DNA of 64,000 nucleotides from Candidatus Omnitrophota bacterium (lineage in GTDB: Bacteria; Omnitrophota; Gorgyraeia; Pluralincolimonadales; Pluralincolimonadaceae). Of the stretch, positions 1-64,000 are shown one piece after another. The notes under the pieces were generated by a model that saw only the letters and a list, made by a program, of their open reading frames with translations, did not search any database and was not told the origin of the DNA. Both the position numbers and the translations under genes were made by a program. Location: NCBI GenBank assembly GCA_041651455.1, contig JBAZJG010000008.1, positions 283 to 64,282 on the forward strand, given 5' to 3'. Numbering within the stretch: position 1 is the stretch's first letter; each line of letters opens with the position of its first letter.

Positions 1-230
1 AGGTAATCGGCGAACTCGGGCGTCGTGACCATCTGGTAGCCGCCCGCGACCTCGTATACCTTGAAGCTCCTGCCGAGCGTCTCGTATTCCGTCTGCAGTT
101 CGGCAAGCGCGGCCTTGATATCCTTCGCCTCTACCTCTTCGAGGACCTCCTTCATCTGCTCTATGGTTATCGGTTTCTCCGACGTGAAGAGCAGCGCCTC
201 TATTATCCTTTTCGCTTCAGACAGTTCCAT
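1..230 (-). CDS. scpB: Segregation and condensation protein B, N-terminal part (gene continues past the window edge)
   Basis: Reverse-complement translation from the ATG at 230 gives MELSEAKRIIEALLFTSEKPITIEQMKEVLEEVEAKDIKAALAELQTEYETLGRSFKVYEVAGGYQMVTTPEFADY. This is the typical ScpB winged-helix N-terminus (IEALLF..S..P; GGYQ.VT.PEF). It sits immediately downstream of scpA and overlaps the scpA stop by about 14 nt. It is not in the supplied ORF track because it is truncated by the window edge. Confidence 0.55.
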   Translation of the reverse strand, partial: MELSEAKRIIEALLFTSEKPITIEQMKEVLEEVEAKDIKAALAELQTEYETLGRSFKVYEVAGGYQMVTTPEFADY

Positions 231-1011
231 CCGGTGTCCCCTCCGCCGGTTTTTCCGGCGCGCTTTCTACCGCGGCCTTGAGCTTCGGGCCGATATTGTT
301 CGGGTTGCGCACTACCTCGATCTCGCCGAAGATATTATGCTGCCTGACCATGACTTCCTTCAACCTTATCATCTCGAGAAGCGCGAGGAACGTCGCTATC
401 AGCTCCACCTTGCTCCTCGACTTCTTGAATATGTCCTTGAAATTTATTACCGGCTGTTCGACAAGCATATGGAACAGCTCGTGGACCTTCTCCTCGACGG
501 TGAACTCGTCCTTTACCACCTCGAGGAACGCCTCGCGCGACACGCTCTTGAGTATCGTCGAGAACGCGTTTATGAGGTCGAATATGGAAGCTTCGAAATA
601 CGGCCCCTCGGTCTGGTCGATGTACTGCGTCTCGTCGACCGAGCGCGGGAAGACCATCGACCGCCTGCGTTCGAGCTCGGAGAGTTCCCCGGCCGCTTCC
701 TTGAACTTCTTGTATTCGATGAGCCTGCGCACGAGCTCCGCGCGCGGGTCCTCTTCCTCTATCTCTTCCGGCGGCTGTTCGTCCGGCGGCAGCAGCATGC
801 GCGACTTTATATGCATCAGCGTCGCGGCCATCACGATGAACTCGCCGGCGATGTGCAGGTCGAGCAGTTCCATGTATTCGAGGTAATGCAGGTACTGCTC
901 CGTTATCTTCGCTATCGGGATATTGAAGATATCCGCTTCTTCCTTCTTGATAAGGTACAGAAGAAGGTCCAGCGGGCCTTCGAACACGTCAAGCTTTACC
1001 TTGTACGTCAT
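217..1011 (-). CDS. scpA: Segregation and condensation protein A (kleisin)
   Basis: The ORF 217..1050 carries the ScpA hallmark FEGPLDLLLYLIKKEE plus acidic, coiled regions. The likely real start is MTYKVKLDVFEGP at 1011, which makes an ATGA-type overlap with the trpS stop at 1008. Confidence 0.85.
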   Translation of the reverse strand: MTYKVKLDVFEGPLDLLLYLIKKEEADIFNIPIAKITEQYLHYLEYMELLDLHIAGEFIVMAATLMHIKSRMLLPPDEQPPEEIEEEDPRAELVRRLIEYKKFKEAAGELSELERRRSMVFPRSVDETQYIDQTEGPYFEASIFDLINAFSTILKSVSREAFLEVVKDEFTVEEKVHELFHMLVEQPVINFKDIFKKSRSKVELIATFLALLEMIRLKEVMVRQHNIFGEIEVVRNPNNIGPKLKAAVESAPEKPAEGTPDGTV

Positions 1012-1988
1012 ATACCGACTGCTTTCCTTGCCTCTCCCATCGTCTCGCATGCGACCGCGCGCGCCTTCTCGGCGCCCCTCTTCAGGACCGCTTCGAGGCC
1101 TGCCTTATCGCTTAATATCTTCTTCCTTCTCTCCTGTATCGGCCTCAGCAACTCGACTATGCAATCGGCCAGTTTCGCCTTGTCTTCGACGCAGCCTATC
1201 TTCGCCGACTTGCACTCCTCCGGGATATTTACGGCCAATTCAGGGAAGAAGAACCTGTAATACGAATATACGTTGCAGATGTCCGGATGCCCGGGATCGT
1301 CCTTCTTGATCCTCTGCGGGTCCGTTATCATCGCCTTTATCTTCTTCTTTACTTCCTCGGGAGAGTCCGAAAGGTTGACCGCGTTGCCGTAGCTCTTGGA
1401 CATCTTCCTGTTATCCACCCCGAGAAGCCGCGGGGTCTGCGTCAAAAGGCCCTCCGGCTCCGGGAATACCTGCTTCTTGTAAAAATGGAAGAACCTGCGG
1501 GCTATCTCGCGCGTAAGCTCGAGGTGCGGCAGCTGGTCTTCGCCGACCGGGACCGCGTTCGCCTTATATATCAGTATGTCCGCGGCCTGCAGGACCGGGT
1601 AACCGAGGAAACCGTATGTCGCGAGGTCCCTGCCCTCGACCTCCCTGAGCTGCTCCTTGTACGTCGGGCAGCGCTCGAGCCACGAGAGCGGCGTTATCGC
1701 AGAGAGTATCATGTTCAGTTCGAGGTGTTCCGGCACGTCGGACTGCACGAAGATGACCGACCTTTCGGGGTCGATGCCGCACGCGAGGAAATCCGCGGTG
1801 TTGTCGATGATGTTCTCTTTCATCGCCGACGGGTCCGCGTATTCGCTCATCAGCGCGTGGTAATCGGCGACCATGTAGAAGCAGTCGTACTTATCCTGCA
1901 TCTCCACCCAGTTCTTCAGCGCGCCGGCAAGATGGCCCAGGTGCAATCTGCCCGTGGGGCGCATCCCGCTTAATACCCTCTTCTTCAT
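1008..1988 (-). CDS. trpS: Tryptophan--tRNA ligase
   Basis: 326 aa. Class I aaRS motifs are present: the HIGH-like GHLAGAL within PTGRLHLGHL, and KMSKS. The sequence SGMRPTGRLHLGHL is typical of TrpRS. Confidence 0.9.
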   Translation of the reverse strand: MKKRVLSGMRPTGRLHLGHLAGALKNWVEMQDKYDCFYMVADYHALMSEYADPSAMKENIIDNTADFLACGIDPERSVIFVQSDVPEHLELNMILSAITPLSWLERCPTYKEQLREVEGRDLATYGFLGYPVLQAADILIYKANAVPVGEDQLPHLELTREIARRFFHFYKKQVFPEPEGLLTQTPRLLGVDNRKMSKSYGNAVNLSDSPEEVKKKIKAMITDPQRIKKDDPGHPDICNVYSYYRFFFPELAVNIPEECKSAKIGCVEDKAKLADCIVELLRPIQERRKKILSDKAGLEAVLKRGAEKARAVACETMGEARKAVGI

Positions 1989-1991
1989 ATT

Positions 1992-4157
1992 TTAGAGCTT
2001 CCTTGCGGTCTTCCTGAGTTCGAATACTTCTATAACGTCGCCGGGTTTCAGGTCGTCGAAATTGCTGAGCGCGATACCGCACTCGAAGCCCTCCGCGACC
2101 TCCTTGACGTCGTCCTTGAAACGCTTGACCGAGCCGATCTTGCCTTCATAAACCTTGTCCTTGTCCCTCCAGAGGCGGCAACCGGCGTTCCTGGTTATCT
2201 TGCCCTTGGCGACAAAGCATCCCGCGATAGTCCCCGCCTTCGTGACCTTGAAGACCTGCCTGACATCGGCGCGGCCCATGAAGACCTCGGTTATAGTCGG
2301 GTCGAGCATACCTTCCATGGCGTTCTTTACGTCGTTTATCGCCTCGTATATGATCCTGTAAAGCCTGACATCAACCTTCTCGAGCCTGGCCTTCTGCTCG
2401 CCCTCAGGCGTATAATCCACATGGAAACCGATGATGATCGCGTTCGAAGCGGCGGCAAGCATGACGTCCGATTCGTTTATGCTCCCGGCGCCCGAATGTA
2501 TAACATCGAGCTTCACGTCGCTCGTGCCGAGGCCTTTCAGCGACTGTTCGATCGCTTCGACCGAACCCTGCACGTCGGCCTTTACTATTACCCTCAGTTC
2601 CTTGGCCTTGCCTTCCTTGACCTGCTGTGAAAGCTCTTCGAGCGTTATCCTCTTGACCGGCTGCATCTGCGCCGCCTTGGCTTCCTGCTGGCGCTTCTCG
2701 ACGAGCTCCCTGGCCGTCTTCTCGTCCGGGACGGTGAAGAATATGTCTCCCGCCTCGGGCAGTCCCGCGAGGCCGAGTATCTCGACCGGCTTCGACGGGG
2801 GCGCCTCATTGAGCCTGTGGCCGAGGTCATTTATCATCGCCCTGACCTTGCCGTAATGCAGGCCCGCCACGACTATATCGCCGGGCCTCAGCGTGCCCTT
2901 CTGTACGAGGACGGTAGCTATCGGGCCGCCGCCTTTGGATATCTTGCCTTCTATCACGACGCCCTTCGAATGCCCGGTCGGGTCGGCCTTCAACTCGAGC
3001 ATCTCCGCCTCGAGCAACAGCATCTCGAGAAGTTCATCGATGCCCTTGCCCGTCTTCGCCGAGACGCCGATCATGACGGTCTTTCCGCCCCAGTCCTCGG
3101 ACATGAGCCCTACTTCGTTCAGCTGCTTCTTGACCCTGTCCGGGTTCGCTTCGGGCTTATCTATCTTGTTCATCGCGACGACTATCGGTACCCCTGCCGC
3201 GCGCGCGTGGTCGATCGCCTCTTTCGTCTGGGGCATTACGCCGTCATCTGCGGCGACTACGAGTATTACGATATCCGTCGCCTGCGCGCCGCGCGCCCTC
3301 ATGGCGGTAAACGCTTCGTGGCCGGGGGTATCGAGGAATGTCACGTTCCCCTTGCCTACTTTGACCACATACGCGCCGATATGCTGCGTGATGCCGCCGG
3401 ATTCCTTGTCGGTAAGGCTCGACTTCCTGATAGCGTCGAGCAGCGAGGTCTTGCCGTGGTCCACATGGCCCATCAACGTTACGACCGGGCCGCGCGCGAC
3501 GAGCTTCGTCTTGTCCTCGACCTCGAAGGCCTTCAATATCTCCTGTTCCTGCGTGAGCGGCTTCTCGAACTCAAAACCGAAATCCACGGCGATAAGGTTC
3601 GCGACGTCGATATCCACCGCCTGGTTTATCGTCGCCATGACCTTCTGCCTCATCAACCTTACGATCAGGTCGTTAGGCCTCGCGTTTATCTTCACGGCGA
3701 GGTCCTTCAATGTCATCGGGAATTTAGCTATGAGTTTTACGGGTTCTTTTTTGGCTGCCGGCGCCGGGGGCGCAACAGGCACGGTTGGCTCCGCCGCGGG
3801 CATGGCTGGCTTCGCCGGCTCAGGCTTTACCGCGGGTTTGGCTTCGACCTTCGGAGCCGCCACGACCGGTTTTTGCTCGACTTTAGGGACGACAGGTGCG
3901 GGCTTCGGAATGACCGGCGCCGGAACCGGTTTGGCTTCAACCTTCGGCTCTACCTTGATCTCAACCTTCGCCTTGATTTCTTTTTTCTTAGGCGCGGCCT
4001 TTACCTTGGCTTCGGCCTTTGGCTTGGCTATTTTCTTTTCCTTGACGGCTTTGACTACGGCTTTTACGGCCTTGACGACTTTCGCCGCGGCCTTAGGTTC
4101 GGCTTTCTTGGTCTTCTTCACTTCCGCTTTCTTCGTCTCGTCTTTGGTTTTTTTCAT
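1992..4157 (-). CDS. infB: Translation initiation factor IF-2
   Basis: 721 aa. It has a K/A/P/V-rich low-complexity N-terminus, a GTPase G-domain (GHVDHGKTSLLD, DTPGHEAF, NKIDK) and the C-terminal IF2 beta-barrels. It directly follows nusA. Confidence 0.95.
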   Translation of the reverse strand: MKKTKDETKKAEVKKTKKAEPKAAAKVVKAVKAVVKAVKEKKIAKPKAEAKVKAAPKKKEIKAKVEIKVEPKVEAKPVPAPVIPKPAPVVPKVEQKPVVAAPKVEAKPAVKPEPAKPAMPAAEPTVPVAPPAPAAKKEPVKLIAKFPMTLKDLAVKINARPNDLIVRLMRQKVMATINQAVDIDVANLIAVDFGFEFEKPLTQEQEILKAFEVEDKTKLVARGPVVTLMGHVDHGKTSLLDAIRKSSLTDKESGGITQHIGAYVVKVGKGNVTFLDTPGHEAFTAMRARGAQATDIVILVVAADDGVMPQTKEAIDHARAAGVPIVVAMNKIDKPEANPDRVKKQLNEVGLMSEDWGGKTVMIGVSAKTGKGIDELLEMLLLEAEMLELKADPTGHSKGVVIEGKISKGGGPIATVLVQKGTLRPGDIVVAGLHYGKVRAMINDLGHRLNEAPPSKPVEILGLAGLPEAGDIFFTVPDEKTARELVEKRQQEAKAAQMQPVKRITLEELSQQVKEGKAKELRVIVKADVQGSVEAIEQSLKGLGTSDVKLDVIHSGAGSINESDVMLAAASNAIIIGFHVDYTPEGEQKARLEKVDVRLYRIIYEAINDVKNAMEGMLDPTITEVFMGRADVRQVFKVTKAGTIAGCFVAKGKITRNAGCRLWRDKDKVYEGKIGSVKRFKDDVKEVAEGFECGIALSNFDDLKPGDVIEVFELRKTARKL

Positions 4158-5342
4158 TTATTTTTTTGCCAGCTCTTTCGCGCTCTTGAGTATCTTTTCC
4201 GCGGTCTTCTCGCCGATACCCTTTATTTTAGTGAGTTCCTCGACCGATGACTCCGCTATCTTCGCGATAGTGACCAACCCTGCGCCTTCAAGAAGCGCCT
4301 TCGTCTTCGCACCGACACCGTCGACCGATGATATATCACCGGCCTCTTCCTTCGCGGCCGGCTCCGGCATCACCGCTTCAGCCGCGGCCTTTGCCGCGCC
4401 TTCGACGGCCGGCGTCTTCGGCTTGATATCTATCTCCCATCCGGTAAGCTTCGACGCGAGCCGCACGTTCTGGCCTTTCTTGCCGATGGCCAGGCTCAGC
4501 TGGTCGTCGTCGACCGTGACCTGCGCGGTCTTCGACTCCTTATCGAGCTTTATCGTAGATATCTTCGCGGGATTGAGCGCCGCGAGGACATATTCCTTCG
4601 TGTCGTCGCTCCAGCGGACGATATCTATCTTCTCGCCCTGAAGCTCTTTCACGATATTCTTCACGCGGGAGCCCCTCATTCCCACACAGGCGCCCACGCA
4701 GTCGATCTTCTCGTCCTTGGAGAATACCGATATCTTCGTCCTGTCGCCGGCTTCCCTCGATATGGACTTTATCTCGACGATGCCCTCGTATATCTCGGGT
4801 ATCTCGAGCTCGAATAGCTTCTTGACGAGGCCCGGGTTCGCGCGCGACAGCACTATCTGCGGGCCCTTGCCGGTCTTCTTTACCTCGAGCACATACGCCT
4901 TTATGCGGTCGCCCTGCCTGAAATTCTCTTTCGGCGACTGCTCGCTCTTCGGTATAAAACCCTCGGTCTTGCCGAGGTCGACGATTATATTACCCTTCTC
5001 GAACCGGTAGACCGTGCCGTTGACTACGTTGCCTACGCGGCTGTTGTAGTCGGTGAATATGACGTCGCGCTCCGCTTCGCGGATCTTCTGGATTATGATC
5101 TGCTTGGCGGTCTGCGCGGCAATGCGGCCGAAATCCTCGGACTTTATCTCCTTCGCGCCAGAGAATACCTTGACCTCGCCGTTCTTCCTGTCTATCTTGA
5201 CCGTGACGTCGTCGGACAGCGTGCCGAGCGCCTTCTTCGCGGCGCTGACAAGCGCGCTCTCGACGGCCGTCATCAGGATCTCGCGGTCTATCCCCTTGTC
5301 TCTCTCGAGGTGATCCAGTACTGTTAACAGTTCTCCGTTCAT
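4158..5342 (-). CDS. nusA: Transcription termination/antitermination factor NusA
   Basis: 394 aa. It has the NusA N-terminal domain (LTVLDHLERDKGIDREIL), S1 and KH domains, and a C-terminal HhH-like tail. It lies in the conserved rimP-nusA-infB order. Confidence 0.95.
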   Translation of the reverse strand: MNGELLTVLDHLERDKGIDREILMTAVESALVSAAKKALGTLSDDVTVKIDRKNGEVKVFSGAKEIKSEDFGRIAAQTAKQIIIQKIREAERDVIFTDYNSRVGNVVNGTVYRFEKGNIIVDLGKTEGFIPKSEQSPKENFRQGDRIKAYVLEVKKTGKGPQIVLSRANPGLVKKLFELEIPEIYEGIVEIKSISREAGDRTKISVFSKDEKIDCVGACVGMRGSRVKNIVKELQGEKIDIVRWSDDTKEYVLAALNPAKISTIKLDKESKTAQVTVDDDQLSLAIGKKGQNVRLASKLTGWEIDIKPKTPAVEGAAKAAAEAVMPEPAAKEEAGDISSVDGVGAKTKALLEGAGLVTIAKIAESSVEELTKIKGIGEKTAEKILKSAKELAKK

Positions 5343-5354
5343 AGTTGTTCCCTT

Positions 5355-5819
5355 CTAAAATTCAAGATGCAGCTTCGCTTTCATGATCACTTCGCGCGGC
5401 ACGGACACTTCCCTGCCGTCGGGCAATTCCAGTTTTATGCTGTCTTCGCCGACCCATTTCAGCGCCGCCGAATACTCCCATTTCCCGTCCACGGGCGCGT
5501 TCAAAACCACGTCGAGCTCCTTGCCTATGACCCTCTCGAAATCGCTGGTCCTGGCAAGTTTCCTGTCGAGGCCCGGCGACTGCACCTCAAGCATGTAATG
5601 GCTCTCGATCACGTTCGCCTCTTCCAGCAGGCCTTCTATCCTGCGGCTCAGCGCGCCGCATTCGCCGATGCTTATCCCGCCCCTTTTATCGACGGTAAAG
5701 CGCATGACCATGCCGCCGCTCTCGTGCCTGTATGTCAGGTCGACAAGCTCGACGCCTGCCTCGGAAAGCGCCTGCGACGTAAGTTCCCTTACTTTTTCCA
5801 ATATAACGTTATCTTCCAT
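5355..5819 (-). CDS. rimP: Ribosome maturation factor RimP
   Basis: 154 aa with RimP/YhbC-family sequence (VELVDLTYRHESGGMVMRFTVDK...). It is the first gene of the rimP-nusA-infB operon. Confidence 0.9.
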   Translation of the reverse strand: MEDNVILEKVRELTSQALSEAGVELVDLTYRHESGGMVMRFTVDKRGGISIGECGALSRRIEGLLEEANVIESHYMLEVQSPGLDRKLARTSDFERVIGKELDVVLNAPVDGKWEYSAALKWVGEDSIKLELPDGREVSVPREVIMKAKLHLEF

Positions 5820-5856
5820 GCCTTTTTCGGGTTTTTCGGAAAAAAGACAACAAAAA

Positions 5857-5885
5857 AAGGAGGTAGAACTTACCCACTCCTCCTT
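5857..5885 (-). terminator. Intrinsic-terminator-like hairpin in the rimP operon leader, also just downstream of the stop of the upstream 675-aa gene. The stem is AAGGAGG/CCTCCTT, followed on the minus strand by a U-run (plus-strand A-run 5841-5858).
   Basis: The minus strand reads AAGGAGG-agtgggtaagttcta-CCTCCTT then TTTTTTGTTGTCTTTTTT: a 7-bp GC-rich stem, 15-nt loop and U-tract. It lies between the predicted promoter at 5913-5941 and the rimP ATG at 5819. Confidence 0.5.
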
Positions 5886-5912
5886 GTGTAGTGGACTTAA
5901 ATTGTACTTATA

Positions 5913-5941
5913 TTTATACTACGGACAGGCGCCGCTGTCAA
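5913..5941 (-). promoter_or_regulatory. Sigma70-like promoter for rimP-nusA-infB (-35 TTGACA 5941..5936, 17-nt spacer, -10 TATAAA 5918..5913)
   Basis: The minus strand reads aacccTTGACAgcggcgcctgtccgtagTATAAAtataag. Both hexamers are near-consensus with an optimal 17-bp spacer. It lies in the 127-bp gap upstream of rimP. Confidence 0.5.
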
Positions 5942-5946
5942 GGGTT

Positions 5947-7974
5947 TTATTCGACGATTTTTGAGTAAGATTCCGTCTCAATGGCCTTGTCCGTGAATAC
6001 GGTCCTGGAACCGGCGGCTTTCAGCGATTGCAGGCCGTCAATGACCGGATATACCGCCTTGTCAAGCCATAGCTGGACGAGCGCGGCGTCGAAATCCTTC
6101 TCCGGGCCGCCGCCCTGCCGGCCCCTCATCTGGAACTGGTCGAGCTGTTCCCTGTTCATCTCCAGCATCGACTCCTTCTCCTTGGCTTGCGCCACGAGCT
6201 CGGCCGCAGCTTCCGGCGTGTTGGCCGGGTCATTTATCTTCGCGTTAATGTCGGCCAGCTCTTTCTCGAGCGACTGTATCTCGGTATTCAGCTTATCCGT
6301 CTGCGCGGCCATCATCTCCTTGACCTTTTTCTGCTGTTCGGACATGAACGTGAGCCACCTTACGGCCCAATCGCAGATCCCCTTGCCCTTCTGCAGGATC
6401 GTGTCCACTTTAAGATAGACGACCTTGTTCGCCGGGTCCATAAGGCCGTTGTTGACCGACTTGAAATCCTCATTCTCAAAGAGCGATTTCGCGGCGCCGG
6501 AATACGAGTCCACCGAGCCCTTAATCGGCTCGCGCCCTAGCGAGAACAGGAAATAATCCCCGACGTAGCAGAACGCCGGCTGGAACGCCATGCCGAACGG
6601 CAGGTTCATGTATTTGATATCGACGCCCTTATAGGATTCGGACTGCATGCTCCCGCCCTGCGTGAACTGCGCGAGCATCTTGTCTATAGCTTCTTTCTTG
6701 TCGACCTTCAGGAAGACGACGAACTGCGGCATCGGTATCATCCCGTCAAGGTTTATGTCGGTCAGGCACATGCCCGTCTCGTCTCCGAGCGCCGGGATGA
6801 TGTCGTTCTCTATGCTTATGCCCATCTGTTTCTCGAATCCGGCTATCATGTCGTTGAAGGTCGGGCCCTGGTTCACCTTGGCCGCTTCATTGCCCATCTC
6901 TTCCTTTATGTATTTCCAGTACGCCTTCCATTCAAAGGTATCCCAGCTGTACCATATCGTATTTGCCGGGGCCAGTTTCATCGCCGTGTTCTTGCGCGGC
7001 TTGACCGAATAGAAATCCCTGAAGAACGGTATCAGCTTCGCCTTGTCGAGGGTTAACTGCATCCTCTCCTTGGTTATCTTGCCGGGATATTTCGCGTAGC
7101 TGAACGACTTGAACCCGCCGTAGACGCCGAGCGTCTTGTCGAGCTGGTCCCGGAAGATACGGCCCGGGTCCGGCTGGGCACCGCTTGCTTCCTTGGGCGC
7201 CGGTACGGCGTCCGCGATGTGCTTGATGCCTGCCATCATGAGCCCGATATCGCCGAAGGCGACCGTCTCCGCACCTTTAGGGAACTTCGCCATCGCGTCG
7301 GTATAGTCCTTGTCCTGCGCGAGCGAGAGGAACTTCTTGTCGGCCACGTCGCAGCAGGAGGTAGCCGCCTTCTTGCCCAGGCCTATGACGAGAATATCCT
7401 TTATCTGGACGTAGGCGATGCTGACCTTATCGTCGAGCTTGACGACGGTCAACTTCTTGCCCTTGTAATTCTCCTCCGCGACCTCGTATTTCCTGCCGGC
7501 CTTGTTGAATACCTTCGCGAGGAAATCTATGAATTTCGTCTCGGGCTTCACCCTCGTGGCCAGCGTGACATTCGAAGCCATTTCAATGACACCTGAGGGT
7601 GTCATCTCAACTTTGCCCGACGGGTAAACCGCTACCGCGATCTCCTTGCCGAAATATTTCTCGAGGACGAGCCCGCCTATGAAGCTTGAAAGCTCCGTCC
7701 GGGCGGCCCTGAAGTTCTCGACATCTTCCTTCTTCGCGCCGCTCTTCTCCATGAGCATCTCAATGTCTATCTTCTCGAGGTTCTTATAGAGACGCGAGGC
7801 CTTGAACTCCTTGACCTGCCTGTCCACCTCGGAGAACTTCATGAAAAAGACGGCATCCGCCGGAAGTACGGACTCGACGGGAGTCGGCTTGGACGCAAGC
7901 GTGAAAAGGACGGCCGCGGCAACCGCGACGGCCGCAACGGATATGGCTGTAATTATAATAGCGGATTTCTTCAT
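5947..7974 (-). CDS. Large N-terminally membrane-anchored extracytoplasmic protein with a C-terminal coiled coil (family not confidently recognised; native-GC copy of a paralog pair)
   Basis: 675 aa. It has an N-terminal TM segment (MKKSAIIITAISVAAVAVAAAVLF), a long globular region, and a C-terminal heptad-rich segment (LEKELADINAKIN...). About 58% GC. It is clearly paralogous to 10116..12125 (shared blocks SRLYKN, KEIAVAVYPSG, IPALGDE, LPFGMAFQPAFCYVGD, VRWLTF). Confidence 0.8.
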   Translation of the reverse strand: MKKSAIIITAISVAAVAVAAAVLFTLASKPTPVESVLPADAVFFMKFSEVDRQVKEFKASRLYKNLEKIDIEMLMEKSGAKKEDVENFRAARTELSSFIGGLVLEKYFGKEIAVAVYPSGKVEMTPSGVIEMASNVTLATRVKPETKFIDFLAKVFNKAGRKYEVAEENYKGKKLTVVKLDDKVSIAYVQIKDILVIGLGKKAATSCCDVADKKFLSLAQDKDYTDAMAKFPKGAETVAFGDIGLMMAGIKHIADAVPAPKEASGAQPDPGRIFRDQLDKTLGVYGGFKSFSYAKYPGKITKERMQLTLDKAKLIPFFRDFYSVKPRKNTAMKLAPANTIWYSWDTFEWKAYWKYIKEEMGNEAAKVNQGPTFNDMIAGFEKQMGISIENDIIPALGDETGMCLTDINLDGMIPMPQFVVFLKVDKKEAIDKMLAQFTQGGSMQSESYKGVDIKYMNLPFGMAFQPAFCYVGDYFLFSLGREPIKGSVDSYSGAAKSLFENEDFKSVNNGLMDPANKVVYLKVDTILQKGKGICDWAVRWLTFMSEQQKKVKEMMAAQTDKLNTEIQSLEKELADINAKINDPANTPEAAAELVAQAKEKESMLEMNREQLDQFQMRGRQGGGPEKDFDAALVQLWLDKAVYPVIDGLQSLKAAGSRTVFTDKAIETESYSKIVE

Positions 7975-8028
7975 GGGACTCTCCTTGGGTTAATTAAGAG
8001 GCATTATACCACAACTTTAGGGGAGTTT

Positions 8029-8292
8029 CTACGCCCATTCTGAGGCATATCTGTCAACAAGGTCTCTAATCATCCTCTGGTATTTCGTGTGATGCCTGTT
8101 TGCCTCACGCTTGAAAAATTCTATGCTAGATTTTTTCAGCGCGATTGTTATCTTCTGCGTCTCTTCCGACTTAGCAAGCTCAACCGGTGGCGGAAGAAGA
8201 TCCTTTATTCTCTTTAATCCGCCCACGGGCATGTCCGAAACATCAGTCCTCTTTTTCATAGTACGCTTTGCCCTTTCTCCAATAACCGGCAC
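8029..8292 (-). CDS. brnA: BrnA antitoxin (ribbon-helix-helix, type II toxin-antitoxin)
   Basis: 87-aa ORF. Its C-terminal half, QKITIALKKSSIEFFKREANRHHTKYQRMIRDLVDRYASEW, matches the BrnA pattern (ITIRLD..vl.wFK..A...G.gYQT.IN.iLR.y). It overlaps the upstream brnT 3' end by about 50 nt, so the true start may be the internal Met (MKKRTD or MPVGG). Confidence 0.75.
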   Translation of the reverse strand: MPVIGERAKRTMKKRTDVSDMPVGGLKRIKDLLPPPVELAKSEETQKITIALKKSSIEFFKREANRHHTKYQRMIRDLVDRYASEWA

Positions 8293-8527
8293 CGATTATC
8301 CTTATCATCCCCTGCCGGTATGTAAACCTTACTGTCATTACTTTATTCCCGGCCTTTCCGATACAGAAAAACCTTTCCTCATGCTCCGAATGGCCGGAAT
8401 CAACGTATATCTTTCTTTTTGTATCAAGGAAAGCTCGCGAGGCAATCTTAAAATCTACCCCGTGCTTCCTTATATTTTCCCTTTCTTTCGATTCGTCCCA
8501 GGTGAACATACCTGTGATTTTATCCAT
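8243..8527 (-). CDS. brnT: BrnT toxin (DUF497 ribonuclease, type II toxin-antitoxin)
   Basis: 94 aa: FTWDESKERENIRKHGVDFKIASRAFLD...DSGHSEHEERFFCIGKAGNKVMTVRFTYRQGMIRIIGAGYWRKGKAYYEK. This is the canonical BrnT/DUF497 signature (F.WD..K...N..KHGV.F.EA..vF.D......D..HS..EeR....G.......vvyt.R.....RIISAR.A...E...Y). The toxin-first gene order matches BrnTA. Confidence 0.8.
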   Translation of the reverse strand: MDKITGMFTWDESKERENIRKHGVDFKIASRAFLDTKRKIYVDSGHSEHEERFFCIGKAGNKVMTVRFTYRQGMIRIIGAGYWRKGKAYYEKED

Positions 8528-8531
8528 GTTT

Positions 8532-8560
8532 AGTATATCCTTTGGTCCTCATATTGTCAA
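8532..8560 (-). promoter_or_regulatory. Sigma70-like promoter directly upstream of brnT (-35 TTGACA 8560..8555, 17-nt spacer, -10 TATACT 8537..8532)
   Basis: The minus strand reads TTGACAatatgaggaccaaaggaTATACTaaacATG. The -10 ends 4 nt before the brnT ATG, which would give a leaderless or near-leaderless mRNA. The AAGGA inside the spacer could alternatively be the SD for a promoter lying further upstream in the AT-rich stretch 8560-8600. Confidence 0.4.
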
Positions 8561-8600
8561 TATTTATATACATACTATTATACATTATATTGGGCATAAT

Positions 8601-8642
8601 AAATCCCTCCTTTACCTATATAGACGGCATGAGGAGGGATTT
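8601..8642. repeat. Perfect 10-bp inverted repeat AAATCCCTCC (22-nt spacer) GGAGGGATTT between the stop of the 297-aa gene and the brnTA promoter
   Basis: Read directly: aaatccctcc tttacctatatagacggcatga ggagggattt, then tctttc. It could be a terminator hairpin for the upstream operon, or an operator for BrnA (RHH antitoxins bind palindromes). Confidence 0.6.
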
Positions 8643-8657
8643 TCTTTCAAATATTGC

Positions 8658-9533
8658 TTAAGGCGTATTATTAGTTTCGGTAATGCAAGTAAACTTGATT
8701 GGTAACGGGGCCGATTCAACTTCGAATCTTTTTCCTTTATATTTGCCTGATATTATGACAACTAAATCGTGCCTCTCTCCCGCTTTAACAAAATCGGAGA
8801 GTGGCTTGCATGGCCAGACGGAAGAATGCCTGTAATCCCAATCTAAGGAAAGGTCGTATGTGAATTCCTGCTCTTCGTTTGTCAGGGTAATACCTAATGG
8901 CACCGAGCGCCTGTGCGGACTGCTCCAAATCCTTTCCATATAAAAAAAGATGCTAACATCTTCTAATTCAACCGGTTCGCGGCTGCCCGTAGACAATAGC
9001 ACGCTGATCGGGATAGGGCCGAAAGGTGAGCATCTTTTGTTCTCTGTCTCAATACTCATGACGATGAAATCTTTTGGGACAATTGTCAAAAAAACCGTTT
9101 GCGACTTTATCCTGATCTTGTCATTGACCTCATATATTGCGGCAATGGAATAATCCCCCTTCCTGCTGAAATCATAGTAGCCCGATACTCTAATTGAAGT
9201 ATGAAATGTTCCTGATGGCGGGAAGCCTGGTTTTCTAATCAACTGTAATAAATCGCCATCGGGACCTTTAATTTTAAGATTCTCCACCAGTCCTTCTTTT
9301 TGGCAGGATATCTCGGATATTATATTTTTGTCCAATCCTTCAACCGGTTCAATATGAAATGCGAGTTCTATTGGTTCTCCTACATTGAATATCTCTTTCT
9401 GCAATTCAAGCCTGCAATGTAATCCGCCCGAAGAGATACCCCATTCTTCAGCAAAACATGTCATAAATATAAAATTGGCGGCGAATACCGATATTATCAA
9501 TAAATACTTCGTGTAATCCTTTTTAGGAGCCAT
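8658..9533 (-). CDS. Secreted hypothetical protein encoded directly after the PEP-CTERM protein gene
   Basis: The ORF is 8658..9551. The likely start is MAPKKDYTKYLLIISVFAANFIFMTCFA (signal peptide, possible lipobox) at 9533, 7 nt after the PEP-CTERM gene stop. About 40% GC. No recognisable domain. Confidence 0.55.
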   Translation of the reverse strand: MAPKKDYTKYLLIISVFAANFIFMTCFAEEWGISSGGLHCRLELQKEIFNVGEPIELAFHIEPVEGLDKNIISEISCQKEGLVENLKIKGPDGDLLQLIRKPGFPPSGTFHTSIRVSGYYDFSRKGDYSIAAIYEVNDKIRIKSQTVFLTIVPKDFIVMSIETENKRCSPFGPIPISVLLSTGSREPVELEDVSIFFYMERIWSSPHRRSVPLGITLTNEEQEFTYDLSLDWDYRHSSVWPCKPLSDFVKAGERHDLVVIISGKYKGKRFEVESAPLPIKFTCITETNNTP

Positions 9534-10116
9534 GGTTTTTCCTAAAACCAAGCAGCGGGAGGCCGGCGAGAATCAGTATAATGGTCGAGGGCTCGGGGAT
9601 AGGTGAAACCAGCAATTGGGCACTATGCCCCTCATTGTATTCCAGTGAGGAGAATATATCCGTTTTCGCATATTCGGAACGAATATTGAACCCGACAAAT
9701 GGGGTTGAAACTCCCTGCATAAAACTAGTAACTTCAAATAATGCGTCTTCGCCGTATCCAAGATCTTCCGGCAAAATAAGAACACCTAAATAATTCCCTG
9801 CATCATAATCAGATGATGTCAGCTGCCCGTCGCTGCTTCCATAGCCGTATATTTGAACGGTTTTACTCCAAAGAGGTAATCCGTATGGGTTGACAGACAA
9901 ATACGCTGTGCTTATTGGCCATAAAATCTGGCTGGTTGGGAATTCCACTACACCTCTTGTGGGTTCGCATGCCGTAAGATAGCAGTTGGTCAACACGCCC
10001 CCATCTAGGTACACTGAACCGTCATCGGAAGGATTGATGACTAACGCAGAAGCTGAAGCAACCTGAGTCATAGCCACGATAAATACGGCCATAATGCCGA
10101 ATTCGATCTTGTTCAT
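9523..10116 (-). CDS. PEP-CTERM sorting-domain protein (exosortase substrate)
   Basis: The C-terminus VSPIPEPSTIILILAGLPLLGFRKNHGS is a PEP motif, hydrophobic helix and basic cluster, which defines PEP-CTERM. The N-terminal signal peptide is MNKIEFGIMAVFIVAMTQVASASA. The ATG at 10116 overlaps the TAA stop of the upstream paralog by 1 nt (TAATG); the track start at 10140 is a TTG. Confidence 0.75.
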   Translation of the reverse strand: MNKIEFGIMAVFIVAMTQVASASALVINPSDDGSVYLDGGVLTNCYLTACEPTRGVVEFPTSQILWPISTAYLSVNPYGLPLWSKTVQIYGYGSSDGQLTSSDYDAGNYLGVLILPEDLGYGEDALFEVTSFMQGVSTPFVGFNIRSEYAKTDIFSSLEYNEGHSAQLLVSPIPEPSTIILILAGLPLLGFRKNHGS

Positions 10117-12125
10117 TATTTGAAAAAGGTCTCTGTACAAATCACGTTCTCCGTGAAGACTGTCTTTGAACTTGAGACATTATTCGAAGAAAGGCCTTCC
10201 ATGATAGGATAGGCCGCCTTTTCCACCCAAAGCCTTATCAAGGGCACATCCATATCCTGTCTCGTTACCGCGACACGATGTTTCTCCTGCTCTTCCAAGT
10301 GGGCCAACTGCTCTTTGTCGATCTTCAACATGGAATTCTTGTCCCATATCTTTAAATCGAGTTCAGATTTTACCTCTGCCAAAACAGCGGGGTCGGCACG
10401 CTGCGCTTTCATATCTGCCAGCTCCTTTTCCAGTTCCTTGATGCCTGCCCTTAACCTGTCCATCTGGAGCAATATCATCTCTTCGTATTTCTTCTGTTTT
10501 TCGTAGTACGCCTTGTTCTCTTCGGAAATATACGTAAGCCACCTCAGACCCCAATCGCAAAAATCCCTGGCTTCCCGCAACAAAGCATCGGTATCCACAA
10601 AACGAACCTGGTTTGCCGGCTTGTCGGGGTTGCTACTAACAAGCCTGAAATCCTCGCTGTCAAGAAGCGACTTCGCGGATCCGGAACAAGAATCTATGGA
10701 ATTCTTTAATGGCATGCGGCCCAAAGAGAGCAAAAGATTATCTCCAACGTAACAATATGCCGGTTGGAACGCGAGGCCGAATGGGAGGTCCAGGTATTTT
10801 ATCTCAACATTATTGTACGTCTCCGTTTTCACGGCCTCCTCCCCTTCGATGTCACTCCGGAAGAATTTGCCCAAAACCAGGTCTATCGCCTGTTTGTCGT
10901 TTACTTTGACTATATAGATGAACTGCGGTGATGGTATAAGGCCGTCGTAATTCACGTCTATCAGGCACAAGGCCCCTTCATCCCCGAGAGCGGGTATCAG
11001 GTCATTCTCTATGCTGAAGTCCACCCAACTCTCGAACTCGGCAACGATATCGTCAAATCCGTGGGACTCAACCCCTTCCGGCGTTCCTTTTATCATGGCT
11101 TCCTTCAGGTACTGCCAGTATGCCCTCCACGCGACCGTATCCCATCCGTACCATATCGCATTAGGCGGGATGAACTTAAGCGTATTGTTCCCGCGCGGGG
11201 CCACTGAATAGCTTTCCCGGAGGAACGGGATCATCTTGGATCTGTCGATTTTTACGGTCATAACGCTCTTTTTTATCTCCCCGGGATATCTGGCGTAGAA
11301 GAAGGTCCCGAAACCGCCGTATTCGCCCAGGCGCAGGCCCATATTTTCCTTGAACGCTTTTAATATATCCGCTGATATCCCTTTCCCGGCCGGTTCCGGG
11401 ATGGCGGTTACGGCATTTTTCAATCCTTCCGCTATTCTCCCGATATCACCGAAAGCGGCCATCTCGGCGCCTTTCTCAAGCCCTGACACCGCCCCAATGA
11501 AATCCTTGTCCTGCGCCAACGCGGGAATTTTCCTGCCGGCGGCATCATAGCAGGACATGACAACCATCTTATCCGTGCCCGCCACCATCACATCCTTGAT
11601 CCGGACCATAAACACGCTCGTCCTGTCCCCTATCTTCACGACGGATATCTTCCTGCCGCTGCAGTCCTCTTCTTTCTCCTCAAATATCTTTCCCGGTTTT
11701 TTGAACATAATGGCAAACAGGTCGGCTATTTTTGATTCCGGTTTCACCTTCGCGGCGAATAATACGCCCGAAGGATACACGGCAACGGCTATCTCCTTCC
11801 CGAAATACTTCTCAAAAGGAAGCCCGTCGATAAAACCCGATATGTCCGCTTTCCATACTCCTACAGCTTGCGCCTGTTCCTTCTTAGCTCCGCTCTTTTC
11901 AAGCAGCATTCCTATATCGATGGCTTCCACATTCTTATAGAGCCTCGATGACCTAAACTCCTCGAATTGCCTGTCGGCATCGAACAATTTCACGAAGAAG
12001 ACCGGGCCGGCAGGCAGCGCGGACTCGATCGCCTGCGGTTTTGCGATATAACCGACATAAATGCCGGCCGCCGTCGCCGCAATGGCAATAAAAATGACTG
12101 TGACTGCTATAAACGGTTTTTTCAT
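10116..12125 (-). CDS. Large membrane-anchored coiled-coil protein, lower-GC xenologous paralog of 5947..7974
   Basis: 669 aa with the same architecture (N-terminal TM, shared motif blocks, C-terminal coiled coil ELEKELADMKAQ...). About 48-50% GC versus about 58% for the other copy. Its start overlaps the TPR gene stop (ATGA at 12122-12125). Confidence 0.8.
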   Translation of the reverse strand: MKKPFIAVTVIFIAIAATAAGIYVGYIAKPQAIESALPAGPVFFVKLFDADRQFEEFRSSRLYKNVEAIDIGMLLEKSGAKKEQAQAVGVWKADISGFIDGLPFEKYFGKEIAVAVYPSGVLFAAKVKPESKIADLFAIMFKKPGKIFEEKEEDCSGRKISVVKIGDRTSVFMVRIKDVMVAGTDKMVVMSCYDAAGRKIPALAQDKDFIGAVSGLEKGAEMAAFGDIGRIAEGLKNAVTAIPEPAGKGISADILKAFKENMGLRLGEYGGFGTFFYARYPGEIKKSVMTVKIDRSKMIPFLRESYSVAPRGNNTLKFIPPNAIWYGWDTVAWRAYWQYLKEAMIKGTPEGVESHGFDDIVAEFESWVDFSIENDLIPALGDEGALCLIDVNYDGLIPSPQFIYIVKVNDKQAIDLVLGKFFRSDIEGEEAVKTETYNNVEIKYLDLPFGLAFQPAYCYVGDNLLLSLGRMPLKNSIDSCSGSAKSLLDSEDFRLVSSNPDKPANQVRFVDTDALLREARDFCDWGLRWLTYISEENKAYYEKQKKYEEMILLQMDRLRAGIKELEKELADMKAQRADPAVLAEVKSELDLKIWDKNSMLKIDKEQLAHLEEQEKHRVAVTRQDMDVPLIRLWVEKAAYPIMEGLSSNNVSSSKTVFTENVICTETFFK

Positions 12126-13165
12126 GGGGTTGGCCTTTTTTTAGGGATCTGCAGTACATTATCTTTGTTCTCTTCCGCCTTCCTGAAATACATATCCGCT
12201 TTCTCGCGGTCGCCTTTTTCCGCGTATATCTCCCCGAGATACTGGTAAACCTCATACGATATAGAATTAAGACCGACGGCCGTTTCCAGGTACTCCCTCG
12301 CGCTCTCCTTGTCTCCGAGCCTGTAAGCGGTAATGCCGAGATTGTCCCATGTGTCTACGCCATACGGGTTATATATAACTGACATCGTGAAATCGCTCAA
12401 TGCCTGCTTGTAATTGCCTTGGCAAAAATACGTGAACCCGCGGTTATTCATGCCTTTATAGCTGAATGGATCTATAACAAGCGCCCGGTTATAATCCCTG
12501 ACAGCCTTATCAAACTCGCCCATATCCAGATATACCCCGGCACGGGCATAATATCCGCTAAACTCTTTCGGTCTCAGTTTTATTAACTCGCTAAAATCCT
12601 TGACGGCTTTTTCATATTCGCCCGCTTCCGAATAAGATATCCCGCGATTCCATAGCGTATTCGCGCTTACCGGGTCAGCGCTCAATGCCTCATTATAGCT
12701 TTCTATTGCAGAATTATACTCGCCTACATCGGTCATGGCGTTGCCCAGGTTATTATACGGAAGTTTGAAATTCGGGTTCATTTCGACCGCTTTTTGGAAG
12801 TCCGCAATAGCTTTTTCATTCTCCCCTTTTTGCCTGTACGCGCAACCGCGGTTATAATAGAGGTTCGGATTCCTGGAATTTGCCTCAAGGCCTTTTGAGT
12901 ATTCGGCAATGGCCTTGTCGTAATCACCCATTTTTATATACGCGTTCCCTGCCATTTTATAGGCATCATAGAACATGGGGTTTACCTCTATGGCCTTATC
13001 GAACTCCTTGATAGCTTCTTCATACCGGTGTTTGTTGAGATGGACGACGCCGCGGTTGAAATACTGGTTTGCGGTAAGTTTTTCTTCCCTTACTTCTTCA
13101 GCAAGGCAGCTTGAGGAGAGAATACATGCTGTTACGTAGAAAAGTAAAACCTTTGAAAGTTTCAT
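12122..13165 (-). CDS. Secreted tetratricopeptide-repeat (TPR) protein
   Basis: 347 aa. Signal peptide MKLSKVLLFYVTACILSSSCLA, then about eight 34-aa TPR units (recurring AxxxYxxAIxxxP / NxG.AY patterns). Confidence 0.85.
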   Translation of the reverse strand: MKLSKVLLFYVTACILSSSCLAEEVREEKLTANQYFNRGVVHLNKHRYEEAIKEFDKAIEVNPMFYDAYKMAGNAYIKMGDYDKAIAEYSKGLEANSRNPNLYYNRGCAYRQKGENEKAIADFQKAVEMNPNFKLPYNNLGNAMTDVGEYNSAIESYNEALSADPVSANTLWNRGISYSEAGEYEKAVKDFSELIKLRPKEFSGYYARAGVYLDMGEFDKAVRDYNRALVIDPFSYKGMNNRGFTYFCQGNYKQALSDFTMSVIYNPYGVDTWDNLGITAYRLGDKESAREYLETAVGLNSISYEVYQYLGEIYAEKGDREKADMYFRKAEENKDNVLQIPKKRPTP

Positions 13166-13205
13166 TTCGCACCTCGAAACGTTTTTAATTCTTTTCTAAT
13201 TAATA

Positions 13206-13244
13206 GGGACGCATGACCTGGGACGCCCCGTTATGACCTGTCCC
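13206..13244. promoter_or_regulatory. Direct-repeat element in the TPR operon upstream region: GGGACGC-ATGACCTG ... GGACGCC-ccgtt-ATGACCTG-TCCC (ATGACCTG copies at 13213 and 13233, 20-bp spacing; GGGAC/GTCCC inverted ends)
   Basis: Read directly from the 146-bp gap between the hydrolase stop and the TPR gene start. The two-helical-turn spacing suggests a dimeric or tandem DNA-binding regulator site. A 12-bp perfect palindrome AACGGAACCGTT follows at 13273-13284. Confidence 0.35.
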
Positions 13245-13311
13245 TTTTATCGCATCCCATATTTCTTATAAAAACGGAACCGTTGGCACTATTAGCAGTT
13301 TCATTTTCGCA

Positions 13312-14238
13312 TCACAAAAGTTCCCTGGCCGCATTAAGGGTATCGTCGCCGTAAGCCATGTGGTAGAAATGCCCCTGCCCCTGTATGGGGGTGAGCTTCG
13401 CGTTCGGGACGGTCTTCGAAAGCCACTCGCTGAACATCAGGGGGACCCAGCGGTCCTCCGTGCCGTGGCGTATATCGACGCGCATCTTTATCTTGCTGAG
13501 GTCGAAGCCCCATTCAAGGTAGATAACCTGCGCGTCGTATGACGGCCCTTTGGCCCCATTCCTGAACAATTCCTGGAAATCCCTCATCAGGATATTGGCC
13601 ATTTCGGGCATTAGGAACAGGTCCATGTCGGGCTTGCACATGCTAGAGCCCATCATCTTTACGAACGCCTGGGGGTTCTTCATCGTCTTCATTTGTAATC
13701 CTATAAGGGAGAACGGTATCTGGAAGAGCCACAGCGGGAGTTTCGCGCCGATCTTCGCGTAGAAACGGTCCATCGTCCCGAGCTTCTTGAGCGCCTCGGG
13801 GTCCCTGTAGAGAGGCACCGCGCCCGCAAGGTCAACGGCGAACAAAAGCCGGTCCGGAATGGAGTATGCGCATGCCAATACCGTAGGGCCGCCGCCGGAT
13901 ATCCCCATGACGCCGAACTTGCCGATGCCTAGATGGTCCGCAAGCGCAGCGATGTCCGCGGCTCCGTCGAGTATCTTCCTGCCGGGCAGGAAATCCGACT
14001 GCCCCACTCCGGGACGGTCGGGCACTATAATGCGGAAATTCTTCCTCTTTGCCGCGTGATGAAGCAGCATTACGTGGATATGCGAGCCGGTCCCGTGGGC
14101 AAATATTATCGGCGTCCCGGACGGATCGCCGTATTCGTAATACGCCAGGCGGCGCCCGCCGTCAAACGCAAGGAATTTTACTTTCGCCTGAAGCTCCTCT
14201 ATCTCTTCCTGGCTGATCAAGTCGGGCTTGTCGGGCAT
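13312..14238 (-). CDS. Alpha/beta-fold hydrolase
   Basis: 308 aa. Nucleophile elbow GISGGG (G-x-S-x-G), HGTGS oxyanion region and a C-terminal His. A strong SD (GGAGG) lies upstream at about 14245-14249. Confidence 0.8.
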   Translation of the reverse strand: MPDKPDLISQEEIEELQAKVKFLAFDGGRRLAYYEYGDPSGTPIIFAHGTGSHIHVMLLHHAAKRKNFRIIVPDRPGVGQSDFLPGRKILDGAADIAALADHLGIGKFGVMGISGGGPTVLACAYSIPDRLLFAVDLAGAVPLYRDPEALKKLGTMDRFYAKIGAKLPLWLFQIPFSLIGLQMKTMKNPQAFVKMMGSSMCKPDMDLFLMPEMANILMRDFQELFRNGAKGPSYDAQVIYLEWGFDLSKIKMRVDIRHGTEDRWVPLMFSEWLSKTVPNAKLTPIQGQGHFYHMAYGDDTLNAARELL

Positions 14239-14250
14239 AATTCCTCCTGA

Positions 14251-14799
14251 TTAAAATACGCTCTCCAGACAAAAACACGTCAATTCCTCTTCTTTGCCCC
14301 ATTCCACACAGGTAGGTTTGTTCCTGCACTCGGGGCATAGCAGGGTAATGTCGTCCTTATTAATATCAAGTGTACCACGCGTCTGGTGAAGGTCAAATAG
14401 CAATTTCAGGTACTTGCCGGCCACGAGGCGATGCAGGCTGTCCTTCTTCTTGAGCCCTAACCATTGGAAGACGCCCCGGTCGTTGCGTGAAGTATTGCAG
14501 GTAGGACACGACAGAACCGAATTATCCGCCGAATCGGGGCCGCCTCGGCTTCGTGGGATGAGGTGATCGACTTGTAGGCCTTCGAGCGCGCCGCAAAAGA
14601 CGCACTCCTTATCCAACTCCTGCTCCCTCTGCCACTCCCTTATCGTGCCGGACATCGTAGCGCTGCCGTCGCGCAGGGCCTTGAACCGGTCCGTGACAAA
14701 TCCGTAGTTGATGTTGCCCTTGAACGCGCTACGGGATATAAGCTTGGCGTATTCGTAGAGGATTTCTTCTTTTATGGTTTTGACGTAGGGTGGGGGCAT
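14251..14799 (-). CDS. HNH endonuclease with extra Cys-rich zinc-ribbon segments
   Basis: 182 aa. HNH core: CVFCG...QVDHLIPRSRGGPDSADNSVLSCPTCNTSRNDRG. A second Cys cluster follows (CPECRNKPTC...CFC). The roughly 70-aa N-terminus is unassigned. It sits at the edge of the low-GC defence-like block. Confidence 0.7.
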   Translation of the reverse strand: MPPPYVKTIKEEILYEYAKLISRSAFKGNINYGFVTDRFKALRDGSATMSGTIREWQREQELDKECVFCGALEGLQVDHLIPRSRGGPDSADNSVLSCPTCNTSRNDRGVFQWLGLKKKDSLHRLVAGKYLKLLFDLHQTRGTLDINKDDITLLCPECRNKPTCVEWGKEEELTCFCLESVF

Positions 14800-14870
14800 A
14801 GTATTGAGTTAGTTAATAATTTAAATATGTTGTCGCTAAATTTATTTCGATCTGTTCTTCCTCATTTCTA

Positions 14871-16565
14871 TTAGATTTTATACTTTTCGCTACATTGCTT
14901 AACTAATTTGTTCGATTTCGATAATTCGTTATCACTTAAATCTAATTTAAGGGAATCTATTATTTTGATTATACTCACTATTGCTTTGTTGAATTTTTTA
15001 TTTGAATTGATTATTTTTAAGCAATTTTGACAATATTCTTCGGCTTTCTTGCTTTCAAACGGAGGACATTTTTCTTTCATAATTTCATAGCGCAGCATCA
15101 TTAGGATAAAATATCTCAGCTTCTTGAACTTCCTATCTAGCTGCCCACGTCTGAATAGTTTATCTATGTTATATAACGCATAGGCGGACGTGTAGTACGG
15201 TAACATATAGTGATTATCTTTAAAGAGGTCGGGACCGAATTCAGAAAATAAGGTTCCAAAATATCTTGTTGCCATATCTGGTTTGTCAAAATAAAAACTG
15301 GCCATAGTCTTTATTTGGGTTGTTTTATCAATTATTCGTTTCTTCTCTACTCCTTTACTATTATATTGTTTAGAACGCCTTTCATAATAAAGCCTTTGCT
15401 TTTCTGGAAAAGTAGTATAATAGTCTTCCAAGCTTTTTTGAAAGTCTGAAAATGCTATCAAATCTTGTTCTTTTATTTCAGTTTGTCTGTTTGTAGACCG
15501 AATTACTTTAGATGTTAAATCTTTATTGTTTGTGGATATTAATTTTAGGGGCAATTTTACTTTTGGTGACACTAATGATCTGTTTTCAAACAATACATGA
15601 GATGTTTGGCAACCATTAATTATTTGGTAGCTGCTTATGGTAAATCTATCTCTTGTGGTTAGCATTGATTCAGCAACTATCGTTATACCATTGTTCAAAA
15701 CAACAAAGGCTTCTTTATCTTTTGTTTTTAAAGTATTTTGAATTTCCAAATTGACCTTATTGTCTCCCTGAAAATCTCTTACATTATCATAAAATACATT
15801 GGGAATTAAATCGCCGTTATCATCTGTCATTAATTTAATTATTGTTTCGGCCTCGATAATTCCCAAATAAGATTCTGCCACTCCAGTTATTACCGGCAGT
15901 GTAACTCTATTCGGGAATTCGAAAGCTTTTGTAACCGCCTGACCTATTTTTTTGTAAATGCTCTGTATCTCCCTAGCGTCGACAAGGCTTATTATAGTAT
16001 TAGAAAACAAGTTCTCATTTTCGATATTACTTTTCATCTCTTCTGTCTTAGCTTCGATATTATCATCTTCTGTCTTCACACCAAGAGTCACATAATATAG
16101 ATGGCATATTGGTTTCTCCTTAAGCAAATTCGAATTATCTATCAATTTGTTAAATAGCCTGATCTTTGAACGGGCTATTTTAGGCCATTTTATTTTAGGA
16201 TTTTCACTAACAAAATCTGAAACGGCCCAACCAAAGTTTCCAATTTCTTTTGTTTCGAAGCTTTTAGAGGTCTTAGATTGAATAAAAACAACCTCTGCGT
16301 GAACATCTCTATGCGATTTCAAGAAGTCTTCCAGCATATCTTGAGTTTCAATAACTTGTCTATTCAATATCAAAGCAAAGCCATCTAAGCCCAGAGCATC
16401 GTCTTTTCCTATATTTAATTCCTCGATATCGAACCGTTCTTCAGTCTTATTTTCAAGTAATGCAAAATTTACAAAATGCTCAAATTGCGTAGACTCATTT
16501 TTTTCATTTTCCAGCCCATTCGATGATAAAAATTCATTAAGATAACTTCTGGTAATTCTATCCAT
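14871..16565 (-). CDS. AIPR-like abortive-infection (phage resistance) family protein (family assignment tentative)
   Basis: 564 aa with no Walker motifs. The central block VVLNNGITIVAE ... YQIINGCQT resembles the conserved NG.QT core of the AIPR family; this is my recollection and no search was run. It is very AT-rich (about 33% GC) and has a strong SD (GGAGGAAAAC) before the ATG. Confidence 0.5.
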   Translation of the reverse strand: MDRITRSYLNEFLSSNGLENEKNESTQFEHFVNFALLENKTEERFDIEELNIGKDDALGLDGFALILNRQVIETQDMLEDFLKSHRDVHAEVVFIQSKTSKSFETKEIGNFGWAVSDFVSENPKIKWPKIARSKIRLFNKLIDNSNLLKEKPICHLYYVTLGVKTEDDNIEAKTEEMKSNIENENLFSNTIISLVDAREIQSIYKKIGQAVTKAFEFPNRVTLPVITGVAESYLGIIEAETIIKLMTDDNGDLIPNVFYDNVRDFQGDNKVNLEIQNTLKTKDKEAFVVLNNGITIVAESMLTTRDRFTISSYQIINGCQTSHVLFENRSLVSPKVKLPLKLISTNNKDLTSKVIRSTNRQTEIKEQDLIAFSDFQKSLEDYYTTFPEKQRLYYERRSKQYNSKGVEKKRIIDKTTQIKTMASFYFDKPDMATRYFGTLFSEFGPDLFKDNHYMLPYYTSAYALYNIDKLFRRGQLDRKFKKLRYFILMMLRYEIMKEKCPPFESKKAEEYCQNCLKIINSNKKFNKAIVSIIKIIDSLKLDLSDNELSKSNKLVKQCSEKYKI

Positions 16566-16651
16566 GTTTTCCTCCAGTTATATTTTGCTTTTAGTGACTC
16601 ATGACTTTAGAACGCTTCACTATAGAACTTGCCTCTTTTGACACGTCTCGT

Positions 16652-16879
16652 TTATTCTTTCTTTTTTGACCTCACGATCCTTATATCCCCTTTTAAATCT
16701 TTAACTTCATAACTTTCCGAAAGCAATAATCTTAATTTATTGGAATTGTAGGTTTTACTCCAAAAGGGTCTATCAAAATGCACTTCACCTCGCGCTGAAC
16801 CGGCATGGTGAATATGGAGAATCCTTCCTTTTTCAGATAAAAGAGATAAATACCTTTTACAATATTTAATTTTTATCAT
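16652..16879 (-). CDS. Small hypothetical protein (75 aa) between the AIPR-like gene and the 2-TM protein gene
   Basis: The ORF MIKIKYCKRYLSLLSEKGRILHIHHAGSARGEVHFDRPFW... has His-rich and basic character and low GC. It could be a small nucleic-acid-binding partner or a gene remnant. No confident homology. Confidence 0.3.
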   Translation of the reverse strand: MIKIKYCKRYLSLLSEKGRILHIHHAGSARGEVHFDRPFWSKTYNSNKLRLLLSESYEVKDLKGDIRIVRSKKKE

Positions 16880-16954
16880 CGTTCTCGCCTAGCCCATTTT
16901 ACCGTTTGTTTAAGTGGCAGAATCCAAGTACAATTAATCCATTTATTAGAATAT

Positions 16955-17731
16955 TTAACTAATACCGAATTCCTTTTTAAGACCATTAAAATCGTATATC
17001 TGTATATTTACTATCATATCTTTTCCTAATAGAAATTGATCAATTCTATTTTTTAATATTTCCTTTTCTTCATCATTAATCGGCGTTACGATTATAAGAT
17101 AAAAGAATAAATCTCTCTCGCTTTTTTCTAGGTTTCTCCATATATCCTCAAAATACTTTAAAGTTTTTCCTAGCCCATTAAATGGCGTATTTAATCTTGG
17201 AAAGTACTTTACTTCAAATACTGAGAACTGCAAGCTTGAATTTATTATGCCATCAGCGTAATATTTATTGCCTTTAAGTTCAAAACTTCTTTGTTTAAGA
17301 AACATATCTCCATAATCGCTTTCTAACTTTTTAAGAGCTAACTCTTCAGCAAGAAAATATTCAACTTTCGGATTTAATATTATACTTGCAGTAGCACTAC
17401 TTGTTTTATCTTCGGTAATATCTGAAACATCTTTATCCTTTTTATCTATTACATCTTTTATAGTTAAAGGTTTAACATTTTTTATCAAACCAGAAAATGC
17501 TTCATCTGTCTTAAAATCTGAAGGTGCGTATAGCACATGGTGTTTAAGGATTAATACTGAAAAAAACAGCATAACAAGCAAAACAGGGAATATCATGACA
17601 AACCAAACAAACAAATTTTGTATATTATCCGGAAGAATAGGCAATACGGCGCTTCCGCAAATCTCTGATATGCCGGCAAAGATTGCGATAATTGTTAAAG
17701 GATTTTTTATAGTATTTTTGGGTAAGTACAT
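16955..17731 (-). CDS. Membrane protein with two N-terminal TM helices and a cytoplasmic domain of about 170 aa (unrecognised; effector-like)
   Basis: 258 aa. TM1 is LTIIAIFAGISEICGSAVLPIL and TM2 is FVWFVMIFPVLLVMLFFSVLIL, followed by a charged soluble domain. About 30% GC, an SD (GAGGTG) upstream, and a TTGACA hexamer about 45 nt upstream. Confidence 0.6.
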   Translation of the reverse strand: MYLPKNTIKNPLTIIAIFAGISEICGSAVLPILPDNIQNLFVWFVMIFPVLLVMLFFSVLILKHHVLYAPSDFKTDEAFSGLIKNVKPLTIKDVIDKKDKDVSDITEDKTSSATASIILNPKVEYFLAEELALKKLESDYGDMFLKQRSFELKGNKYYADGIINSSLQFSVFEVKYFPRLNTPFNGLGKTLKYFEDIWRNLEKSERDLFFYLIIVTPINDEEKEILKNRIDQFLLGKDMIVNIQIYDFNGLKKEFGIS

Positions 17732-17831
17732 AATCGCACCTCAATCATCTAAAGCTAATTTACATTGCACTTCTGTCAAACTGTTAATGTACGAGGGGCG
17801 CAGTCAATATTTTCTGCTTAAGATTATTTTG

Positions 17832-19556
17832 CTATGCTTGCGATGACAATAATTCCTCAACTTCTCCTATTGTTTCGTCTATCTTGATTACTTTAATTTC
17901 TTTCGTCTTGCGGTCCTTGATCTCCACCTCGCCGGTGGCGATGCGTTTTTCACCAATGATTATTTGTATCGGGAAGCCGATGAGGTCGGAATCTTTGAAC
18001 TTAACGCCGGCGCGTTCGGGGCGGTCATCGAGGATGCATTCTATACCGGCGGAAGTCAGCTCGTTGTAAATCTTTTCGGCCGCTTCCATAGATGCCTGGT
18101 GCGCAGTGTTGAGCGGGAGTATTGCGACTGTGTAAGGCGCTATGGTCTTGTTCCAGATAATGCCGTCCTTGTCGTGGCTCTGCTCGATGAGCGAGGCGAC
18201 GATACGGTTGACGCCTATGCCATAGCAACCCATGATGCACGGCTTTTCCTTGCCGTTCTCGTCGAGGAAATTACATTTTAGCTTGGTGGAATATTTGGTG
18301 CCGAGTTTGAAGACCTGCCCTACCTCGATGCCGTGCTTGAAGAGCAGTTTCTTGCCGCCGTGCGTGTCGCCTTCGACGGCGTTGCGGATGTCTGTCACTA
18401 TAATATTAGCGCCCGTGAGGGGGAAATCCCTTCCCGGCACGACGTTCTTCGTGTGGTAGTCGGTCTTGTTGGCACCGGTAACACCTATCGCCATCGCGGC
18501 TACGGCGTGGTCTATTATAATCTTCGAGGCCTTCCCGGCAAGCCCTACAGGCCCTGCAAAGCCGACCTTGGCGCCCGTGATTTTCTCGATCGCTTCCGGT
18601 GAGGCGAGCTCATTATGCGCGCCGCCGAGCGCCTGTGTCAGTTTCTCGGGGTTGAGGTCGTGGTCGCCGCGCACAAGCGCCACGACGATATCCTTTCCGA
18701 CCGAGAATATGAGCGTCTTTATCATCTCCTTCGGCTTCGACTTCAGGAACGAGCAGACCGCTTCGATAGAACCGACGTTCGGAGTATGCACATCCTCGGC
18801 CTTCGGGGCGTTGGCAACAGCCGGCTCTTTCGGCAGCGGGTCTACCGCGGCCTTTTCGAGGTTCGCGGCGTAGCTGTTATCTTCTGTGTAGACAATGATG
18901 TCCTCGCCGGAGTCGCAGGGAGCCGTGAACTGGTGCGAACCCGAGCCGCCCATCTCGCCCGACTCGGCCTCCACTATCACGAAATCGAGCCCGCAGCGCG
19001 TGAATATGCGCTTGTAGGTCTCGTACATGTTCCAGTATTCCTTGTCGAGGCACTCGGCCGTCGGGTGGAAACTGTAAGAATCCTTCATTATGAATTCGCG
19101 GCTGCGCAGGACACCGAAGCGCGGGCGGAACTCGTCGCGGAACTTGAAAGATATCTGGTAGAGGTTGACCGGGAGCTGCTTATACGACTTGATCTCGCCT
19201 GCGGCGACACTCGTTATTACCTCCTCTGCCGTCGGAGCGATGACGTTCGTATGCCCGTGGCGGTCCTTGAATTTTGCCATCGTCTCGCCGTAATCCCTAT
19301 CTCGGCCGGTCTGCTGCCAGAGCTCTATCGGCTGGACCGCAGGAAGCATGACCTCGAGTGCGCCCGCCTTGTCCATCTCCTCGCGGATGATCGCCTCGAC
19401 CTTATTTATGACGCGCATACCGAGAGGCAAATATGAATACGAGCCTGTCGCGAGCTTGCGTATGAGCCCCGCGCGGATCATTAGCTTGTGGCTTAGGATC
19501 TCGGCTTCCGCCGGGTCCTCTTTAAGCGTCGATATAAGCGTCTTTGTCCATCTCAT
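17832..19556 (-). CDS. proS: Proline--tRNA ligase (bacterial type with INS/editing domain)
   Basis: 574 aa. N-terminus TKTLISTLKEDPAEAEILSHKLMIRAGLIRKLATGSYSYLPLG, class II motifs and a C-terminal anticodon-binding domain. Confidence 0.95.
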   Translation of the reverse strand: MRWTKTLISTLKEDPAEAEILSHKLMIRAGLIRKLATGSYSYLPLGMRVINKVEAIIREEMDKAGALEVMLPAVQPIELWQQTGRDRDYGETMAKFKDRHGHTNVIAPTAEEVITSVAAGEIKSYKQLPVNLYQISFKFRDEFRPRFGVLRSREFIMKDSYSFHPTAECLDKEYWNMYETYKRIFTRCGLDFVIVEAESGEMGGSGSHQFTAPCDSGEDIIVYTEDNSYAANLEKAAVDPLPKEPAVANAPKAEDVHTPNVGSIEAVCSFLKSKPKEMIKTLIFSVGKDIVVALVRGDHDLNPEKLTQALGGAHNELASPEAIEKITGAKVGFAGPVGLAGKASKIIIDHAVAAMAIGVTGANKTDYHTKNVVPGRDFPLTGANIIVTDIRNAVEGDTHGGKKLLFKHGIEVGQVFKLGTKYSTKLKCNFLDENGKEKPCIMGCYGIGVNRIVASLIEQSHDKDGIIWNKTIAPYTVAILPLNTAHQASMEAAEKIYNELTSAGIECILDDRPERAGVKFKDSDLIGFPIQIIIGEKRIATGEVEIKDRKTKEIKVIKIDETIGEVEELLSSQA

Positions 19557-19560
19557 GTTG

Positions 19561-20643
19561 TCAGCCCTTTAATATTTTGTTTATTTCGGTTATGACGGCG
19601 CTAACAAATTCGCTCTCTTTTATTTTACGCGCGGGCTTGCCCTTTATAAAGAGGAATCCGCTGCCCTTGCCTGCCGCGATGCCGAGGTCCGCCTCTTTCG
19701 CTTCGCCGGGTCCGTTGACTACGCAGCCCATTACGGCGACGCGAAGGCCCGAGAGCTTGCCCTTCTCGTCTTTTATCTTGCCGAGCGCCTGCTCCACCTT
19801 ATTGGCGATGCCGATAATATCCACTTCCGTCCTGCCGCATGTCGGGCAGGAGAGCACTTCAGGGCCGAACTGCCTTAGGCCAAGCCCCTGTATGATGTTC
19901 TTCCCGACGATGACTTCCTGGACGGGGTCGCCCGTAAGCGAGACGCGTATCGTATCGCCTATGCCGTCCGCGAGCAATATGCCGATACCGAGCGAGGACT
20001 TTACCGTGCCCGAAAGCTCCGGGCCGGCTGCCGTGACGCCCAGATGGAACGGGTAATCGCACTTCTTAGCCATAAGCCGGTAGGCATCTATCGTCTGGCC
20101 GACGTCGGATACCTTCAATGAGACCATAAGGTCGCGGAAGCCGAGCGACTCGATTATCTTGATGTAATCGAGGGCTGCTTTGACCATCAGCGCCGGAAAA
20201 CGTTCTTTCGAAACACCGCCCTTAGGTATGCGCACCGAACCCGAGTTCACTCCGACGCGCACGGGAATACGGCGCTTCTTAGCGAGATTTATTACCGCGG
20301 CCACCTCATCCTTCTTATATACGTTGCCAGGGTTGAGCCGCACGCCGTCGACGCCCGCGTTTATAGCCGCAATGGCGAGACGGTAATCGAAATGGATATC
20401 GGCCTCGAGCGGGATATTTATCTTTTTCATTATTTTTCCGAGTGCTGTACAGCACGAGATGTCCTTTACCGCCGTCCTGACAATGTCGCAGCCGGCGAGC
20501 TCAAGCTGTTTTACCTGCGCGACGGTCGCGGCGACATCCAGGGTATCCGTCTTCGTCATCGACTGGATCGAGACCGGGCTCGTCCCGCCTATCTTTACCC
20601 CGCCTAAACTGATGGTCCTTGTCTTGCGTCTTGTTATCTTCAT
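19561..20643 (-). CDS. ispG: 4-hydroxy-3-methylbut-2-en-1-yl diphosphate synthase (GcpE)
   Basis: 360 aa. LGGVKIGGTSPVSIQSMTKTDT, plus the C-terminal Cys triad (CPTCGRTEVD...C) for the 4Fe-4S cluster. Confidence 0.95.
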   Translation of the reverse strand: MKITRRKTRTISLGGVKIGGTSPVSIQSMTKTDTLDVAATVAQVKQLELAGCDIVRTAVKDISCCTALGKIMKKINIPLEADIHFDYRLAIAAINAGVDGVRLNPGNVYKKDEVAAVINLAKKRRIPVRVGVNSGSVRIPKGGVSKERFPALMVKAALDYIKIIESLGFRDLMVSLKVSDVGQTIDAYRLMAKKCDYPFHLGVTAAGPELSGTVKSSLGIGILLADGIGDTIRVSLTGDPVQEVIVGKNIIQGLGLRQFGPEVLSCPTCGRTEVDIIGIANKVEQALGKIKDEKGKLSGLRVAVMGCVVNGPGEAKEADLGIAAGKGSGFLFIKGKPARKIKESEFVSAVITEINKILKG

Positions 20644-21698
20644 TTTCCGAGTTTCCCGAATATGTCGTTATACGTGGCGAAAAGCATCAACCCGATAAAA
20701 AACATCCAGCCCGCCTGCATCGCTATCTCCTGTGTCCTCTTGCTGACCGGCTTGCCCCTCAGCTTCTCGATGCCGAGGAATAGTATTAATCCCCCGTCGA
20801 GCGGAGGCACCGGAAGGATATTAAATACGCCGAGCAATGTGCTGATGAGCGCGGTCAGCAGGACGAGCGGGATTATTCCCACCTTCGCCGCCTGCGTCAT
20901 GAGGTTGAATATCCCGACGGGGCCCGATACGTTCTCCTTGAACGCGAGGCGCCCGGTTATTATGTTCCATAGGCCGCGGTATGTCATGACGACGAAATCC
21001 ACCTGCTTCTGCGCCCCTTTTACAAGCGCCTGCCCCGGCCCGAACTTGAGGTAGCTTCTTTCGTCGGAGTTCATTATCCCCACCTGCGCTATCTTTACAT
21101 CGTTGCCGAGAAGGTCTTTCGTCTCTTTTATTATCGGCTTTATCGTGAAATCCATGTTCTTTCCGCCGCGGTCGACGGTAACCTTCACGTCCCCGGATGT
21201 CTTCTTATGCATCATCGCTATAAGGGCTTCCCAGTCGCTGACGGGCCTGCCGTCGATCGAGAGCACCCTGTCGCCTTCCATTATGCCCGCCTTCTTCGCG
21301 GGGTAATCATCGACGAGCCCTCCGACCTTGGTCGTTATTATCGGATAGCCCGCCATGAAGACGACCCACATCAACGCGAGGCCGAGGATATAATTAAGCG
21401 TGACGCCCGCAATGAGCACCTTGAACCTGCTCCATATCGGCTGGGCGCCGAACTCGCCCTTCTCTCCGGTCACCGCCTCGGACGGGTCCTCTCCGAGCAT
21501 CTTCACATAGCCGCCGATAGGTATAAGCGACAACCGGTATTCGATGCCGTTTCTCGTGACAGAGAAGATCTTAGGCCCCATGCCGAGCGAAAATATCTGC
21601 ACCTTTATGCCGACGCGCAGGGCCATGACGAAATGGCCGAGCTCGTGTATGAATATCATAAGAGAAAAAGCCAGTATGACCAGCACTATTTCAAGCAT
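20640..21698 (-). CDS. rseP: RIP zinc metalloprotease RseP (site-2 protease)
   Basis: 352 aa. HELGHFVMA zinc motif in TM1, a PDZ domain, and a C-terminal LDGG motif. Confidence 0.9.
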   Translation of the reverse strand: MLEIVLVILAFSLMIFIHELGHFVMALRVGIKVQIFSLGMGPKIFSVTRNGIEYRLSLIPIGGYVKMLGEDPSEAVTGEKGEFGAQPIWSRFKVLIAGVTLNYILGLALMWVVFMAGYPIITTKVGGLVDDYPAKKAGIMEGDRVLSIDGRPVSDWEALIAMMHKKTSGDVKVTVDRGGKNMDFTIKPIIKETKDLLGNDVKIAQVGIMNSDERSYLKFGPGQALVKGAQKQVDFVVMTYRGLWNIITGRLAFKENVSGPVGIFNLMTQAAKVGIIPLVLLTALISTLLGVFNILPVPPLDGGLILFLGIEKLRGKPVSKRTQEIAMQAGWMFFIGLMLFATYNDIFGKLGK

Positions 21699-22843
21699 CA
21701 GATATGTCTCCCCGCCTGCTGCCTTGCCCAGGCGTCGATTTCAAGTATCTCGTTGAGCGAAGGTTCCCTGTTCGTCTTATGCGACGACAGCACCTTCTCT
21801 ATTATTGACGGTATCCTCGTGAACTTTATCTTCTTATCCAGGAAAGCCAGCACCGCCACCTCGTTCGCGGCGTTCAGCACGACGGGCGCCGAACCGCCTT
21901 TCTTCGCGGCGTCATATGCCATCTTCAGGCACGGGAACTTCCCGAAATCCGGCGGCGAGAATGTGAACTTACCGAGCTTCACGAAATCGAGCGCCGGCAG
22001 GACCGACTTTACGCGCCTCGGATACGAGAACGCGTACATTATCGGGAGCCGCATGTCCGTCTGCGACAATTGCGCCATTATCGACCCGTCGACAAACTCG
22101 ACCATCGAATGTATTATCGCCTCGGGGTGTATCAGCACGTCGATCTTGTCCACACCGACGCCGAAAAGCCAGCGCGCCTCGATCACCTCGAGCCCCTTGT
22201 TCATGAGCGTGGCAGAGTCGACCGATATCTTCTTGCCCATCTTCCAGCGCGGGTGGTTTACGACCCTTTCGGGCGAGAGCGCGTGGAATTTCTTCGCTTC
22301 CATGTCCTTGAGCGGGCCGCCCGAGCCCGTAAGGTATATCTTATTGATATCTTCCCTGTTGTGCCCGTTCAGGCACTGGAATATGGCGCTATGCTCCGAA
22401 TCCACCGGGAGTATCCGCACACCCCTCTGCCTCGCGGTAGACGTTATTATCTGTCCGGCCATCACGAGCGGTTCCTTGTTCGCGAGCGCCACCGTCTTGA
22501 CCGAGTGAATCGCGCGCAGCGTCGGTATGAGCCCCGCCGCGCCCACGATCGAGACGAGAGTAATATCCGCCTCATCGCATCCGGCGAGCTCGTTCACGCC
22601 CTCATACCCGCCGAGGACCTTGATGCCGGTTCCCGAGAGCGCCTTCCTTACGCCGTTCGCCTTCGACTCGTCGCATATCGCGACCGTCTTCGGGCGGAAT
22701 TTACGGGCTTGCTTTACGAGCAGCGCGGAGTTCGAATGCGCCGCGAGCCCCGTCACCGAGAATTCCTTCGGGTGCTTCGCTATCACATCGAGCGCGTTAG
22801 TGCCTATAGAGCCGGTAGAGCCGAGGATGTTTATCTTTTTCAT
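21698..22843 (-). CDS. dxr: 1-deoxy-D-xylulose 5-phosphate reductoisomerase
   Basis: 381 aa. [20 protein letters not shown]-binding N-terminus and DXR catalytic motifs. Confidence 0.95.
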
Positions 22844-23688
22844 AGGAATTTGAACACATAGAAGTATAACGTCGGCGCGGTGAACAATATGCTGTCAACG
22901 AGGTCGAGCACGCCTCCAAGCCCCGGTATATAGTCCGCGGAATCCTTGACCTGGCTGTCGCGTTTGATCAGGGATTCCGAAAGGTCGCCTACCTGCGCGA
23001 GGACGCCCAACAGGCATCCGAGTATCAGCAAATGATGGAGCGGTATCGACGGAAGGAAGCTCCTGCTCGCAAGCGCGGCGCCCACGCTGAACAGGAAACC
23101 GCCGAGCGCGCCCTCTACGGATTTCTTGGGGCTTATGCGCGGGATAAGGCTGTGTTTTCCGAAGTAAGTGCCCACAATGTAAGCGCCTATATCGCCCATC
23201 TTGGTCACGAGAAGCAGGAACGCCACGAGCAGGCTGCCATCGGGCAGGGCCGGGTTCTCCATCAGCTTCAGTTTCAGCATGAAGCTGAACGTCCAGCTGA
23301 TATAGAGTATCCCGAATATCGTAGTCGATACGCCGAATATCGCGTTGCTGTTCTCCCTGCGCGTGAACTGCAGGATGAATATCGTCAAAAGGACCGCGAT
23401 GATAAAGAGCAGCTCCCATCCCTTTGTCGGCTCGAACGTGAAGAATATCGAAAGCGGCACGAGGACACCTATCGAGATGCCGCTCGTCTTGAATATAGGT
23501 ATCCCCTTCTTCTCGACGAGGGAATAGAACTCGTAAAGCGCCATGCCTATCATGAGCGTCAGGACAGAGCAGAAGACCCAGTCCGGCCAGACCATAACGG
23601 TGAAATATACGAACGCGATTATCAGCGCAGAGCTGACAAATCGCGGGATGATATTGTTATGGTTATTGCCGTTGTCCTGTCCTGTCAT
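22840..23688 (-). CDS. cdsA: Phosphatidate cytidylyltransferase
   Basis: 282 aa polytopic membrane protein with the C-terminal CdsA signature (S..KR...VKDS...IPGHGG.LDR.DS). Confidence 0.85.
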
Positions 23689-24392
23689 GCGCCGAACCTT
23701 CTTTCGCGTTTCTGGAACTCGCGGACCGCCTCGACGAGGTCGTTCTTCCTGAAATCGGGCCAGAGCTTGGGCGTTATATATATCTCAGCATAGGATATCT
23801 GCCAGAGCAGGAAGTTCGAGAGGCGCATCTCGCCGGACGTGCGTATAAGCAGGTCCGGATCCGGCTGACCTGCCGTGTCGAGCAGGCCCTCGAACATCTT
23901 CTCGTCGAGGTCGTCGGCGCCGACCTTGCCCGACTTTACCAGCAAAGCGAACTTCTTCGCCGCGTCGATTATCTCCGTCCTGCCGCTGTAATTCAGCGCG
24001 ACGTTGAGCGTCAGTATCCTGCCGCTTTTTGTCGCCTCGACGGCCTTCTTGAGTTTGGGCTTCACGTTATCCGGGAGGCCGCCTATCCTGCCTATGAAAT
24101 TGAGCCGTATGCCGTTCTTTATGAACGACGGGACCTCTTTGTCGAGGTATTCGCCGAGGAAGCGCATCAGCGTATCCACCTCTTCCTTCGGCCGCTTCCA
24201 GTTCTCCGCGGAGAACGCGTATAGCGTAAGGTGCTTAATCCCGAGTTCGCGGCAGGTCTTGACTATCTCCCTGACCGACTTAAGGCCCTCGCGGTGGCCC
24301 ATCACGCGCGGAAGCCCGCGCTTCCTGGCCCACCTGCCGTTGCCGTCCATTATGACCGCTATATGTAAGGGGATCCTCTTCTTGTCGAGCAT
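23685..24392 (-). CDS. uppS: Undecaprenyl-diphosphate synthase (isoprenyl transferase)
   Basis: 235 aa. HIAVIMDGNGRWA and LTLYAFSAENWKRP motifs. Confidence 0.95.
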   Translation of the reverse strand: MLDKKRIPLHIAVIMDGNGRWARKRGLPRVMGHREGLKSVREIVKTCRELGIKHLTLYAFSAENWKRPKEEVDTLMRFLGEYLDKEVPSFIKNGIRLNFIGRIGGLPDNVKPKLKKAVEATKSGRILTLNVALNYSGRTEIIDAAKKFALLVKSGKVGADDLDEKMFEGLLDTAGQPDPDLLIRTSGEMRLSNFLLWQISYAEIYITPKLWPDFRKNDLVEAVREFQKRERRFGA

Positions 24393-24393
24393 A

Positions 24394-25974
24394 TCAGGTA
24401 TGGACTCTGTAATCTATCTCCGGGAAGATGTTATCCTTATGTTCGATGTCGGCAAGCCAGCCTTCGTCTATGCGCTGGGCTTTTATGTCGTTATAGAGCC
24501 GCGTGAACCTCAGGATATGGTCCTTCGTCCTCTTGACGGCATACTGCACCACGGTCCCGGTCTTCATGATGAACGCCCAGTCGCTTGACTGCGCGAGCAG
24601 CAGTTCGCGCAGCGCCTGGTTCAGCGCTCGGCGCGTTATCCCGGTGGCCCCGGGATAGCTGTTGGCGAGCTCGGTCATGCGGTCGGCGGCCTTGTGCAGG
24701 TGCTTGTATATCCAGTCGTTCGAGCCGTCGAGCCAGTGCTCGCAGTAACCCTTGTATCCCCAGCTCGACATCGTCGGCGTGGAGACCTGGTTGCGCGGGT
24801 TGCGCTCGAGGTATTCCGAAGGCGTTATCGGCTTGACCGTCTTCTGGTCGAAGTGGAGCTTCCTGAAGAGGAAGTCTAGGAACATCGGCCCCTCGTACCA
24901 CCAGTGGCCGTACAGCTCGGCGTCATAGGGCGCCACGATTATCGGGTTCTTCTTCATCACGTCGTGCAGGAACTCGACCTGCTTCTCCCTGTTGAACATG
25001 AAGTTCCCCGCGTGCGACGCCGCCCTCTCGCGCGCCCAATCGGGGTTATACGGTTCCTTGTGGTCTGTGCGGCCGGTTATCCTGTAATATTTGATGCCTG
25101 TATTTATCCTGATGCCTTCCTTGTGGATGTAAGGCCTTATGTAATCGAAATCGAGGTCGAAACCGATGTCGCGATAGAACTCGCGGTAGTTGTAATCTCC
25201 GGGGTATCCCTCTATCGCACTCCATACCTGCTTAGAGGACTCGAAGTCCCTGGCGAACGCAGCGACGCCCGACCTGCAGAATACCGGCGCGTATACGCCG
25301 TATTTCGGGCGCGGGCTCGCGTGGAGTATCCCGTGCGTGTCTGTGAAGAAATAGCGTATGCCCGCCTCTTTGAGGTATGCGTCGGCCCCGGGGAAATATC
25401 CGCACTCCGCCAGCCACGTGCCGCGCGGCCTCCTGCCGAAGAACCTCTCGTAATTGTTCGCGCCGACCTGTACCTGCGCGCGGACCGATTGCGGGTTGAC
25501 CTCCATGAGCGGGAAGAACCCGTGCGTCGCGTTGCAGGTTATTATCTCGAGTTTGCCCATGTCCTGGAATTCCTTGAACGCGGACAGGATGTTCTTATGG
25601 TAGCGGTCGACGAACGTGCGGCGGGTCTCGATGAACTGCGACTGGTACATCAGCGCGAGCCGGTTGAACGCAGGCTCCCATCTCGTGCGCTCGACTTCCT
25701 TATTCGAAAGCTCGATTAGCGTGTCGAGGTGCTTGACATACCTGTCCTGCAATAACGGGTCGGCGAGCATCGAGCACAGCGAAGGCGTTATCGACATCGT
25801 TATGCGGAAATTGACGCCGTCGCGGATGAGCCCGTTGTAAACGTTTATCAGCGGGATGTACGTCTCGGTGATCGCCTCGTAAAGCCAATCCTCCTCAAGG
25901 AAATCCTCGTATTCCGGATGCCGGACATACGGAAGGTGGCTATGCAGGACTATGCAAAGGTAGCCTTTTTCCAT
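24394..25974 (-). CDS. Glycoside hydrolase family 57 (alpha-glucan branching-enzyme-like)
   Basis: 526 aa. N-terminal LHSHLPYV GH57 signature, and the typical length and helical C-terminal region. Confidence 0.85.
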   Translation of the reverse strand: MEKGYLCIVLHSHLPYVRHPEYEDFLEEDWLYEAITETYIPLINVYNGLIRDGVNFRITMSITPSLCSMLADPLLQDRYVKHLDTLIELSNKEVERTRWEPAFNRLALMYQSQFIETRRTFVDRYHKNILSAFKEFQDMGKLEIITCNATHGFFPLMEVNPQSVRAQVQVGANNYERFFGRRPRGTWLAECGYFPGADAYLKEAGIRYFFTDTHGILHASPRPKYGVYAPVFCRSGVAAFARDFESSKQVWSAIEGYPGDYNYREFYRDIGFDLDFDYIRPYIHKEGIRINTGIKYYRITGRTDHKEPYNPDWARERAASHAGNFMFNREKQVEFLHDVMKKNPIIVAPYDAELYGHWWYEGPMFLDFLFRKLHFDQKTVKPITPSEYLERNPRNQVSTPTMSSWGYKGYCEHWLDGSNDWIYKHLHKAADRMTELANSYPGATGITRRALNQALRELLLAQSSDWAFIMKTGTVVQYAVKRTKDHILRFTRLYNDIKAQRIDEGWLADIEHKDNIFPEIDYRVHT

Positions 25975-27014
25975 TATTTTGTGAATTTCTTGACTATAGG
26001 CGTTATCGTGCGCTCTTCTTCCTTGTCGGCCGAGATGCCCTTGACGGAGATCACCTGCTCGCCGTCCGGCAGCGCGAACCGCAGGCTGAACGTGCCGTCG
26101 CGGTTAAGCTTTATCGGCCTGTCCTGGACTGTTACCGTAGCGTCGGGCTCGGTAGCGCCGTAGACGACCAACTCGGTATTGACCACCATCCAGAAACCGC
26201 GGCCCTTGTAGTTAGGCGGGCGCACGAAAGAGCTGAGCCCTCCCGATGAGAGCTCCTGCTGCAGGCGTTCCTTCATTATTTTCTTGATCTTCGCCTTGCC
26301 CGGCGAAGTTCCCCCGAAACCTCCCCATAGGCCGTAAAGCTTCAGGAACTCCTCTTCTATCGACATCCATTCCTCGTCGATGACATCGGAGGCGCCGTCG
26401 CGCGGGGTGACGACGATATTCGAGCGCGCGATGACTATGAACTTTCCGCTAGGGGTAATCACGCCGAAATCGACGCACCATGACCTGTCCGCCGCGCCTA
26501 CGTTGATGTACCAGCTCGTAGAGCCCGGGTGCAGGTCTATATCGAAATACCTGTTGGCATTGAATCCGTTGAAATCCTTGCCTGTCACGTCATAGACGCG
26601 CAGCACCTTGCGCATCTCATTCCATGACGCGCCGGCTTCGCGCTCAACCTGCATGCGCCTTTCGTCCGTGACTTCCCAGTAAGCGAATATCCAGTAGGGG
26701 TCCCGCGCCATGATGACGATACGCGTATCGCCGTAACGCTCCGGCAATTCTTCGTGTTCCCACTGCCTCGGAGGAAGATAAGGGGTCGGACGGGGATAAT
26801 ATTTCGTCTCCTCGGTCTTGTTGCGCGGGGATTCTATCGCCTGCGCCGCCTTCTGCGGGACGGCTTTCTTTACCCTGCCGGCGGCCTTTCTCAGGGCCTT
26901 CATCAGGGCCTTTTTCTGGTCCGCGGGCTTCTTTACGGGCTTCTTAGCCGGCTTCGCTTTCCTGGCAGCAGGAAGTTTCCCCGCTTTTTTTACGGCCTTA
27001 CTGCTCTTCTTCAT
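25974..27014 (-). CDS. DUF4912-family protein with a histone-H1-like Lys/Ala/Pro-rich N-terminal tail
   Basis: 346 aa. Residues 1-60 are K/A/P-rich (MKKSSKAVKKAGKLPAARKAKPAKKPVKKP...). The core PPRQWEHEELPERYGDTRIVIMARDPYWIFAYWEV matches the DUF4912 domain often found beside GH57 genes (from memory). ATGA overlap with the GH57 gene. The SD is AAGGAGG. Confidence 0.7.
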   Translation of the reverse strand: MKKSSKAVKKAGKLPAARKAKPAKKPVKKPADQKKALMKALRKAAGRVKKAVPQKAAQAIESPRNKTEETKYYPRPTPYLPPRQWEHEELPERYGDTRIVIMARDPYWIFAYWEVTDERRMQVEREAGASWNEMRKVLRVYDVTGKDFNGFNANRYFDIDLHPGSTSWYINVGAADRSWCVDFGVITPSGKFIVIARSNIVVTPRDGASDVIDEEWMSIEEEFLKLYGLWGGFGGTSPGKAKIKKIMKERLQQELSSGGLSSFVRPPNYKGRGFWMVVNTELVVYGATEPDATVTVQDRPIKLNRDGTFSLRFALPDGEQVISVKGISADKEEERTITPIVKKFTK

Positions 27015-27035
27015 CTCTTCCTCCTTAAAAGAAGC

Positions 27036-27067
27036 AAACGCCGTCCGCCGGAAGGCGGACGACGTTT
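27036..27067 (-). terminator. Intrinsic terminator downstream of the OmpA-like gene (13/14-bp stem AAACGCCGTCCGCC-GGAA-GGCGGACGACGTTT, then a U-rich tract on the minus strand)
   Basis: Read directly. A near-perfect GC-rich inverted repeat with a 4-nt loop. The minus strand continues TTTGCTTCTTTT before the DUF4912 SD. Confidence 0.55.
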
Positions 27068-27093
27068 CTCATGCTATACCTGAAAAGAACGGA

Positions 27094-27768
27094 TTATTTG
27101 ATATATTCCGAATCCTTTTCGTGCTCTTTAAGAAATTCCGTCTCCGCCTTCGACATCTTAGGAAGTATTATTATCTCGACTCTTCTGTTCTTCTGCCTGC
27201 CTTCCTTCGTGTCGTTCGAAGCTACCGGACGGTATTCGCCGTAACCTGTCGCCTGCAGCCTGTTAGGCGTGGTGCCCTTCTCTTCCAGGTAATGCAGGAC
27301 CGACGTCGCCCTTGCAGTCGAGAGTTCCCAGTTCGACTTCCAGCCCGATTTCTTTATCGGCTCGTTGTCGGTGTGGCCCTCGATGGCTATGTTCCTGTCG
27401 GCTACCTGGCTGTTTATCACGTTCGCGACCTTATCGAGCACGCCGTCCGCAGACGAGCGTATCTTCGCGAGGCCCGAATCGAAGAGCACTTCGGCAACGA
27501 ACGTGACCACGAGGCCGCGCTCGTCCATGCCTACCGATACGCCCTTCTCGCCTTTCAATCTCTTCTCGAGTTCCGCCTTGGCCGCCTGGAGTTCGCTGTT
27601 CTCCTGCTCCCTGAGCAGCTGCAGGCGCTCTATCTCAGCCTTAAGGTCCTCTATCTTCTTTATATCGTTAGGGCTCCTCTTGTAGAAGCCGACTGCGCAT
27701 CCCGATAATACGAAAGCTGTCATCACGATCAATGCCGTTAAACCTGATCTGGATATCCTGAACATCAA
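27094..27768 (-). CDS. OmpA-family peptidoglycan-associated lipoprotein
   Basis: 224 aa. Lipobox LSGC, a coiled linker, and a C-terminal OmpA_C domain (NWELSTARATSV...GYGEYRP...NRRVEI). Confidence 0.8.
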   Translation of the reverse strand: MMFRISRSGLTALIVMTAFVLSGCAVGFYKRSPNDIKKIEDLKAEIERLQLLREQENSELQAAKAELEKRLKGEKGVSVGMDERGLVVTFVAEVLFDSGLAKIRSSADGVLDKVANVINSQVADRNIAIEGHTDNEPIKKSGWKSNWELSTARATSVLHYLEEKGTTPNRLQATGYGEYRPVASNDTKEGRQKNRRVEIIILPKMSKAETEFLKEHEKDSEYIK

Positions 27769-28223
27769 TTGCCTCCTTTCTCGGTAGTGTTAAGCGAAAG
27801 GTATGTGCTGAGTTTCGACCACGTCTTCGGCCCGACCTTGCCGTCGGCCTTCAGCCCGTTCGCAGTCTGGAAATCCTTTATTGCCTTCTTGGACTTCTGC
27901 CCGAGTTTCCCGTCTATTGTCCCCGGGTCGTAACCGGCGTTCTTGAGCGCGGTCTGTATCTGCCTGTTCTTTGTCCCTTCGTCCGGCGCGAGCTGTACCG
28001 CTATCTCCTGGGGCTTCTTCTCCTTCATCTCTTCCGTAATAGGCGGGTTCGGCTCAAGCTGCTCGGGCTTGATCAGCTCGACTTCCGGCTGTGTGGTCCC
28101 GAGGGAAGCGGGCTGCGTTTCGGATGCGGGCTTGGCCACCTTCCTGCCCATGGCCATTACTACGCTGGACAATAAAAATATCGTTATTAACGCAACAATT
28201 ATCACTACCGACCTTCTCGACAT
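27765..28223 (-). CDS. Membrane-anchored peptidoglycan-binding (PG_binding_1) domain protein
   Basis: 152 aa. N-terminal TM segment, and a C-terminal IQTALKNAGYDPGTIDGKLGQKSKKAIKDFQTANGLKADGKVGPKTW putative PG-binding repeat. ATGA overlap with the OmpA-like gene. Confidence 0.7.
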   Translation of the reverse strand: MSRRSVVIIVALITIFLLSSVVMAMGRKVAKPASETQPASLGTTQPEVELIKPEQLEPNPPITEEMKEKKPQEIAVQLAPDEGTKNRQIQTALKNAGYDPGTIDGKLGQKSKKAIKDFQTANGLKADGKVGPKTWSKLSTYLSLNTTEKGGN

Positions 28224-28235
28224 CTCCGCTCTCCT

Positions 28236-28907
28236 TTATTTTTTAGACGGGACGAACTGTAAAAGGTCCCAGTTCACTTTCCCGCCGTAGGCTACGAACG
28301 ATATCCCTGTTATCCTGGCGCCGCTTAATCCGAGGTCGTCGGGGTCTATGTCCCACTTCGACCATTTGCCCTGCTCGGGAAGCGTGCCGTCATATATGAC
28401 GGCTTCGTCATCATTGAAGACGAATACCTCTTCTTCCCCTTCCCTGTAAACGCCTATATCGCCTTCCCTGCCTTCCGACTCGAAACTTATCTTTAACTGT
28501 ATCCCCTCCGGAGGTTCCGCCGTATCGGGATACACGTATAACTCTATATTGTGGTTCTCCGGCACGTCTACGGGAGCCATCCTGAATGAATGTTCCGCCA
28601 TGCCTTCAGCCGCGGGTTCCGTATGCGATTTTGACCCGCTGTATTTCAGAGAATCATCCCAGTCCCATTTCCCCTGCGTGATCGCATTCTCCGGAAGCGC
28701 ATCGTCAAGCAGCACTATCGCGCTCGGCCCGGCGGGCTCGGCTGTCTCGACGGGTTCAACGGGCTCGACGGCAACAGTCGTTTCTTCGGGATTTGCCGTG
28801 TGCGAGATCGAAACCAGAATGAGGGCTAATACCGCGAAAAAGAAAGGCCGCCTCAATGGCGCAACTCCTTTGGTTTTTATCTTATCAAATAAGCCCGTAT
28901 ATGTCAA
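28236..28907 (-). CDS. Secreted acidic hypothetical protein
   Basis: 223 aa. Hydrophobic N-terminal region (FFFAVLALILVSISHTA), then a PE-rich linker and a D/E-rich beta-rich domain. No recognised family. Confidence 0.5.
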   Translation of the reverse strand: MTYTGLFDKIKTKGVAPLRRPFFFAVLALILVSISHTANPEETTVAVEPVEPVETAEPAGPSAIVLLDDALPENAITQGKWDWDDSLKYSGSKSHTEPAAEGMAEHSFRMAPVDVPENHNIELYVYPDTAEPPEGIQLKISFESEGREGDIGVYREGEEEVFVFNDDEAVIYDGTLPEQGKWSKWDIDPDDLGLSGARITGISFVAYGGKVNWDLLQFVPSKK

Positions 28908-29528
28908 TCAAGAGTATTTTAACGCAATACCCTCTATAGTGACCGCGATATCTTCGCATTTATCGGTGGCTGTCTCGAGGTAATCATAGATGTCCCTCCA
29001 CTTGATGACTTCCAGGGGGTCCGTCTTCCTGTCAAAAAGGCCCGCGACCGCCTCCCTGAGTATCCTGTCGCCCTCGTTCTCGAGGCGGTTGATCTCTATG
29101 CAGTGGCCGATAATCTGTGCGTGCTTTATCTCCTTTATCTTCGGCATTACATAATTGATCTCTTCGGCCTGTTTCAATATGACCTCGGCTATCTCCTTCA
29201 TCTCCGGAGTGGGCTTGGTCACTTTATACAGGACCATGCGCTCCGTGGCGGCCTCGATGAAGTCCATGACGTCATCGAGGGCCGCTGTAAGCTCATGTAT
29301 GTCTTCCCTGTCCAAAGGCGTCACGAACGTCTTGTTCAACTTCTCCATGATATCATGCGTGATCTGGTCGCTGTCATGCTCAAGCCTCTCGAGCTTGGCC
29401 GCGTTCTCCGCGAGCGTATCGAAGTTGTTCGCTATCTCTACCAGCACCTTCGCGCCCCTGAGGAGGTTCTCCGCGCTCTTGACGAACATCTCGAAGAACT
29501 TCACCTCTTGGGGGATCAGTTTGAACAT
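28908..29528 (-). CDS. DUF47-family (PhoU-like / TIGR00153) protein
   Basis: 206-aa helical protein. The conserved DUF47 N-terminus (FFEMF...A..L......L....E.E.D.I.H.I...L...F.TP.DREDI..L...LDD) usually accompanies Pit phosphate transporters. Here it sits next to the H+-PPase gene. Confidence 0.75.
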   Translation of the reverse strand: MFKLIPQEVKFFEMFVKSAENLLRGAKVLVEIANNFDTLAENAAKLERLEHDSDQITHDIMEKLNKTFVTPLDREDIHELTAALDDVMDFIEAATERMVLYKVTKPTPEMKEIAEVILKQAEEINYVMPKIKEIKHAQIIGHCIEINRLENEGDRILREAVAGLFDRKTDPLEVIKWRDIYDYLETATDKCEDIAVTIEGIALKYS

Positions 29529-29544
29529 TAGTTCCTCCGCTGTT

Positions 29545-31902
29545 CTATTTGACTGCCTCGTCGCCGAGCATCATCTCTTTCGTCTCGCGGCGGGACCTGA
29601 ACACTACCCAAAGTATTACCGCCATTCCGGCTATGCCAACGAATATCACGCCGGGATTCATCGTCTCGTTCTTTATCATTATGCCGACTATAAGGAGCGC
29701 GACCATGTTCATGACCTTGATCAGCGGGTTAAGCGCCGGGCCAGCGGTATCCTTAAGCGGATCGCCGACGGTGTCTCCGGTGACCGAGGCCTTGTGGGCT
29801 TCGGAACCCTTCCCGCCGTAAAGCCCGTCCTCTATCGTCTTCTTCGCGTTATCCCACGCGCCGCCCGCGTTCGACATGAACACGGCGAGCAGCTGTCCGG
29901 ACAGGATCATGCCGGCCAGGAAGCCGCCGAGCGCTTCCTTATGGAGCAGGAGCCCGACGAGGATAGGCGTCAATATCGCGAGAAGGCCCGGGCCGACGAG
30001 CTCGCTCTGGGCAGCCGCGGTGCAGATGCTTACGACGCGCCCGTAATCCGGCGTCTTTTTGCCTTCCCATATCTCCTTATCCTTGAACTGGTTCCTTACC
30101 TCCCTGACGATCAGGAACGCGGCGCGGCCGACGGCCCTTATCGTCATCGAGCTGAAGAGGAACGGTATCGCGCCGCCTATCAGCAGGCCGATGAACACGT
30201 TCGGTTCCGATATCGAGAGCGAGGCCGCTATCTGCTCGTATGTCTTTCCCGTGGCCTTCGCGATATCGGTGATGTATGCGTTGAACAGCGATACGGCGGC
30301 GACAACGGCCGAACCGATCGCGATACCCTTCGTGATCGCCTTCGTCGTGTTACCGACGGCGTCGAGGTCGGCCAGCGTCTGGCGCGCGCCCTTGTCGAGG
30401 TGCGCCATTTCGCCTATGCCGTTCGCGTTATCCGCGACGGGGCCGAAGACATCCATCGATATGTTGTTTCCCGTCAGCGTGAGCATGCCGATGCCGCACA
30501 TGGCCACACCGTAGGCGATGAAAGTCGGGTTCGTGCCCGCGTAGATCATTACCGAGGCGCCTATAGCCGCCGCGATTATGAGGATAGCCCATACGGTCGA
30601 CTCGTATCCGACCGCGAGGCCCGTGATTATCGTCGTCGCGTGGCCGGTCTGAGTGGCCCTCGCTATCGACTTTACCGGCGCCGCTTCGGGCTTCGTGAAG
30701 TATTCCGTGACACGGTTGATCGTTATCGCGAGTACGATGCCGACCATCGTCGTCCATACCGGCCTCATATCGAGGCCCGCAACTCCGAAGCTTATCCAGT
30801 TCGGGAGCTGCTCCGAGCCGGGGAACCTCAGGTAATAAAACCCTATTACGCAAAAACCGATTATCGATACCGCGGCCGAAGACCAGAAACCGACGTTGAT
30901 CGCGTGCATCGCGTTGCGCACCTTGTCGCTCGTGCGGACGAGGTACGTGCCGAATATCGAGCTCAATACGCCTATTGCGCGCACGAGCAGGGGAAATATG
31001 ACGCCCTTGTGCCCGAACGACGCCCATCCGAGAATCATCGCCGAGACGATAGTGACCTCGTACGATTCGAAGATATCCGCGGCCATACCGGCGCAGTCGC
31101 CTACATTATCGCCGACGTTGTCGGCTATCGTGGCGGCGTTCCTGGGATCGTCCTCGGGTATGTTCTTCTCTATCTTGCCTACGAGGTCCGCGCCTACGTC
31201 AGCGGCCTTCGTGTAGATGCCGCCGCCGACCCTCATGAAGAGCGCGAGCAGCGTGCCGCCGAAACCGAAACCCAGCAGGACTTCATATGCCTGCTCGCCG
31301 TATATCATGAATATGACCGTGCCGCCGAGCAATCCCAGGCCGTCCGTAAGCATGCCCGTGATCGTGCCGGTGCGGTAAGCTATCTTCAATGCCTGGCCGA
31401 AGCTCGTCCTCGATGCCGCGGCTACGCGCACGTTGCCTTGCACGGCCAGGTTCATCCCGACGAAACCTACCATCGCCGAGAAGAACGCGCCCATGAGGAA
31501 CGCGCATGCCCTTCCTACCTGTATATGGGCGGTTCCCGCGGTGAAATAGAGGCCCGCGGTCAGCACGAACATAAGCAGTACGATCGCCTTGAACTGGCGG
31601 TTCAGGTACGCGTTGGAGCCGAGGCGGATGGCCTTCGATATCTCCTGCATCTTCGGCGTGCCTTTGTCATAGCTCAATACCTGCGCCATAAGGAATCCGG
31701 CGTATAAGAGGCCGAGTATAGCCACCCCTAAAACCGACCAGAGCGCCACTTTTTCCATCATAGTGAATACCGGGTCGTTCATGAAAGCGAACGGCTTGAA
31801 ACCTTCATGGACAGCGACAGCTGCGTCCTGCTGGGCCGCCGCAAGCCCGGAGAACATCGAGAACACGACAACAAAGAAGAGGACCTTGGAAAAACTTTTC
31901 AT
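29545..31902 (-). CDS. hppA: Membrane-bound proton/sodium-translocating pyrophosphatase
   Basis: 785 aa. GDNVGDCAGMAADIFESY and DNAKKTIEDG...GDTVGDPLKDTAGPALNPLIKVMN signatures. There is a roughly 40-aa N-terminal extension resembling a signal peptide (MKSFSKVLFFVVVFSMFSGLAAAQQ). The ATG at 31902 is supported by the SD GGAGGT. Confidence 0.95.
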   Translation of the reverse strand: MKSFSKVLFFVVVFSMFSGLAAAQQDAAVAVHEGFKPFAFMNDPVFTMMEKVALWSVLGVAILGLLYAGFLMAQVLSYDKGTPKMQEISKAIRLGSNAYLNRQFKAIVLLMFVLTAGLYFTAGTAHIQVGRACAFLMGAFFSAMVGFVGMNLAVQGNVRVAAASRTSFGQALKIAYRTGTITGMLTDGLGLLGGTVIFMIYGEQAYEVLLGFGFGGTLLALFMRVGGGIYTKAADVGADLVGKIEKNIPEDDPRNAATIADNVGDNVGDCAGMAADIFESYEVTIVSAMILGWASFGHKGVIFPLLVRAIGVLSSIFGTYLVRTSDKVRNAMHAINVGFWSSAAVSIIGFCVIGFYYLRFPGSEQLPNWISFGVAGLDMRPVWTTMVGIVLAITINRVTEYFTKPEAAPVKSIARATQTGHATTIITGLAVGYESTVWAILIIAAAIGASVMIYAGTNPTFIAYGVAMCGIGMLTLTGNNISMDVFGPVADNANGIGEMAHLDKGARQTLADLDAVGNTTKAITKGIAIGSAVVAAVSLFNAYITDIAKATGKTYEQIAASLSISEPNVFIGLLIGGAIPFLFSSMTIRAVGRAAFLIVREVRNQFKDKEIWEGKKTPDYGRVVSICTAAAQSELVGPGLLAILTPILVGLLLHKEALGGFLAGMILSGQLLAVFMSNAGGAWDNAKKTIEDGLYGGKGSEAHKASVTGDTVGDPLKDTAGPALNPLIKVMNMVALLIVGIMIKNETMNPGVIFVGIAGMAVILWVVFRSRRETKEMMLGDEAVK

Positions 31903-31904
31903 CT

Positions 31905-33179
31905 CTACTTCTTACCTCCCATCTTGAACACCTGTTCACGCCTGCTACCAACCGAAACCAGCTCTATCTTTACGCCGATAAGTCTCTCGAGTTCCCTGAG
32001 GTACTTCTTGGCGTTAGTTGGTAATTTCGAGAAGCTTGCCACGTGCGAGGTATCCTCTCCCCACCCGGGAAGCTCTTCATAGACCGGCTCGACATCCCAC
32101 AATATCTCGATGTTGGCCGGAAAATCCTTGTATGTCTTGCCTTTATGCTTATACGCGACCGCTATCTTGATCGTCTCGAGCTCGTCAAGCACGTCAAGCT
32201 TTGTCACCACTATAGCGTCGAGGCTGTTGACGAGCGCCGAGTGCCTGACTATGAGGCTGTCGAACCATCCGCAGCGCCGCGGGCGCCCCGTAGTCGCGCC
32301 GAACTCCTTGCCCTTCTGCCTGATTATCTCCATGAGGTCCGGCCCGAATTCGGTCGGGAACGGCCCTTCGCCCACGCGCGTCGTATACGCCTTCACGACG
32401 CCCGTGACCTTGTCTATCTTCGACGGCCCGAGGCCCGTGCCGGTGCACGCGCCGCCTGCGGTAGCATTCGAGCTCGTGACATACGGGTATGTGCCGTGGT
32501 CCACGTCGAGCAGGGTCCCCTGCGCGCCTTCGAGCAGGAGCCTCTTCTTCTTCCTGACAGCTTCGTTCAGGATTATCGTCGTGTTGCACGCGTACTGCGC
32601 TATCTTTTTCCTGTATTCCGCGAACTGCGCGTATATGTCGTCGAACGAGAAACCCTCGTGGTTGTACAATTTCCTCAGCGTCTCGTTCTTCGCCGTGATG
32701 TTCTCCTTCAGCTTCTTCCTGAAGACCTCGTCATCGAGCAGGTCCGCTAGCCTTATGCCGGCCCTTCCGACCTTGTCTACGTAGCAAGGCCCGATGCCGC
32801 GGCCGGTCGTGCCGATCTTCTTGCGGCGCTCGCTGAGGCGGTCGATCTCCTTATGGTACGGGAATATCAGGTGGACCTGGTCGCTGACCTTCAGGTTATC
32901 GCCGACCTGTATGCCTTTCGAGCGCAAGCTGTCTATCTCGCTTATGAGGGCCTCGGGGTCCACGACCACGCCGTTGCCTATCACGCATATCTTTCCCTTG
33001 TGCAGGATGCCCGAAGGTATGAGGTGCAGGATGAACTCGCCCTCGCCGATCACGACCGTGTGCCCGGCGTTGTTGCCGCCCTGGTAGCGCACGATGTAAT
33101 CCGCGTCGCGCGAGAATATGTCTATTATCTTGCCCTTGCCCTCGTCACCCCACTGGGCTCCAACTACGACTGTATTCAT
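31905..33179 (-). CDS. purA: Adenylosuccinate synthetase
   Basis: 424 aa. QWGDEGKGKIID P-loop, GGNNAGHTV and GTTGRGIGP motifs. Confidence 0.95.
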   Translation of the reverse strand: MNTVVVGAQWGDEGKGKIIDIFSRDADYIVRYQGGNNAGHTVVIGEGEFILHLIPSGILHKGKICVIGNGVVVDPEALISEIDSLRSKGIQVGDNLKVSDQVHLIFPYHKEIDRLSERRKKIGTTGRGIGPCYVDKVGRAGIRLADLLDDEVFRKKLKENITAKNETLRKLYNHEGFSFDDIYAQFAEYRKKIAQYACNTTIILNEAVRKKKRLLLEGAQGTLLDVDHGTYPYVTSSNATAGGACTGTGLGPSKIDKVTGVVKAYTTRVGEGPFPTEFGPDLMEIIRQKGKEFGATTGRPRRCGWFDSLIVRHSALVNSLDAIVVTKLDVLDELETIKIAVAYKHKGKTYKDFPANIEILWDVEPVYEELPGWGEDTSHVASFSKLPTNAKKYLRELERLIGVKIELVSVGSRREQVFKMGGKK

Positions 33180-33180
33180 A

Positions 33181-34764
33181 TTATAGCCTGATGAGTTTAG
33201 CTTCGATTACGTGTTCGGCTGAGCGGATCTCCTTCATGACGGCGTCCGGCACCTCTTCGTCGAGGTTCAGCACCGTCATCGCGTGGCCGCCCGCCTTCTT
33301 CCTTCCCAATGTCATGCCGGCAATGTTTATCTTATGCTTGCCGAGTATCGTGCCGATGTGGCCGATTATGCCCGGCTTGTCCTCGTTGATAAGGACTAGC
33401 AGGTAACCGACCGTCGACGCCTCGACGTAGAAATCGTTTATCTTGACGATGCGCGGGTTCTTGCGCGGCGATAGCGTCCCTGCCACGACGACCTTCGCCT
33501 TGTCGGTGTTCGCCTCTATCGTAATGAGGTTCGCGAACTCCTCTATCTGCGACGTCTTCGTCTCGACTATCTTTATGCCGCGCTCTTTCGCTATGAACGA
33601 CGCGTTCACGTAATTTACCGTCTCCTGCAGGATAGGCGTGAGCACTCCCTTCAGGAACGCTATGGTCACCGACGCCATGTCATGCTGGACGATATCGCCG
33701 GAATATTCTATCTTTACCTCCTGCATCCTGCCTTCCGAAAGCTGGCCGATCACGAGGCCCATCTTCTCGGCGAGCGTCACGTAAGGGCGTATCGCCTTGT
33801 AGACCTCCGGGTCCACGCACGGGACGTTGACGGCGTTGCGGCAACCGCGCCCGAGGAGCGCGTCCGCAACCTGCTTAGCTACCTCTATCGCGACGTTGAC
33901 CTGCGCCTCTTCGGTCGAGGCGCCGAGGTGCGGCGTGGCTATGAGTTTTTCGTTCTTGAACATCGAGAAATCCTTCGGCGGCTCATCTTCATAGACGTCC
34001 AACGCTGCGGCAGCGACCTTGCCCGACTCGAGCGCCTTGATGAGCGCCTTCTCGTCTATTATGCCGCCGCGCGCGCAGTTGATCAGGCGCACGCCTTTCT
34101 TCATCTGCCCGAATTCCGCCTCGCCGATAAGATGCTTCGTCTCGTTCGTGATCGGTGTATGGACGGTTATGTAATCGGATTCCCTTATTATATCCTTCAC
34201 TTCCACGAGCTCGACCCCGAGGTCGTTCGCCCTCTCGACGGTAAGGTACGGGTCGTACGCGATGACCCTCATGCCGAACGCCATGCCGCGTTTAGCGACT
34301 TCGGTGCCGATGCGGCCGAGGCCGATGATGCCGAGCGTCTTGCCGTAGAGCTCTACGCCCATATATTTGTTCCTGTCCCATTTGCCTTCCCTCAGCGACG
34401 CGTTCGCGTTCGGGACGTTGCGGGACATCGAGAGCATCAGCGACCATGTGTGCTCGCAGGTCGAGATCGTGTTTCCGGCGGGGGTGTTCATGACTATGAT
34501 GCCGCGTTTCGAGGCGGCTTCGGCGTCGACGTTATCGAGGCCCACGCCCGCGCGGCCGATCACCTTCAGTTTCGTCGCGGCTTCTATTATATCCTTATTG
34601 ACCTTCGTGCTGCTGCGGACCACGAGCGCGTCGTAATCCTTGATTATAGCTTTCAGTTCCTCGGGAGGCAGCTTAAGCTTGACGTCCACCTGCAGTTCCT
34701 TCTCGTCTTTTAATACCTTAAGCCCTTCTTCAGACAGCGAATCGCTGACGAGCACCTTGTACAT
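33181..34764 (-). CDS. serA: D-3-phosphoglycerate dehydrogenase (long form with ASB/ACT domains)
   Basis: 527 aa. GRAGVGLDNVD, the GxGxxG NAD motif (GIIGLGRIGTEVA), a catalytic His, and a C-terminal ACT domain. Confidence 0.95.
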   Translation of the reverse strand: MYKVLVSDSLSEEGLKVLKDEKELQVDVKLKLPPEELKAIIKDYDALVVRSSTKVNKDIIEAATKLKVIGRAGVGLDNVDAEAASKRGIIVMNTPAGNTISTCEHTWSLMLSMSRNVPNANASLREGKWDRNKYMGVELYGKTLGIIGLGRIGTEVAKRGMAFGMRVIAYDPYLTVERANDLGVELVEVKDIIRESDYITVHTPITNETKHLIGEAEFGQMKKGVRLINCARGGIIDEKALIKALESGKVAAAALDVYEDEPPKDFSMFKNEKLIATPHLGASTEEAQVNVAIEVAKQVADALLGRGCRNAVNVPCVDPEVYKAIRPYVTLAEKMGLVIGQLSEGRMQEVKIEYSGDIVQHDMASVTIAFLKGVLTPILQETVNYVNASFIAKERGIKIVETKTSQIEEFANLITIEANTDKAKVVVAGTLSPRKNPRIVKINDFYVEASTVGYLLVLINEDKPGIIGHIGTILGKHKINIAGMTLGRKKAGGHAMTVLNLDEEVPDAVMKEIRSAEHVIEAKLIRL

Positions 34765-34777
34765 TTCGTCTCTCCTG

Positions 34778-35413
34778 TTAGATGATTATAAGAACGCCGC
34801 AGACAACTATCGCAAGCCCGGCGAGGGCATGCGTATAACGCTCAAGCTTCCCCAGCGGAAGCAGGTTGAACCCAAACATCGATACCATCACGATCCCGAG
34901 CATCGTCGCTATCGTCACCGCGCCGAATATCATCGTGACATAAGCCGCGTCCATTAAACTGTTCCTCGCGGCCGGATACATCAAAAGCGGTATCAGCACC
35001 TCGCACGGGCCGAATACGAATATCGTGAAAAGCACCCACGGCGTTATATTGGCGCTGCCCTCATGCCCGTGGCTATGGCCGTGACGGTCCCTGAATGCTT
35101 TCCTGACGCCCCAGACGAAATATACGAGCCCGAAAGCTATGAACAGCCAGGCGGCGATATTGTCGCGTATCGAATCGAACGCCTCTATCCTGCTTAGCGC
35201 GAACCCGAAACCTAGGCCTATTATCCCCAACAGCACGGCGCTGAGGATATGGCCGACGCCGCATAAAAATGTCACGAACGCCGTTTTAGCCAAAGACCAG
35301 TTGCGCGCTTTCGCTATCATTATGAACGGCACATAATGGTCCGGCCCCGCAAGCGTATGGATGAAACCTAACGATGCCGCCGTGGCGGCTAATGCCAGTG
35401 TTTCGTTCGACAT
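34778..35413 (-). CDS. RcnA/NicO-like nickel/cobalt efflux membrane protein (short form)
   Basis: 211 aa with six predicted TM helices. HTLAGPDH motif (compare RcnA HGLEPGHSK), a His-rich cytoplasmic loop (RDRHGHSHGHEG), and FVFGPCEVLIPLL (compare RcnA GGLIPCPAAITVLL). Confidence 0.55.
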   Translation of the reverse strand: MSNETLALAATAASLGFIHTLAGPDHYVPFIMIAKARNWSLAKTAFVTFLCGVGHILSAVLLGIIGLGFGFALSRIEAFDSIRDNIAAWLFIAFGLVYFVWGVRKAFRDRHGHSHGHEGSANITPWVLFTIFVFGPCEVLIPLLMYPAARNSLMDAAYVTMIFGAVTIATMLGIVMVSMFGFNLLPLGKLERYTHALAGLAIVVCGVLIII

Positions 35414-35443
35414 ACGGGTGTGTCCCCTGAGTGTATGGCCCCT

Positions 35444-36610
35444 TTACGCGGACTCTACGGGATTCCTGTCGCGGCCTTCGAGCAGGACTTCCTCGGCGGC
35501 TTCTACGCCAACTCCAGGTTCGCCCCTGAATCCCATCTCGGCGAGCGCCATGCCGAGCACGGCGATCGTCATCAGTATATCCGTATCGTTGATATATCCC
35601 ATATGAGCGATGCGGATGACCTTGCCCTTGAGTTCGGCCTGGCCGCCGGCGATCCCGACGCCGTATTTATCCCTCATATGCTTCACGAGCTTCTCTCCGT
35701 CGATGCCTTCGGGGACGCAGACGGCCGTGACGCCGTTCGACGGCGCGGTCGGCGCGAATAACTTCAGTCCCATCGCCTCCATCGCTTCTCGGGTGGCGAG
35801 CGCGAGTATCCTGTGGCGGTTGAATATGACGTCGAGGCCTTCCTTCTTCATCATGCGCAGCGTCTCGCGCAGCGCGATGACCAGCGATATCGCCGGGGTA
35901 AAAGGCGTATCGGTCGCGTCTATCGCCTTCTTCGCCTTCTTGAGGCTGAAATAATATCTTGAGTTCTTCGACTTCTCGACCTTCTCCCATGCCTTATTGC
36001 TCAGGGATATGAAAGCAAGCCCGGGAGGTATCATGAGCCCCTTCTGTGAGCCCGATACGACGACGTCAATTCCCCACTCGTCGGTCTTTATCTCTTCGGC
36101 GCCGAGGCCTGATATCGCGTCGACGGCCAGCACCGCGCCGTAGTTCTTCGTGACCTGCGCTATAGATTTGATGTCGGTGAGGACTCCGGTAGAGGTCTCG
36201 CAAAGGGTCGTGAACACGGCCTGTATCGAAGAGTCCTTCTTCAGCTCGGCCTCGATGACCTTGGGATCGACCGCCTTGCCCCATTCGACGTTTATGACTA
36301 TCGCGTTTACGCCGTAGGCCTTGCATAACTCGGTCCATCTCTCGCCGAACTTTCCGCCCTGCACGCATATCGCCTTATCGCCCGCCGACAGCAGGTTGCA
36401 GACGGCCGCTTCCATGGCGCCCGTCCCGGACGACGTGAGCGTTATGACGCTGTTCTGGGTCTGGAATACGAATTTTAAGAGTTCGCATACTTCCTTGAAT
36501 ATCTCCATGAACTCCGGTGTCCTGTGGTGGATTATCGGCTCCGCCATCGCAAGCAATGCCTGCGGCGGCACGGGTGTGGGCCCCGGCGTCATAAGGTAAT
36601 TCTTTTTCAT
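35444..36610 (-). CDS. Class V pyridoxal-phosphate aminotransferase (serine-glyoxylate / phosphoserine aminotransferase-like; probable serC-equivalent given the serA neighbour)
   Basis: 388 aa. The N-terminus LMTPGPTPVP and the PLP-lysine motif SGSQKGL match class V aminotransferases (AGXT family). Confidence 0.8.
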   Translation of the reverse strand: MKKNYLMTPGPTPVPPQALLAMAEPIIHHRTPEFMEIFKEVCELLKFVFQTQNSVITLTSSGTGAMEAAVCNLLSAGDKAICVQGGKFGERWTELCKAYGVNAIVINVEWGKAVDPKVIEAELKKDSSIQAVFTTLCETSTGVLTDIKSIAQVTKNYGAVLAVDAISGLGAEEIKTDEWGIDVVVSGSQKGLMIPPGLAFISLSNKAWEKVEKSKNSRYYFSLKKAKKAIDATDTPFTPAISLVIALRETLRMMKKEGLDVIFNRHRILALATREAMEAMGLKLFAPTAPSNGVTAVCVPEGIDGEKLVKHMRDKYGVGIAGGQAELKGKVIRIAHMGYINDTDILMTIAVLGMALAEMGFRGEPGVGVEAAEEVLLEGRDRNPVESA

Positions 36611-36625
36611 GCTGGCTTCCTCCTG

Positions 36626-39028
<2,403 letters not shown>

Positions 39029-39039
39029 GTATCCTTCGG

Positions 39040-39648
39040 TTACTTCTTCTTACCTTTTATGACCTCATCCACAATGCCGTAGGCCTTCGCCTCTTCGGCG
39101 CTGAGGAAATAATCCCTGTCTGTGTCCTTCTTTATCTTCTCGAGCGGCTGGCCTGTATGTTTCGCGAGCAGCTCTTCTATCCTGTCGCGCATCCTCAATA
39201 TCTCTTTCGCCTGGATGCTGATATCTGCGGCAGCGCCCTGCGTGCCGCCCCACGGTTGGTGCATCATTATGCGAGCGTTCGGCAGCGCCAATCTCTTGCC
39301 CTTCGTGCCGGCGGCCAGCAGTATAGCGCCCATCGACGTCGCCTGGCCGATGCAATAGGTGCAGACGTCGGGCTTGACGAACTGCATCGTATCGTAGATC
39401 GCTAGGCCGGCCGTGACCACGCCGCCCGGCGTGTTGATATACATATTTATGTCCTTATCGGGGTCTTCCATCTGCAGGAAGAGCATCTGCGCGATTATGA
39501 GGTTCGCGACGTAATCGTCTATCGGCGTTCCGATGAAGATTATCCTGTCCTTAAGGAGCCTTGAATAGATGTCGTAAGCGCGCTCGCCGCGTCCTGACTG
39601 CTCTACCACCATCGGGACGAGCATCTGCGACCGTTCCCTGTCTGCCAT
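39040..39648 (-). CDS. clpP: ATP-dependent Clp protease proteolytic subunit
   Basis: 202 aa. [19 protein letters not shown], and catalytic Ser/His regions ([17 protein letters not shown]). Confidence 0.95.
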
Positions 39649-39651
39649 CTT

Positions 39652-40926
39652 TTAGACCTCCTCTATTTTAGCGTTCGCGACCACGAATTCCATCGCCTTG
39701 TCCTGCGCTATCTCCGCCTTGATGTCTTCCATGAGGTCGTTCTCTTCGAGGTACTTCTTCGCCTCCTCGAAGGTCTTCTTCGCGCGGGTAGCCATCAGGT
39801 CTATGCGCTTGTTGATCTCTTCCTGGCTCGCGGAAAGGTTCTCGGCCTGCGCGATCTTATCGAGGATAAAATACGCCTTTACCCTCTTCGTCGCCTCGTC
39901 GCGGAACTTGTCCTTCATCGCGGCCTCTTCCTTCTGGATATCGTCGACCTTATAGCCCATGTACTGCAGCCTCTGCTGCGCGTCCCTGAGCATATGCGCC
40001 GCTTCGGCGTCCACCATCGAGGACGGAGCCTCAAAGCTCACCGACTTGATCAGCTGGCTCATGAGGTCCTCTTCCGTCTTGAACCTGACCTCCTGTTCCT
40101 TCGCCTTCGTGAGCTCCTCGCGGATGTTGCCGCGCAGCTCGAGCAGCGACTTGAAACCGCCTATATCCTTGGCGAACTCGTCGTCTATCGCAGGGGCGAT
40201 CTTCTCCTTGACCTGGTTTACGGTCACGATAAAGACCGCGGGTTTGCCGGCCTGGTCCTTTTTCGGGTAATTGGCGGGAAGCGTCGTGTTGACCGTCCTC
40301 GTGTCGCCCGGGACCGCGCCGATAAGCTGGCTCATGAACTCGGGCTTTGTAGATTTCGGCGTGAGCGGGAACCAGACGTTCTCGTTCTTCTCGCCCGGTT
40401 TGCCTTCAACGGATATCTCTACATCGCATAAGCACCAGTCGTTCTCTTTCGCCGGGCGCCCCGAGACGTCCTTAAGCTGAGAGTGCCTCTCCTGGAGCTC
40501 CTCTATGACCTTGTCGACGTCCTCGGTCGAGATCTGGGCCTTCTGTTTCGACGACTTGAGCCCTTTGTAATTCTTCAGTTTTATCTCCGGGCGCACGTGC
40601 ACCTCGGCCTTGAACGAGAGCGGCTTGCCCGCCTCGAATATTATATCCGTGACGGAAGGCATGCCTATCGTCTCAATGCCGGCATCCTTGACCGCCTTGA
40701 CGATCGAGTCGCCTATAAGGCGTTTCTTGACCTCGTCGCCGGCCTTCTCCTTGTAATGCGATTCCACGAGGTAGCGCGGCGCCTTGCCGGTCCTGTATCC
40801 CGGGACCTCTGCGTACTTCTCTATCTCGTTATATATTTCGTCGAATTTTTCCTTTATCGTCTCCGCGGGGACCTCTATCTCGAAACCCCTGCGGGAACCA
40901 GCCAATTCCTTGCTTTTTACTTTCAT
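39652..40926 (-). CDS. tig: Trigger factor
   Basis: 424 aa. The N-terminal ribosome-binding domain, a PPIase-like middle and a C-terminal arm; it lies immediately upstream of clpP as in most bacteria. Confidence 0.95.
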   Translation of the reverse strand: MKVKSKELAGSRRGFEIEVPAETIKEKFDEIYNEIEKYAEVPGYRTGKAPRYLVESHYKEKAGDEVKKRLIGDSIVKAVKDAGIETIGMPSVTDIIFEAGKPLSFKAEVHVRPEIKLKNYKGLKSSKQKAQISTEDVDKVIEELQERHSQLKDVSGRPAKENDWCLCDVEISVEGKPGEKNENVWFPLTPKSTKPEFMSQLIGAVPGDTRTVNTTLPANYPKKDQAGKPAVFIVTVNQVKEKIAPAIDDEFAKDIGGFKSLLELRGNIREELTKAKEQEVRFKTEEDLMSQLIKSVSFEAPSSMVDAEAAHMLRDAQQRLQYMGYKVDDIQKEEAAMKDKFRDEATKRVKAYFILDKIAQAENLSASQEEINKRIDLMATRAKKTFEEAKKYLEENDLMEDIKAEIAQDKAMEFVVANAKIEEV

Positions 40927-40937
40927 AGTGATAAGCT

Positions 40938-41489
40938 TCAGGCCTTTATGAGCCCGAAGTCCCCGTCCTTTCTCTTATAGACCACTTCTACTTTGTTGTC
41001 ATCGGCGTTCCTGAACACGATGAACTCGCCGTTAGATATTTTGAGCTCCTCTACCGCTTCCTCGACCGACATCGGCTTTTCGGCGACGCGTTTCGTCTCA
41101 ACTATCCTGGGCCCGGCGGCGGGCTTCTCGCCCTTCCAGTAATCCTTGATGCCCCAGATCCTCGTCGCGATCTCCTTTATCCTGCCGGATGAATTCCTGA
41201 CCCTGTGCTCCTTTACCTTGTCGTGCAGCTTATGCAGCTGGTTGTCGAGGGAATCTATCGCCTTGTCTATAGACGCGTACATGTCGGTGGTCGTCTCGGT
41301 CGCGGTGAACTTCATGTGCTTTCCGATGACGGTCATTTCCGCGATGTGGCGGAACTTCGATACCTCAAGAATGACATGCGCCTCGAGGATGTTCTGGTGG
41401 AACTGGTTCAGCTTCGCTATCTTGTCGTTGATATGCGACTTCATGCCTTCCGTTACGTCGAAATGCCTTCCTGTAATTACAACTTGCAT
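40938..41489 (-). CDS. hpf: Ribosome hibernation promoting factor (long form)
   Basis: 183 aa. MQVVITGRHFDVTEGMKSHINDKIAKL (sigma54-modulation / RaiA fold) plus a C-terminal dimerisation extension. Confidence 0.9.
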   Translation of the reverse strand: MQVVITGRHFDVTEGMKSHINDKIAKLNQFHQNILEAHVILEVSKFRHIAEMTVIGKHMKFTATETTTDMYASIDKAIDSLDNQLHKLHDKVKEHRVRNSSGRIKEIATRIWGIKDYWKGEKPAAGPRIVETKRVAEKPMSVEEAVEELKISNGEFIVFRNADDNKVEVVYKRKDGDFGLIKA

Positions 41490-41501
41490 TGCGAACCTCC
41501 T

Positions 41502-42224
41502 TTACATGCGAAACTTCTCTCCCAAATATATCTGCCTCGACTTCGGGTCGGAGATAAGCTCTTCGGCCGTGCCCGATATCAGCACTTTCCCGTCGGCCAT
41601 GATATAAGACCTGTCGGTTATCGAAAGTGTCTCCCTGACGTTATGGTCTGTCAAAAGTATTCCGAGCCCCTTGTCCTTCAGGGAGCATATTATCTCCTGG
41701 CATTCCGCGACCGCTATAGGGTCGATGCCCGAGAAGGGCTCGTCGAACAATACGAACAGCGGCTCCGTCACGAGCGCGCGTGTAATCTCGAGGCGCCTGC
41801 GTTCGCCGCCTGAGAGGGTATAAGCGTAATTCTTCGCGAGATGCGATATCCTGAGTTCCCCGAGAAGCATCTCGAGCCTCTTCCTGCGCTCCTTCTTCGA
41901 GATCTTCAGCGTCTCGAGTATCGCCATGATATTCTCTTCGACGGTCAGCTTCCTGAATATAGACGGCTCCTGCGCAAGGTATCCGATGCCGCAACGGGCC
42001 CTCCTATGCATCGGGAGGTTCGTGATATCCTGGTTATCGAAGATGACCTCGCCCTTGTCCGGCTCGATCAGGCCGGTTATCATGTAGAACGTCGTCGTCT
42101 TCCCTGCGCCGTTCGGGCCCAAAAGCCCGACGATCTCGCCGCGCTTGACGGATATGTCCACCCCGTCCACAACGCGACGGCGGTTATACGTCTTCTGCAG
42201 GCCCTTCGTCTCGAGCAGGTGCAT
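41502..42224 (-). CDS. lptB: LPS export ABC transporter ATP-binding protein
   Basis: 240 aa. Walker [20 protein letters not shown] signature, and the neighbouring OstA-like gene. Confidence 0.9.
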
Positions 42225-43019
42225 CTAGAATACCTCTTTTGAAGCTGCCTTCGATTCTTCCGGATAGATGGTGACCTTCGGCGAGCCGCTCAATATTACC
42301 TTCTGCTCCGCCGCGAGGTATACGGCCTCGTCGCTGAATGTCCAGCTTCCGCCGCGGACTATCTTCACGTTGCCCTTCGCGACTATCCTCGAGACCTTCT
42401 TCGTACCCGAATCGTAATATGCCGTGGCGGTATCGCAGAATATCTGGCCGCGCTCGTCGTCGACCCTGACATTCGTATTGAAGACCGCGTAGTTCTTGCC
42501 GTAATCTATCTCCATCGGGCCGTCGCAGACGATCGTCGTCGGGACCTTCTGCTCCGTGCCGTCCTCTTTCTTCTCGACGTTCTCGGCGAAAAGCTTTACC
42601 GGCTTGTCAGTGACTATCTTCTGGTCCGCGTTCTTCCAGTCGACTTCGTCGGTCATCATCTTCGTGCCGTCGGTGCCGGAGACCACGACGTTCGACTCGA
42701 AATGCGCGTCGCTCGTGTTCCTGTTAAACACTCCCTTATCCGCGGTCAGCGTCATGTCTACTTCTTCGCCGTATGCCTTGGCGACGACATCCGTCAGGTT
42801 CACGACTTCCGTCATGATGTCCGCGGACTTGCCCTGGACTTCCCACTTCTTCCTGCCGCTCTTCTCGTACCCGGCGAGGGAGAAAGCCATGACCTGCTGG
42901 TCGGTCGACAGCGACATCGGTTCTTCCGCCGGCGGATTTGCGGGCTTGTCGCTGCGCACCGCGCAGCCGTTGAACGACAGCGCTATAAGCAGCGCGGCTA
43001 TAAACTTATTCAATCTCAT
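42225..43019 (-). CDS. OstA-like periplasmic LPS-transport protein (LptA/LptC family, lipoprotein variant)
   Basis: 264 aa. Signal plus lipobox (SFNGCA), and a beta-jellyroll-like repeating pattern. Directly upstream of lptB, with adjacent stop and start codons. Confidence 0.5.
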   Translation of the reverse strand: MRLNKFIAALLIALSFNGCAVRSDKPANPPAEEPMSLSTDQQVMAFSLAGYEKSGRKKWEVQGKSADIMTEVVNLTDVVAKAYGEEVDMTLTADKGVFNRNTSDAHFESNVVVSGTDGTKMMTDEVDWKNADQKIVTDKPVKLFAENVEKKEDGTEQKVPTTIVCDGPMEIDYGKNYAVFNTNVRVDDERGQIFCDTATAYYDSGTKKVSRIVAKGNVKIVRGGSWTFSDEAVYLAAEQKVILSGSPKVTIYPEESKAASKEVF

Positions 43020-43902
43020 CTTGAGTTTTCCACCTTTCGTGGAACCAGACCCACTGTGACGGGTATTTCCTGATATACGATTCTATGACCTTCGACCATT
43101 TCTGCGTGTTGGCCATTATATCAGCGTCCTTGTTACCTGTTATTTCGAGCTCAAGCGGTTCCTCCACGTGGATAGTATGCACGCCTTTCTCGCGGACGAT
43201 GAACATGGGTATTATCGGCACCGCGGTCGCGAGTGCCAGTATCACCGGCGCCGTAGGCGTGAACGCCTTGCGCCCGAAGAAATCCACGAAGACGCCGTCG
43301 AGCGACGATATATCCTGGTCCGCGAGTATCGCTATCGACTGGCCTTCCTTTAGCAGCCTCAATATCGCCTTTGCCGACTCGTCCCGCATTATGACGTTCA
43401 CGCCGAGCCCCCTGCGCAGGCCGTTGACCCACGCATCATACTTCTCGTAACGGAGCTTGCGCGCGAGGACGTTTACCGGGTATCTCTTCAGGCCGAAATA
43501 GCCCGCGAGGAGCTCCCAGTTGCCGAAATGCGCCGACAGGACGATGAATCCCCTTTTTTGAGAAAGAGCCTTATCGACTATGTCGAGGCCTTTTATCTTT
43601 ACGTATCTGTCTATGTTCTTTGGGGTGAACTTTGAGGAATTCAGCATCTCGAAAAGGTTCTCGCCGAGATTCCTGAATACCCCCCTTGCTATAACCCGTA
43701 TTTCAGCGCCGGACTTCTCTTTCCCGAAGGCAAACTTCAGGTTCTCTATGGCCTTTTTCCTGGGGGCGGCGGCCAAAAAAAAGGCGCATTCCCCCATCCG
43801 TCTGCCTATAAACCTGTTAATTTTAATCGGAAAGAGAAGCGAGATAAAACTGGCTGTCTTTAGAAGGTAATAAAGATACCTTCTCCTGATCCTATGCTTC
43901 AC
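43006..43902 (-). CDS. Lipid A biosynthesis lauroyl/myristoyl acyltransferase (LpxL/LpxM family)
   Basis: 298 aa. N-terminal TM segment, HFGNWELL (HX4D-like acyltransferase motif), and LPLAT fold features. Confidence 0.8.
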   Translation of the reverse strand: MKHRIRRRYLYYLLKTASFISLLFPIKINRFIGRRMGECAFFLAAAPRKKAIENLKFAFGKEKSGAEIRVIARGVFRNLGENLFEMLNSSKFTPKNIDRYVKIKGLDIVDKALSQKRGFIVLSAHFGNWELLAGYFGLKRYPVNVLARKLRYEKYDAWVNGLRRGLGVNVIMRDESAKAILRLLKEGQSIAILADQDISSLDGVFVDFFGRKAFTPTAPVILALATAVPIIPMFIVREKGVHTIHVEEPLELEITGNKDADIMANTQKWSKVIESYIRKYPSQWVWFHERWKTQDEIE

Positions 43903-43942
43903 AACGCGTTATGATAGCAGAAGATACCCGCCAAGTCAAGCG

Positions 43943-44362
43943 TTAACGCCCGACCCTGAGGGTCCTGAGCTCGTCGCCGACCTTAAGCAGGACCGTATCC
44001 TTGTTTATCTCCAGGACCTTCGCACCGGATATCTCGTCGCCGACCTTTAGCATCTTTCCGTCAATGAGGCATACGGGCTTCTTCGCGTCCCAGAAGATCC
44101 CGGACAGGGAAAGGTCCCCGGTCGCCTGTACCGGCACGCTGCCTACAGCGAACGGGTCCCTGCCCCACGACGGGAAGGAGCTTTTGCCGGGTTCGGTAAC
44201 AGCCGCAGGCCTGTTTGCGGGTGCGGCAACGGCGGCGCCTGCCCCCTTGCTTTGAGCCGCTTTCCTGGACGACCTCGATTTCATGACCGCGGCGAAAAAG
44301 AACACGACGAAGGCAATTATGACCGCCGCAAGTATCATGAGTTGCCGTTTATTTTTGTCCAC
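43943..44362 (-). CDS. PilP-like / GspC-like small pilus-assembly protein
   Basis: 139 aa. N-terminal TM segment, an Ala/Pro-rich linker, and a C-terminal beta-domain (LSGIFWDAKKPVCLIDGKMLKVGDEISGAKVLEINKDTVLL). It is the last gene of the pilM-N-O cluster. Confidence 0.4.
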   Translation of the reverse strand: MDKNKRQLMILAAVIIAFVVFFFAAVMKSRSSRKAAQSKGAGAAVAAPANRPAAVTEPGKSSFPSWGRDPFAVGSVPVQATGDLSLSGIFWDAKKPVCLIDGKMLKVGDEISGAKVLEINKDTVLLKVGDELRTLRVGR

Positions 44363-44957
44363 TGTCTTCCTCTATGGAATATACGGAGACCGTCATACGG
44401 ACCTTCAGCTTGGGGAAGATCCTTTCGTCCTTCGATATCTGAACGTTGTCGACGGTCGCGAACCCGCTCTCAAGGTTGTCCACGGCATGCAGGTACTCGC
44501 CGATGCTCTTGAACGAGGCGCGCATGTCTATGCCTATCGGGAGCACCGAATACCGGAACCCGTCCGCCGACTGGCGCGAACCCGGCGTGGCACTCCTCTC
44601 TTCCTGCGGGTCTATCGTTATGAATTCGATATTCAGCGCCTTGCCCTTCCTCGTCAATTCGTCTATTACCGCCGACGTGTTGCTCCTGGACGGCAATTTC
44701 CTCTTCAGGACGGCGGATTCCGCTTCTATGCCCGTTTTGTCTATCTTATATGCGGCGCTCTGCTTTATCCTGCTTTCCGCGAGCGTCGCCTCCATCTGCT
44801 TCCATTCCTTCTTCTTGGAAATTATCTTCTTTTGCGTCGGGGAGATGACCAGCGCAAAGACCGCGGCAAAAACCATGATGCCGGCCGCAGACATCGCGAT
44901 GGCCTTCTTCCGTGCCAGTAATCCGGAAGGCAGTGTTATCCTGTTTAAAATTCGCAT
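44349..44957 (-). CDS. Type IV pilus assembly protein PilO-like
   Basis: 202 aa. N-terminal TM segment, a coiled coil, then a ferredoxin-like periplasmic domain. Its position after the PilM-N gene supports the call. Confidence 0.6.
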   Translation of the reverse strand: MRILNRITLPSGLLARKKAIAMSAAGIMVFAAVFALVISPTQKKIISKKKEWKQMEATLAESRIKQSAAYKIDKTGIEAESAVLKRKLPSRSNTSAVIDELTRKGKALNIEFITIDPQEERSATPGSRQSADGFRYSVLPIGIDMRASFKSIGEYLHAVDNLESGFATVDNVQISKDERIFPKLKVRMTVSVYSIEEDSGQK

Positions 44958-46528
44958 TTTATCTCGAACTCCGCCTTGGTCTTCGAATCTTCGCTCATCC
45001 TCGCGTTTATAAGCGTCGTCTCGCTGAACAACCCGCCTTCCAGCGCCGTAATGATGGCGGAAAGGGCCTCCTCGCGGTTGGTCGCTTCCCCGCGTATCTC
45101 GCCCTTTATGATGAGGTCCTTATCGTCTATCCTTATGCCCGTAAGCACCGCTTCGCCCGGTATCTTGTTGCTGAGCTCTTTGAGCACTTCCTTCAGCGGC
45201 GGCTCCTCTGACAGCATCTTTGCCATGAAATCCTTCTTCCTGTCGTTATCCTGCCTGATGCGCTCGTAGTTGAGCGCTATCTGTATCTGCGGCCTCATCG
45301 CATCGAGCTCCTTCTCGCCGTATTTGATCTTCTTTTCGTAGCTCGACAGGCGCATCTGCTGGCCTACAAAACCGAGGACGAGCAGGACCACCGCCGCGAC
45401 CACGGCCGATTCGACCGCCGCTTTCCCGAAGGTCCGCGCGGTCTTATGCCGGATCTCTGAAGGCAGCAGGTTTATGCCTTTCCCTTCGCTTAATGCCGCG
45501 CCGACCGCGTCGGCAAACACCTGCGGCTCCGCGCCGGGCACGGCCGCATCATTCGCCAGCTTCATCCCCTTGAACGGGTCGCCGACAGATACGGGCATAT
45601 CCAGCGTATCCTGCAGGAAATGAGCGAGCCCCTTCAGCGAAGCTCCCCCGCCTACGAGCACTACGGATTTTACCTTGTCGCCGAGCGAACCGTCGCTGTA
45701 ATATTCGAAAGAGCGTTCTATCTCCTGGACAAGCCGCTCGGTGGCCGGCCTTATGAGCGACAGCAGCTGCTGGCTGTTTATCTTCCCGTCCAGCAGGTCG
45801 GTGCCCGGCATCGGCGGTATCCCGTGCTTTATCTTGAGCTTCTCCGCCTCTTCGTAACCGAGTTCCACGCGGCCCTGTTCCGTTACCAGCACGGAAGTGA
45901 TCGCCTTCGTTATCGCGATGCCTCCGGACCCTATCTTCCTGTGGAATTTCAGCGAACCGTCCCTGAAGATGCTTATTCCCGTCGATTCCGCTCCGATATC
46001 TATGACAGCCGCCGCTGACGCGCCTGTTATGCCGAGGCGTTGCGCGACATTCTCTATCGCGAGCGGAGGTTCTGTTATCGCGACCGGCTCTACGCCCGCT
46101 TCCGCCATAAGCGCGGTCATCTCGTCTACGAACTTCTTCGGGGACGCGACGAACTTCACGCGCAATTTTTTCAGGCCGTCCCCGCCCGACTCTTCCTGCG
46201 TCTCGTAGCCGATGACCGCCTCTTCGAGCGGGTATGATACCTTATCCTTAGCTTCCCACTTTATCGCTTCCCCGAGTTCCTTATCCGGCATGACGGGGAT
46301 AGTGAAGTAACGAAGGCAGGATGTCGGACAGTCCACGATGCCTATTGCCTTAGCGCCTTTGACCTGCATGCCCGCAAGCGCCTTACCAAGGCCCGCGGAC
46401 CTCGGTACTACATTCGCTTTCCTTACGACCGGCCCCCCGGAGGCGTCGAGATCGATCTCGACGGCCTTTATGAAGGAACTGCCGATATCTATTCCGAGGA
46501 ATACGCTCTTTTGCCCCATATTCATCAC
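44945..46528 (-). CDS. PilM-PilN fusion protein (actin-like pilus assembly ATPase fused to a PilN membrane domain)
   Basis: 527 aa. Residues 1-350 have the PilM/FtsA-like fold (FLGIDIGSSFIKAVE; VIDIGAESTGISIF). Then comes a TM segment (AVVAAVVLLVLGFVG) and a PilN-like periplasmic domain. Confidence 0.8.
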   Translation of the reverse strand: MMNMGQKSVFLGIDIGSSFIKAVEIDLDASGGPVVRKANVVPRSAGLGKALAGMQVKGAKAIGIVDCPTSCLRYFTIPVMPDKELGEAIKWEAKDKVSYPLEEAVIGYETQEESGGDGLKKLRVKFVASPKKFVDEMTALMAEAGVEPVAITEPPLAIENVAQRLGITGASAAAVIDIGAESTGISIFRDGSLKFHRKIGSGGIAITKAITSVLVTEQGRVELGYEEAEKLKIKHGIPPMPGTDLLDGKINSQQLLSLIRPATERLVQEIERSFEYYSDGSLGDKVKSVVLVGGGASLKGLAHFLQDTLDMPVSVGDPFKGMKLANDAAVPGAEPQVFADAVGAALSEGKGINLLPSEIRHKTARTFGKAAVESAVVAAVVLLVLGFVGQQMRLSSYEKKIKYGEKELDAMRPQIQIALNYERIRQDNDRKKDFMAKMLSEEPPLKEVLKELSNKIPGEAVLTGIRIDDKDLIIKGEIRGEATNREEALSAIITALEGGLFSETTLINARMSEDSKTKAEFEIKCEF

Positions 46529-48036
46529 TCGTAATTTTCCCTGCGATGGCCTATCGCCGTCGTGTCGCCAGTATAATTATAGAATGTCCTTATGTTTCCC
46601 GTGTCGCGCGGGTCGTCTTTTACCTTCACCGTAACCCTGAAATCGGTCCCGAGCGACCTACCTACAGATTGTACCTCAAAAGCCTGTGTCGCGTAACAAA
46701 ATTCTGCGGCCGGGTTCGTATATGAGGCCGATCCGCTGACGGGTATAAGAGACGACGCGTCGGCGGTATCAAGGACCCTGTCGCGCTCGTCCGGATTGCC
46801 GGATGTGCTCAGGTAGGCGCGCGTAGTAATGAGACCGTAGAGGTCGGTCGTCACGGAGGTATCCCAATGGTAGAAACACGTGAACGGCGAGACGGCCCTG
46901 GCGTTTATTATATCGGTAGCCAGGCTCGCGGCGTCGGTCCCTCCGAGAGACAGGTTGTCGAAAACGGCTTCAAGCACCTCGCGCGGTGCGGTATTTATGT
47001 TTATCGGCGCGCGCGAGGCCGTGCCGGCCGTCGGAGGCCTGTATGAATACGGATTTATATAGGAATACACCGTTATATAATCCCTTATCGCGTCATATAT
47101 CGCCTGCGTCATGCCGGTTACCCGCTGGACTTCCTCTATTGAATCGAACGGGTTCGTCAGCGCCGCGCCGCGGTAATTTACTATATTGGTCGCCACAGTA
47201 TTCGCTGTGCCGCTCGCGACACCCCGTTCTTCCATCAGGTATCTCAGCAATCCCTGCGTAGCGTAATTTAAGTGGACCTTGCCCGATTCATCGGCGATAG
47301 ACACGGACTGGATGTCCCCGTTGCCCAGGGTAACGGGAAAACTCGCGTAGGAGCCGTTAAACCACGTCTCTGTGTTGGTGTCTATCTCGTACTCGACCCT
47401 TATCCAGAGCGCGTCAAGGTTCATGTTCCTGTTCCCGGAGGTCCTTACGGCGCGAAGCCTGAAGTTCGGGCTCATGATCTGCTGCCATGTGAGGCTTCCC
47501 GTTATATCCGCGGAATAATTCACGAGCGTAGTGCTGTTCGGCAGGGCCTGCGTCATGACCGTCGTATATACCGAGCCGTCGGTGGTATATGAGACCTGCA
47601 TAGTGGCGCCGGTGCCCCCGGTAGCCCTGCTGGCCCTCGCGAACAGCGCCACCGAAACGATGCGCGCCTGTGTATAGTTCGAATCGAAGGTCCTGATTAT
47701 CGCCTGGTCATTGTTATTATTCAAAGTGGAGTTGCTATTGTCTATATACGACAACCGCGACGCGCTCCCTACGCTGACGCACAACGAAGTGTCCGCGCCG
47801 CGGAGGTCCGCCTCACCCGTCTGTGTAGAGGTAAGGTAGTCCGCGCGCAACTGCCTGATAGCCCTGTCTACGCCGGCGTCCGCCAGGTGCAATAACCTGT
47901 AATCATTCGCGCCGAATACGGTATCGCGTATCTCATGCGACGCGATGAACATGAGCCCCGCGACAAAGAGGCTCATGGATACCATCAGCAGGAATACGAG
48001 TATCAGCAGCGATCCTGCGCCGCGTGTATTTCGCAT
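46525..48036 (-). CDS. GspK-like minor pseudopilin (long variant)
   Basis: 503 aa. N-terminal hydrophobic segment, and the GspK hallmark ININTAPREVLEAVF (HhH-like). A central Asn/Thr-rich insertion makes it much longer than typical GspK. Confidence 0.65.
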   Translation of the reverse strand: MRNTRGAGSLLILVFLLMVSMSLFVAGLMFIASHEIRDTVFGANDYRLLHLADAGVDRAIRQLRADYLTSTQTGEADLRGADTSLCVSVGSASRLSYIDNSNSTLNNNNDQAIIRTFDSNYTQARIVSVALFARASRATGGTGATMQVSYTTDGSVYTTVMTQALPNSTTLVNYSADITGSLTWQQIMSPNFRLRAVRTSGNRNMNLDALWIRVEYEIDTNTETWFNGSYASFPVTLGNGDIQSVSIADESGKVHLNYATQGLLRYLMEERGVASGTANTVATNIVNYRGAALTNPFDSIEEVQRVTGMTQAIYDAIRDYITVYSYINPYSYRPPTAGTASRAPININTAPREVLEAVFDNLSLGGTDAASLATDIINARAVSPFTCFYHWDTSVTTDLYGLITTRAYLSTSGNPDERDRVLDTADASSLIPVSGSASYTNPAAEFCYATQAFEVQSVGRSLGTDFRVTVKVKDDPRDTGNIRTFYNYTGDTTAIGHRRENYE

Positions 48037-48039
48037 CTG

Positions 48040-48579
48040 TCAGAGATTCCTTAATTTTACCTTCGAGCGCAGTGTAAAAGTCTCGTCGCCGTCGCTGACC
48101 GTTATCGTGACCGCGACCGCCCTGACCTGGGATGCCGTGACCGGGAATGCAAGCAGGTTATCGTTAGTATCGTAATACGAGAACGCTATCGAATCGACGG
48201 AATTCACGACGGCGTCCGTGGAATTCACGGCCGGGACCGTGGATGTGAAGGTCCTGTTCAGCGGATCCCCGGCCGTATTGTCCCACGCGTATTGTATCGT
48301 CTCTTCCGCGCCGTTGCCGTCATAGTCCGCCGTAAACCTGATGCTGCGCTCGAGCGCCTGTCCCGATACTACGGAGGTCGCGCGACGGAGTTCCGCGGAG
48401 AGCGAGGCCAGAGTCCTTGAGGCCTCCCCCTTTATCCCCGTGCGTTTCCATTGCGAATACGAGACGTCGAAACCGAAATTATAGACCATCACGACCGCGC
48501 CGAGCAGCGCAGCCACAAGGAACGCCGATATTACGAGCTCAATTACAGTGAACCCGCGCCTTTTATATGTCCGAAACAT
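48040..48579 (-). CDS. Pseudopilin (GspJ-like) with a class III prepilin signal
   Basis: 179 aa. KRRGFTVIELVISAFLVAALLG prepilin leader with a G/F cleavage site and Glu+5. Confidence 0.65.
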   Translation of the reverse strand: MFRTYKRRGFTVIELVISAFLVAALLGAVVMVYNFGFDVSYSQWKRTGIKGEASRTLASLSAELRRATSVVSGQALERSIRFTADYDGNGAEETIQYAWDNTAGDPLNRTFTSTVPAVNSTDAVVNSVDSIAFSYYDTNDNLLAFPVTASQVRAVAVTITVSDGDETFTLRSKVKLRNL

Positions 48580-48940
48580 ATGTCACCAGGCTGAAACTCA
48601 ATTCATCCGATTTCGACTGCCAATAGACGGTAACGTTGACCTGCTTCAAGCTTGCCATCGGGGTCGTAACTACTACTTCCCTCTCGAATGACGTGAAACC
48701 GTCGACCGGAGCGCGGGCCTCGCCCGTAACGGATGCGTATGCCGTGTTCCTTATGTCCTCCATACGCTCCTGCGCAAGGTTCGCGGCCACGAGCTCCTGT
48801 TCGCTGCCGCCGGTGACAAAAAGCCCCGTCACGACCGCCTGTGACAGGGCTATGAAACCGCCGACCATAAGGACAACGGCCAGCAGGACTTCAAGAAGCG
48901 TGAAGCCTTTTCTGTTGCGCACGTTAGGGCTGGGTATCAC
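48563..48940 (-). CDS. Pseudopilin (GspI-like) with a class III prepilin signal
   Basis: 125 aa. NRKGFTLLEVLLAVVLMV prepilin N-terminus. Confidence 0.65.
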   Translation of the reverse strand: MIPSPNVRNRKGFTLLEVLLAVVLMVGGFIALSQAVVTGLFVTGGSEQELVAANLAQERMEDIRNTAYASVTGEARAPVDGFTSFEREVVVTTPMASLKQVNVTVYWQSKSDELSFSLVTYVSDI

Positions 48941-49358
48941 GCCCCGCGTTCGATACGTATATGCAGCTCGTCCCGTTCGTCTCCGTTATGACGCCGGTAT
49001 TAGCCACCGAAGCGCTTCCGTTCCCGCCGGTTCCGACGGAATAGAGGACATAATACCTGCCATCCGGGGACTGCGCGTAACCGTAATCGTTTCCGACGTT
49101 GAACGGGTCTTCGGGAAGCGTCGCATCGACGATCTGCGGGGTCGCGGTCGTAAGGTTCGAAAGCGCGGCAGGATAAGTGTTGTTGTTATGCATGTAATAG
49201 CTCTCTACGGCCGCCTGCAGCGTGACGAGTTCGCCCTTTGCCTTCGCAACATTGCCTTCCTCCTGCATGCCGCGGAACCTCGGCAAGGCTATCCCGATAA
49301 GTATCGCGATAACCATGATGACTATCAACAACTCAATAAGCGTGAAACCTTTCCTCAT
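48924..49358 (-). CDS. Major pseudopilin / type IV pilin (GspG/PilA-like)
   Basis: 144 aa. MRKGFTLIELLIVIMVIAILIGIALP is the canonical N-methylation motif. Confidence 0.75.
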   Translation of the reverse strand: MRKGFTLIELLIVIMVIAILIGIALPRFRGMQEEGNVAKAKGELVTLQAAVESYYMHNNNTYPAALSNLTTATPQIVDATLPEDPFNVGNDYGYAQSPDGRYYVLYSVGTGGNGSASVANTGVITETNGTSCIYVSNAGRDTQP

Positions 49359-49375
49359 CTTACTCCTCCTTTTTG

Positions 49376-50590
49376 TTATCGCCTGAGTATCTTTATCAGG
49401 TCGAACATCGGTATTAGAGTCGAGGCCATAATGACTGCCACGACGGAACCCATTATCAACAAGAACGCAGGTTCAAGGAATGCCGTAAGTTTTTTTATAC
49501 TGTAAGCGACAGCCGAATCGTAAAGGTCGGCGACCTTGTTAAGCATAACGTCAAGGTTGCCGGTCTCTTCGCCTGCCGCGATCATCTGTATGGTGTCGGG
49601 CGGGAACTCCCCGCTTACCTTAAGCGGTTCCGAGATCTTGCTGCCCCCGCGCACCGCCTCGCGGACGGTCGCCATTACGCGGGCAAGCACCTCGTTGCCG
49701 ATAGTGCCTTCGAGTATCTCGAGCGATTCGAGGATCGGCACACCGCTCGAGAAGAGCGTGGCCAGCGTACGCCCCGCGCGCGATATGGCGGCCTTCCTCA
49801 TGAGCGGGCCTATTACCGGAAGCGAGAGCTTCAGCTGGTCGAACTGCAGCCTGCCGATACCCGTATTCACATAGATCCGCGCGGCAATGGCAACGGCCAG
49901 CGCCGCAAGCACGTAGAGATGCCAGTAATCCCTTAAAGCGATCCCTGCCGAGTTGAGTATCCGCGTTATCAGCGGCAGCTGGACATGGAACTTGTCGAAT
50001 ATCTCGGCGAATTTCGGGATAACGGATGTGACTATGAATATCACGGCGGCGGAAGCGGCAAGCGTAAGTATGGCCGGGTATACGAGCGCCGAGCTGACCT
50101 TCTGCCTCAAGTCAAGTTCGCTCTCACCAAAATCCGCAAGCCTCTTCAGCACGAGAGGAAGGTTGCCGCTCGCTTCCCCTGCTTTAACCATGCTTATAGT
50201 AAGGCGTGCAAACACGCCCGGGTGGCTTGCCATCGCCTCGGAAAGGGAAAGGCCCGTCTCCACCTTGAGCCTGACGTCGGATATAACCTTCTTTATCTGC
50301 CTGTTCTCCGCCTGTAACGATATCGAATTGAGGCATGTGAGCAACGGGAGCCCGGCATCAAGCATGTTTGAAAGCTGTATATTAAAAAAGATCGTGTCTT
50401 CGACGCTTATCCTGTTGAAACCTCCGAGTATCTCTTCCAGGGAGACATTGCCCGCCGCCGGCCAGACACCCGTAACGACGTATCCCATCCTCCGTAGCTT
50501 GTCGGCCAGTTCGTGCTCGGTGGAGGACTCCATAGCGCCTTCCACGAGCTTGCCCGCCTGGTCCCTTGCCTTATAACGGAAATTCGGCAT
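49376..50590 (-). CDS. Type II secretion / type IV pilus platform protein (GspF/PilC family)
   Basis: 404 aa. Two T2SSF repeats and three TM segments. N-terminus FRYKARDQAGKLVEG. Confidence 0.9.
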   Translation of the reverse strand: MPNFRYKARDQAGKLVEGAMESSTEHELADKLRRMGYVVTGVWPAAGNVSLEEILGGFNRISVEDTIFFNIQLSNMLDAGLPLLTCLNSISLQAENRQIKKVISDVRLKVETGLSLSEAMASHPGVFARLTISMVKAGEASGNLPLVLKRLADFGESELDLRQKVSSALVYPAILTLAASAAVIFIVTSVIPKFAEIFDKFHVQLPLITRILNSAGIALRDYWHLYVLAALAVAIAARIYVNTGIGRLQFDQLKLSLPVIGPLMRKAAISRAGRTLATLFSSGVPILESLEILEGTIGNEVLARVMATVREAVRGGSKISEPLKVSGEFPPDTIQMIAAGEETGNLDVMLNKVADLYDSAVAYSIKKLTAFLEPAFLLIMGSVVAVIMASTLIPMFDLIKILRR

Positions 50591-50593
50591 CGT

Positions 50594-52294
50594 TTACTCT
50601 TCCTGCTGGGTGACTCGCATGACCTCTTCGAGCGTCGTCTTGCCTGCCTTGACTTTTTCAAGGCCGTCCTGCTGCATCGTCTTCATGCCCGCCTTAAGCG
50701 CGGCCTTCCTTATCTCCGACGTGGAGGCCTTAGCCACGGTCAATCCTCGTATATCGTCGCTGGGCACCATAAGTTCGAATATTCCTATCCTGCCCCTGTA
50801 GCCGGTCTGCATGCATTTATCGCAGCCCTTGCCGTGGTAAAATTTAACGCTGTCCCTATACGAGATCATTCCGACGTCCTCGAGGACATTGTCCGAGGGC
50901 TTATATTCCTTCTTGCAATCGGGGCAAATGAGCCGCACGAGCCGCTGCGCAATGACACCGGTTATCGACGATGACACGAGGAACGGTTCGAGCCCCATGT
51001 CGATCAGGCGGGTTATCGCGCCGGGCGCGTCGTTCGTGTGCAGCGTGCTCAGGACGAGATGGCCCGTAAGGGCGGCTTGTATGGCGACTTCCGCGGTATC
51101 GAGGTCGCGGATCTCGCCCACCATCACGATGTCGGGGTCCTGGCGCAGTATCGAGCGCAGGCCGCTCGCGAACGTCAGCCCTGCCTTCGGGTTGATCTGC
51201 ATCTGCCGGACCATATGGAGGCGGTATTCGATAGGGTCTTCTATAGTGACGATATTCTTTTCGGGGGAGTTTATAGTGCTCAGCGACGAATAGAGCGTGG
51301 TCGTCTTTCCCGAGCCGGTCGGCCCGGTCACCAATATGATGCCGTACGGCTTGCGTATGAGCTTTTCGTATACCGTTAGGTCGTCCTTCGAAAAACCCAG
51401 GTCGCTCAGCCCCAGCAGGACGCTGTTAAGGTCAAGCAGCCTTATCACCACGTTCTCGCCGTATACGGTCGGTATCGTGGAAACCCTGCAATCTATCTGG
51501 CGGTTCTCTATCTTAAGCTGGAACCTGCCGTCCTGGGGTATCCTGCGCTCCGCGATGTTCATTCCGGAGAGTATCTTTATTCGCGATATGACCGCCGCCT
51601 GCAGGTTCTTCGGGGGAGAGACGACCTCGTGCAGGACGCCGTCTATCCTGTATCTTGTCAGCAGGCTATCCTCTTCCGGCTCGATATGTATGTCCGACGC
51701 CCCGGCCTTGAGGGCTTCCATGACGACGAGGTTCACGAGCCGGACTACCGGCGCTTCCTCGACGAGCCCTTCGAGCGCCTTCAGTTCAGATTCCGCCCCG
51801 TCCTTCGCGGTCAGCTTATCCTTATCGATGGATTTGACGATATCGTCCATCGTGCCTTTCGCGCCGTAATACTGGTCGAAGACGCGCTGGAGGTCCTTGT
51901 CCGAGACGACTACCGGCTCAACCTCGCACCTTGTCCTCGCGCGGACCTCGTCTATCGCGAATACGTCCATAGGGTCCGTCATAGCGATGGTCAGTGTATC
52001 GGCGATCTTGAACAGCGGGAGAACGGAATTCTTCCTGCAGAATGTTTCCGGGAGGAGCTCGACGACCTTCGGGTCGAGGATATAATTGGAGAAATCTATG
52101 CGCGGGATGCCCATCTGACCTTCAAAAAAGGTCAGGATAGCATCCTCGTCCACCATGCCGAGTTTCACGAGCACGCGCCGCAGCGGCTCCTTGGTCTTCT
52201 CGACCTCGGCCTTCGCCTTTTTGAGCTTCCCGGCATCGATGAGGCCGAGTTCGACGAGCGCTTCTCCGAGAGATTTTTTCTCTCTTTTCGGCAT
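50594..52294 (-). CDS. Type II secretion / type IV pilus assembly ATPase (GspE/PilB family)
   Basis: 566 aa. N-terminal T2SSE_N domain, Walker A VTGPTGSGKTTTLYS, Asp/His boxes, and a tetracysteine motif (CPDC...C..C). Confidence 0.9.
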   Translation of the reverse strand: MPKREKKSLGEALVELGLIDAGKLKKAKAEVEKTKEPLRRVLVKLGMVDEDAILTFFEGQMGIPRIDFSNYILDPKVVELLPETFCRKNSVLPLFKIADTLTIAMTDPMDVFAIDEVRARTRCEVEPVVVSDKDLQRVFDQYYGAKGTMDDIVKSIDKDKLTAKDGAESELKALEGLVEEAPVVRLVNLVVMEALKAGASDIHIEPEEDSLLTRYRIDGVLHEVVSPPKNLQAAVISRIKILSGMNIAERRIPQDGRFQLKIENRQIDCRVSTIPTVYGENVVIRLLDLNSVLLGLSDLGFSKDDLTVYEKLIRKPYGIILVTGPTGSGKTTTLYSSLSTINSPEKNIVTIEDPIEYRLHMVRQMQINPKAGLTFASGLRSILRQDPDIVMVGEIRDLDTAEVAIQAALTGHLVLSTLHTNDAPGAITRLIDMGLEPFLVSSSITGVIAQRLVRLICPDCKKEYKPSDNVLEDVGMISYRDSVKFYHGKGCDKCMQTGYRGRIGIFELMVPSDDIRGLTVAKASTSEIRKAALKAGMKTMQQDGLEKVKAGKTTLEEVMRVTQQEE

Positions 52295-52317
52295 CTCTTC
52301 TCCTTTTATTGAATCAT

Positions 52318-52346
52318 AGTATACGTTAGGAGATTTTCTTTGTCAA
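52318..52346 (-). promoter_or_regulatory. Consensus-like sigma70 promoter for the pilus/T2SS cluster (-35 TTGACA 52346..52341, 17-nt spacer, -10 TATACT 52323..52318), then the SD GGAG at 52303..52300 and the ATG at 52294
   Basis: The minus strand reads TTGACAaagaaaatctcctaacgTATACTatgattcaataaaaGGAGaagagATG. The -35 overlaps the kdsC stop codon. Confidence 0.55.
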
Positions 52347-52843
52347 CACTGCCATTTGGACTGGGTTTTGAGGATGATCTCGATGAGTTCCCTTATCGCT
52401 CCGCGGCCGCCTTCAGCAAGGGTGGTGTAGTGGGATATGGCTTTCAGTTCCGGACGGCTGTAAGGGACTGCGACAGCCAGTCCCGCCCGCCTCATGACGG
52501 GCAGGTCTATGAGGTCGTCACCGATGAAACAGACCTCCTCGTCGGTGACCTTGAAAATCTTCAATAATTTCTCGTACTCGGCGCCCTTGTCGCGCGCGCC
52601 CATGAAGACCTTATCGATATGGCAGGCCTTCGCGCGGCGGGATACCACGCGGGATTTCTTCGCTGTAATGATAGCGGACTTGAGCCCCGCCTTCCACCAG
52701 AGCGTCAGCCCGTAGCCGTCCTGTATGTCGAACGCCTTAAGCTGGTCGCCGAAATCGTCGTAATATACCCTGCCGTCGGTCATAACACCGTCTACGTCAA
52801 GGACCAGAAGCTTTATCTTTTTCGCCTTGTCGGAGATATCCAT
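52343..52843 (-). CDS. kdsC: 3-deoxy-D-manno-octulosonate 8-phosphate phosphatase (HAD family)
   Basis: 166 aa. LLVLDVDGVMTDG HAD motif I, and a KdsC-length protein sitting after kdsD. Confidence 0.85.
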   Translation of the reverse strand: MDISDKAKKIKLLVLDVDGVMTDGRVYYDDFGDQLKAFDIQDGYGLTLWWKAGLKSAIITAKKSRVVSRRAKACHIDKVFMGARDKGAEYEKLLKIFKVTDEEVCFIGDDLIDLPVMRRAGLAVAVPYSRPELKAISHYTTLAEGGRGAIRELIEIILKTQSKWQC

Positions 52844-52846
52844 GGG

Positions 52847-53803
52847 TTATACGAGCCCCGCCTTCAGCAGGTCCTGGACGTCCACGAGGCCTATGGGCCT
52901 CTTCGACTTGTCGACGACCGGTATCTCGTCTATCCTCTTCTCCTTCAGGATGCGGAACGCTTCAGCGGCAAGCATATCCTTGGAGATCGTGACCGGGTTC
53001 TTCGTCATTACCTGCTTCACAGGTTTCAACGAAAGCAGGGGGTCCGTGCCGAGATGCCTGCGCAGGTCGCCGTCTGTGAATATCCCGGCCAATACGCCTT
53101 TCTTGTCCACGACGCTCGCCGAACCCGCGCGCGCGCCCGTGATCCTCAGCAGCACGTCTTTTATCTTCATCTCCTCGCCGACGACCGGGTTCTCTTTTCC
53201 CTTCCTCATTATGTCCTCGACCTTGAGTATAAGCCTCTTGCCGAGCGAGCCGCCCGGATGGTATAAAGCGAAATCTTCGCGCCTGAATCCCCTGCGGTCA
53301 AGCAGCGCGACGGCCAACGCATCGCCCATTGCGAGCATCGCCGTCGTCGAGGCGGTCGGCGCGAGGTTGAGCGGGCACGCCTCTTTCTTCACGGCGACAT
53401 CCAGCACGACATCGCTGTGCTTCGCGAGGGTTGAATCCCCGTTGCCGGTCATGGCTATTATCCTTGCTCCGATCTTCTTCAGTGTCGGCAGGAGCCTGAT
53501 TATCTCTTCCGTCTCGCCGGAGTTGGAGATCGCGAGCACGACGTCGTCCTTCGTGACCCTTCCGAGGTCCCCGTGTATGGCGTCGGCCGGGTGCAGGTAA
53601 AGACTCGGCGTCCCGGTAGACGAGAGCGTGGCCGATATCTTGGCGCCGATGAACCCGGGCTTGCCCATGCCGGTCACGACGAGCTTGCCCTTGCAAGCGA
53701 GGACCGCCCTGACCGCTTTCTCGAAATTTTTGTCTATCCTGCGGATGAGCGATGATATCGCGGCCGCTTCTATCCTGAGGACTTCCTTTGCGCGTTTTAT
53801 CAT
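52847..53803 (-). CDS. kdsD: Arabinose-5-phosphate isomerase (SIS + tandem CBS, KpsF/GutQ family)
   Basis: 318 aa. SIS domain ([26 protein letters not shown]) and two C-terminal CBS domains. Confidence 0.9.
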
Positions 53804-54645
53804 CTGCGCCTCCCCTTGCCCGTATTGTCTTTTACTATCTCGTGTATCTCCTTTACCGTCACGAGAAGCTCCTCAAGGTCCTTCAGCGCGACCGAGTTCG
53901 GGCCGTCGCAGAGCGCGCACCTCGGGTCTTCGTGGACCTCGAGGAAGAGCCCGTCGCATCCTGCGGCTACGGCCGCGCGCGCGAGAACCGGAATGAACCT
54001 GCTTTCGCCGCCCGACGACTCTCCCTGGCCTCCCGGCAACTGCACGGAATGCGTCGCGTCGAACACGACCGGGTACCCGAGTTCGCCGAGTATCGCGAGT
54101 GACCTCATGTCGCTTACAAGGTTGTTATACCCGAAGCTGGCGCCGCGTTCGGTTATTATGATCGACTTGTTCCCTGCCGCCGCCGCTTTCTCGACCGAGA
54201 ATTTCACGTCCCATGGGGCCATGAACTGCCCCTTCTTTATGTTCACTACCTTCCCGGTCTTTGCCGCGGCTATTATGAAATCCGTCTGCCTCGAGAGAAA
54301 TGCCGGCACCTGTATCACATCGAGGACCTTGGCGGCCGCATCGAGCTCCTCCTTGCAGTGCACGTCGCTCAATACCGGGACGCCCGCGGCGGCCTTGACC
54401 GCCTTCAGTATCTTCAGCCCCTTCTCGAGACCCGGGCCGCGGAAAGATTTGACCGACGTCCTGTTTGCCTTGTCGTAGCTGGACTTATAGACATACGGGA
54501 TATCGAGCCTGTCCGCGATGTTCTTTATCGCGCGCGCATGCCGGACGGCCGATGTTTCGCTCTCAATTACGCACGGCCCGGCTATCAGGACAAGCGGGTT
54601 GTCCCCGCCTATCTTTATCTTTCCGATCGATACGGTCTTTGCCAC
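53800..54645 (-). CDS. kdsA: 2-dehydro-3-deoxyphosphooctonate aldolase (KDO8P synthase)
   Basis: 281 aa of the DAHP-synthase I / KdsA family ([25 protein letters not shown]). Confidence 0.95.
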
Positions 54646-54647
54646 GT

Positions 54648-57007
<2,360 letters not shown>

Positions 57008-57024
57008 TCAGATGCCTCCTCGGA

Positions 57025-58029
57025 TCAGGGCTGCCAATGGTGGTCCCTTATGCGGGCTTTCAGCTCGGCCTGGGATGTCGACGCGACGCCGACCTTCCCG
57101 ACCACTATGCCGCCCGCGAAATTGGAAATATGCGCGGCTTCTATCATCTTCGCGCCGGCGCATAATGCCGCCGTAAAAGTGGCGATGACCGTGTCGCCTG
57201 CGCCCGAGACGTCAAAGACCTCCTGCGCGACCGTCGGTATCTGTGTTATCTTACCGCCGCGCTCAAAAACCCTCATGCCGTTCTCGCCTAAAGTGATAAG
57301 CGCCGCCTGCAACTTCAGCCTTTCCAGTAACGACTTACCGAGCTTATCCAGCGATGGATCGTCCTTCGCCTTTATGCCGCCCATGGCTTCCGCTTCTTTG
57401 CGGTTCGGGGTGATGGCCGTCACTCCCTTGTAATACGAAATATGCTCTTCCTTCGGGTCTACGGTTATTATCTTCTTATGCTTTCTCGCGAGGGGGACGA
57501 TCTCCTTCAGAAGCCCGGGCGTCACGACGCCCTTGCCGTAGTCCTCTATGATGACACCGTCAACCTCTTTTATCTTTGACTTTATGAATGCTATAAGTTC
57601 CCTGTTAAGCGATTCCGCCAGCGGTTTCGCGCTCTCGCGGTCTATCCTGACCACCTGCTGGTGGCGCGCCACGACCCTTGTCTTGAGCGTCGTGGGCCTC
57701 TCGGGATCCGATATGACGCCTTCGAGGTCTACGCCCTTTTGCTTTAATATCGTCTCGAGCTGGCGCCCGTGCGCGTCACGCCCAATCACGCCGGCAAGGT
57801 AGGCCTTCGCCCCTATCGCGCTTATATTACTCGCGACATTGGCCGCGCCGCCGGGCATCATCGATTCCCTGCCCACAAGCACGACCGGGACCGGCGCCTC
57901 CGGAGAGATCCTCGAGGAATCGCCCCAGATGAATTCGTCGAGTATCAGGTCCCCTACGACGAGAACCTTCGCGCCGCTGAACCTCGAAATAGTGTTATTG
58001 AACTTTTCCAGATCGGTCTTTTTCAGCAT
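57025..58029 (-). CDS. D-glycero-beta-D-manno-heptose-7-phosphate kinase (HldE/RfaE domain I only, PfkB-family sugar kinase)
   Basis: 334 aa. PfkB ribokinase-like fold (VLVVGDLILDEF...; C-terminal GAGDT). There is no adenylyltransferase domain, so this is the kinase-only form. Confidence 0.8.
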   Translation of the reverse strand: MLKKTDLEKFNNTISRFSGAKVLVVGDLILDEFIWGDSSRISPEAPVPVVLVGRESMMPGGAANVASNISAIGAKAYLAGVIGRDAHGRQLETILKQKGVDLEGVISDPERPTTLKTRVVARHQQVVRIDRESAKPLAESLNRELIAFIKSKIKEVDGVIIEDYGKGVVTPGLLKEIVPLARKHKKIITVDPKEEHISYYKGVTAITPNRKEAEAMGGIKAKDDPSLDKLGKSLLERLKLQAALITLGENGMRVFERGGKITQIPTVAQEVFDVSGAGDTVIATFTAALCAGAKMIEAAHISNFAGGIVVGKVGVASTSQAELKARIRDHHWQP

Positions 58030-58030
58030 C

Positions 58031-58948
58031 TCAGCGCCTTTTCTGTTTTTTCAGGATCGATACGTAATCTTTTATCCCCGCCTCCACACCGTATTTAGCG
58101 GAGAATTTGAGCGCTGCCTTCGACAGCGCCATATCGGCATGCGTCCTGTCCTGGTAGAAACCGTAAGGATTATCGAAATACTCGGGCGTCAGGTCTTTCT
58201 TCAGCGCCTTGTTCAGGGCCTCTATGACCTCGTTGAATGTCGCGGGCGCTCCGGTGCCTACGTTGAAGGCTCCGCTGCCATTATACGCCATCGCCTTCAT
58301 GTTGGCGGCGACGACATCCTTGACGTATATGAAATCGCGGTACTGTTCGCCCCATTTGAAGACCCTCGGGCGCTTGCCCGAGGCCATCTGCAGGTAAAGC
58401 TGGTATATCATGCTTGCGGCCTTCTTCTTATGCGTCTCTCCGGGGCCGTAGACGTTGAAATAACGCAGCCCCACGACGGAGAAGTCCGGGTTCTCCTTCA
58501 CGAACGCCTTAGCTACCTGTTCCATGCGGACCTTGCTCTCGCCGTAGATGTTGGCGGGCGCGGGCCTGTCGGTCTCTTTCATCGGGACCTTGCCCTTGCC
58601 GTATGTCGCGGCGCTCGACGCGTACACTATCTTTTTGCATCCGATCGATTTTGCGTAAATAAGGAGCCTCTTGAAGGCGTCGACGTTGACCGACAGCATC
58701 AGGTTCCTGTCCATGACGGTAGTATCTGTGATGGCGGCCTGGTGGAATACCGCGTCGCACCTGTCGAGGAACTTCGAGTAATCCACCTTGCGTATGTCCG
58801 CTATGACCATCGCCCCCTTAAAGCGCGCGAGGTTCTCTTTCCTGCCGGCTGAAAGGTCGTCTAAAGCGATGGTCTTGCCGTGTTTCTGGAGTTCTAATGC
58901 GAGGTTGGAGCCGATAAGGCCTGCCGCTCCGGTGACTAAGAATTTCAT
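58031..58948 (-). CDS. NAD-dependent sugar-nucleotide epimerase, probably ADP-L-glycero-D-manno-heptose 6-epimerase
   Basis: 305 aa. TGAAGLIGSN Rossmann motif and an SDR catalytic YxxxK. The HldD call rests on the heptose gene context. Confidence 0.6.
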   Translation of the reverse strand: MKFLVTGAAGLIGSNLALELQKHGKTIALDDLSAGRKENLARFKGAMVIADIRKVDYSKFLDRCDAVFHQAAITDTTVMDRNLMLSVNVDAFKRLLIYAKSIGCKKIVYASSAATYGKGKVPMKETDRPAPANIYGESKVRMEQVAKAFVKENPDFSVVGLRYFNVYGPGETHKKKAASMIYQLYLQMASGKRPRVFKWGEQYRDFIYVKDVVAANMKAMAYNGSGAFNVGTGAPATFNEVIEALNKALKKDLTPEYFDNPYGFYQDRTHADMALSKAALKFSAKYGVEAGIKDYVSILKKQKRR

Positions 58949-59000
58949 GGTTTACCTTGCTTTCTGTTGTCGAAAAGTTTACCACTATTAACGCTTTATG

Positions 59001-60047
59001 TCAATTGCCGCCTAGGAGCCCTTCCGCCGCCGAAAGGACATCTTCGACAGCAACGGCATCGAGGCATTTGAAACCGAGTTTGCAGTTGTGCGCAAGGCAC
59101 TCCTTGCATCCGGCATCCTTATGTATGACGATGTCGCGCGGCCCGACCGGCCCCCACCTCTGGGGAGAAAGCCCCGGGTCCAACCTGCCGAATATCGAGA
59201 TTACCGGGGTCCCGACCGCTACCGCGATATGGACCGGGCCGGAATCGTTGGAGATCAGCAGTTTGCACCTCTTAAGCAGTGCCGCCACTTCCCCGAGCGA
59301 ATGCTCTTCTGAAAGGACTATCGGGCTGTGCAGCATGCCCGTCTTCACCTCATCCACCGTCTTCTTGTCGGACGGCCCGCCTATGATCACGACCTTCACG
59401 CCGCGCCTTCCTATAAGCTCATCCGCCACTCGGCCGAACCTGTAAGCGGGCCAGCGCTTCGACGGGCAGCTCGCGCCCGGGCTTATCGCGACGATAATAT
59501 CCCTGCTCCCGAGGTCGGCGAGGTCCATGAAACGTTCTATGACCCTCTCGTATTCCGGTTTTACGGGCATGTAAAGCGCCCTGCCGTTAGATGTTATCCC
59601 GACCGGGCGCAGGACGTCGAGGCTGTAATCTATCTCGTGCTTCTCACCGTAGTGTTTCGTGTCCTTCAGCCGTTTCGTCAGCAGAAAACCCCACTTCCTG
59701 TCGTAACCGACCCTCTCGGGTATGCCGGCAAGGAAAGGTATAACGTTGGACCTGACCGTCGGATGCAGGACTATCGCGAGGTCGAACTTCTTGCGCCTTA
59801 GCCCGGCTACGAAAGCCAGGGTCGCGAAGATCCCTTTCTGCTCGTTATCCTTGTCATACAGGATCACCTCGTCGAGGTAAGGGTTGCCGTCGACGATGTC
59901 CTCGACATACGGCCTGACCATCATCGCGATATGCGCGTTCGGGTACGCGTCCCTTACGGCCTTTATCGCGGGCGTAGAGAGCAGCACGTCGCCTATCCTG
60001 TCGGTCCTTATTATCAGAATCCTGTATCTTCTTTTATTTTCCGGCAT
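59001..60047 (-). CDS. LPS heptosyltransferase (glycosyltransferase family 9)
   Basis: 348 aa. RILIIRTDRIGDVLLSTPAIKAVRDAYP and the C-terminal GT9 motif (NDSGPVHIA). Confidence 0.8.
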   Translation of the reverse strand: MPENKRRYRILIIRTDRIGDVLLSTPAIKAVRDAYPNAHIAMMVRPYVEDIVDGNPYLDEVILYDKDNEQKGIFATLAFVAGLRRKKFDLAIVLHPTVRSNVIPFLAGIPERVGYDRKWGFLLTKRLKDTKHYGEKHEIDYSLDVLRPVGITSNGRALYMPVKPEYERVIERFMDLADLGSRDIIVAISPGASCPSKRWPAYRFGRVADELIGRRGVKVVIIGGPSDKKTVDEVKTGMLHSPIVLSEEHSLGEVAALLKRCKLLISNDSGPVHIAVAVGTPVISIFGRLDPGLSPQRWGPVGPRDIVIHKDAGCKECLAHNCKLGFKCLDAVAVEDVLSAAEGLLGGN

Positions 60048-61011
60048 CCATCACCTTTTTAGCGGTATCGAATACCTCTTCGACGGTCACGGACTTCATG
60101 CATTCCAGGTTGTACCTGCACTGCGCGGCCTCGCACGGCGAGCAATGGAGCTTCCTGCTGACCGCGATTCCCGCGCCATCCGGCCTCGGGCCGTATCTCC
60201 TCGGGTCGGTCGGCCCGAATATCGCCACAACCGGCGTCTCGAGGGAACCCGCTATGTGCAGCGGCGCGCTGTCATTGGTCATCAGCAGCGACGAGCGCTT
60301 GATTATCCACGCGAGTTCGCGCAGGTTGGTGGAACCCGCGGTCGAGACGGCGTAACTGCGCATCATATTTATTATCCTCTGGCATGTCTCCTTTTCGGAG
60401 GCGTCGCCGACGAATACGACCTTCATCTTGTATTGAGCGGCAAGCATATCGCAGGCCTTGGCGAACCCGCCTTCGCTCCACTTCTTTATATGGCTCTTCG
60501 CGCCCGGGCTTACGCATATCAACCTATCGGCGTCCGATATGCCCTTGTCCCTCAGCAGGATCCTGGCCTTCTCCTCGTCGGACTTGCTTATCCAGACCGG
60601 GGACGGCGCGTATTTTGCGTCTATGCCGAGCTGCCTTATCCTGTCGAGATGCTCCTCTGTCTTGTGCTTGACCTCTCCCGCGGCCGCCTTTGCAGGGCCG
60701 TTGGAGACCTTGGCGCCAACGAAGAACCCGAACATGCTGTTGCGCAGGTCCGCGAGGAGGTCATAGCGGTTCTTCCTGAGCTCCAGCATTAGGCCGGCCT
60801 TACGCATCAGCGGGGCCGACTTGTCATATACGTATACTCTGTTTATCCTCGGGTCCGATACGAAGACCTCCGAAGAACGCGGGCCCGCGACCACGTCTAT
60901 CTCCGCTTCGCCTCCGTATTGCGCGCGCAGCGCGCTTAGGACCGGCAGCGTCAGGACGGCGTCGCCTATATTGCTCAAAGTAACGACGAGTATCTTCTTT
61001 GCGGTTTTCAT
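60034..61011 (-). CDS. LPS heptosyltransferase (GT9), second copy
   Basis: 325 aa. ILVVTLSNIGDAVLTLPVLSAL ... NDSAPLHIA. Confidence 0.8.
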   Translation of the reverse strand: MKTAKKILVVTLSNIGDAVLTLPVLSALRAQYGGEAEIDVVAGPRSSEVFVSDPRINRVYVYDKSAPLMRKAGLMLELRKNRYDLLADLRNSMFGFFVGAKVSNGPAKAAAGEVKHKTEEHLDRIRQLGIDAKYAPSPVWISKSDEEKARILLRDKGISDADRLICVSPGAKSHIKKWSEGGFAKACDMLAAQYKMKVVFVGDASEKETCQRIINMMRSYAVSTAGSTNLRELAWIIKRSSLLMTNDSAPLHIAGSLETPVVAIFGPTDPRRYGPRPDGAGIAVSRKLHCSPCEAAQCRYNLECMKSVTVEEVFDTAKKVMDAGK

Positions 61012-62027
61012 TTGAGGAGCCTTTCCGCTTCGCGCATGACGTCATCGACCGATACCGCTTTCATGCACAAGGCGTCCTCGCAGCGCAGGTTGTAGCACGG
61101 TATCTTGCAATCCGGTTTTCCGGAACTCTTCTGCAGCACCTTATACGTCCCGCTGCCGTACGGCCCCGTAAGTTTGGGATCGGTCGGCCCGAATATCGCT
61201 ATAGTCTTCGCGCCCTGGCTGACCGCAATATGCATCGGCCCCGAATCGTTCGAGACGACGAGTGCGGCGCGTTTCATTATCGAAGCGAGCTGCCTCAGCG
61301 AGGTCGTGCCAGCGGCGATGACCGGCCTCTTCTTCATCATGCCGGCGATCTTTTCGGCGAGGCCGACGTCCTTCCCGGCGCCGGTCAATACCACCGGCAT
61401 GCCGTATTCCTTGCCGAGCCTGTTGCCGAGTTCGGCGAAATTTTCGGCGGGCCAGCGCTTCATGTCCCAGTTGCCGCCGGCGTTCAGGATGACAAACGGT
61501 TCTCCCTTCTTTATGCCCTGGGATCTCAGGAAAGATTCCGCGAATGCCTCGTCGCTATTGCTGACGTGCACTTCCATATCCTTGCCGGCGTCTTTCACGC
61601 CGGTCACTTTTACGATGTTAAGGAACTGTTCGACCTTATGGATGTCGGGCGGCGGCGGCGCGACCTTCCTCGAAAGCAGGAAACCCCTCTTAGGGTTATC
61701 AATGCCGACCCTTTCCCTTATCCCGGAGAGGGCGACCATAAGCGTGCGGGTCAGGGACCTGTGGAACAGGAATACCATGTCGAACGAGCGCGCCTTCAGC
61801 TCGGATATCAGCCTCATCTTTCCCGTCAGGCCCTTGTATTCGCCTTTTTCGTCATAGATAATCAGCTCGTTTATGTTAGGGTTCAACTCGAGCACCTCCC
61901 TGCAGCGCGGGACAACCATGCAGGCGATATGCGCGTCGGGATAATGTTTGCGCAGCGCACGTATAGCCGGGGTCGAAAAGAGCACATCCCCTATCCAGTT
62001 TACGTTGACTATCAGTATCTTTTTCAC
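61008..62027 (-). CDS. LPS heptosyltransferase (GT9), third copy
   Basis: The track ORF 61008..62441 has an Arg-rich, non-coding-looking first 127 aa. The GT9 homology starts at ILIVNVNWIGDVLFSTPAIRAL. The likely start is a GTG at 62027 (SD AAGGA 7 nt upstream; GTGA overlap with the deacetylase stop), or alternatively the ATG at 62060. Confidence 0.75.
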   Translation of the reverse strand: MKKILIVNVNWIGDVLFSTPAIRALRKHYPDAHIACMVVPRCREVLELNPNINELIIYDEKGEYKGLTGKMRLISELKARSFDMVFLFHRSLTRTLMVALSGIRERVGIDNPKRGFLLSRKVAPPPPDIHKVEQFLNIVKVTGVKDAGKDMEVHVSNSDEAFAESFLRSQGIKKGEPFVILNAGGNWDMKRWPAENFAELGNRLGKEYGMPVVLTGAGKDVGLAEKIAGMMKKRPVIAAGTTSLRQLASIMKRAALVVSNDSGPMHIAVSQGAKTIAIFGPTDPKLTGPYGSGTYKVLQKSSGKPDCKIPCYNLRCEDALCMKAVSVDDVMREAERLLK

Positions 62028-62827
62028 TTTTTCCTTTTCCGTCCGGCCGATTTCAGCCATGTATAATAGCCCGACACCTTGAGCCTGAACTCGAGCATGT
62101 TGGCCCTGCTTGTCTCTATCTTTATGCGTTTCAGCGCGAACCTGTCCAATCTCACCGAGCCGTCGCGCAGCGTCGTCATGAAAGCGGTCCTGTATCCGGC
62201 GCGTTTCAGCATATCGTCGCGGCAGGCGCCGCGCTCGCCGAACGGGTAGCAGAACGCCGTCACTTTCCTGCCGGTCACTTCCTCTATTATCTTTTTTGAA
62301 TGCAGCAGCTCGTTCTCGATCGCCCGTTCCGGGGCATCCTTGAAATTTAGGTGCGACCTCGTATGGCTGCCGAAATCTATCCCCGCCGAAGACATCTTCC
62401 TTATCTGCGTTACGGTCAGGTACCCGCCCCTGCCTATACAATCCGATATCATGAAGACCGTAGCCGGTATACCGTATTCCTTCAGTATCGGGAAAGCATT
62501 CAGGTAATTGTTAGCGTTGCCGTCGTCGAATGTGACCGCGACGGTATTCCTCGGCACTTTTCCCCCGCTTTCCAGGATATCCGCGAGCGCGTCCAGTGAT
62601 ACGATATTGTACTTATGTTCCCTGAGGAACCTCATCTGTTCCCTGAACTGCGCGCCGGTGACATACATGGCGTTGCCCGCGGGAAGGTCCTCTACGTTAT
62701 GGTACATAAGTATCGGCGGATAAAATTTCGTCTCGAGAAAGAGCATTGCCCCGGTTGCCGCGAGGGCCAATACTGATACGGCTATAAGCAAGCGAAAGCG
62801 CGGCCGGTTATTTTTTGCCGGTCTCAT
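62024..62827 (-). CDS. Polysaccharide deacetylase (NodB-homology, CE4) with an N-terminal membrane anchor
   Basis: Likely start MRPAKNNRPRFRLLIAVSVLALAATGAMLF. TFDDG motif, and conserved His and Asp residues of the CE4 family. Confidence 0.75.
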   Translation of the reverse strand: MRPAKNNRPRFRLLIAVSVLALAATGAMLFLETKFYPPILMYHNVEDLPAGNAMYVTGAQFREQMRFLREHKYNIVSLDALADILESGGKVPRNTVAVTFDDGNANNYLNAFPILKEYGIPATVFMISDCIGRGGYLTVTQIRKMSSAGIDFGSHTRSHLNFKDAPERAIENELLHSKKIIEEVTGRKVTAFCYPFGERGACRDDMLKRAGYRTAFMTTLRDGSVRLDRFALKRIKIETSRANMLEFRLKVSGYYTWLKSAGRKRKK

Positions 62828-63917
62828 CCAGCGCCTCTTTATATACTTCAAGCGTTTGCCTTGCCATGCGTTCCGCGGAAAATTTTTCCGCAGCATACTT
62901 TCTCGCGGCAGCCGCTATGCGCCCCGCCAGCGCCTTGTCGCCGAGCAGGCGGCATATCGCTTCGGCAAGCGAGGCGGCGTCGCACGGCTCGACGAGCACG
63001 CCCAATTCCCCGTCATCCAGCATCTCCTTGAAACCGCCGACTCCCGTGGATACGACCGGGACTCCCATCAGCATCGCTTCCGCGATCGCAAGCCCGAACC
63101 CTTCCTGCAGCCCGGGCCTAGCGAATACATCCATTATAGCAAGAAATTCGCGCGCGTTTAAGGTGTTTCCGAAGAAGCGGACCGAGTCCCCGAGGCCCAG
63201 GACTTCGGCCTTCTTCCTGAGGTCCTTCTCAAGGCGGCCCTCTCCGATTATAAGCAGCTGCGCTCCGGGGAACCTTGCCGATATTTCCCCGAAAGCATCT
63301 ATCAGCACCGCGTGCCCCTTCTCCCCGGAAAGCCTTGATATGATGCCCACTACCGGGCCGCCGCCCAATCCGTATTTCTCCCTTATGCCCTTCTTCTCTC
63401 CGGGGGTATACTCCACGCTGAACTTGTCCGTCTCGACGCCGTTGGGCACGAGCCGCAGGCCTTTCTCTTTCCTGCCGAACGCATCCTTCAGGTTCTCGTA
63501 TACCGGCTTGCTTATCGCTATCGTCTTTACTCCCCAGAACGGGAACGCCTTGCGCAGGAGATGCGGCCTGAAGAACCCGTGCCAGGTCGCCACATACGGT
63601 ACGCCCGTCAACGCGGACAACAGGTGCGCCGCCGCCTGCGATACCCTCGTCTGGGCATGTACTATATCTATTTTCTCTTTCTTTACAGTCGCGCGCAATT
63701 TAAAAGCGGACGCTAGGACCTTGGGGCTTAATACCGATTTCGTGTTGAGGGGCGCGTCCAGTTTTACGATACCCGGCGCGAGCTCTCCCGCGAGGCCTCC
63801 ACCAGAGGACGCGACGAATACGCGGTTGCCCGCGGCCTGAAGGCGGTTCGCGAGCGTCACCGTATATACGCCGACGCCTCCCATCCTCATATGCGTGGTA
63901 ACCAGGAGTATGTTCAT
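62808..63917 (-). CDS. Glycosyltransferase family 4 (GT-B, GT1 superfamily)
   Basis: Real start MNILLVTTH at 63917, with an ATGA overlap onto the upstream gene stop. C-terminal EGFGLAIAEAMLMGVPVV (EX7E motif). Confidence 0.8.
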   Translation of the reverse strand: MNILLVTTHMRMGGVGVYTVTLANRLQAAGNRVFVASSGGGLAGELAPGIVKLDAPLNTKSVLSPKVLASAFKLRATVKKEKIDIVHAQTRVSQAAAHLLSALTGVPYVATWHGFFRPHLLRKAFPFWGVKTIAISKPVYENLKDAFGRKEKGLRLVPNGVETDKFSVEYTPGEKKGIREKYGLGGGPVVGIISRLSGEKGHAVLIDAFGEISARFPGAQLLIIGEGRLEKDLRKKAEVLGLGDSVRFFGNTLNAREFLAIMDVFARPGLQEGFGLAIAEAMLMGVPVVSTGVGGFKEMLDDGELGVLVEPCDAASLAEAICRLLGDKALAGRIAAAARKYAAEKFSAERMARQTLEVYKEALDETGKK

Positions 63918-64000
63918 CGGGCCGCCAAAAGTTTTTCTATCGCCTTCATGACGTCTTCCACCTCTATCTCCCGCATGCACCTTATATCCGAACATACCGG
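63914..64000 (-). CDS. C-terminal fragment of an upstream gene (unknown), truncated by the window edge
   Basis: The frame ending ...REIEVEDVMKAIEKLLAAR* has its TGA overlapping the GT4 ATG. It is too short to assign. Confidence 0.3.
   Translation of the reverse strand, partial: PVCSDIRCMREIEVEDVMKAIEKLLAAR

Follow-up and report, generated by a model that had tools for sequence, protein, structure and literature searches.

A two-helix membrane module joined to a predicted PD-(D/E)xK nuclease domain: a candidate membrane-tethered, single-gene defense protein in an Omnitrophota genome

Membrane-tethered nucleases, a recently recognized class (SNIPE 2026, Epona 2024), discriminate self from non-self by location instead of by sequence. 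SNIPE (also PD-lambda-1), a GIY-YIG nuclease anchored by a TM segment, cleaves the DNA of phages as it is being injected; without the tether, the enzyme is toxic (Nature 2026, PMC13190303). Epona, a validated anti-phage system encoded by a single gene in a V. cholerae integron cassette, joins an Mrr_cat nuclease domain to two TM helices; by its description it matches Pfam Mrr_cat and, in addition, a holin domain, and it occurs almost exclusively in V. cholerae (bioRxiv 10.1101/2024.07.02.601686). In the literature on membrane-anchored nucleases and integron cassettes, we found these two systems and no description of the family presented below.

The window we analyzed is a 64,000-nucleotide stretch of a Candidatus Omnitrophota contig. 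The gene of interest, which we refer to as the 2-TM gene (Table 1), is on the minus strand, a detail that the initial annotation left out, and lies in a block of ~33% GC at roughly 14800–17900, flanked by DNA of 55–58% GC. It is the first gene past proS in the direction of transcription, which agrees with its placement by the initial annotation at the head of the AT-rich block. The same annotation had pointed to a Shine-Dalgarno sequence and a TTGACA hexamer upstream. Both sequences are there, but the promoter scan calls no site at the hexamer and no acceptable –10 hexamer follows it, so that its status as a sigma-70 promoter is unproven. Flanking direct repeats or att sites were sought at the edges of the island, and nothing convincing was found. 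The 2-TM gene, a 75-codon ORF (orf75) and an AbiU gene are syntenic in two genomes of the lineage. No predicted terminator separates them, so that some local cooperation among their products is possible.

A Candidatus Omnitrophota MAG encodes a protein identical to the 258-aa product. At E ≤ 1e-3 the product has at least 650 homologues, within a family that forms at least 3,382 clusters when grouped at 50% identity, and a syntenic ortholog from an independent sample (L096) differs by 77 substitutions and not a single indel (87.7% identity, dN/dS = 0.20). Because of these homologues, clusters, syntenic copy and substitution pattern, the ORF is a genuine gene under purifying selection and not a chance reading frame.

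Table 1. Features of the 2-TM gene and of its neighbors in the island (positions within the window)
Feature	Positions	Strand	Basis
Complete ORF, 2-TM PD-(D/E)xK protein (predicted)	16955..17731	minus	258 codons + TAA, ATG start (ORF list)
Shine-Dalgarno-like GAGGTG	17737..17742	minus	5 nt upstream of ATG, read from sequence
TTGACA hexamer, possible –35	17774..17779	minus	sequence; without convincing –10
Conserved membrane module, residues 7–79	17495..17713	minus	conservation, AlphaFold2 helices, hydropathy, phrog_26238
Variable charged linker, residues 80–120	17372..17494	minus	length-variable, poorly conserved columns; low pLDDT
C-terminal PD-(D/E)xK nuclease-fold domain, residues 121–258, predicted cytoplasmic	16958..17371	minus	AlphaFold2, Foldseek
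E129 codon, helix alpha-1 acidic residue	17345..17347	minus	≥90% in 66 relatives; E in 273/318; codon checked
D160 codon, "D" of PD, beta-2	17252..17254	minus	invariant in 66 relatives; D in 289/318; codon checked
E173-V174-K175 codons, ExK on beta-3	17207..17215	minus	≥90% in 66 relatives; E 274/318, K 242/318; codons checked
orf75, conserved 75-aa ORF of unassigned function, between 2-TM gene and AbiU	16652..16879	minus	intact in L096
AbiU/AIPR abortive-infection gene, 564 aa, independent system	14871..16565	minus	PADLOC AbiU 3.6e-125, full length; Pfam AIPR 1.2e-41

The two closely spaced N-terminal TM helices reported initially were recovered by hydropathy and by modeling: Kyte-Doolittle windows above 1.6 centre on residues 20–25 and 44–61, and the AlphaFold2 model places helices at residues 11–32 and 35–62. 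The module that they form begins with a KNPLT cap, continues through TM1 (residues 11–32, with E23 in mid-membrane), a short loop, Q38 and TM2 (residues ~38–63), and ends in a VLYAPSDF motif. It is this hairpin module, and not the nuclease domain, that shows the highest conservation in the whole protein. Fifteen columns are invariant in the alignment of 66 relatives (N10, P11, L12, F18, A19, E23, Q38, F48, F56, F57, L67, Y68, P70, S71 and D72), helix-breaking prolines in the TM segments (P11, P31, P49) are nearly invariant in the same alignment, and E23, Q38, Y68, P70 and D72 are the same residue in 318 of 318 family sequences. The module is, in other words, conserved far more strictly than a simple anchor would need. 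A PHROGs profile search matched phrog_26238 (E = 1.7e-27), with the match confined to residues 7–106.

The N-terminus carries a net charge of +2 and the inter-helix loop of –1, a weak positive-inside signal. This bias, taken together with the winged helix-turn-helix (wHTH) domains fused to the module in some relatives, suggests an N-in/C-in hairpin, with the C-terminal domain in the cytoplasm. Beyond the helices, some 195 residues make up the charged linker and the folded domain (121–258). In the model, a charged stretch at residues ~72–120 is of low confidence, with pLDDT below 50 at residues 72–80 and 109–118.

The soluble part had been described initially as lacking any motif that could be placed. 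Indeed, Pfam, NCBIfam and PADLOC profile searches with the 258-aa protein gave nothing significant, and PDB sequence searches, run with the single protein and with a family profile, returned matches at chance level; the domain was recognized solely by fold comparison. The AlphaFold2 model of the full protein (pLDDT 82) contains a domain of alpha-beta-beta-beta-alpha-beta-alpha-beta topology at pLDDT 88–96, whose core elements are helix 121–143, strands 144–152, 155–164 and 169–176, helix 185–199 and strand 208–216. Foldseek matched it to PDB entries for the Can2/Card1 nuclease domains (best E = 9e-5), AF1548, HamA, McrC, R2 endonuclease, XisH and Nt.BspD6I, with probabilities of 0.97–1.00 for Can2, Card1, AF1548, HamA, McrC and R2 endonuclease. 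All the confident matches are PD-(D/E)xK nucleases, and fold matches in BFVD include annotated endonucleases and PD-(D/E)xK proteins.

The model also places an E...D...ExK motif (Table 1) on the elements where the superfamily carries its catalytic residues, and each member of this tetrad is at least 90% conserved among the 66 close relatives. With the core fold and the catalytic motif both in place, the soluble domain is predicted to be a PD-(D/E)xK (restriction-endonuclease-fold) nuclease, a result that supersedes the initial description. Across the wider family, 205 of 318 sequences keep the whole tetrad (235 if EDER and EDDK variants are counted), and it is degenerate in roughly one-quarter to one-third of members, such as gp41 of phage F116. 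The intact tetrad makes DNA cleavage a likelier output of the present protein than membrane perturbation alone. At the same time, the degenerate tetrads, along with module proteins that have no nuclease domain at all, imply that cleavage is not the common denominator of the whole family.

Among described nuclease families, NERD (PF08378), Mrr_cat, AF1548-like proteins, XisH and Can2/Card1 share with the 2-TM protein the core fold and the E/D/ExK arrangement. Some of the 66 relatives gave sub-threshold matches to NERD, PDDEXK_9 and XisH; for NERD these numbered nine, the best at E = 0.0062. The 2-TM protein itself, however, has no NERD match at E ≤ 1 and reaches no Pfam gathering threshold, the best E value of its 66 relatives to any nuclease family is 0.006, and the models of those families do not include the 2-TM module. 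At most, the NERD result fits a remote kinship within the superfamily.

The resemblance to SNIPE is one of architecture. SNIPE is a single polypeptide in which an inner-membrane anchor at the N-terminus is followed by a linker and a DNase in the cytoplasm, and a like arrangement is predicted for the 2-TM protein, its orientation from a weak signal. Both are stand-alone and widely scattered, and the logic we propose is the same: a tether that averts self-cleavage and puts the nuclease at the site of DNA entry. The parts nonetheless differ: SNIPE combines a single TM helix with a DUF4041 domain that binds DNA and tape-measure protein and with a GIY-YIG domain, whereas the 2-TM protein has two helices and a PD-(D/E)xK fold, and no Pfam or PADLOC model for DUF4041 or GIY-YIG matches it. 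The relation is one of analogy, not homology. The analogy may even mislead, because SNIPE is least conserved in its N-terminal TM region, whereas in the 2-TM protein that region is the most conserved and forms a separable module.

Epona has a similar composition, being a single gene with a 2-TM N-terminus and a restriction-fold nuclease domain, and one relative of the 2-TM gene likewise resides in an integron-like array (locus L001). Yet neither the Mrr_cat nor the holin model is matched by the 2-TM protein at E ≤ 1, and the 66 relatives have neither model in their 25 most frequently matched families. The 2-TM family, moreover, spans many phyla. The contrast drawn here is with the published description of Epona.

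The reading that we favor, and which we judge slightly more probable than its negation, is that the 2-TM protein is an autonomous, horizontally mobile, inner-membrane-anchored nuclease serving single-gene defense or superinfection exclusion. An N-in/C-in helical hairpin would carry the cytoplasmic PD-(D/E)xK domain through a flexible linker of ~40 residues, and E129, D160 and E173-x-K175 would form the metal-binding site of the putative DNase. The tether would hold this DNase at the membrane and away from the nucleoid, where it would meet DNA chiefly as foreign molecules enter, by phage injection or conjugation. The hyper-conserved hairpin presumably does more than anchor, probably by oligomerizing, or by sensing or targeting some membrane event. 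If so, the family, which is much larger and taxonomically broader than the known systems, would apply their tether logic with unrelated parts. Should nuclease-dependent protection be confirmed, a compact single-gene system of ~260 aa would join the defense catalogue, and it would offer a tractable model for the coupling of a membrane event to DNA cleavage.

The distribution of the module bears on what the hairpin may do. The family is large, unnamed, mobile and common to bacteria and phages; it extends over Pseudomonadota, Bacillota, Bacteroidota, the candidate phyla radiation, Omnitrophota and other phyla, and Pfam, NCBIfam and PADLOC hold no model that it matches significantly. In some relatives the module is fused to wHTH domains that score above the Pfam cut-offs, and other C-terminal partners include TPR-like and further domains. 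There are also module-only proteins of ~100 aa with a short tail, mostly prophage-borne. Querying with residues 1–82, in order to find fused Pfam domains, retrieved only such short proteins, none of them with a Pfam annotation.

Besides phrog_26238, proteins of phages F116 (gp41), H66, RHEph21 (QXV74673) and EKP1 (hypothetical protein 30) are true homologues of the N-terminal module, with 44–57% identity across it by tblastn, and all are annotated as hypothetical. RHEph21 QXV74673 retains a D...EVK motif, and the EKP1 protein is the module alone (103 aa). Full-length copies occur on 21 IMG/VR contigs at typical moron sites, adjoining CI-like repressors, integrase, terminase or tail fibers. In tailed prophages, the neighbors of module-only genes include holin, endolysin and spanin genes; a module-only gene is also cargo of a non-lytic filamentous Vibrio prophage that has no lysis cassette.

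A membrane-active role for the module may be entertained, because it is over-conserved for an anchor and stands alone in phages. One form of this idea, which we put forward tentatively and hold to be unlikely, is that the KNPLT...E23...Q38...VLYAPSD hairpin is a new membrane module, pan-bacterial and phage-borne, that has its own activity and couples it to interchangeable cytoplasmic DNA-targeting domains. That activity might consist in sensing or occupying the site of DNA entry, in sensing membrane energization through the buried glutamate, or in assembling an oligomeric ring, and the partner could be a PD-(D/E)xK nuclease, a wHTH domain or a small Cys-rich protein acting in trans. Were this true, the hairpin would mark out a new class of modular, membrane-coupled proteins for immunity or exclusion in hosts and temperate phages.

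A second form, to which we give a similarly low probability, is close to the initial proposal of a membrane-perturbing abortive-infection effector: the hairpin would be holin-like, pore-forming or depolarizing, and the C-terminal DNA-binding domains would sense foreign DNA and trigger oligomerization and damage to the membrane. It accords with a TM module that is the invariant part of the family (15 invariant positions, a glutamate in mid-membrane), that exists as a stand-alone protein, sometimes encoded beside lysis genes, and that is joined elsewhere to non-catalytic (wHTH, TPR-like) and to degenerate nuclease domains; the 2-TM part of Epona was, besides, called a holin domain by its authors (bioRxiv 10.1101/2024.07.02.601686). 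On the other hand, pore formers are usually poorly conserved, and the tetrad, which a pure sensor would not need, is intact here and in most relatives.

Profile searches add to these objections. No holin or SLATT model of Pfam, PHROGs or PADLOC matched the protein at E ≤ 1, nor did any figure in the list of the 25 families that the 66 relatives matched most often at E ≤ 0.1, so that the SLATT-like architecture suggested at first found no counterpart. With SLATT and the 2-TM effectors of CBASS and Pycsar, the family has in common N-terminal or stand-alone TM helices in proteins from defense contexts; it differs from them in having a nuclease domain attached and no nucleotide cyclase, reverse transcriptase or sensor gene conserved in association (78 loci). 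As for class II holins, the phage module-only homologues near lysis cassettes would not be the sole holin beside the endolysin, the recognized holin phrog_217 being already present in those cassettes, and the copy in the filamentous prophage belongs to a phage that does not lyse its host.

In a further conceivable mechanism, the hairpin keeps a latent nuclease or regulator inactive at the membrane until a trigger, such as intramembrane proteolysis or damage to the membrane by infection, frees the C-terminal domain onto the nucleoid and phage DNA, with abortive infection as the outcome. The C-terminal domains concerned (nuclease, wHTH) all act on DNA, the near-invariant P11, P31 and P49 of the TM segments are followed by a long disordered linker, and SNIPE without its tether is toxic through chromosome cleavage (PMC13190303). 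Still, the surrounding genes include no conserved protease or other partner, module-only proteins carry nothing that could be released, and the reading is wholly inferential; we deem it improbable.

A different question is whether the 2-TM protein belongs with its neighbors, as the initial annotation had it in calling the protein a candidate effector of the island. The literature records AbiU as a one-gene system, sufficient alone in Lactococcus (PMC13064643). AbiU, orf75 or HNH homologues were present in none of 80 family loci, and, reciprocally, tblastn and hmmsearch detected no family member in any of 19 AbiU loci, among them one with a 75%-identical AbiU and 6 kb of its upstream flank covered. 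Clustering of the neighbors in 78 family loci found no conserved neighbor, the largest cluster occurring in seven loci at varying positions. Since AbiU works as a single gene, co-occurrence is nil in both directions and no neighbor is conserved, the 2-TM protein is probably not an AbiU component but a stand-alone protein, both being cargo of one AT-rich island. The island would accordingly be re-read as two or three independent defense genes rather than an AbiU-plus-effector operon.

A lineage-specific three-gene system, with the 2-TM protein as a dedicated partner or effector of AbiU (AIPR), possibly together with orf75, is in our opinion very improbable. What speaks for it is the arrangement itself: the genes share one strand and ~33% GC, with gaps of 75 and 86 bp and no terminator predicted in them, and the order is kept in a second sample at 88% nucleotide identity, with purifying selection on all three genes (dN/dS = 0.19 for orf75 against its L096 copy). 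The two syntenic copies are close relatives, however, and so amount to one observation, to be set against the lack of co-occurrence and the sufficiency of AbiU alone. Only three homologues of orf75 were found elsewhere; one of them (P0244) has a PIN gene on one side and a type I R-M system on the other, and no AbiU or 2-TM gene in its vicinity. A kinship of orf75 with the small partner found in phages (phrog_26297-like) was dismissed, as the sequences show no similarity.

The surroundings of the relatives remain to be weighed against a non-defense origin. The gene could be a phage-derived accessory membrane protein (for lysis timing, membrane DNA processing or lysogenic conversion), or a functionless, decaying remnant. 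The family has no known phenotype, and prophages often carry the module, sometimes next to a lysis cassette and once in a filamentous phage; nevertheless, the dN/dS of the gene and its intact active site speak against decay, and bacterial chromosomes carry full-length copies in R-M and TA islands as well as in integron-like arrays, so we regard this origin as quite improbable. In the L001 array, where most genes are separated by repeats, the family gene is the first past the integrase and is accompanied by Mrr_cat, NucS_C-like, MazE/PIN, SLFN_AlbA_2, HEPN and PemK genes. Another copy lies 33 bp past HsdR within an island of TIR, M78/DUF4411 and type I R-M genes, and other relatives adjoin RelE/MqsA and a reverse transcriptase, or are near AbiEi.

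Because of such defense and mobile-element contexts, a defense role is plausible. Of the defense effector proposed at the outset, what stands is the 2-TM membrane protein and its setting, namely a horizontally acquired AT-rich block, AbiU next door and relatives in comparable company; what finds no support is membrane perturbation as the sole activity. In raw counts over 76 genomes, the defense association of the immediate neighbors was modest, many of them being housekeeping genes. An unannotated downstream ORF of 130–200 aa, seen in several contexts, was considered as a partner and rejected when all-against-all BLAST showed the ORFs to be unrelated. AAA_21/SMC_N-type ATPases made up 5 of 148 immediate neighbors, and some neighbors matched the PADLOC models PtuA, AriA and GajA. 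Relatives also adjoin IS21 and resolvase/NikA genes and a nucleotidyltransferase (NTP_transf_2/Polbeta) gene.

The 2-TM gene is the first one after proS, in the direction of transcription, within the low-GC block, and it is preceded by an SD-like hexamer and by a TTGACA sequence, as stated in the initial annotation. The promoter implied by the latter, however, could not be upheld, because no usable –10 hexamer follows and a consensus promoter scan made no call there. Several lines of evidence set the gene apart from a chance ORF. A search of a clustered protein database yielded 650 homologues of its product at E ≤ 1e-3, one of them identical and from a Candidatus Omnitrophota MAG; the representative clusters (50% identity) matched by the product number 3,382. 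An independent metagenomic contig (L096) carries the 3′ end of proS, the 2-TM gene, the 75-aa ORF and the start of AbiU in the same order, with 87.7% nucleotide identity. Between the two loci, the 2-TM gene shows 77 substitutions and 0 indels (dN/dS 0.20), whereas the intergenic gaps diverge more and hold the indels.

Features of the low-GC block and its surroundings (window coordinates)
Feature	Position	Strand	Remarks
HNH endonuclease gene	14251–14799	–	182 aa; Pfam HNH, 5e-13
Low-GC block	roughly 14800–17900		GC ~33%, versus 55–58% in the flanks
AbiU (AIPR family) gene	14871–16565	–	564 aa; PADLOC AbiU, 3.6e-125, full length; Pfam AIPR, 1.2e-41
75-aa ORF	16652–16879	–	between the 2-TM gene and AbiU
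2-TM gene	16955–17731	–	258 aa; ATG start
GAGGTG (SD-like)			5 nt 5′ of the 2-TM gene ATG
TTGACA	17774–17779		upstream of the 2-TM gene
proS	17832–19556	–	
AT-rich 3′ segment of proS	17832–17950	–	GC ~0.33–0.40, versus 0.55 upstream

Hydropathy windows and an AlphaFold2 model (helices 11–32 and 35–62) confirmed the two closely spaced TM helices described at the outset. The soluble domain, in contrast, had been thought to contain no placeable motif, but we found in it both an E...D...ExK pattern and a PD-(D/E)xK fold. In an alignment of 66 full-length relatives, D160 is invariant, and E129, E173 and K175 are each at least 90% conserved. The model built from this alignment (mean pLDDT 82; 88–96 in the soluble domain) has a predicted α-β-β-β-α-β-α-β topology, with E129 on helix 1, D160 on strand 2 and E173-x-K175 on strand 3. 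When the domain was compared with the PDB through Foldseek, the confident matches were PD-(D/E)xK nucleases, headed by the nuclease domains of Can2 and Card1 (best E 9e-5) and including AF1548, HamA of Hachiman, McrC and the R2 retrotransposon endonuclease; XisH, Nt.BspD6I and Shedu came lower in the list. Matches in a viral structure library included annotated endonucleases and PD-(D/E)xK proteins. Based on predicted fold and aligned motif together, we therefore place the soluble domain in the restriction-endonuclease-fold superfamily, as a divergent member whose active site appears competent.

Sequence profiles barely detect this domain. The 2-TM protein gave no significant match in Pfam, NCBIfam, PADLOC or PDB sequences; it fell below the family threshold for NERD, for which 9 of the 66 relatives gave sub-threshold matches, and a few relatives matched PDDEXK_9 or XisH. 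Nor did the 2-TM protein match a SLATT model at E ≤ 1, at variance with the initial suggestion of a SLATT-like effector.

Two known defence proteins provide useful comparisons. SNIPE joins a TM helix to DUF4041 and a GIY-YIG nuclease; it cleaves phage DNA while this is being injected, and it becomes toxic once untethered (PMC13190303). Epona is a validated single-gene integron cassette that combines an Mrr_cat domain with two TM helices (bioRxiv 10.1101/2024.07.02.601686). The former is a direct precedent for the tethered-nuclease logic that we propose, the latter for the architecture. However, the 2-TM protein lacks DUF4041 and GIY-YIG and matches neither Mrr_cat nor a holin profile, so that by domain content it falls outside both families (Epona being compared by description). 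By analogy, it may nonetheless work as these proteins do. A literature search found no description of this family or of its membrane module. We infer that the protein belongs among the membrane-tethered defence nucleases, its unannotated and unusually conserved module being its most interesting feature.

The best-supported reading, to which we give a somewhat better than even chance, is that of an autonomous membrane-anchored DNase serving defence or superinfection exclusion, whose tether would limit access to the chromosome and make it likelier to meet DNA that enters through the membrane. The toxicity of untethered SNIPE might also bring to mind a latent nuclease that is freed from the membrane, which we consider improbable.

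What defines the family, and is most conserved in it, is the N-terminal module (the TM hairpin, residues 7–79). Fifteen positions within residues 10–72 are invariant in the alignment, and E23 (mid-TM1), Q38, Y68, P70 and D72 are unchanged in 318 of 318 non-redundant family sequences; of these, 205 (64%) retain the full catalytic tetrad, or 235 (74%) if EDER and EDDK are counted. In Bacillota there are fusions of the module to winged-helix DNA-binding domains, which pass the Pfam cut-offs of MarR_2, HTH_24 and HTH_IclR. Other fusions involve TPR-like and several unassigned domains, stand-alone module proteins of 60–130 aa occur, and the phage family phrog_26238 covers the module only, meaning that the module can stand apart as a domain, one that Pfam, NCBIfam and PADLOC lack. 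Some proteins with both module and nuclease carry an extra C-terminal tail that, as read from the sequences, is apparently winged-helix-like.

The charge distribution (+2 N-terminal of TM1, –1 in the loop) and the fusions to DNA-binding domains favour an N-in/C-in topology, with the nuclease predicted to be cytoplasmic. Being hyper-conserved, endowed with a buried invariant glutamate and reused without the nuclease, the module must do more than anchor, and this is the main difficulty for the DNase reading. Possible roles are oligomerisation, sensing of membrane events or targeting to a conserved membrane site.

Among 70 IMG/VR contigs with the module, 37 encode module-only proteins, about a dozen have proteins with other C-termini and 21 carry full-length copies. 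These last occupy positions typical of morons, adjoining CI-like repressors, an integrase, a RecT/exonuclease module, the large terminase or tail fibres. Pseudomonas phages F116 and H66 also carry a homologue between the portal and head-morphogenesis genes (in F116 it is gp41, 3980–4891 of locus L093). It keeps the TM module with a degenerate active site (S...EVF for D...ExK) and may have been inactivated, act as a decoy or have taken on a new function. A phage accessory function outside defence seems quite improbable for the 2-TM protein. The homologue in Rhizobium phage RHEph21 has an intact D...EVK motif. That of Elizabethkingia phage EKP1 consists of the module only.

Module-only phage genes adjoin holin, endolysin and spanin cassettes and precede HNH/small-terminase genes. 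Often directly 3′ of them is phrog_26297, a conserved soluble Cys-rich protein of 88–107 aa (L152:8294–8557, L157:8294–8557, L145:7081–7350 and ~16 other IMG/VR loci), which suggests a two-gene unit with the cytoplasmic partner supplied in trans rather than fused. The lysis-cassette neighbours, together with the winged-helix fusions, would suit a holin-like or pore-forming effector having the DNA-binding domain as its sensor, an alternative that we deem unlikely. In Vibrio parahaemolyticus chromosomes (L191/L192, 6001–6324), a filamentous prophage (Rep_trans, DUF1293, Zot) carries the same pair, a 107-aa module-only homologue and its small partner, immediately 3′ of Zot. Hence the module is also cargo of non-lytic inoviruses, which disfavours a purely lytic role.

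On chromosomes, nine contexts with Pfam-annotated neighbours were examined. In an integron-like array (L001, 1–16798; ENA ERZ21873832, contig of 3.86 Mb), the family member is the first gene after the integrase, a tyrosine recombinase flanked by single same-strand genes; repeats of ~100–280 nt with GTTATCC.../...GGATAAC ends separate most genes, and the cargo includes many defence and TA genes (Mrr_cat, NucS_C-like, DUF2971, MazE/PIN, SLFN_AlbA_2, HEPN, PemK). A second array has repeats between several genes. Elsewhere, family members lie 33 bp past HsdR in an island with TIR, M78/DUF4411 and type I R-M genes, directly past a RelE/MqsA pair with a reverse transcriptase nearby, two genes away from AbiEi, after a nucleotidyltransferase (NTP_transf_2/Polbeta) gene, or beside IS21 or resolvase/NikA genes. 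The 148 immediate neighbours at genome loci are heterogeneous, with many housekeeping enzymes and five AAA_21/SMC_N-type ATPases; six match PADLOC mad3, and some match PtuA, AriA or GajA models. A pattern-based scan of representatives of 185,579 species confirmed at least 193 loci (a lower bound), and the family spans Pseudomonadota, Bacillota, Bacteroidota, Planctomycetota, Verrucomicrobiota, Acidobacteriota, Chloroflexota, Patescibacteria and Omnitrophota. Such a wide but sparse spread suits mobile cargo and not a membrane protein with a housekeeping role.

When the genes around 78 family loci were clustered (up to four per side), no conserved partner emerged; the largest cluster covers 7 loci at varying offsets. 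A shared downstream partner was also discarded, since the ORFs directly 3′ of family genes are unrelated across contexts. The only recurrent local synteny seen concerns three alphaproteobacterial loci (L027, L043, L073) with the same flanking genes (416–451 aa upstream, 484 aa downstream), probably because they share a mobile element or because the arrangement is conserved within the lineage.

The initial annotation had also cast the protein as a candidate effector of an island with AbiU, but co-occurrence analysis in both directions spoke against this. None of 80 family genome loci with 10 kb flanks contained homologues of the window's AbiU, 75-aa ORF or HNH gene, and no family member was found, by tblastn or by hmmsearch with the alignment profile, at 19 metagenomic AbiU loci (homologues at 32–75% identity, flanks up to 6 kb). 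Moreover, AbiUi confers resistance by itself, and AbiU is therefore regarded as a single-gene system (PMC13064643). The sole evidence for local cooperation is the common strand, the short gaps, the lack of a predicted terminator and the synteny in one close relative. A lineage-specific partnership with AbiU appears very improbable; we favour reading the block as a small island of independent defence-type genes.

The 75-aa ORF is a real gene, being intact in the 88%-identical L096 locus with a dN/dS of 0.19. Only three further homologues turned up among 5.8 billion proteins; one is flanked by a PIN gene and a type I R-M operon and has no AbiU or 2-TM gene in its vicinity. The 75-aa ORF may encode a small regulator associated with defence islands or a protein of another kind.

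The AT-richness begins within the last ~100 nt of proS, and this segment is also kept in L096 (84% identity). Possibly, the proS 3′ end was the integration site of the island and was replaced by it; a search for flanking direct repeats found none. The HNH gene, directly downstream of AbiU, has a host-like GC content and lies outside the AT-rich block, and its product is similar to the HNH domains of Cas9 and IscB.

Follow-up and report, generated by a model that had tools for sequence, protein, structure and literature searches.

The closest described systems are the type IVa pili (T4aP) of Myxococcus xanthus, Thermus thermophilus and Pseudomonas aeruginosa, the type II secretion systems (T2SS; Gsp/Eps/Pul, gspC-O) and the pilus-like cluster Amuc_1098-1102 of Akkermansia muciniphila. 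Canonical gsp operons follow the order E-F-G-(H)-I-J-K-L-M, and proteins of the PilP/GspC-HR/GspB class dock on the N0 domain of the secretin. The Akkermansia cluster, which we take to be ordered pilin, PilM-like, PilO-like, small protein and secretin, presumably comes from a relative in the PVC group. Omnitrophota themselves are ultra-small, uncultured and probably predatory or parasitic bacteria, and their pili are thought to be central to host attachment. Several components of the two classical systems are equivalent, PilM together with PilN corresponding to GspL, PilO to GspM and PilP to the HR domain of GspC (PMC4471445). A survey based on TXSScan assigned T4aP to nearly all Omnitrophota genomes and reports pilus expression in V. 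archaeovorus (PMC10066038); a per-gene pilus table is not among its text-searchable supplementary files. Neither a missing secretin nor an LPS neighbourhood was described for Omnitrophota in the literature searched.

Here, a nine-gene type IV filament cluster from a Candidatus Omnitrophota metagenome-assembled genome (MAG) was compared with these systems. The cluster runs from 52294 to 43943 on the minus strand of a 64-kb stretch of DNA, which was analyzed as a whole and is called the window below.

The cluster is an intact nine-gene filament operon

An earlier annotation made from the DNA alone, referred to here as the sequence-only reading, had listed an ATPase, a platform protein, a major pilin, three minor pilins, a PilM-PilN fusion, PilO and a PilP-like protein. 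All nine ORFs were found at the coordinates given there with their reading frames intact, and matches to Pfam, NCBIfam and PDB entries confirmed the inventory. No paralogue of any of the nine proteins occurs in the rest of the window. Two large plus-strand ORFs, at 21207-22508 and 29155-31707, were discarded as shadows of the minus-strand dxr/rseP and H+-pyrophosphatase genes. The cluster is a real and intact nine-gene filament operon, for either a pilus or a pseudopilus.

The assembly ATPase, a PilB/GspE-family protein of 566 amino acids (50594..52294, minus strand), matched Pfam T2SSE (1.6e-143) and carries an N-terminal MshEN domain. It passed the GspE model TIGR02533 (653.8 bits, cutoff 630.25) and fell just under the cutoff of the PilB model TIGR02538, to which it aligned over its full length (residues 9-563; 657.8 bits, cutoff 675.65). 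In the PDB it aligned best, with 526-538 bits, to full-length PilB from Geobacter and from Myxococcus; GspE/EpsE structures were matched at 444-448 bits, mostly over the catalytic core, for which the EpsE score was higher than that of the PilF core. The inner-membrane platform protein PilC/GspF (404 amino acids; 49376..50590, minus strand) matched Pfam T2SSF (9e-58) and gave 368.8 bits with the GspF model TIGR02120, under the cutoff of 424. PilT was sought as a second T2SSE-family ORF by Pfam scans of the other ORFs in the window, and none was present.

Four prepilin genes follow. The major prepilin, at 48924..49358 (minus strand), has 144 amino acids, the N-terminus MRKG/FTLIELL, matches to N_methyl and T2SSG, and a GspG-like globular domain. 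It remained under the cutoff of the GspG model TIGR01710 (4e-15, 55.9 bits, cutoff 88.85), and the only PDB match reaching well past the N-terminal helix was PulG (5wda). It contains a single cysteine and hence no disulfide-forming pair, and its dN/dS of 0.013-0.026 marks it as very conserved among close relatives. A GspI/PilV-like minor prepilin of 125 amino acids (48563..48940, minus strand; RKG/FTLLEV) matched N_methyl and, weakly, TIGR02523 (pilV) and TIGR01707 (gspI), the latter at 22.9 bits against a cutoff of 44.35. The prepilin at the GspJ/PilW position (179 amino acids; 48040..48579, minus strand; RRG/FTVIEL) matched N_methyl only and is J by position; its profile retrieved pilin N-termini from the PDB and no GspJ match beyond the N-terminus. 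The last, a large GspK/PilX-like minor pilin of 503 amino acids (46525..48036, minus strand), lacks a glutamate at position 5 and matched Pfam HHH_3 and T2SSK, the latter at 31.6 bits (cutoff 24.2). It scored 38.5 bits (1e-9) with the GspK model NF037980, under the cutoff of 130, and its profile matched nothing in the PDB other than the helix-hairpin-helix motif. A homologue of this protein was not detected in two of the related loci, L012 and L017. Of the I, J and K set of minor pseudopilins proposed in the sequence-only reading, the K-like member exceeds its Pfam cutoff, and the J-like label comes from gene position and the prepilin motif. A separate GspH-like gene was not found among the cluster proteins with NCBIfam models. 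The Pfam scans of the other window ORFs also gave no Peptidase_A24 match, so that the window lacks the prepilin peptidase as well and the locus must in any event depend on genes elsewhere.

The PilM-PilN fusion, PilO and a small HR-domain protein

The PilM-PilN fusion (526 amino acids; 44945..46525, minus strand) is identical to NCBI entry MFA5165005.1. It exceeded the cutoff of the pilM model TIGR01175 (135.6, cutoff 133), matched Pfam PilM_2 and reached Pfam PilN exactly at the cutoff (22.8); the PilN motif INLLP, at residues 351-355, is invariant in the alignment. The top PDB match was M. xanthus PilM (1e-22), and neither a GspL family nor a GspL chain in the PDB was matched. PilO (202 amino acids; 44349..44957, minus strand) was recognized by its Pfam family (1.8e-9, 38.3 bits, cutoff 22), its top PDB match also being PilO (3jc8, E = 0.037).

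The final gene, at 43943..44362 (minus strand), encodes a small bitopic protein of 139 amino acids with weak matches to T2SSB and GspC_delta. An N-terminal transmembrane helix, with no recognizable lipobox, is followed by a linker, a WGRDPF motif and a C-terminal HR-type beta domain, and neither a PDZ nor a coiled-coil region was detected. Its profile gave weak PDB matches to the HR domain of GspC (3oss_C, E = 0.044) and to PilP (3jc8, E = 0.24). In an AlphaFold model built from the single sequence, the beta domain was predicted with pLDDT values of 82-89, and the two top Foldseek matches of the model were 3oss_C and GspB (4wfw), with a probability of 1.00. Synteny agrees with profile and fold, since a homologue lies directly upstream of a secretin gene in seven related loci (L019, L022, L024, L026, L029, L030 and L032). 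Together, these three lines support the prediction that the protein carries an HR domain and belongs to the PilP/GspC-HR/GspB class.

The operon is conserved and under purifying selection

Homologous loci were found with a profile built from a 10-sequence PilMN alignment. The order E-F-G-I-J-(K)-MN-O-HR is kept, whole or to the contig end, in about 20 loci, and Omnitrophota loci with the same nine-gene layout encode PilMN proteins 29-92% identical to that of the window. Compared with three or four close relatives, all nine genes gave dN/dS values of 0.01-0.21 (0.14-0.21 for the HR protein), indicating purifying selection at levels resembling those of the flanking housekeeping genes. Identities between the pilin genes of the window and those of its relatives do not vary in step with the PilMN identities. 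The idea that the major pilin is the most conserved component in the phylum, which had been considered as a point for a T2SS, was dropped; in global alignments its similarity pattern departs from that of the other cluster genes. On either side of the homologous cluster in L019 lie genes for CheY-like response regulators and CheW/R/B/A, a form of control typical of type IV pili, and a PilZ protein is encoded upstream of the cluster in L023. Amidase and racemase genes follow the cluster in L021 and L025.

No secretin is encoded at or near the locus

The sequence-only reading had noted that no secretin gene lies in the cluster or the 64-kb window, and this was borne out. A secretin HMM built for this analysis, searched with the most sensitive settings against the six-frame translation of the window, returned a best E-value of 0.67, and Pfam scans of the other window ORFs gave no Secretin match. 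A secretin just outside the window, which would have overturned that observation, was excluded for about 8 kb beyond either end: in contigs of the same organism (ENA sample ERZ27247363) one of these flanks has only housekeeping genes and the other only genes for the LPS core, and neither has a secretin.

Relatives differ in this respect. In L019, L022, L024 and L026, a secretin with Pfam STN, Secretin_N and Secretin domains is encoded immediately after the HR homologue, and the related loci L027 and L028 also carry secretins. These secretin-keeping relatives are MAGs labelled Elusimicrobia or unclassified, outside core Omnitrophota, and no core Omnitrophota locus examined has a secretin adjoining this cluster. 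Since the secretin is in cis in MAGs not labelled Omnitrophota, it appears that Omnitrophota have uncoupled it from the locus. PilQ-type secretins do occur in other Omnitrophota, in separate PilO, HR-like and secretin loci with a separate PilM (L029, L032 and L033); the short contig L030 holds the PilO-HR-secretin core only. When PilMN homologues and Omnitrophota PilQ proteins were compared by NCBI accession block, no match was obtained. Among the best 80 PilQ loci listed from JGI metagenomes, matches dominated by high-GC soil bacteria, none had a window-like tetranucleotide composition; the best PilQ locus among the matches listed reached r = 0.81, and same-lineage controls gave at least 0.90.

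The HR protein is under purifying selection and PilQ loci exist elsewhere in Omnitrophota, and for these reasons the best reading of the sequence data is that the secretin would be supplied in trans, from elsewhere in the genome.

The LPS neighbourhood is confined to one lineage

Upstream of the cluster lie kdsB, pyrG, kdsA, kdsD and kdsC, and downstream an lpxL-type acyltransferase gene, an LptC+LptA-like fusion, lptB and hpf, all co-directional with it. Of the downstream genes named in the sequence-only reading, lpxL and lptB stand as described, and the supposed lptA is corrected to an LptC-LptA fusion. In Escherichia coli, kdsC and lptC are direct neighbors, and it is exactly between these two genes that the cluster is inserted here. 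Almost all genes of the window are on one strand, however, and co-direction with the neighbours therefore says little. When synteny was compared in relatives, the kds/lpx/lpt context was confined to the window's own lineage, that is, to loci with PilMN at least 46% identical; in distant Omnitrophota, the same cluster adjoins response regulators, a PilZ protein, an amidase or a SpoU methylase.

Two sigma-70-like motifs, which are consensus matches and so predicted promoters, occupy the only two intergenic gaps there. TTGACA-17-TATACT, at 52318..52346 (minus strand) in the 48 bp that separate kdsC from the ATPase gene, was the top site of the scan (11/12). Neither hexamer varies among L004, L010, L012 and L017, in contrast to the divergent spacer around them. 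TTGACT-17-TATCAT, at 43911..43939 (minus strand) on the 3' boundary of the cluster, would serve lpxL: the -10 element ends 8 nt before the GTG start of lpxL, in which the Pfam acyltransferase domain begins at residue 4. In nine loci down to 47% PilMN identity, the -35 element of this motif is invariant and the -10 element nearly so. No terminator-like site was seen in either gap, and read-through from kdsC or into lpxL is possible. Given the cluster's own predicted promoter, its position is read as incidental, and the placement between kdsC and lptC looks like a lineage-specific rearrangement, an accident of gene order. A functional link of the pilus cluster to LPS, and more broadly the proposed tie to outer-membrane biogenesis, is not supported, the LPS context being lineage-limited and the pilus cluster and lpxL each having a promoter motif of their own.

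Discussion

The explanation favored here, to which we assign a probability of about 0.6, is that the cluster is a phylum-typical Omnitrophota filament operon, encoding a T4aP-like machine with T2SS-pseudopilin-like pilins that forms one part of a multi-locus system. The T4aP-like label follows from the layout of the ATPase and the PilM, PilN and PilO assignments; PilM, PilN and PilO are present, no PilQ was found in the window or the near flanks, and no PilT or PilD in the window. The four prepilins would be cleaved by a prepilin peptidase encoded elsewhere, and the I-, J- and K-like minor pilins would prime the filament. The PilB-like ATPase, whose MshEN N-domain may respond to c-di-GMP, would then drive polymerization of the GspG-like major pilin on the PilC platform. 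A periplasm-spanning ring is predicted to be formed by the PilM-PilN fusion, PilO and the HR protein, the HR domain docking on N0 of an outer-membrane secretin whose gene would lie at another site in the genome. By analogy, the output is likely to be a surface pilus with which the cell attaches to other cells or takes up material from them, and it may instead be a short secretion pseudopilus. We infer the trans secretin, the filament output and the transcription units from these comparisons.

The clearest competitor, although an unlikely one, is a functional T2SS in which a short GspG-like pseudopilus with an I/J/K tip pushes out folded exoproteins, such as hydrolases that act on prey, by way of a secretin from another locus. 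GspL, GspM and GspC would in that case be replaced by the PilM-PilN fusion, PilO and the HR protein. Such a system would account for an ATPase that exceeds the GspE cutoff and favors EpsE over PilF in its catalytic core, for a strongly constrained major pilin that exceeds the Pfam T2SSG cutoff and aligns well beyond the helix to PulG only, for a large minor pilin above the T2SSK cutoff, for a gene order like that of canonical gsp operons and for the lack of PilT in the window. It is harder to reconcile with NCBIfam scores under the cutoffs for GspF, GspG, GspI and GspK, with the missing GspH, with platform proteins that are PilM, PilN and PilO by family and match no GspL family or PDB chain, with the full PilB layout of the ATPase including MshEN, and with the Che-type, CheY-like and PilZ regulators that adjoin the relatives' clusters; nor was a secretin found at the locus. 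The single-cysteine, highly conserved GspG-like major pilin would fit a periplasmic pseudopilus. That the whole of Omnitrophota has a machine without a secretin of its own, either borrowing the PilQ of the second system or remaining periplasmic, is a more speculative proposal that we regard as improbable; the kdsC-lptC position could then reflect envelope building or remodelling, and if a PilQ were indeed borrowed, one outer-membrane pore would serve two filament machines.

A secretin-independent envelope machine, periplasmic or crossing the outer membrane without a secretin and coupled to LPS, Kdo and Lpt biogenesis, is very improbable. It would agree with the lack of an adjoining secretin in the core Omnitrophota loci examined and of any secretin tied to the window's lineage, with the insertion exactly between two genes that neighbor each other in E. 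coli, and with the envelope genes (amidase, racemase) after the cluster in L021 and L025. Yet an HR protein of the N0-docking class is retained under purifying selection, distant Omnitrophota have the same cluster outside any LPS context, the pilus cluster and lpxL are each preceded by a conserved promoter motif of their own, the one-strand window makes co-direction uninformative, and other Omnitrophota possess PilQ secretins. That the locus is a decaying remnant, useless after loss of the secretin, might be suggested by the secretin having gone from the locus while being kept in relatives labelled Elusimicrobia or unclassified, but is effectively refuted: the nine ORFs are uninterrupted in all relatives examined, dN/dS of 0.01-0.21 is like that of flanking housekeeping genes, and the arrangement persists across the phylum.

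The phylum thus shares a single conserved filament operon that includes a PilM-PilN fusion. Compared with related MAGs outside core Omnitrophota, this operon has lost the secretin encoded in cis, and its pilin genes show a similarity pattern of their own. This makes the parts list for the study of the phylum's cell surface cleaner. A secretin missing at one locus is no evidence for a new kind of machine; if it were true that whole genomes lack a secretin, this would be a rare secretin-less filament machine in a two-membrane bacterium.

Comparison with known systems

The locus resembles T4aP in its PilB-layout ATPase with MshEN, its PilC platform, PilM, an INLLP-bearing PilN, PilO, the PilP-like HR protein and the core minor pilins, and the likeness extends in relatives to a secretin right after the PilP-like gene and to Che/CheY/PilZ-type regulators. 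It differs in that a single polypeptide combines PilM with PilN, in that no secretin stands beside the PilP-like gene and PilT, PilD and PilY1 are missing from the locus, and in that the major pilin is GspG-like and without the disulfide-forming cysteine pair. With T2SS it shares the order E-F-G-...-I-J-K-L-M, the GspG-like major pilin, the GspK-like large minor pilin, a single ATPase passing the GspE cutoff and an HR protein matching GspC HR and GspB structures. In contrast to T2SS, GspD, GspH, GspN and GspO are absent from the locus, the L and M positions are held by PilM/PilN/PilO-family proteins, the HR protein has no PDZ domain or coiled coil, and the ATPase has a PilB-type MshEN N-terminus.

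The Akkermansia cluster likewise encodes a long PilM-like protein extending past the PilM domain, and the PilM-PilN fusion matched the Amuc_1101 family model NF045709 over residues 72-456 (6.5e-37); at 127.6 bits against a cutoff of 650 the fusion is not a member of that family, and the Akkermansia cluster keeps its secretin. The second Omnitrophota locus (L029, L030, L032 and L033), arranged PilB(x2)-PilC-...-PilO-HR-like-PilQ with a separate PilM gene, differs in possessing a secretin and in lacking the I/J/K minor-pilin set, and shares the same component families, including an HR-like protein (weak T2SSB) directly upstream of the secretin. The sequence-only reading had called the composition of the cluster an unusual hybrid. 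Family flavors are indeed mixed; the mixed families nevertheless map onto the known T2SS/T4P equivalences and the same layout recurs across Omnitrophota, so that the composition is not unusual.

Gene content and conservation of the pilus cluster

ORF calling identified nine closely packed or overlapping genes on the minus strand, running from 52294 to 43943, and Pfam and NCBIfam assignments bore out the gene inventory of the sequence-only reading. An ATPase of 566 amino acids (50594-52294; Pfam T2SSE, 1.6e-143, plus MshEN) and a platform protein of 404 amino acids (T2SSF) are followed by a 144-residue prepilin with a globular domain of the T2SSG type, two small prepilins (125 and 179 amino acids), a GspK-like protein (503 amino acids; above the Pfam T2SSK cutoff), a PilM-PilN fusion (PilMN; 526 amino acids), PilO, and a bitopic protein of 139 amino acids (HR protein; 43943-44362), all on the minus strand. 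Class III signal-peptide-like N-termini were present in all four pilin-like proteins, reading KG/FTLIELL, KG/FTLLEV and RG/FTVIEL in the prepilins and RG/AGSLLIL, lacking the glutamate at position 5, in the GspK-like protein. At residues 9-60 the ATPase resembles the tandem motif by which MshEN domains bind c-di-GMP, with an NF053729 score of 34 bits (cutoff 38), a hint that filament assembly may be under c-di-GMP control.

Homologues of PilMN, from 92% down to ~25% identity, came nearly all from Omnitrophota MAGs where the source names them, and scanning a single genome from each GTDB species gave 25 loci. BLAST of the locus ORFs against the window proteins showed that essentially all loci of sufficient length keep the order E-F-G-I-J-(K)-MN-O-HR protein. 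Judged by gene order, the nine-gene cluster is phylum-typical and not peculiar to the window locus. Against close relatives (loci L004, L010, L006 and L007), dN/dS was 0.01-0.21 in all nine genes, values comparable to those of the neighbouring kds, lpt and tig genes; the cluster is therefore functional and not a remnant.

The pilin genes G-I-J-K (46525-49358) showed a similarity pattern unlike that of the remaining cluster genes in three relatives. Compared with L021 they were 44-65% identical while PilMN was 29% identical, compared with L012 the values were 34-45% and 46%, and searches of L012 and L017 detected no homologue of the 503-residue GspK-like protein. This lack of step with PilMN suggests that the pilin genes may be swapped as a cassette among Omnitrophota.

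The missing secretin

An HMM built from 20 secretins recovered in this analysis was searched, unfiltered, against all stop-to-stop segments in the six frames of the window, and no secretin was found (best E = 0.67). By Pfam, no Secretin, Peptidase_A24 or second T2SSE protein was present among the window's other sizeable ORFs, and no paralogues of the nine cluster proteins were found elsewhere in the window. The claim that cluster and 64-kb window lack a secretin thus stood. A secretin just outside the window had been named beforehand as refuting this claim, and none was found in the ~8 kb past either end that three ENA contigs of the same organism (ERZ27247363) reach; one flank carries a trpS/tyrS-type synthetase, scpAB and aromatic amino-acid genes, the other lpxK, glycosyl- and heptosyltransferases and an epimerase. 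The window PilMN is identical to NCBI MFA5165005.1, which is encoded on a contig of 84,455 bp from a Candidatus Omnitrophota MAG, and almost all of that contig is therefore covered by the search.

In four relatives' loci (L019, L022, L024 and L026; MAG labels Elusimicrobia, Clostridia or unclassified), a protein of 517-528 amino acids with STN, Secretin_N and Secretin domains is encoded directly after the HR-protein homologue. A secretin follows in L027 and L028 too, where the gene order is less like that of the window. In all core Omnitrophota loci the following gene is never a secretin, being instead lpxL, an AmiC-type amidase with a racemase, a SpoU methylase, or a response regulator with a histidine kinase. 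The simplest reading of these arrangements is that the order ...MN-O-P-Q would be ancestral and that Omnitrophota removed the secretin gene. In L019 (1-21700), genes for a hybrid histidine kinase and two CheY-like regulators come before the unit of cluster and secretin, and those for CheW, CheR, CheB and CheA come after it, a classical type IV pilus control context, and the Omnitrophota locus L023 has a PilZ-domain gene (356-754) upstream of its cluster. No such Che, CheY-like, hybrid kinase or PilZ genes adjoin the cluster in the window lineage.

Omnitrophota-labelled PilQ-type secretins of ~450-520 amino acids sit in separate loci (L029, L030, L032 and L033) laid out as PilB(x2)-PilC-...-PilO-HR-like protein-PilQ, with PilM as its own gene, and West-Roberts et al. 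describe a Tad/T2SS-like locus with gspD adjoining Omnitrophota giant genes. By annotation, candidate secretin partners exist within the phylum; among the Omnitrophota PilQ-type matches listed, none was tied to the window genome or its close relatives. Whole genomes without any secretin, if real, would make the system of greater interest; otherwise the interest is modest.

The HR protein

The family of the 139-residue protein has a transmembrane helix, a variable linker, a WGRDPF motif and a beta domain of ~55 residues, an architecture that is the same with or without a following secretin gene. Its profile matched the HR domain of ETEC GspC (3oss_C, E = 0.044), M. xanthus PilP (E = 0.24) and Dickeya GspC (E = 0.85) in the PDB, each value being marginal by itself. 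In a single-sequence AlphaFold model the beta domain reached pLDDT 82-89, and the top two Foldseek matches of the model were 3oss_C, which is the HR domain in crystal complex with GspD N0-N1, and Dickeya GspB (4wfw), with probability 1.00 each. Pfam T2SSB and NCBIfam GspC_delta also matched, weakly. Profile, predicted fold, family matches and synteny agree and are consistent with a secretin-docking adaptor. Purifying selection on such an adaptor speaks for a trans-encoded secretin as its partner; the HR protein would dock on a secretin supplied from another locus.

Position among LPS genes

The cluster lies downstream of hldE, kdsB, pyrG, kdsA, kdsD and kdsC and upstream of an lpxL-type acyltransferase gene, a gene for a fused LptC+LptA-like protein, lptB, hpf, tig, clpP and lon. 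The E. coli genes kdsD-kdsC-lptC-lptA-lptB-rpoN-hpf form a single contiguous string, whereas the window has the nine pilus genes and lpxL exactly between kdsC and the lptC-like gene. LptC and LptA, two genes in E. coli, are here one 264-residue protein (42225-43019, minus strand) with an LptC domain (residues 10-148) and an LptA/OstA-like domain (169-254).

This placement had been proposed to link the filament to outer-membrane biogenesis, a proposal that the comparisons did not favour. The downstream junction, from the HR protein through lpxL-lptCA-lptB-hpf-tig-clpP-lon, is retained in relatives whose PilMN is as little as 46-47% identical. Upstream, the kds junction was seen in L004, L010, L012 and L017 but not in L009, and neither junction occurs in more distant Omnitrophota. 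Of the sigma-70-like sites in 17.5 kb, the strongest, TTGACA-17-TATACT, lies in the 48-bp gap between kdsC and the ATPase gene, and a second, TTGACT-17-TATCAT, lies in the 40-bp gap before lpxL; both are kept across relatives while the adjacent spacer sequence diverges. Nearly all genes of the window lie on one strand, and co-direction with the LPS genes therefore says little. Read-through transcription between LPS and pilus genes may occur, but we conclude that the position is probably a gene-order accident, stable within the window lineage.

The -10 hexamer of the lpxL promoter-like site ends 8 nt upstream of the GTG start (43860-43939, minus strand), which suggests that the lpxL mRNA may be leaderless. 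A hairpin (AGAAGGUA/UACCUUCU) within codons 6-14 of lpxL is conserved, and its two double substitutions, in L017 and L008, are compensatory.

Other features of the window and sample

In the ENA sample, hldE is 85% identical to that of the window on contig L001 (153-1157) and 100% on L003 (11476-12480), while the adjoining kdsB copies are 100% and 97% identical, respectively. The pattern points to strains that live side by side, or to a breakpoint at hldE arising from recombination or assembly.

A low-GC stretch (8000-18000; GC 0.33-0.50 against 0.565 elsewhere) situated between a DUF3352 gene and proS is probably a mobile defence island. Its ORFs include an abortive-infection gene of the AbiU/AIPR type (14871-16565, minus strand; PADLOC AbiU, 3.6e-125), an HNH endonuclease gene (14251-14799) and several others that match no family; in the ENA assembly of the same organism, a BrnT toxin is encoded in the matching region. 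Within the uppS-cdsA-dxr-rseP-ispG-proS string, a DUF4912/glucodextranase-B-like gene adjoins one for a GH57 alpha-glucan branching enzyme (24394-27014, minus strand).

Likely function and relation to known systems

The cluster most likely functions as a T4aP-like pilus machine, with T2SS-like secretion as the chief alternative. The ATPase passed the GspE model and narrowly missed the PilB model, and in the PDB search the major pilin aligned well past its N-terminal helix to PulG only, as a secretion role would have it. The same ATPase has the full PilB layout, with PilB proteins as its top PDB matches, the platform is PilM/PilN/PilO by family assignment and PDB match, and the INLLP motif of PilN is kept at the fusion junction. 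A TXSScan-based survey scored T4aP in almost all Omnitrophota (PMC10066038).

The sequence-only reading was right on the cluster and the absent secretin, and its interpretation held in part only. Its hybrid T2SS/T4aP composition is apt as a description of mixed families, but the layout is standard for the phylum and follows known equivalences, in which PilM plus PilN corresponds to GspL, PilO to GspM and PilP to the GspC HR domain (PMC4471445). The cluster belongs to a multi-locus type IV filament system of known type, in which the split of the PilP-like gene from the secretin gene is mildly unusual.
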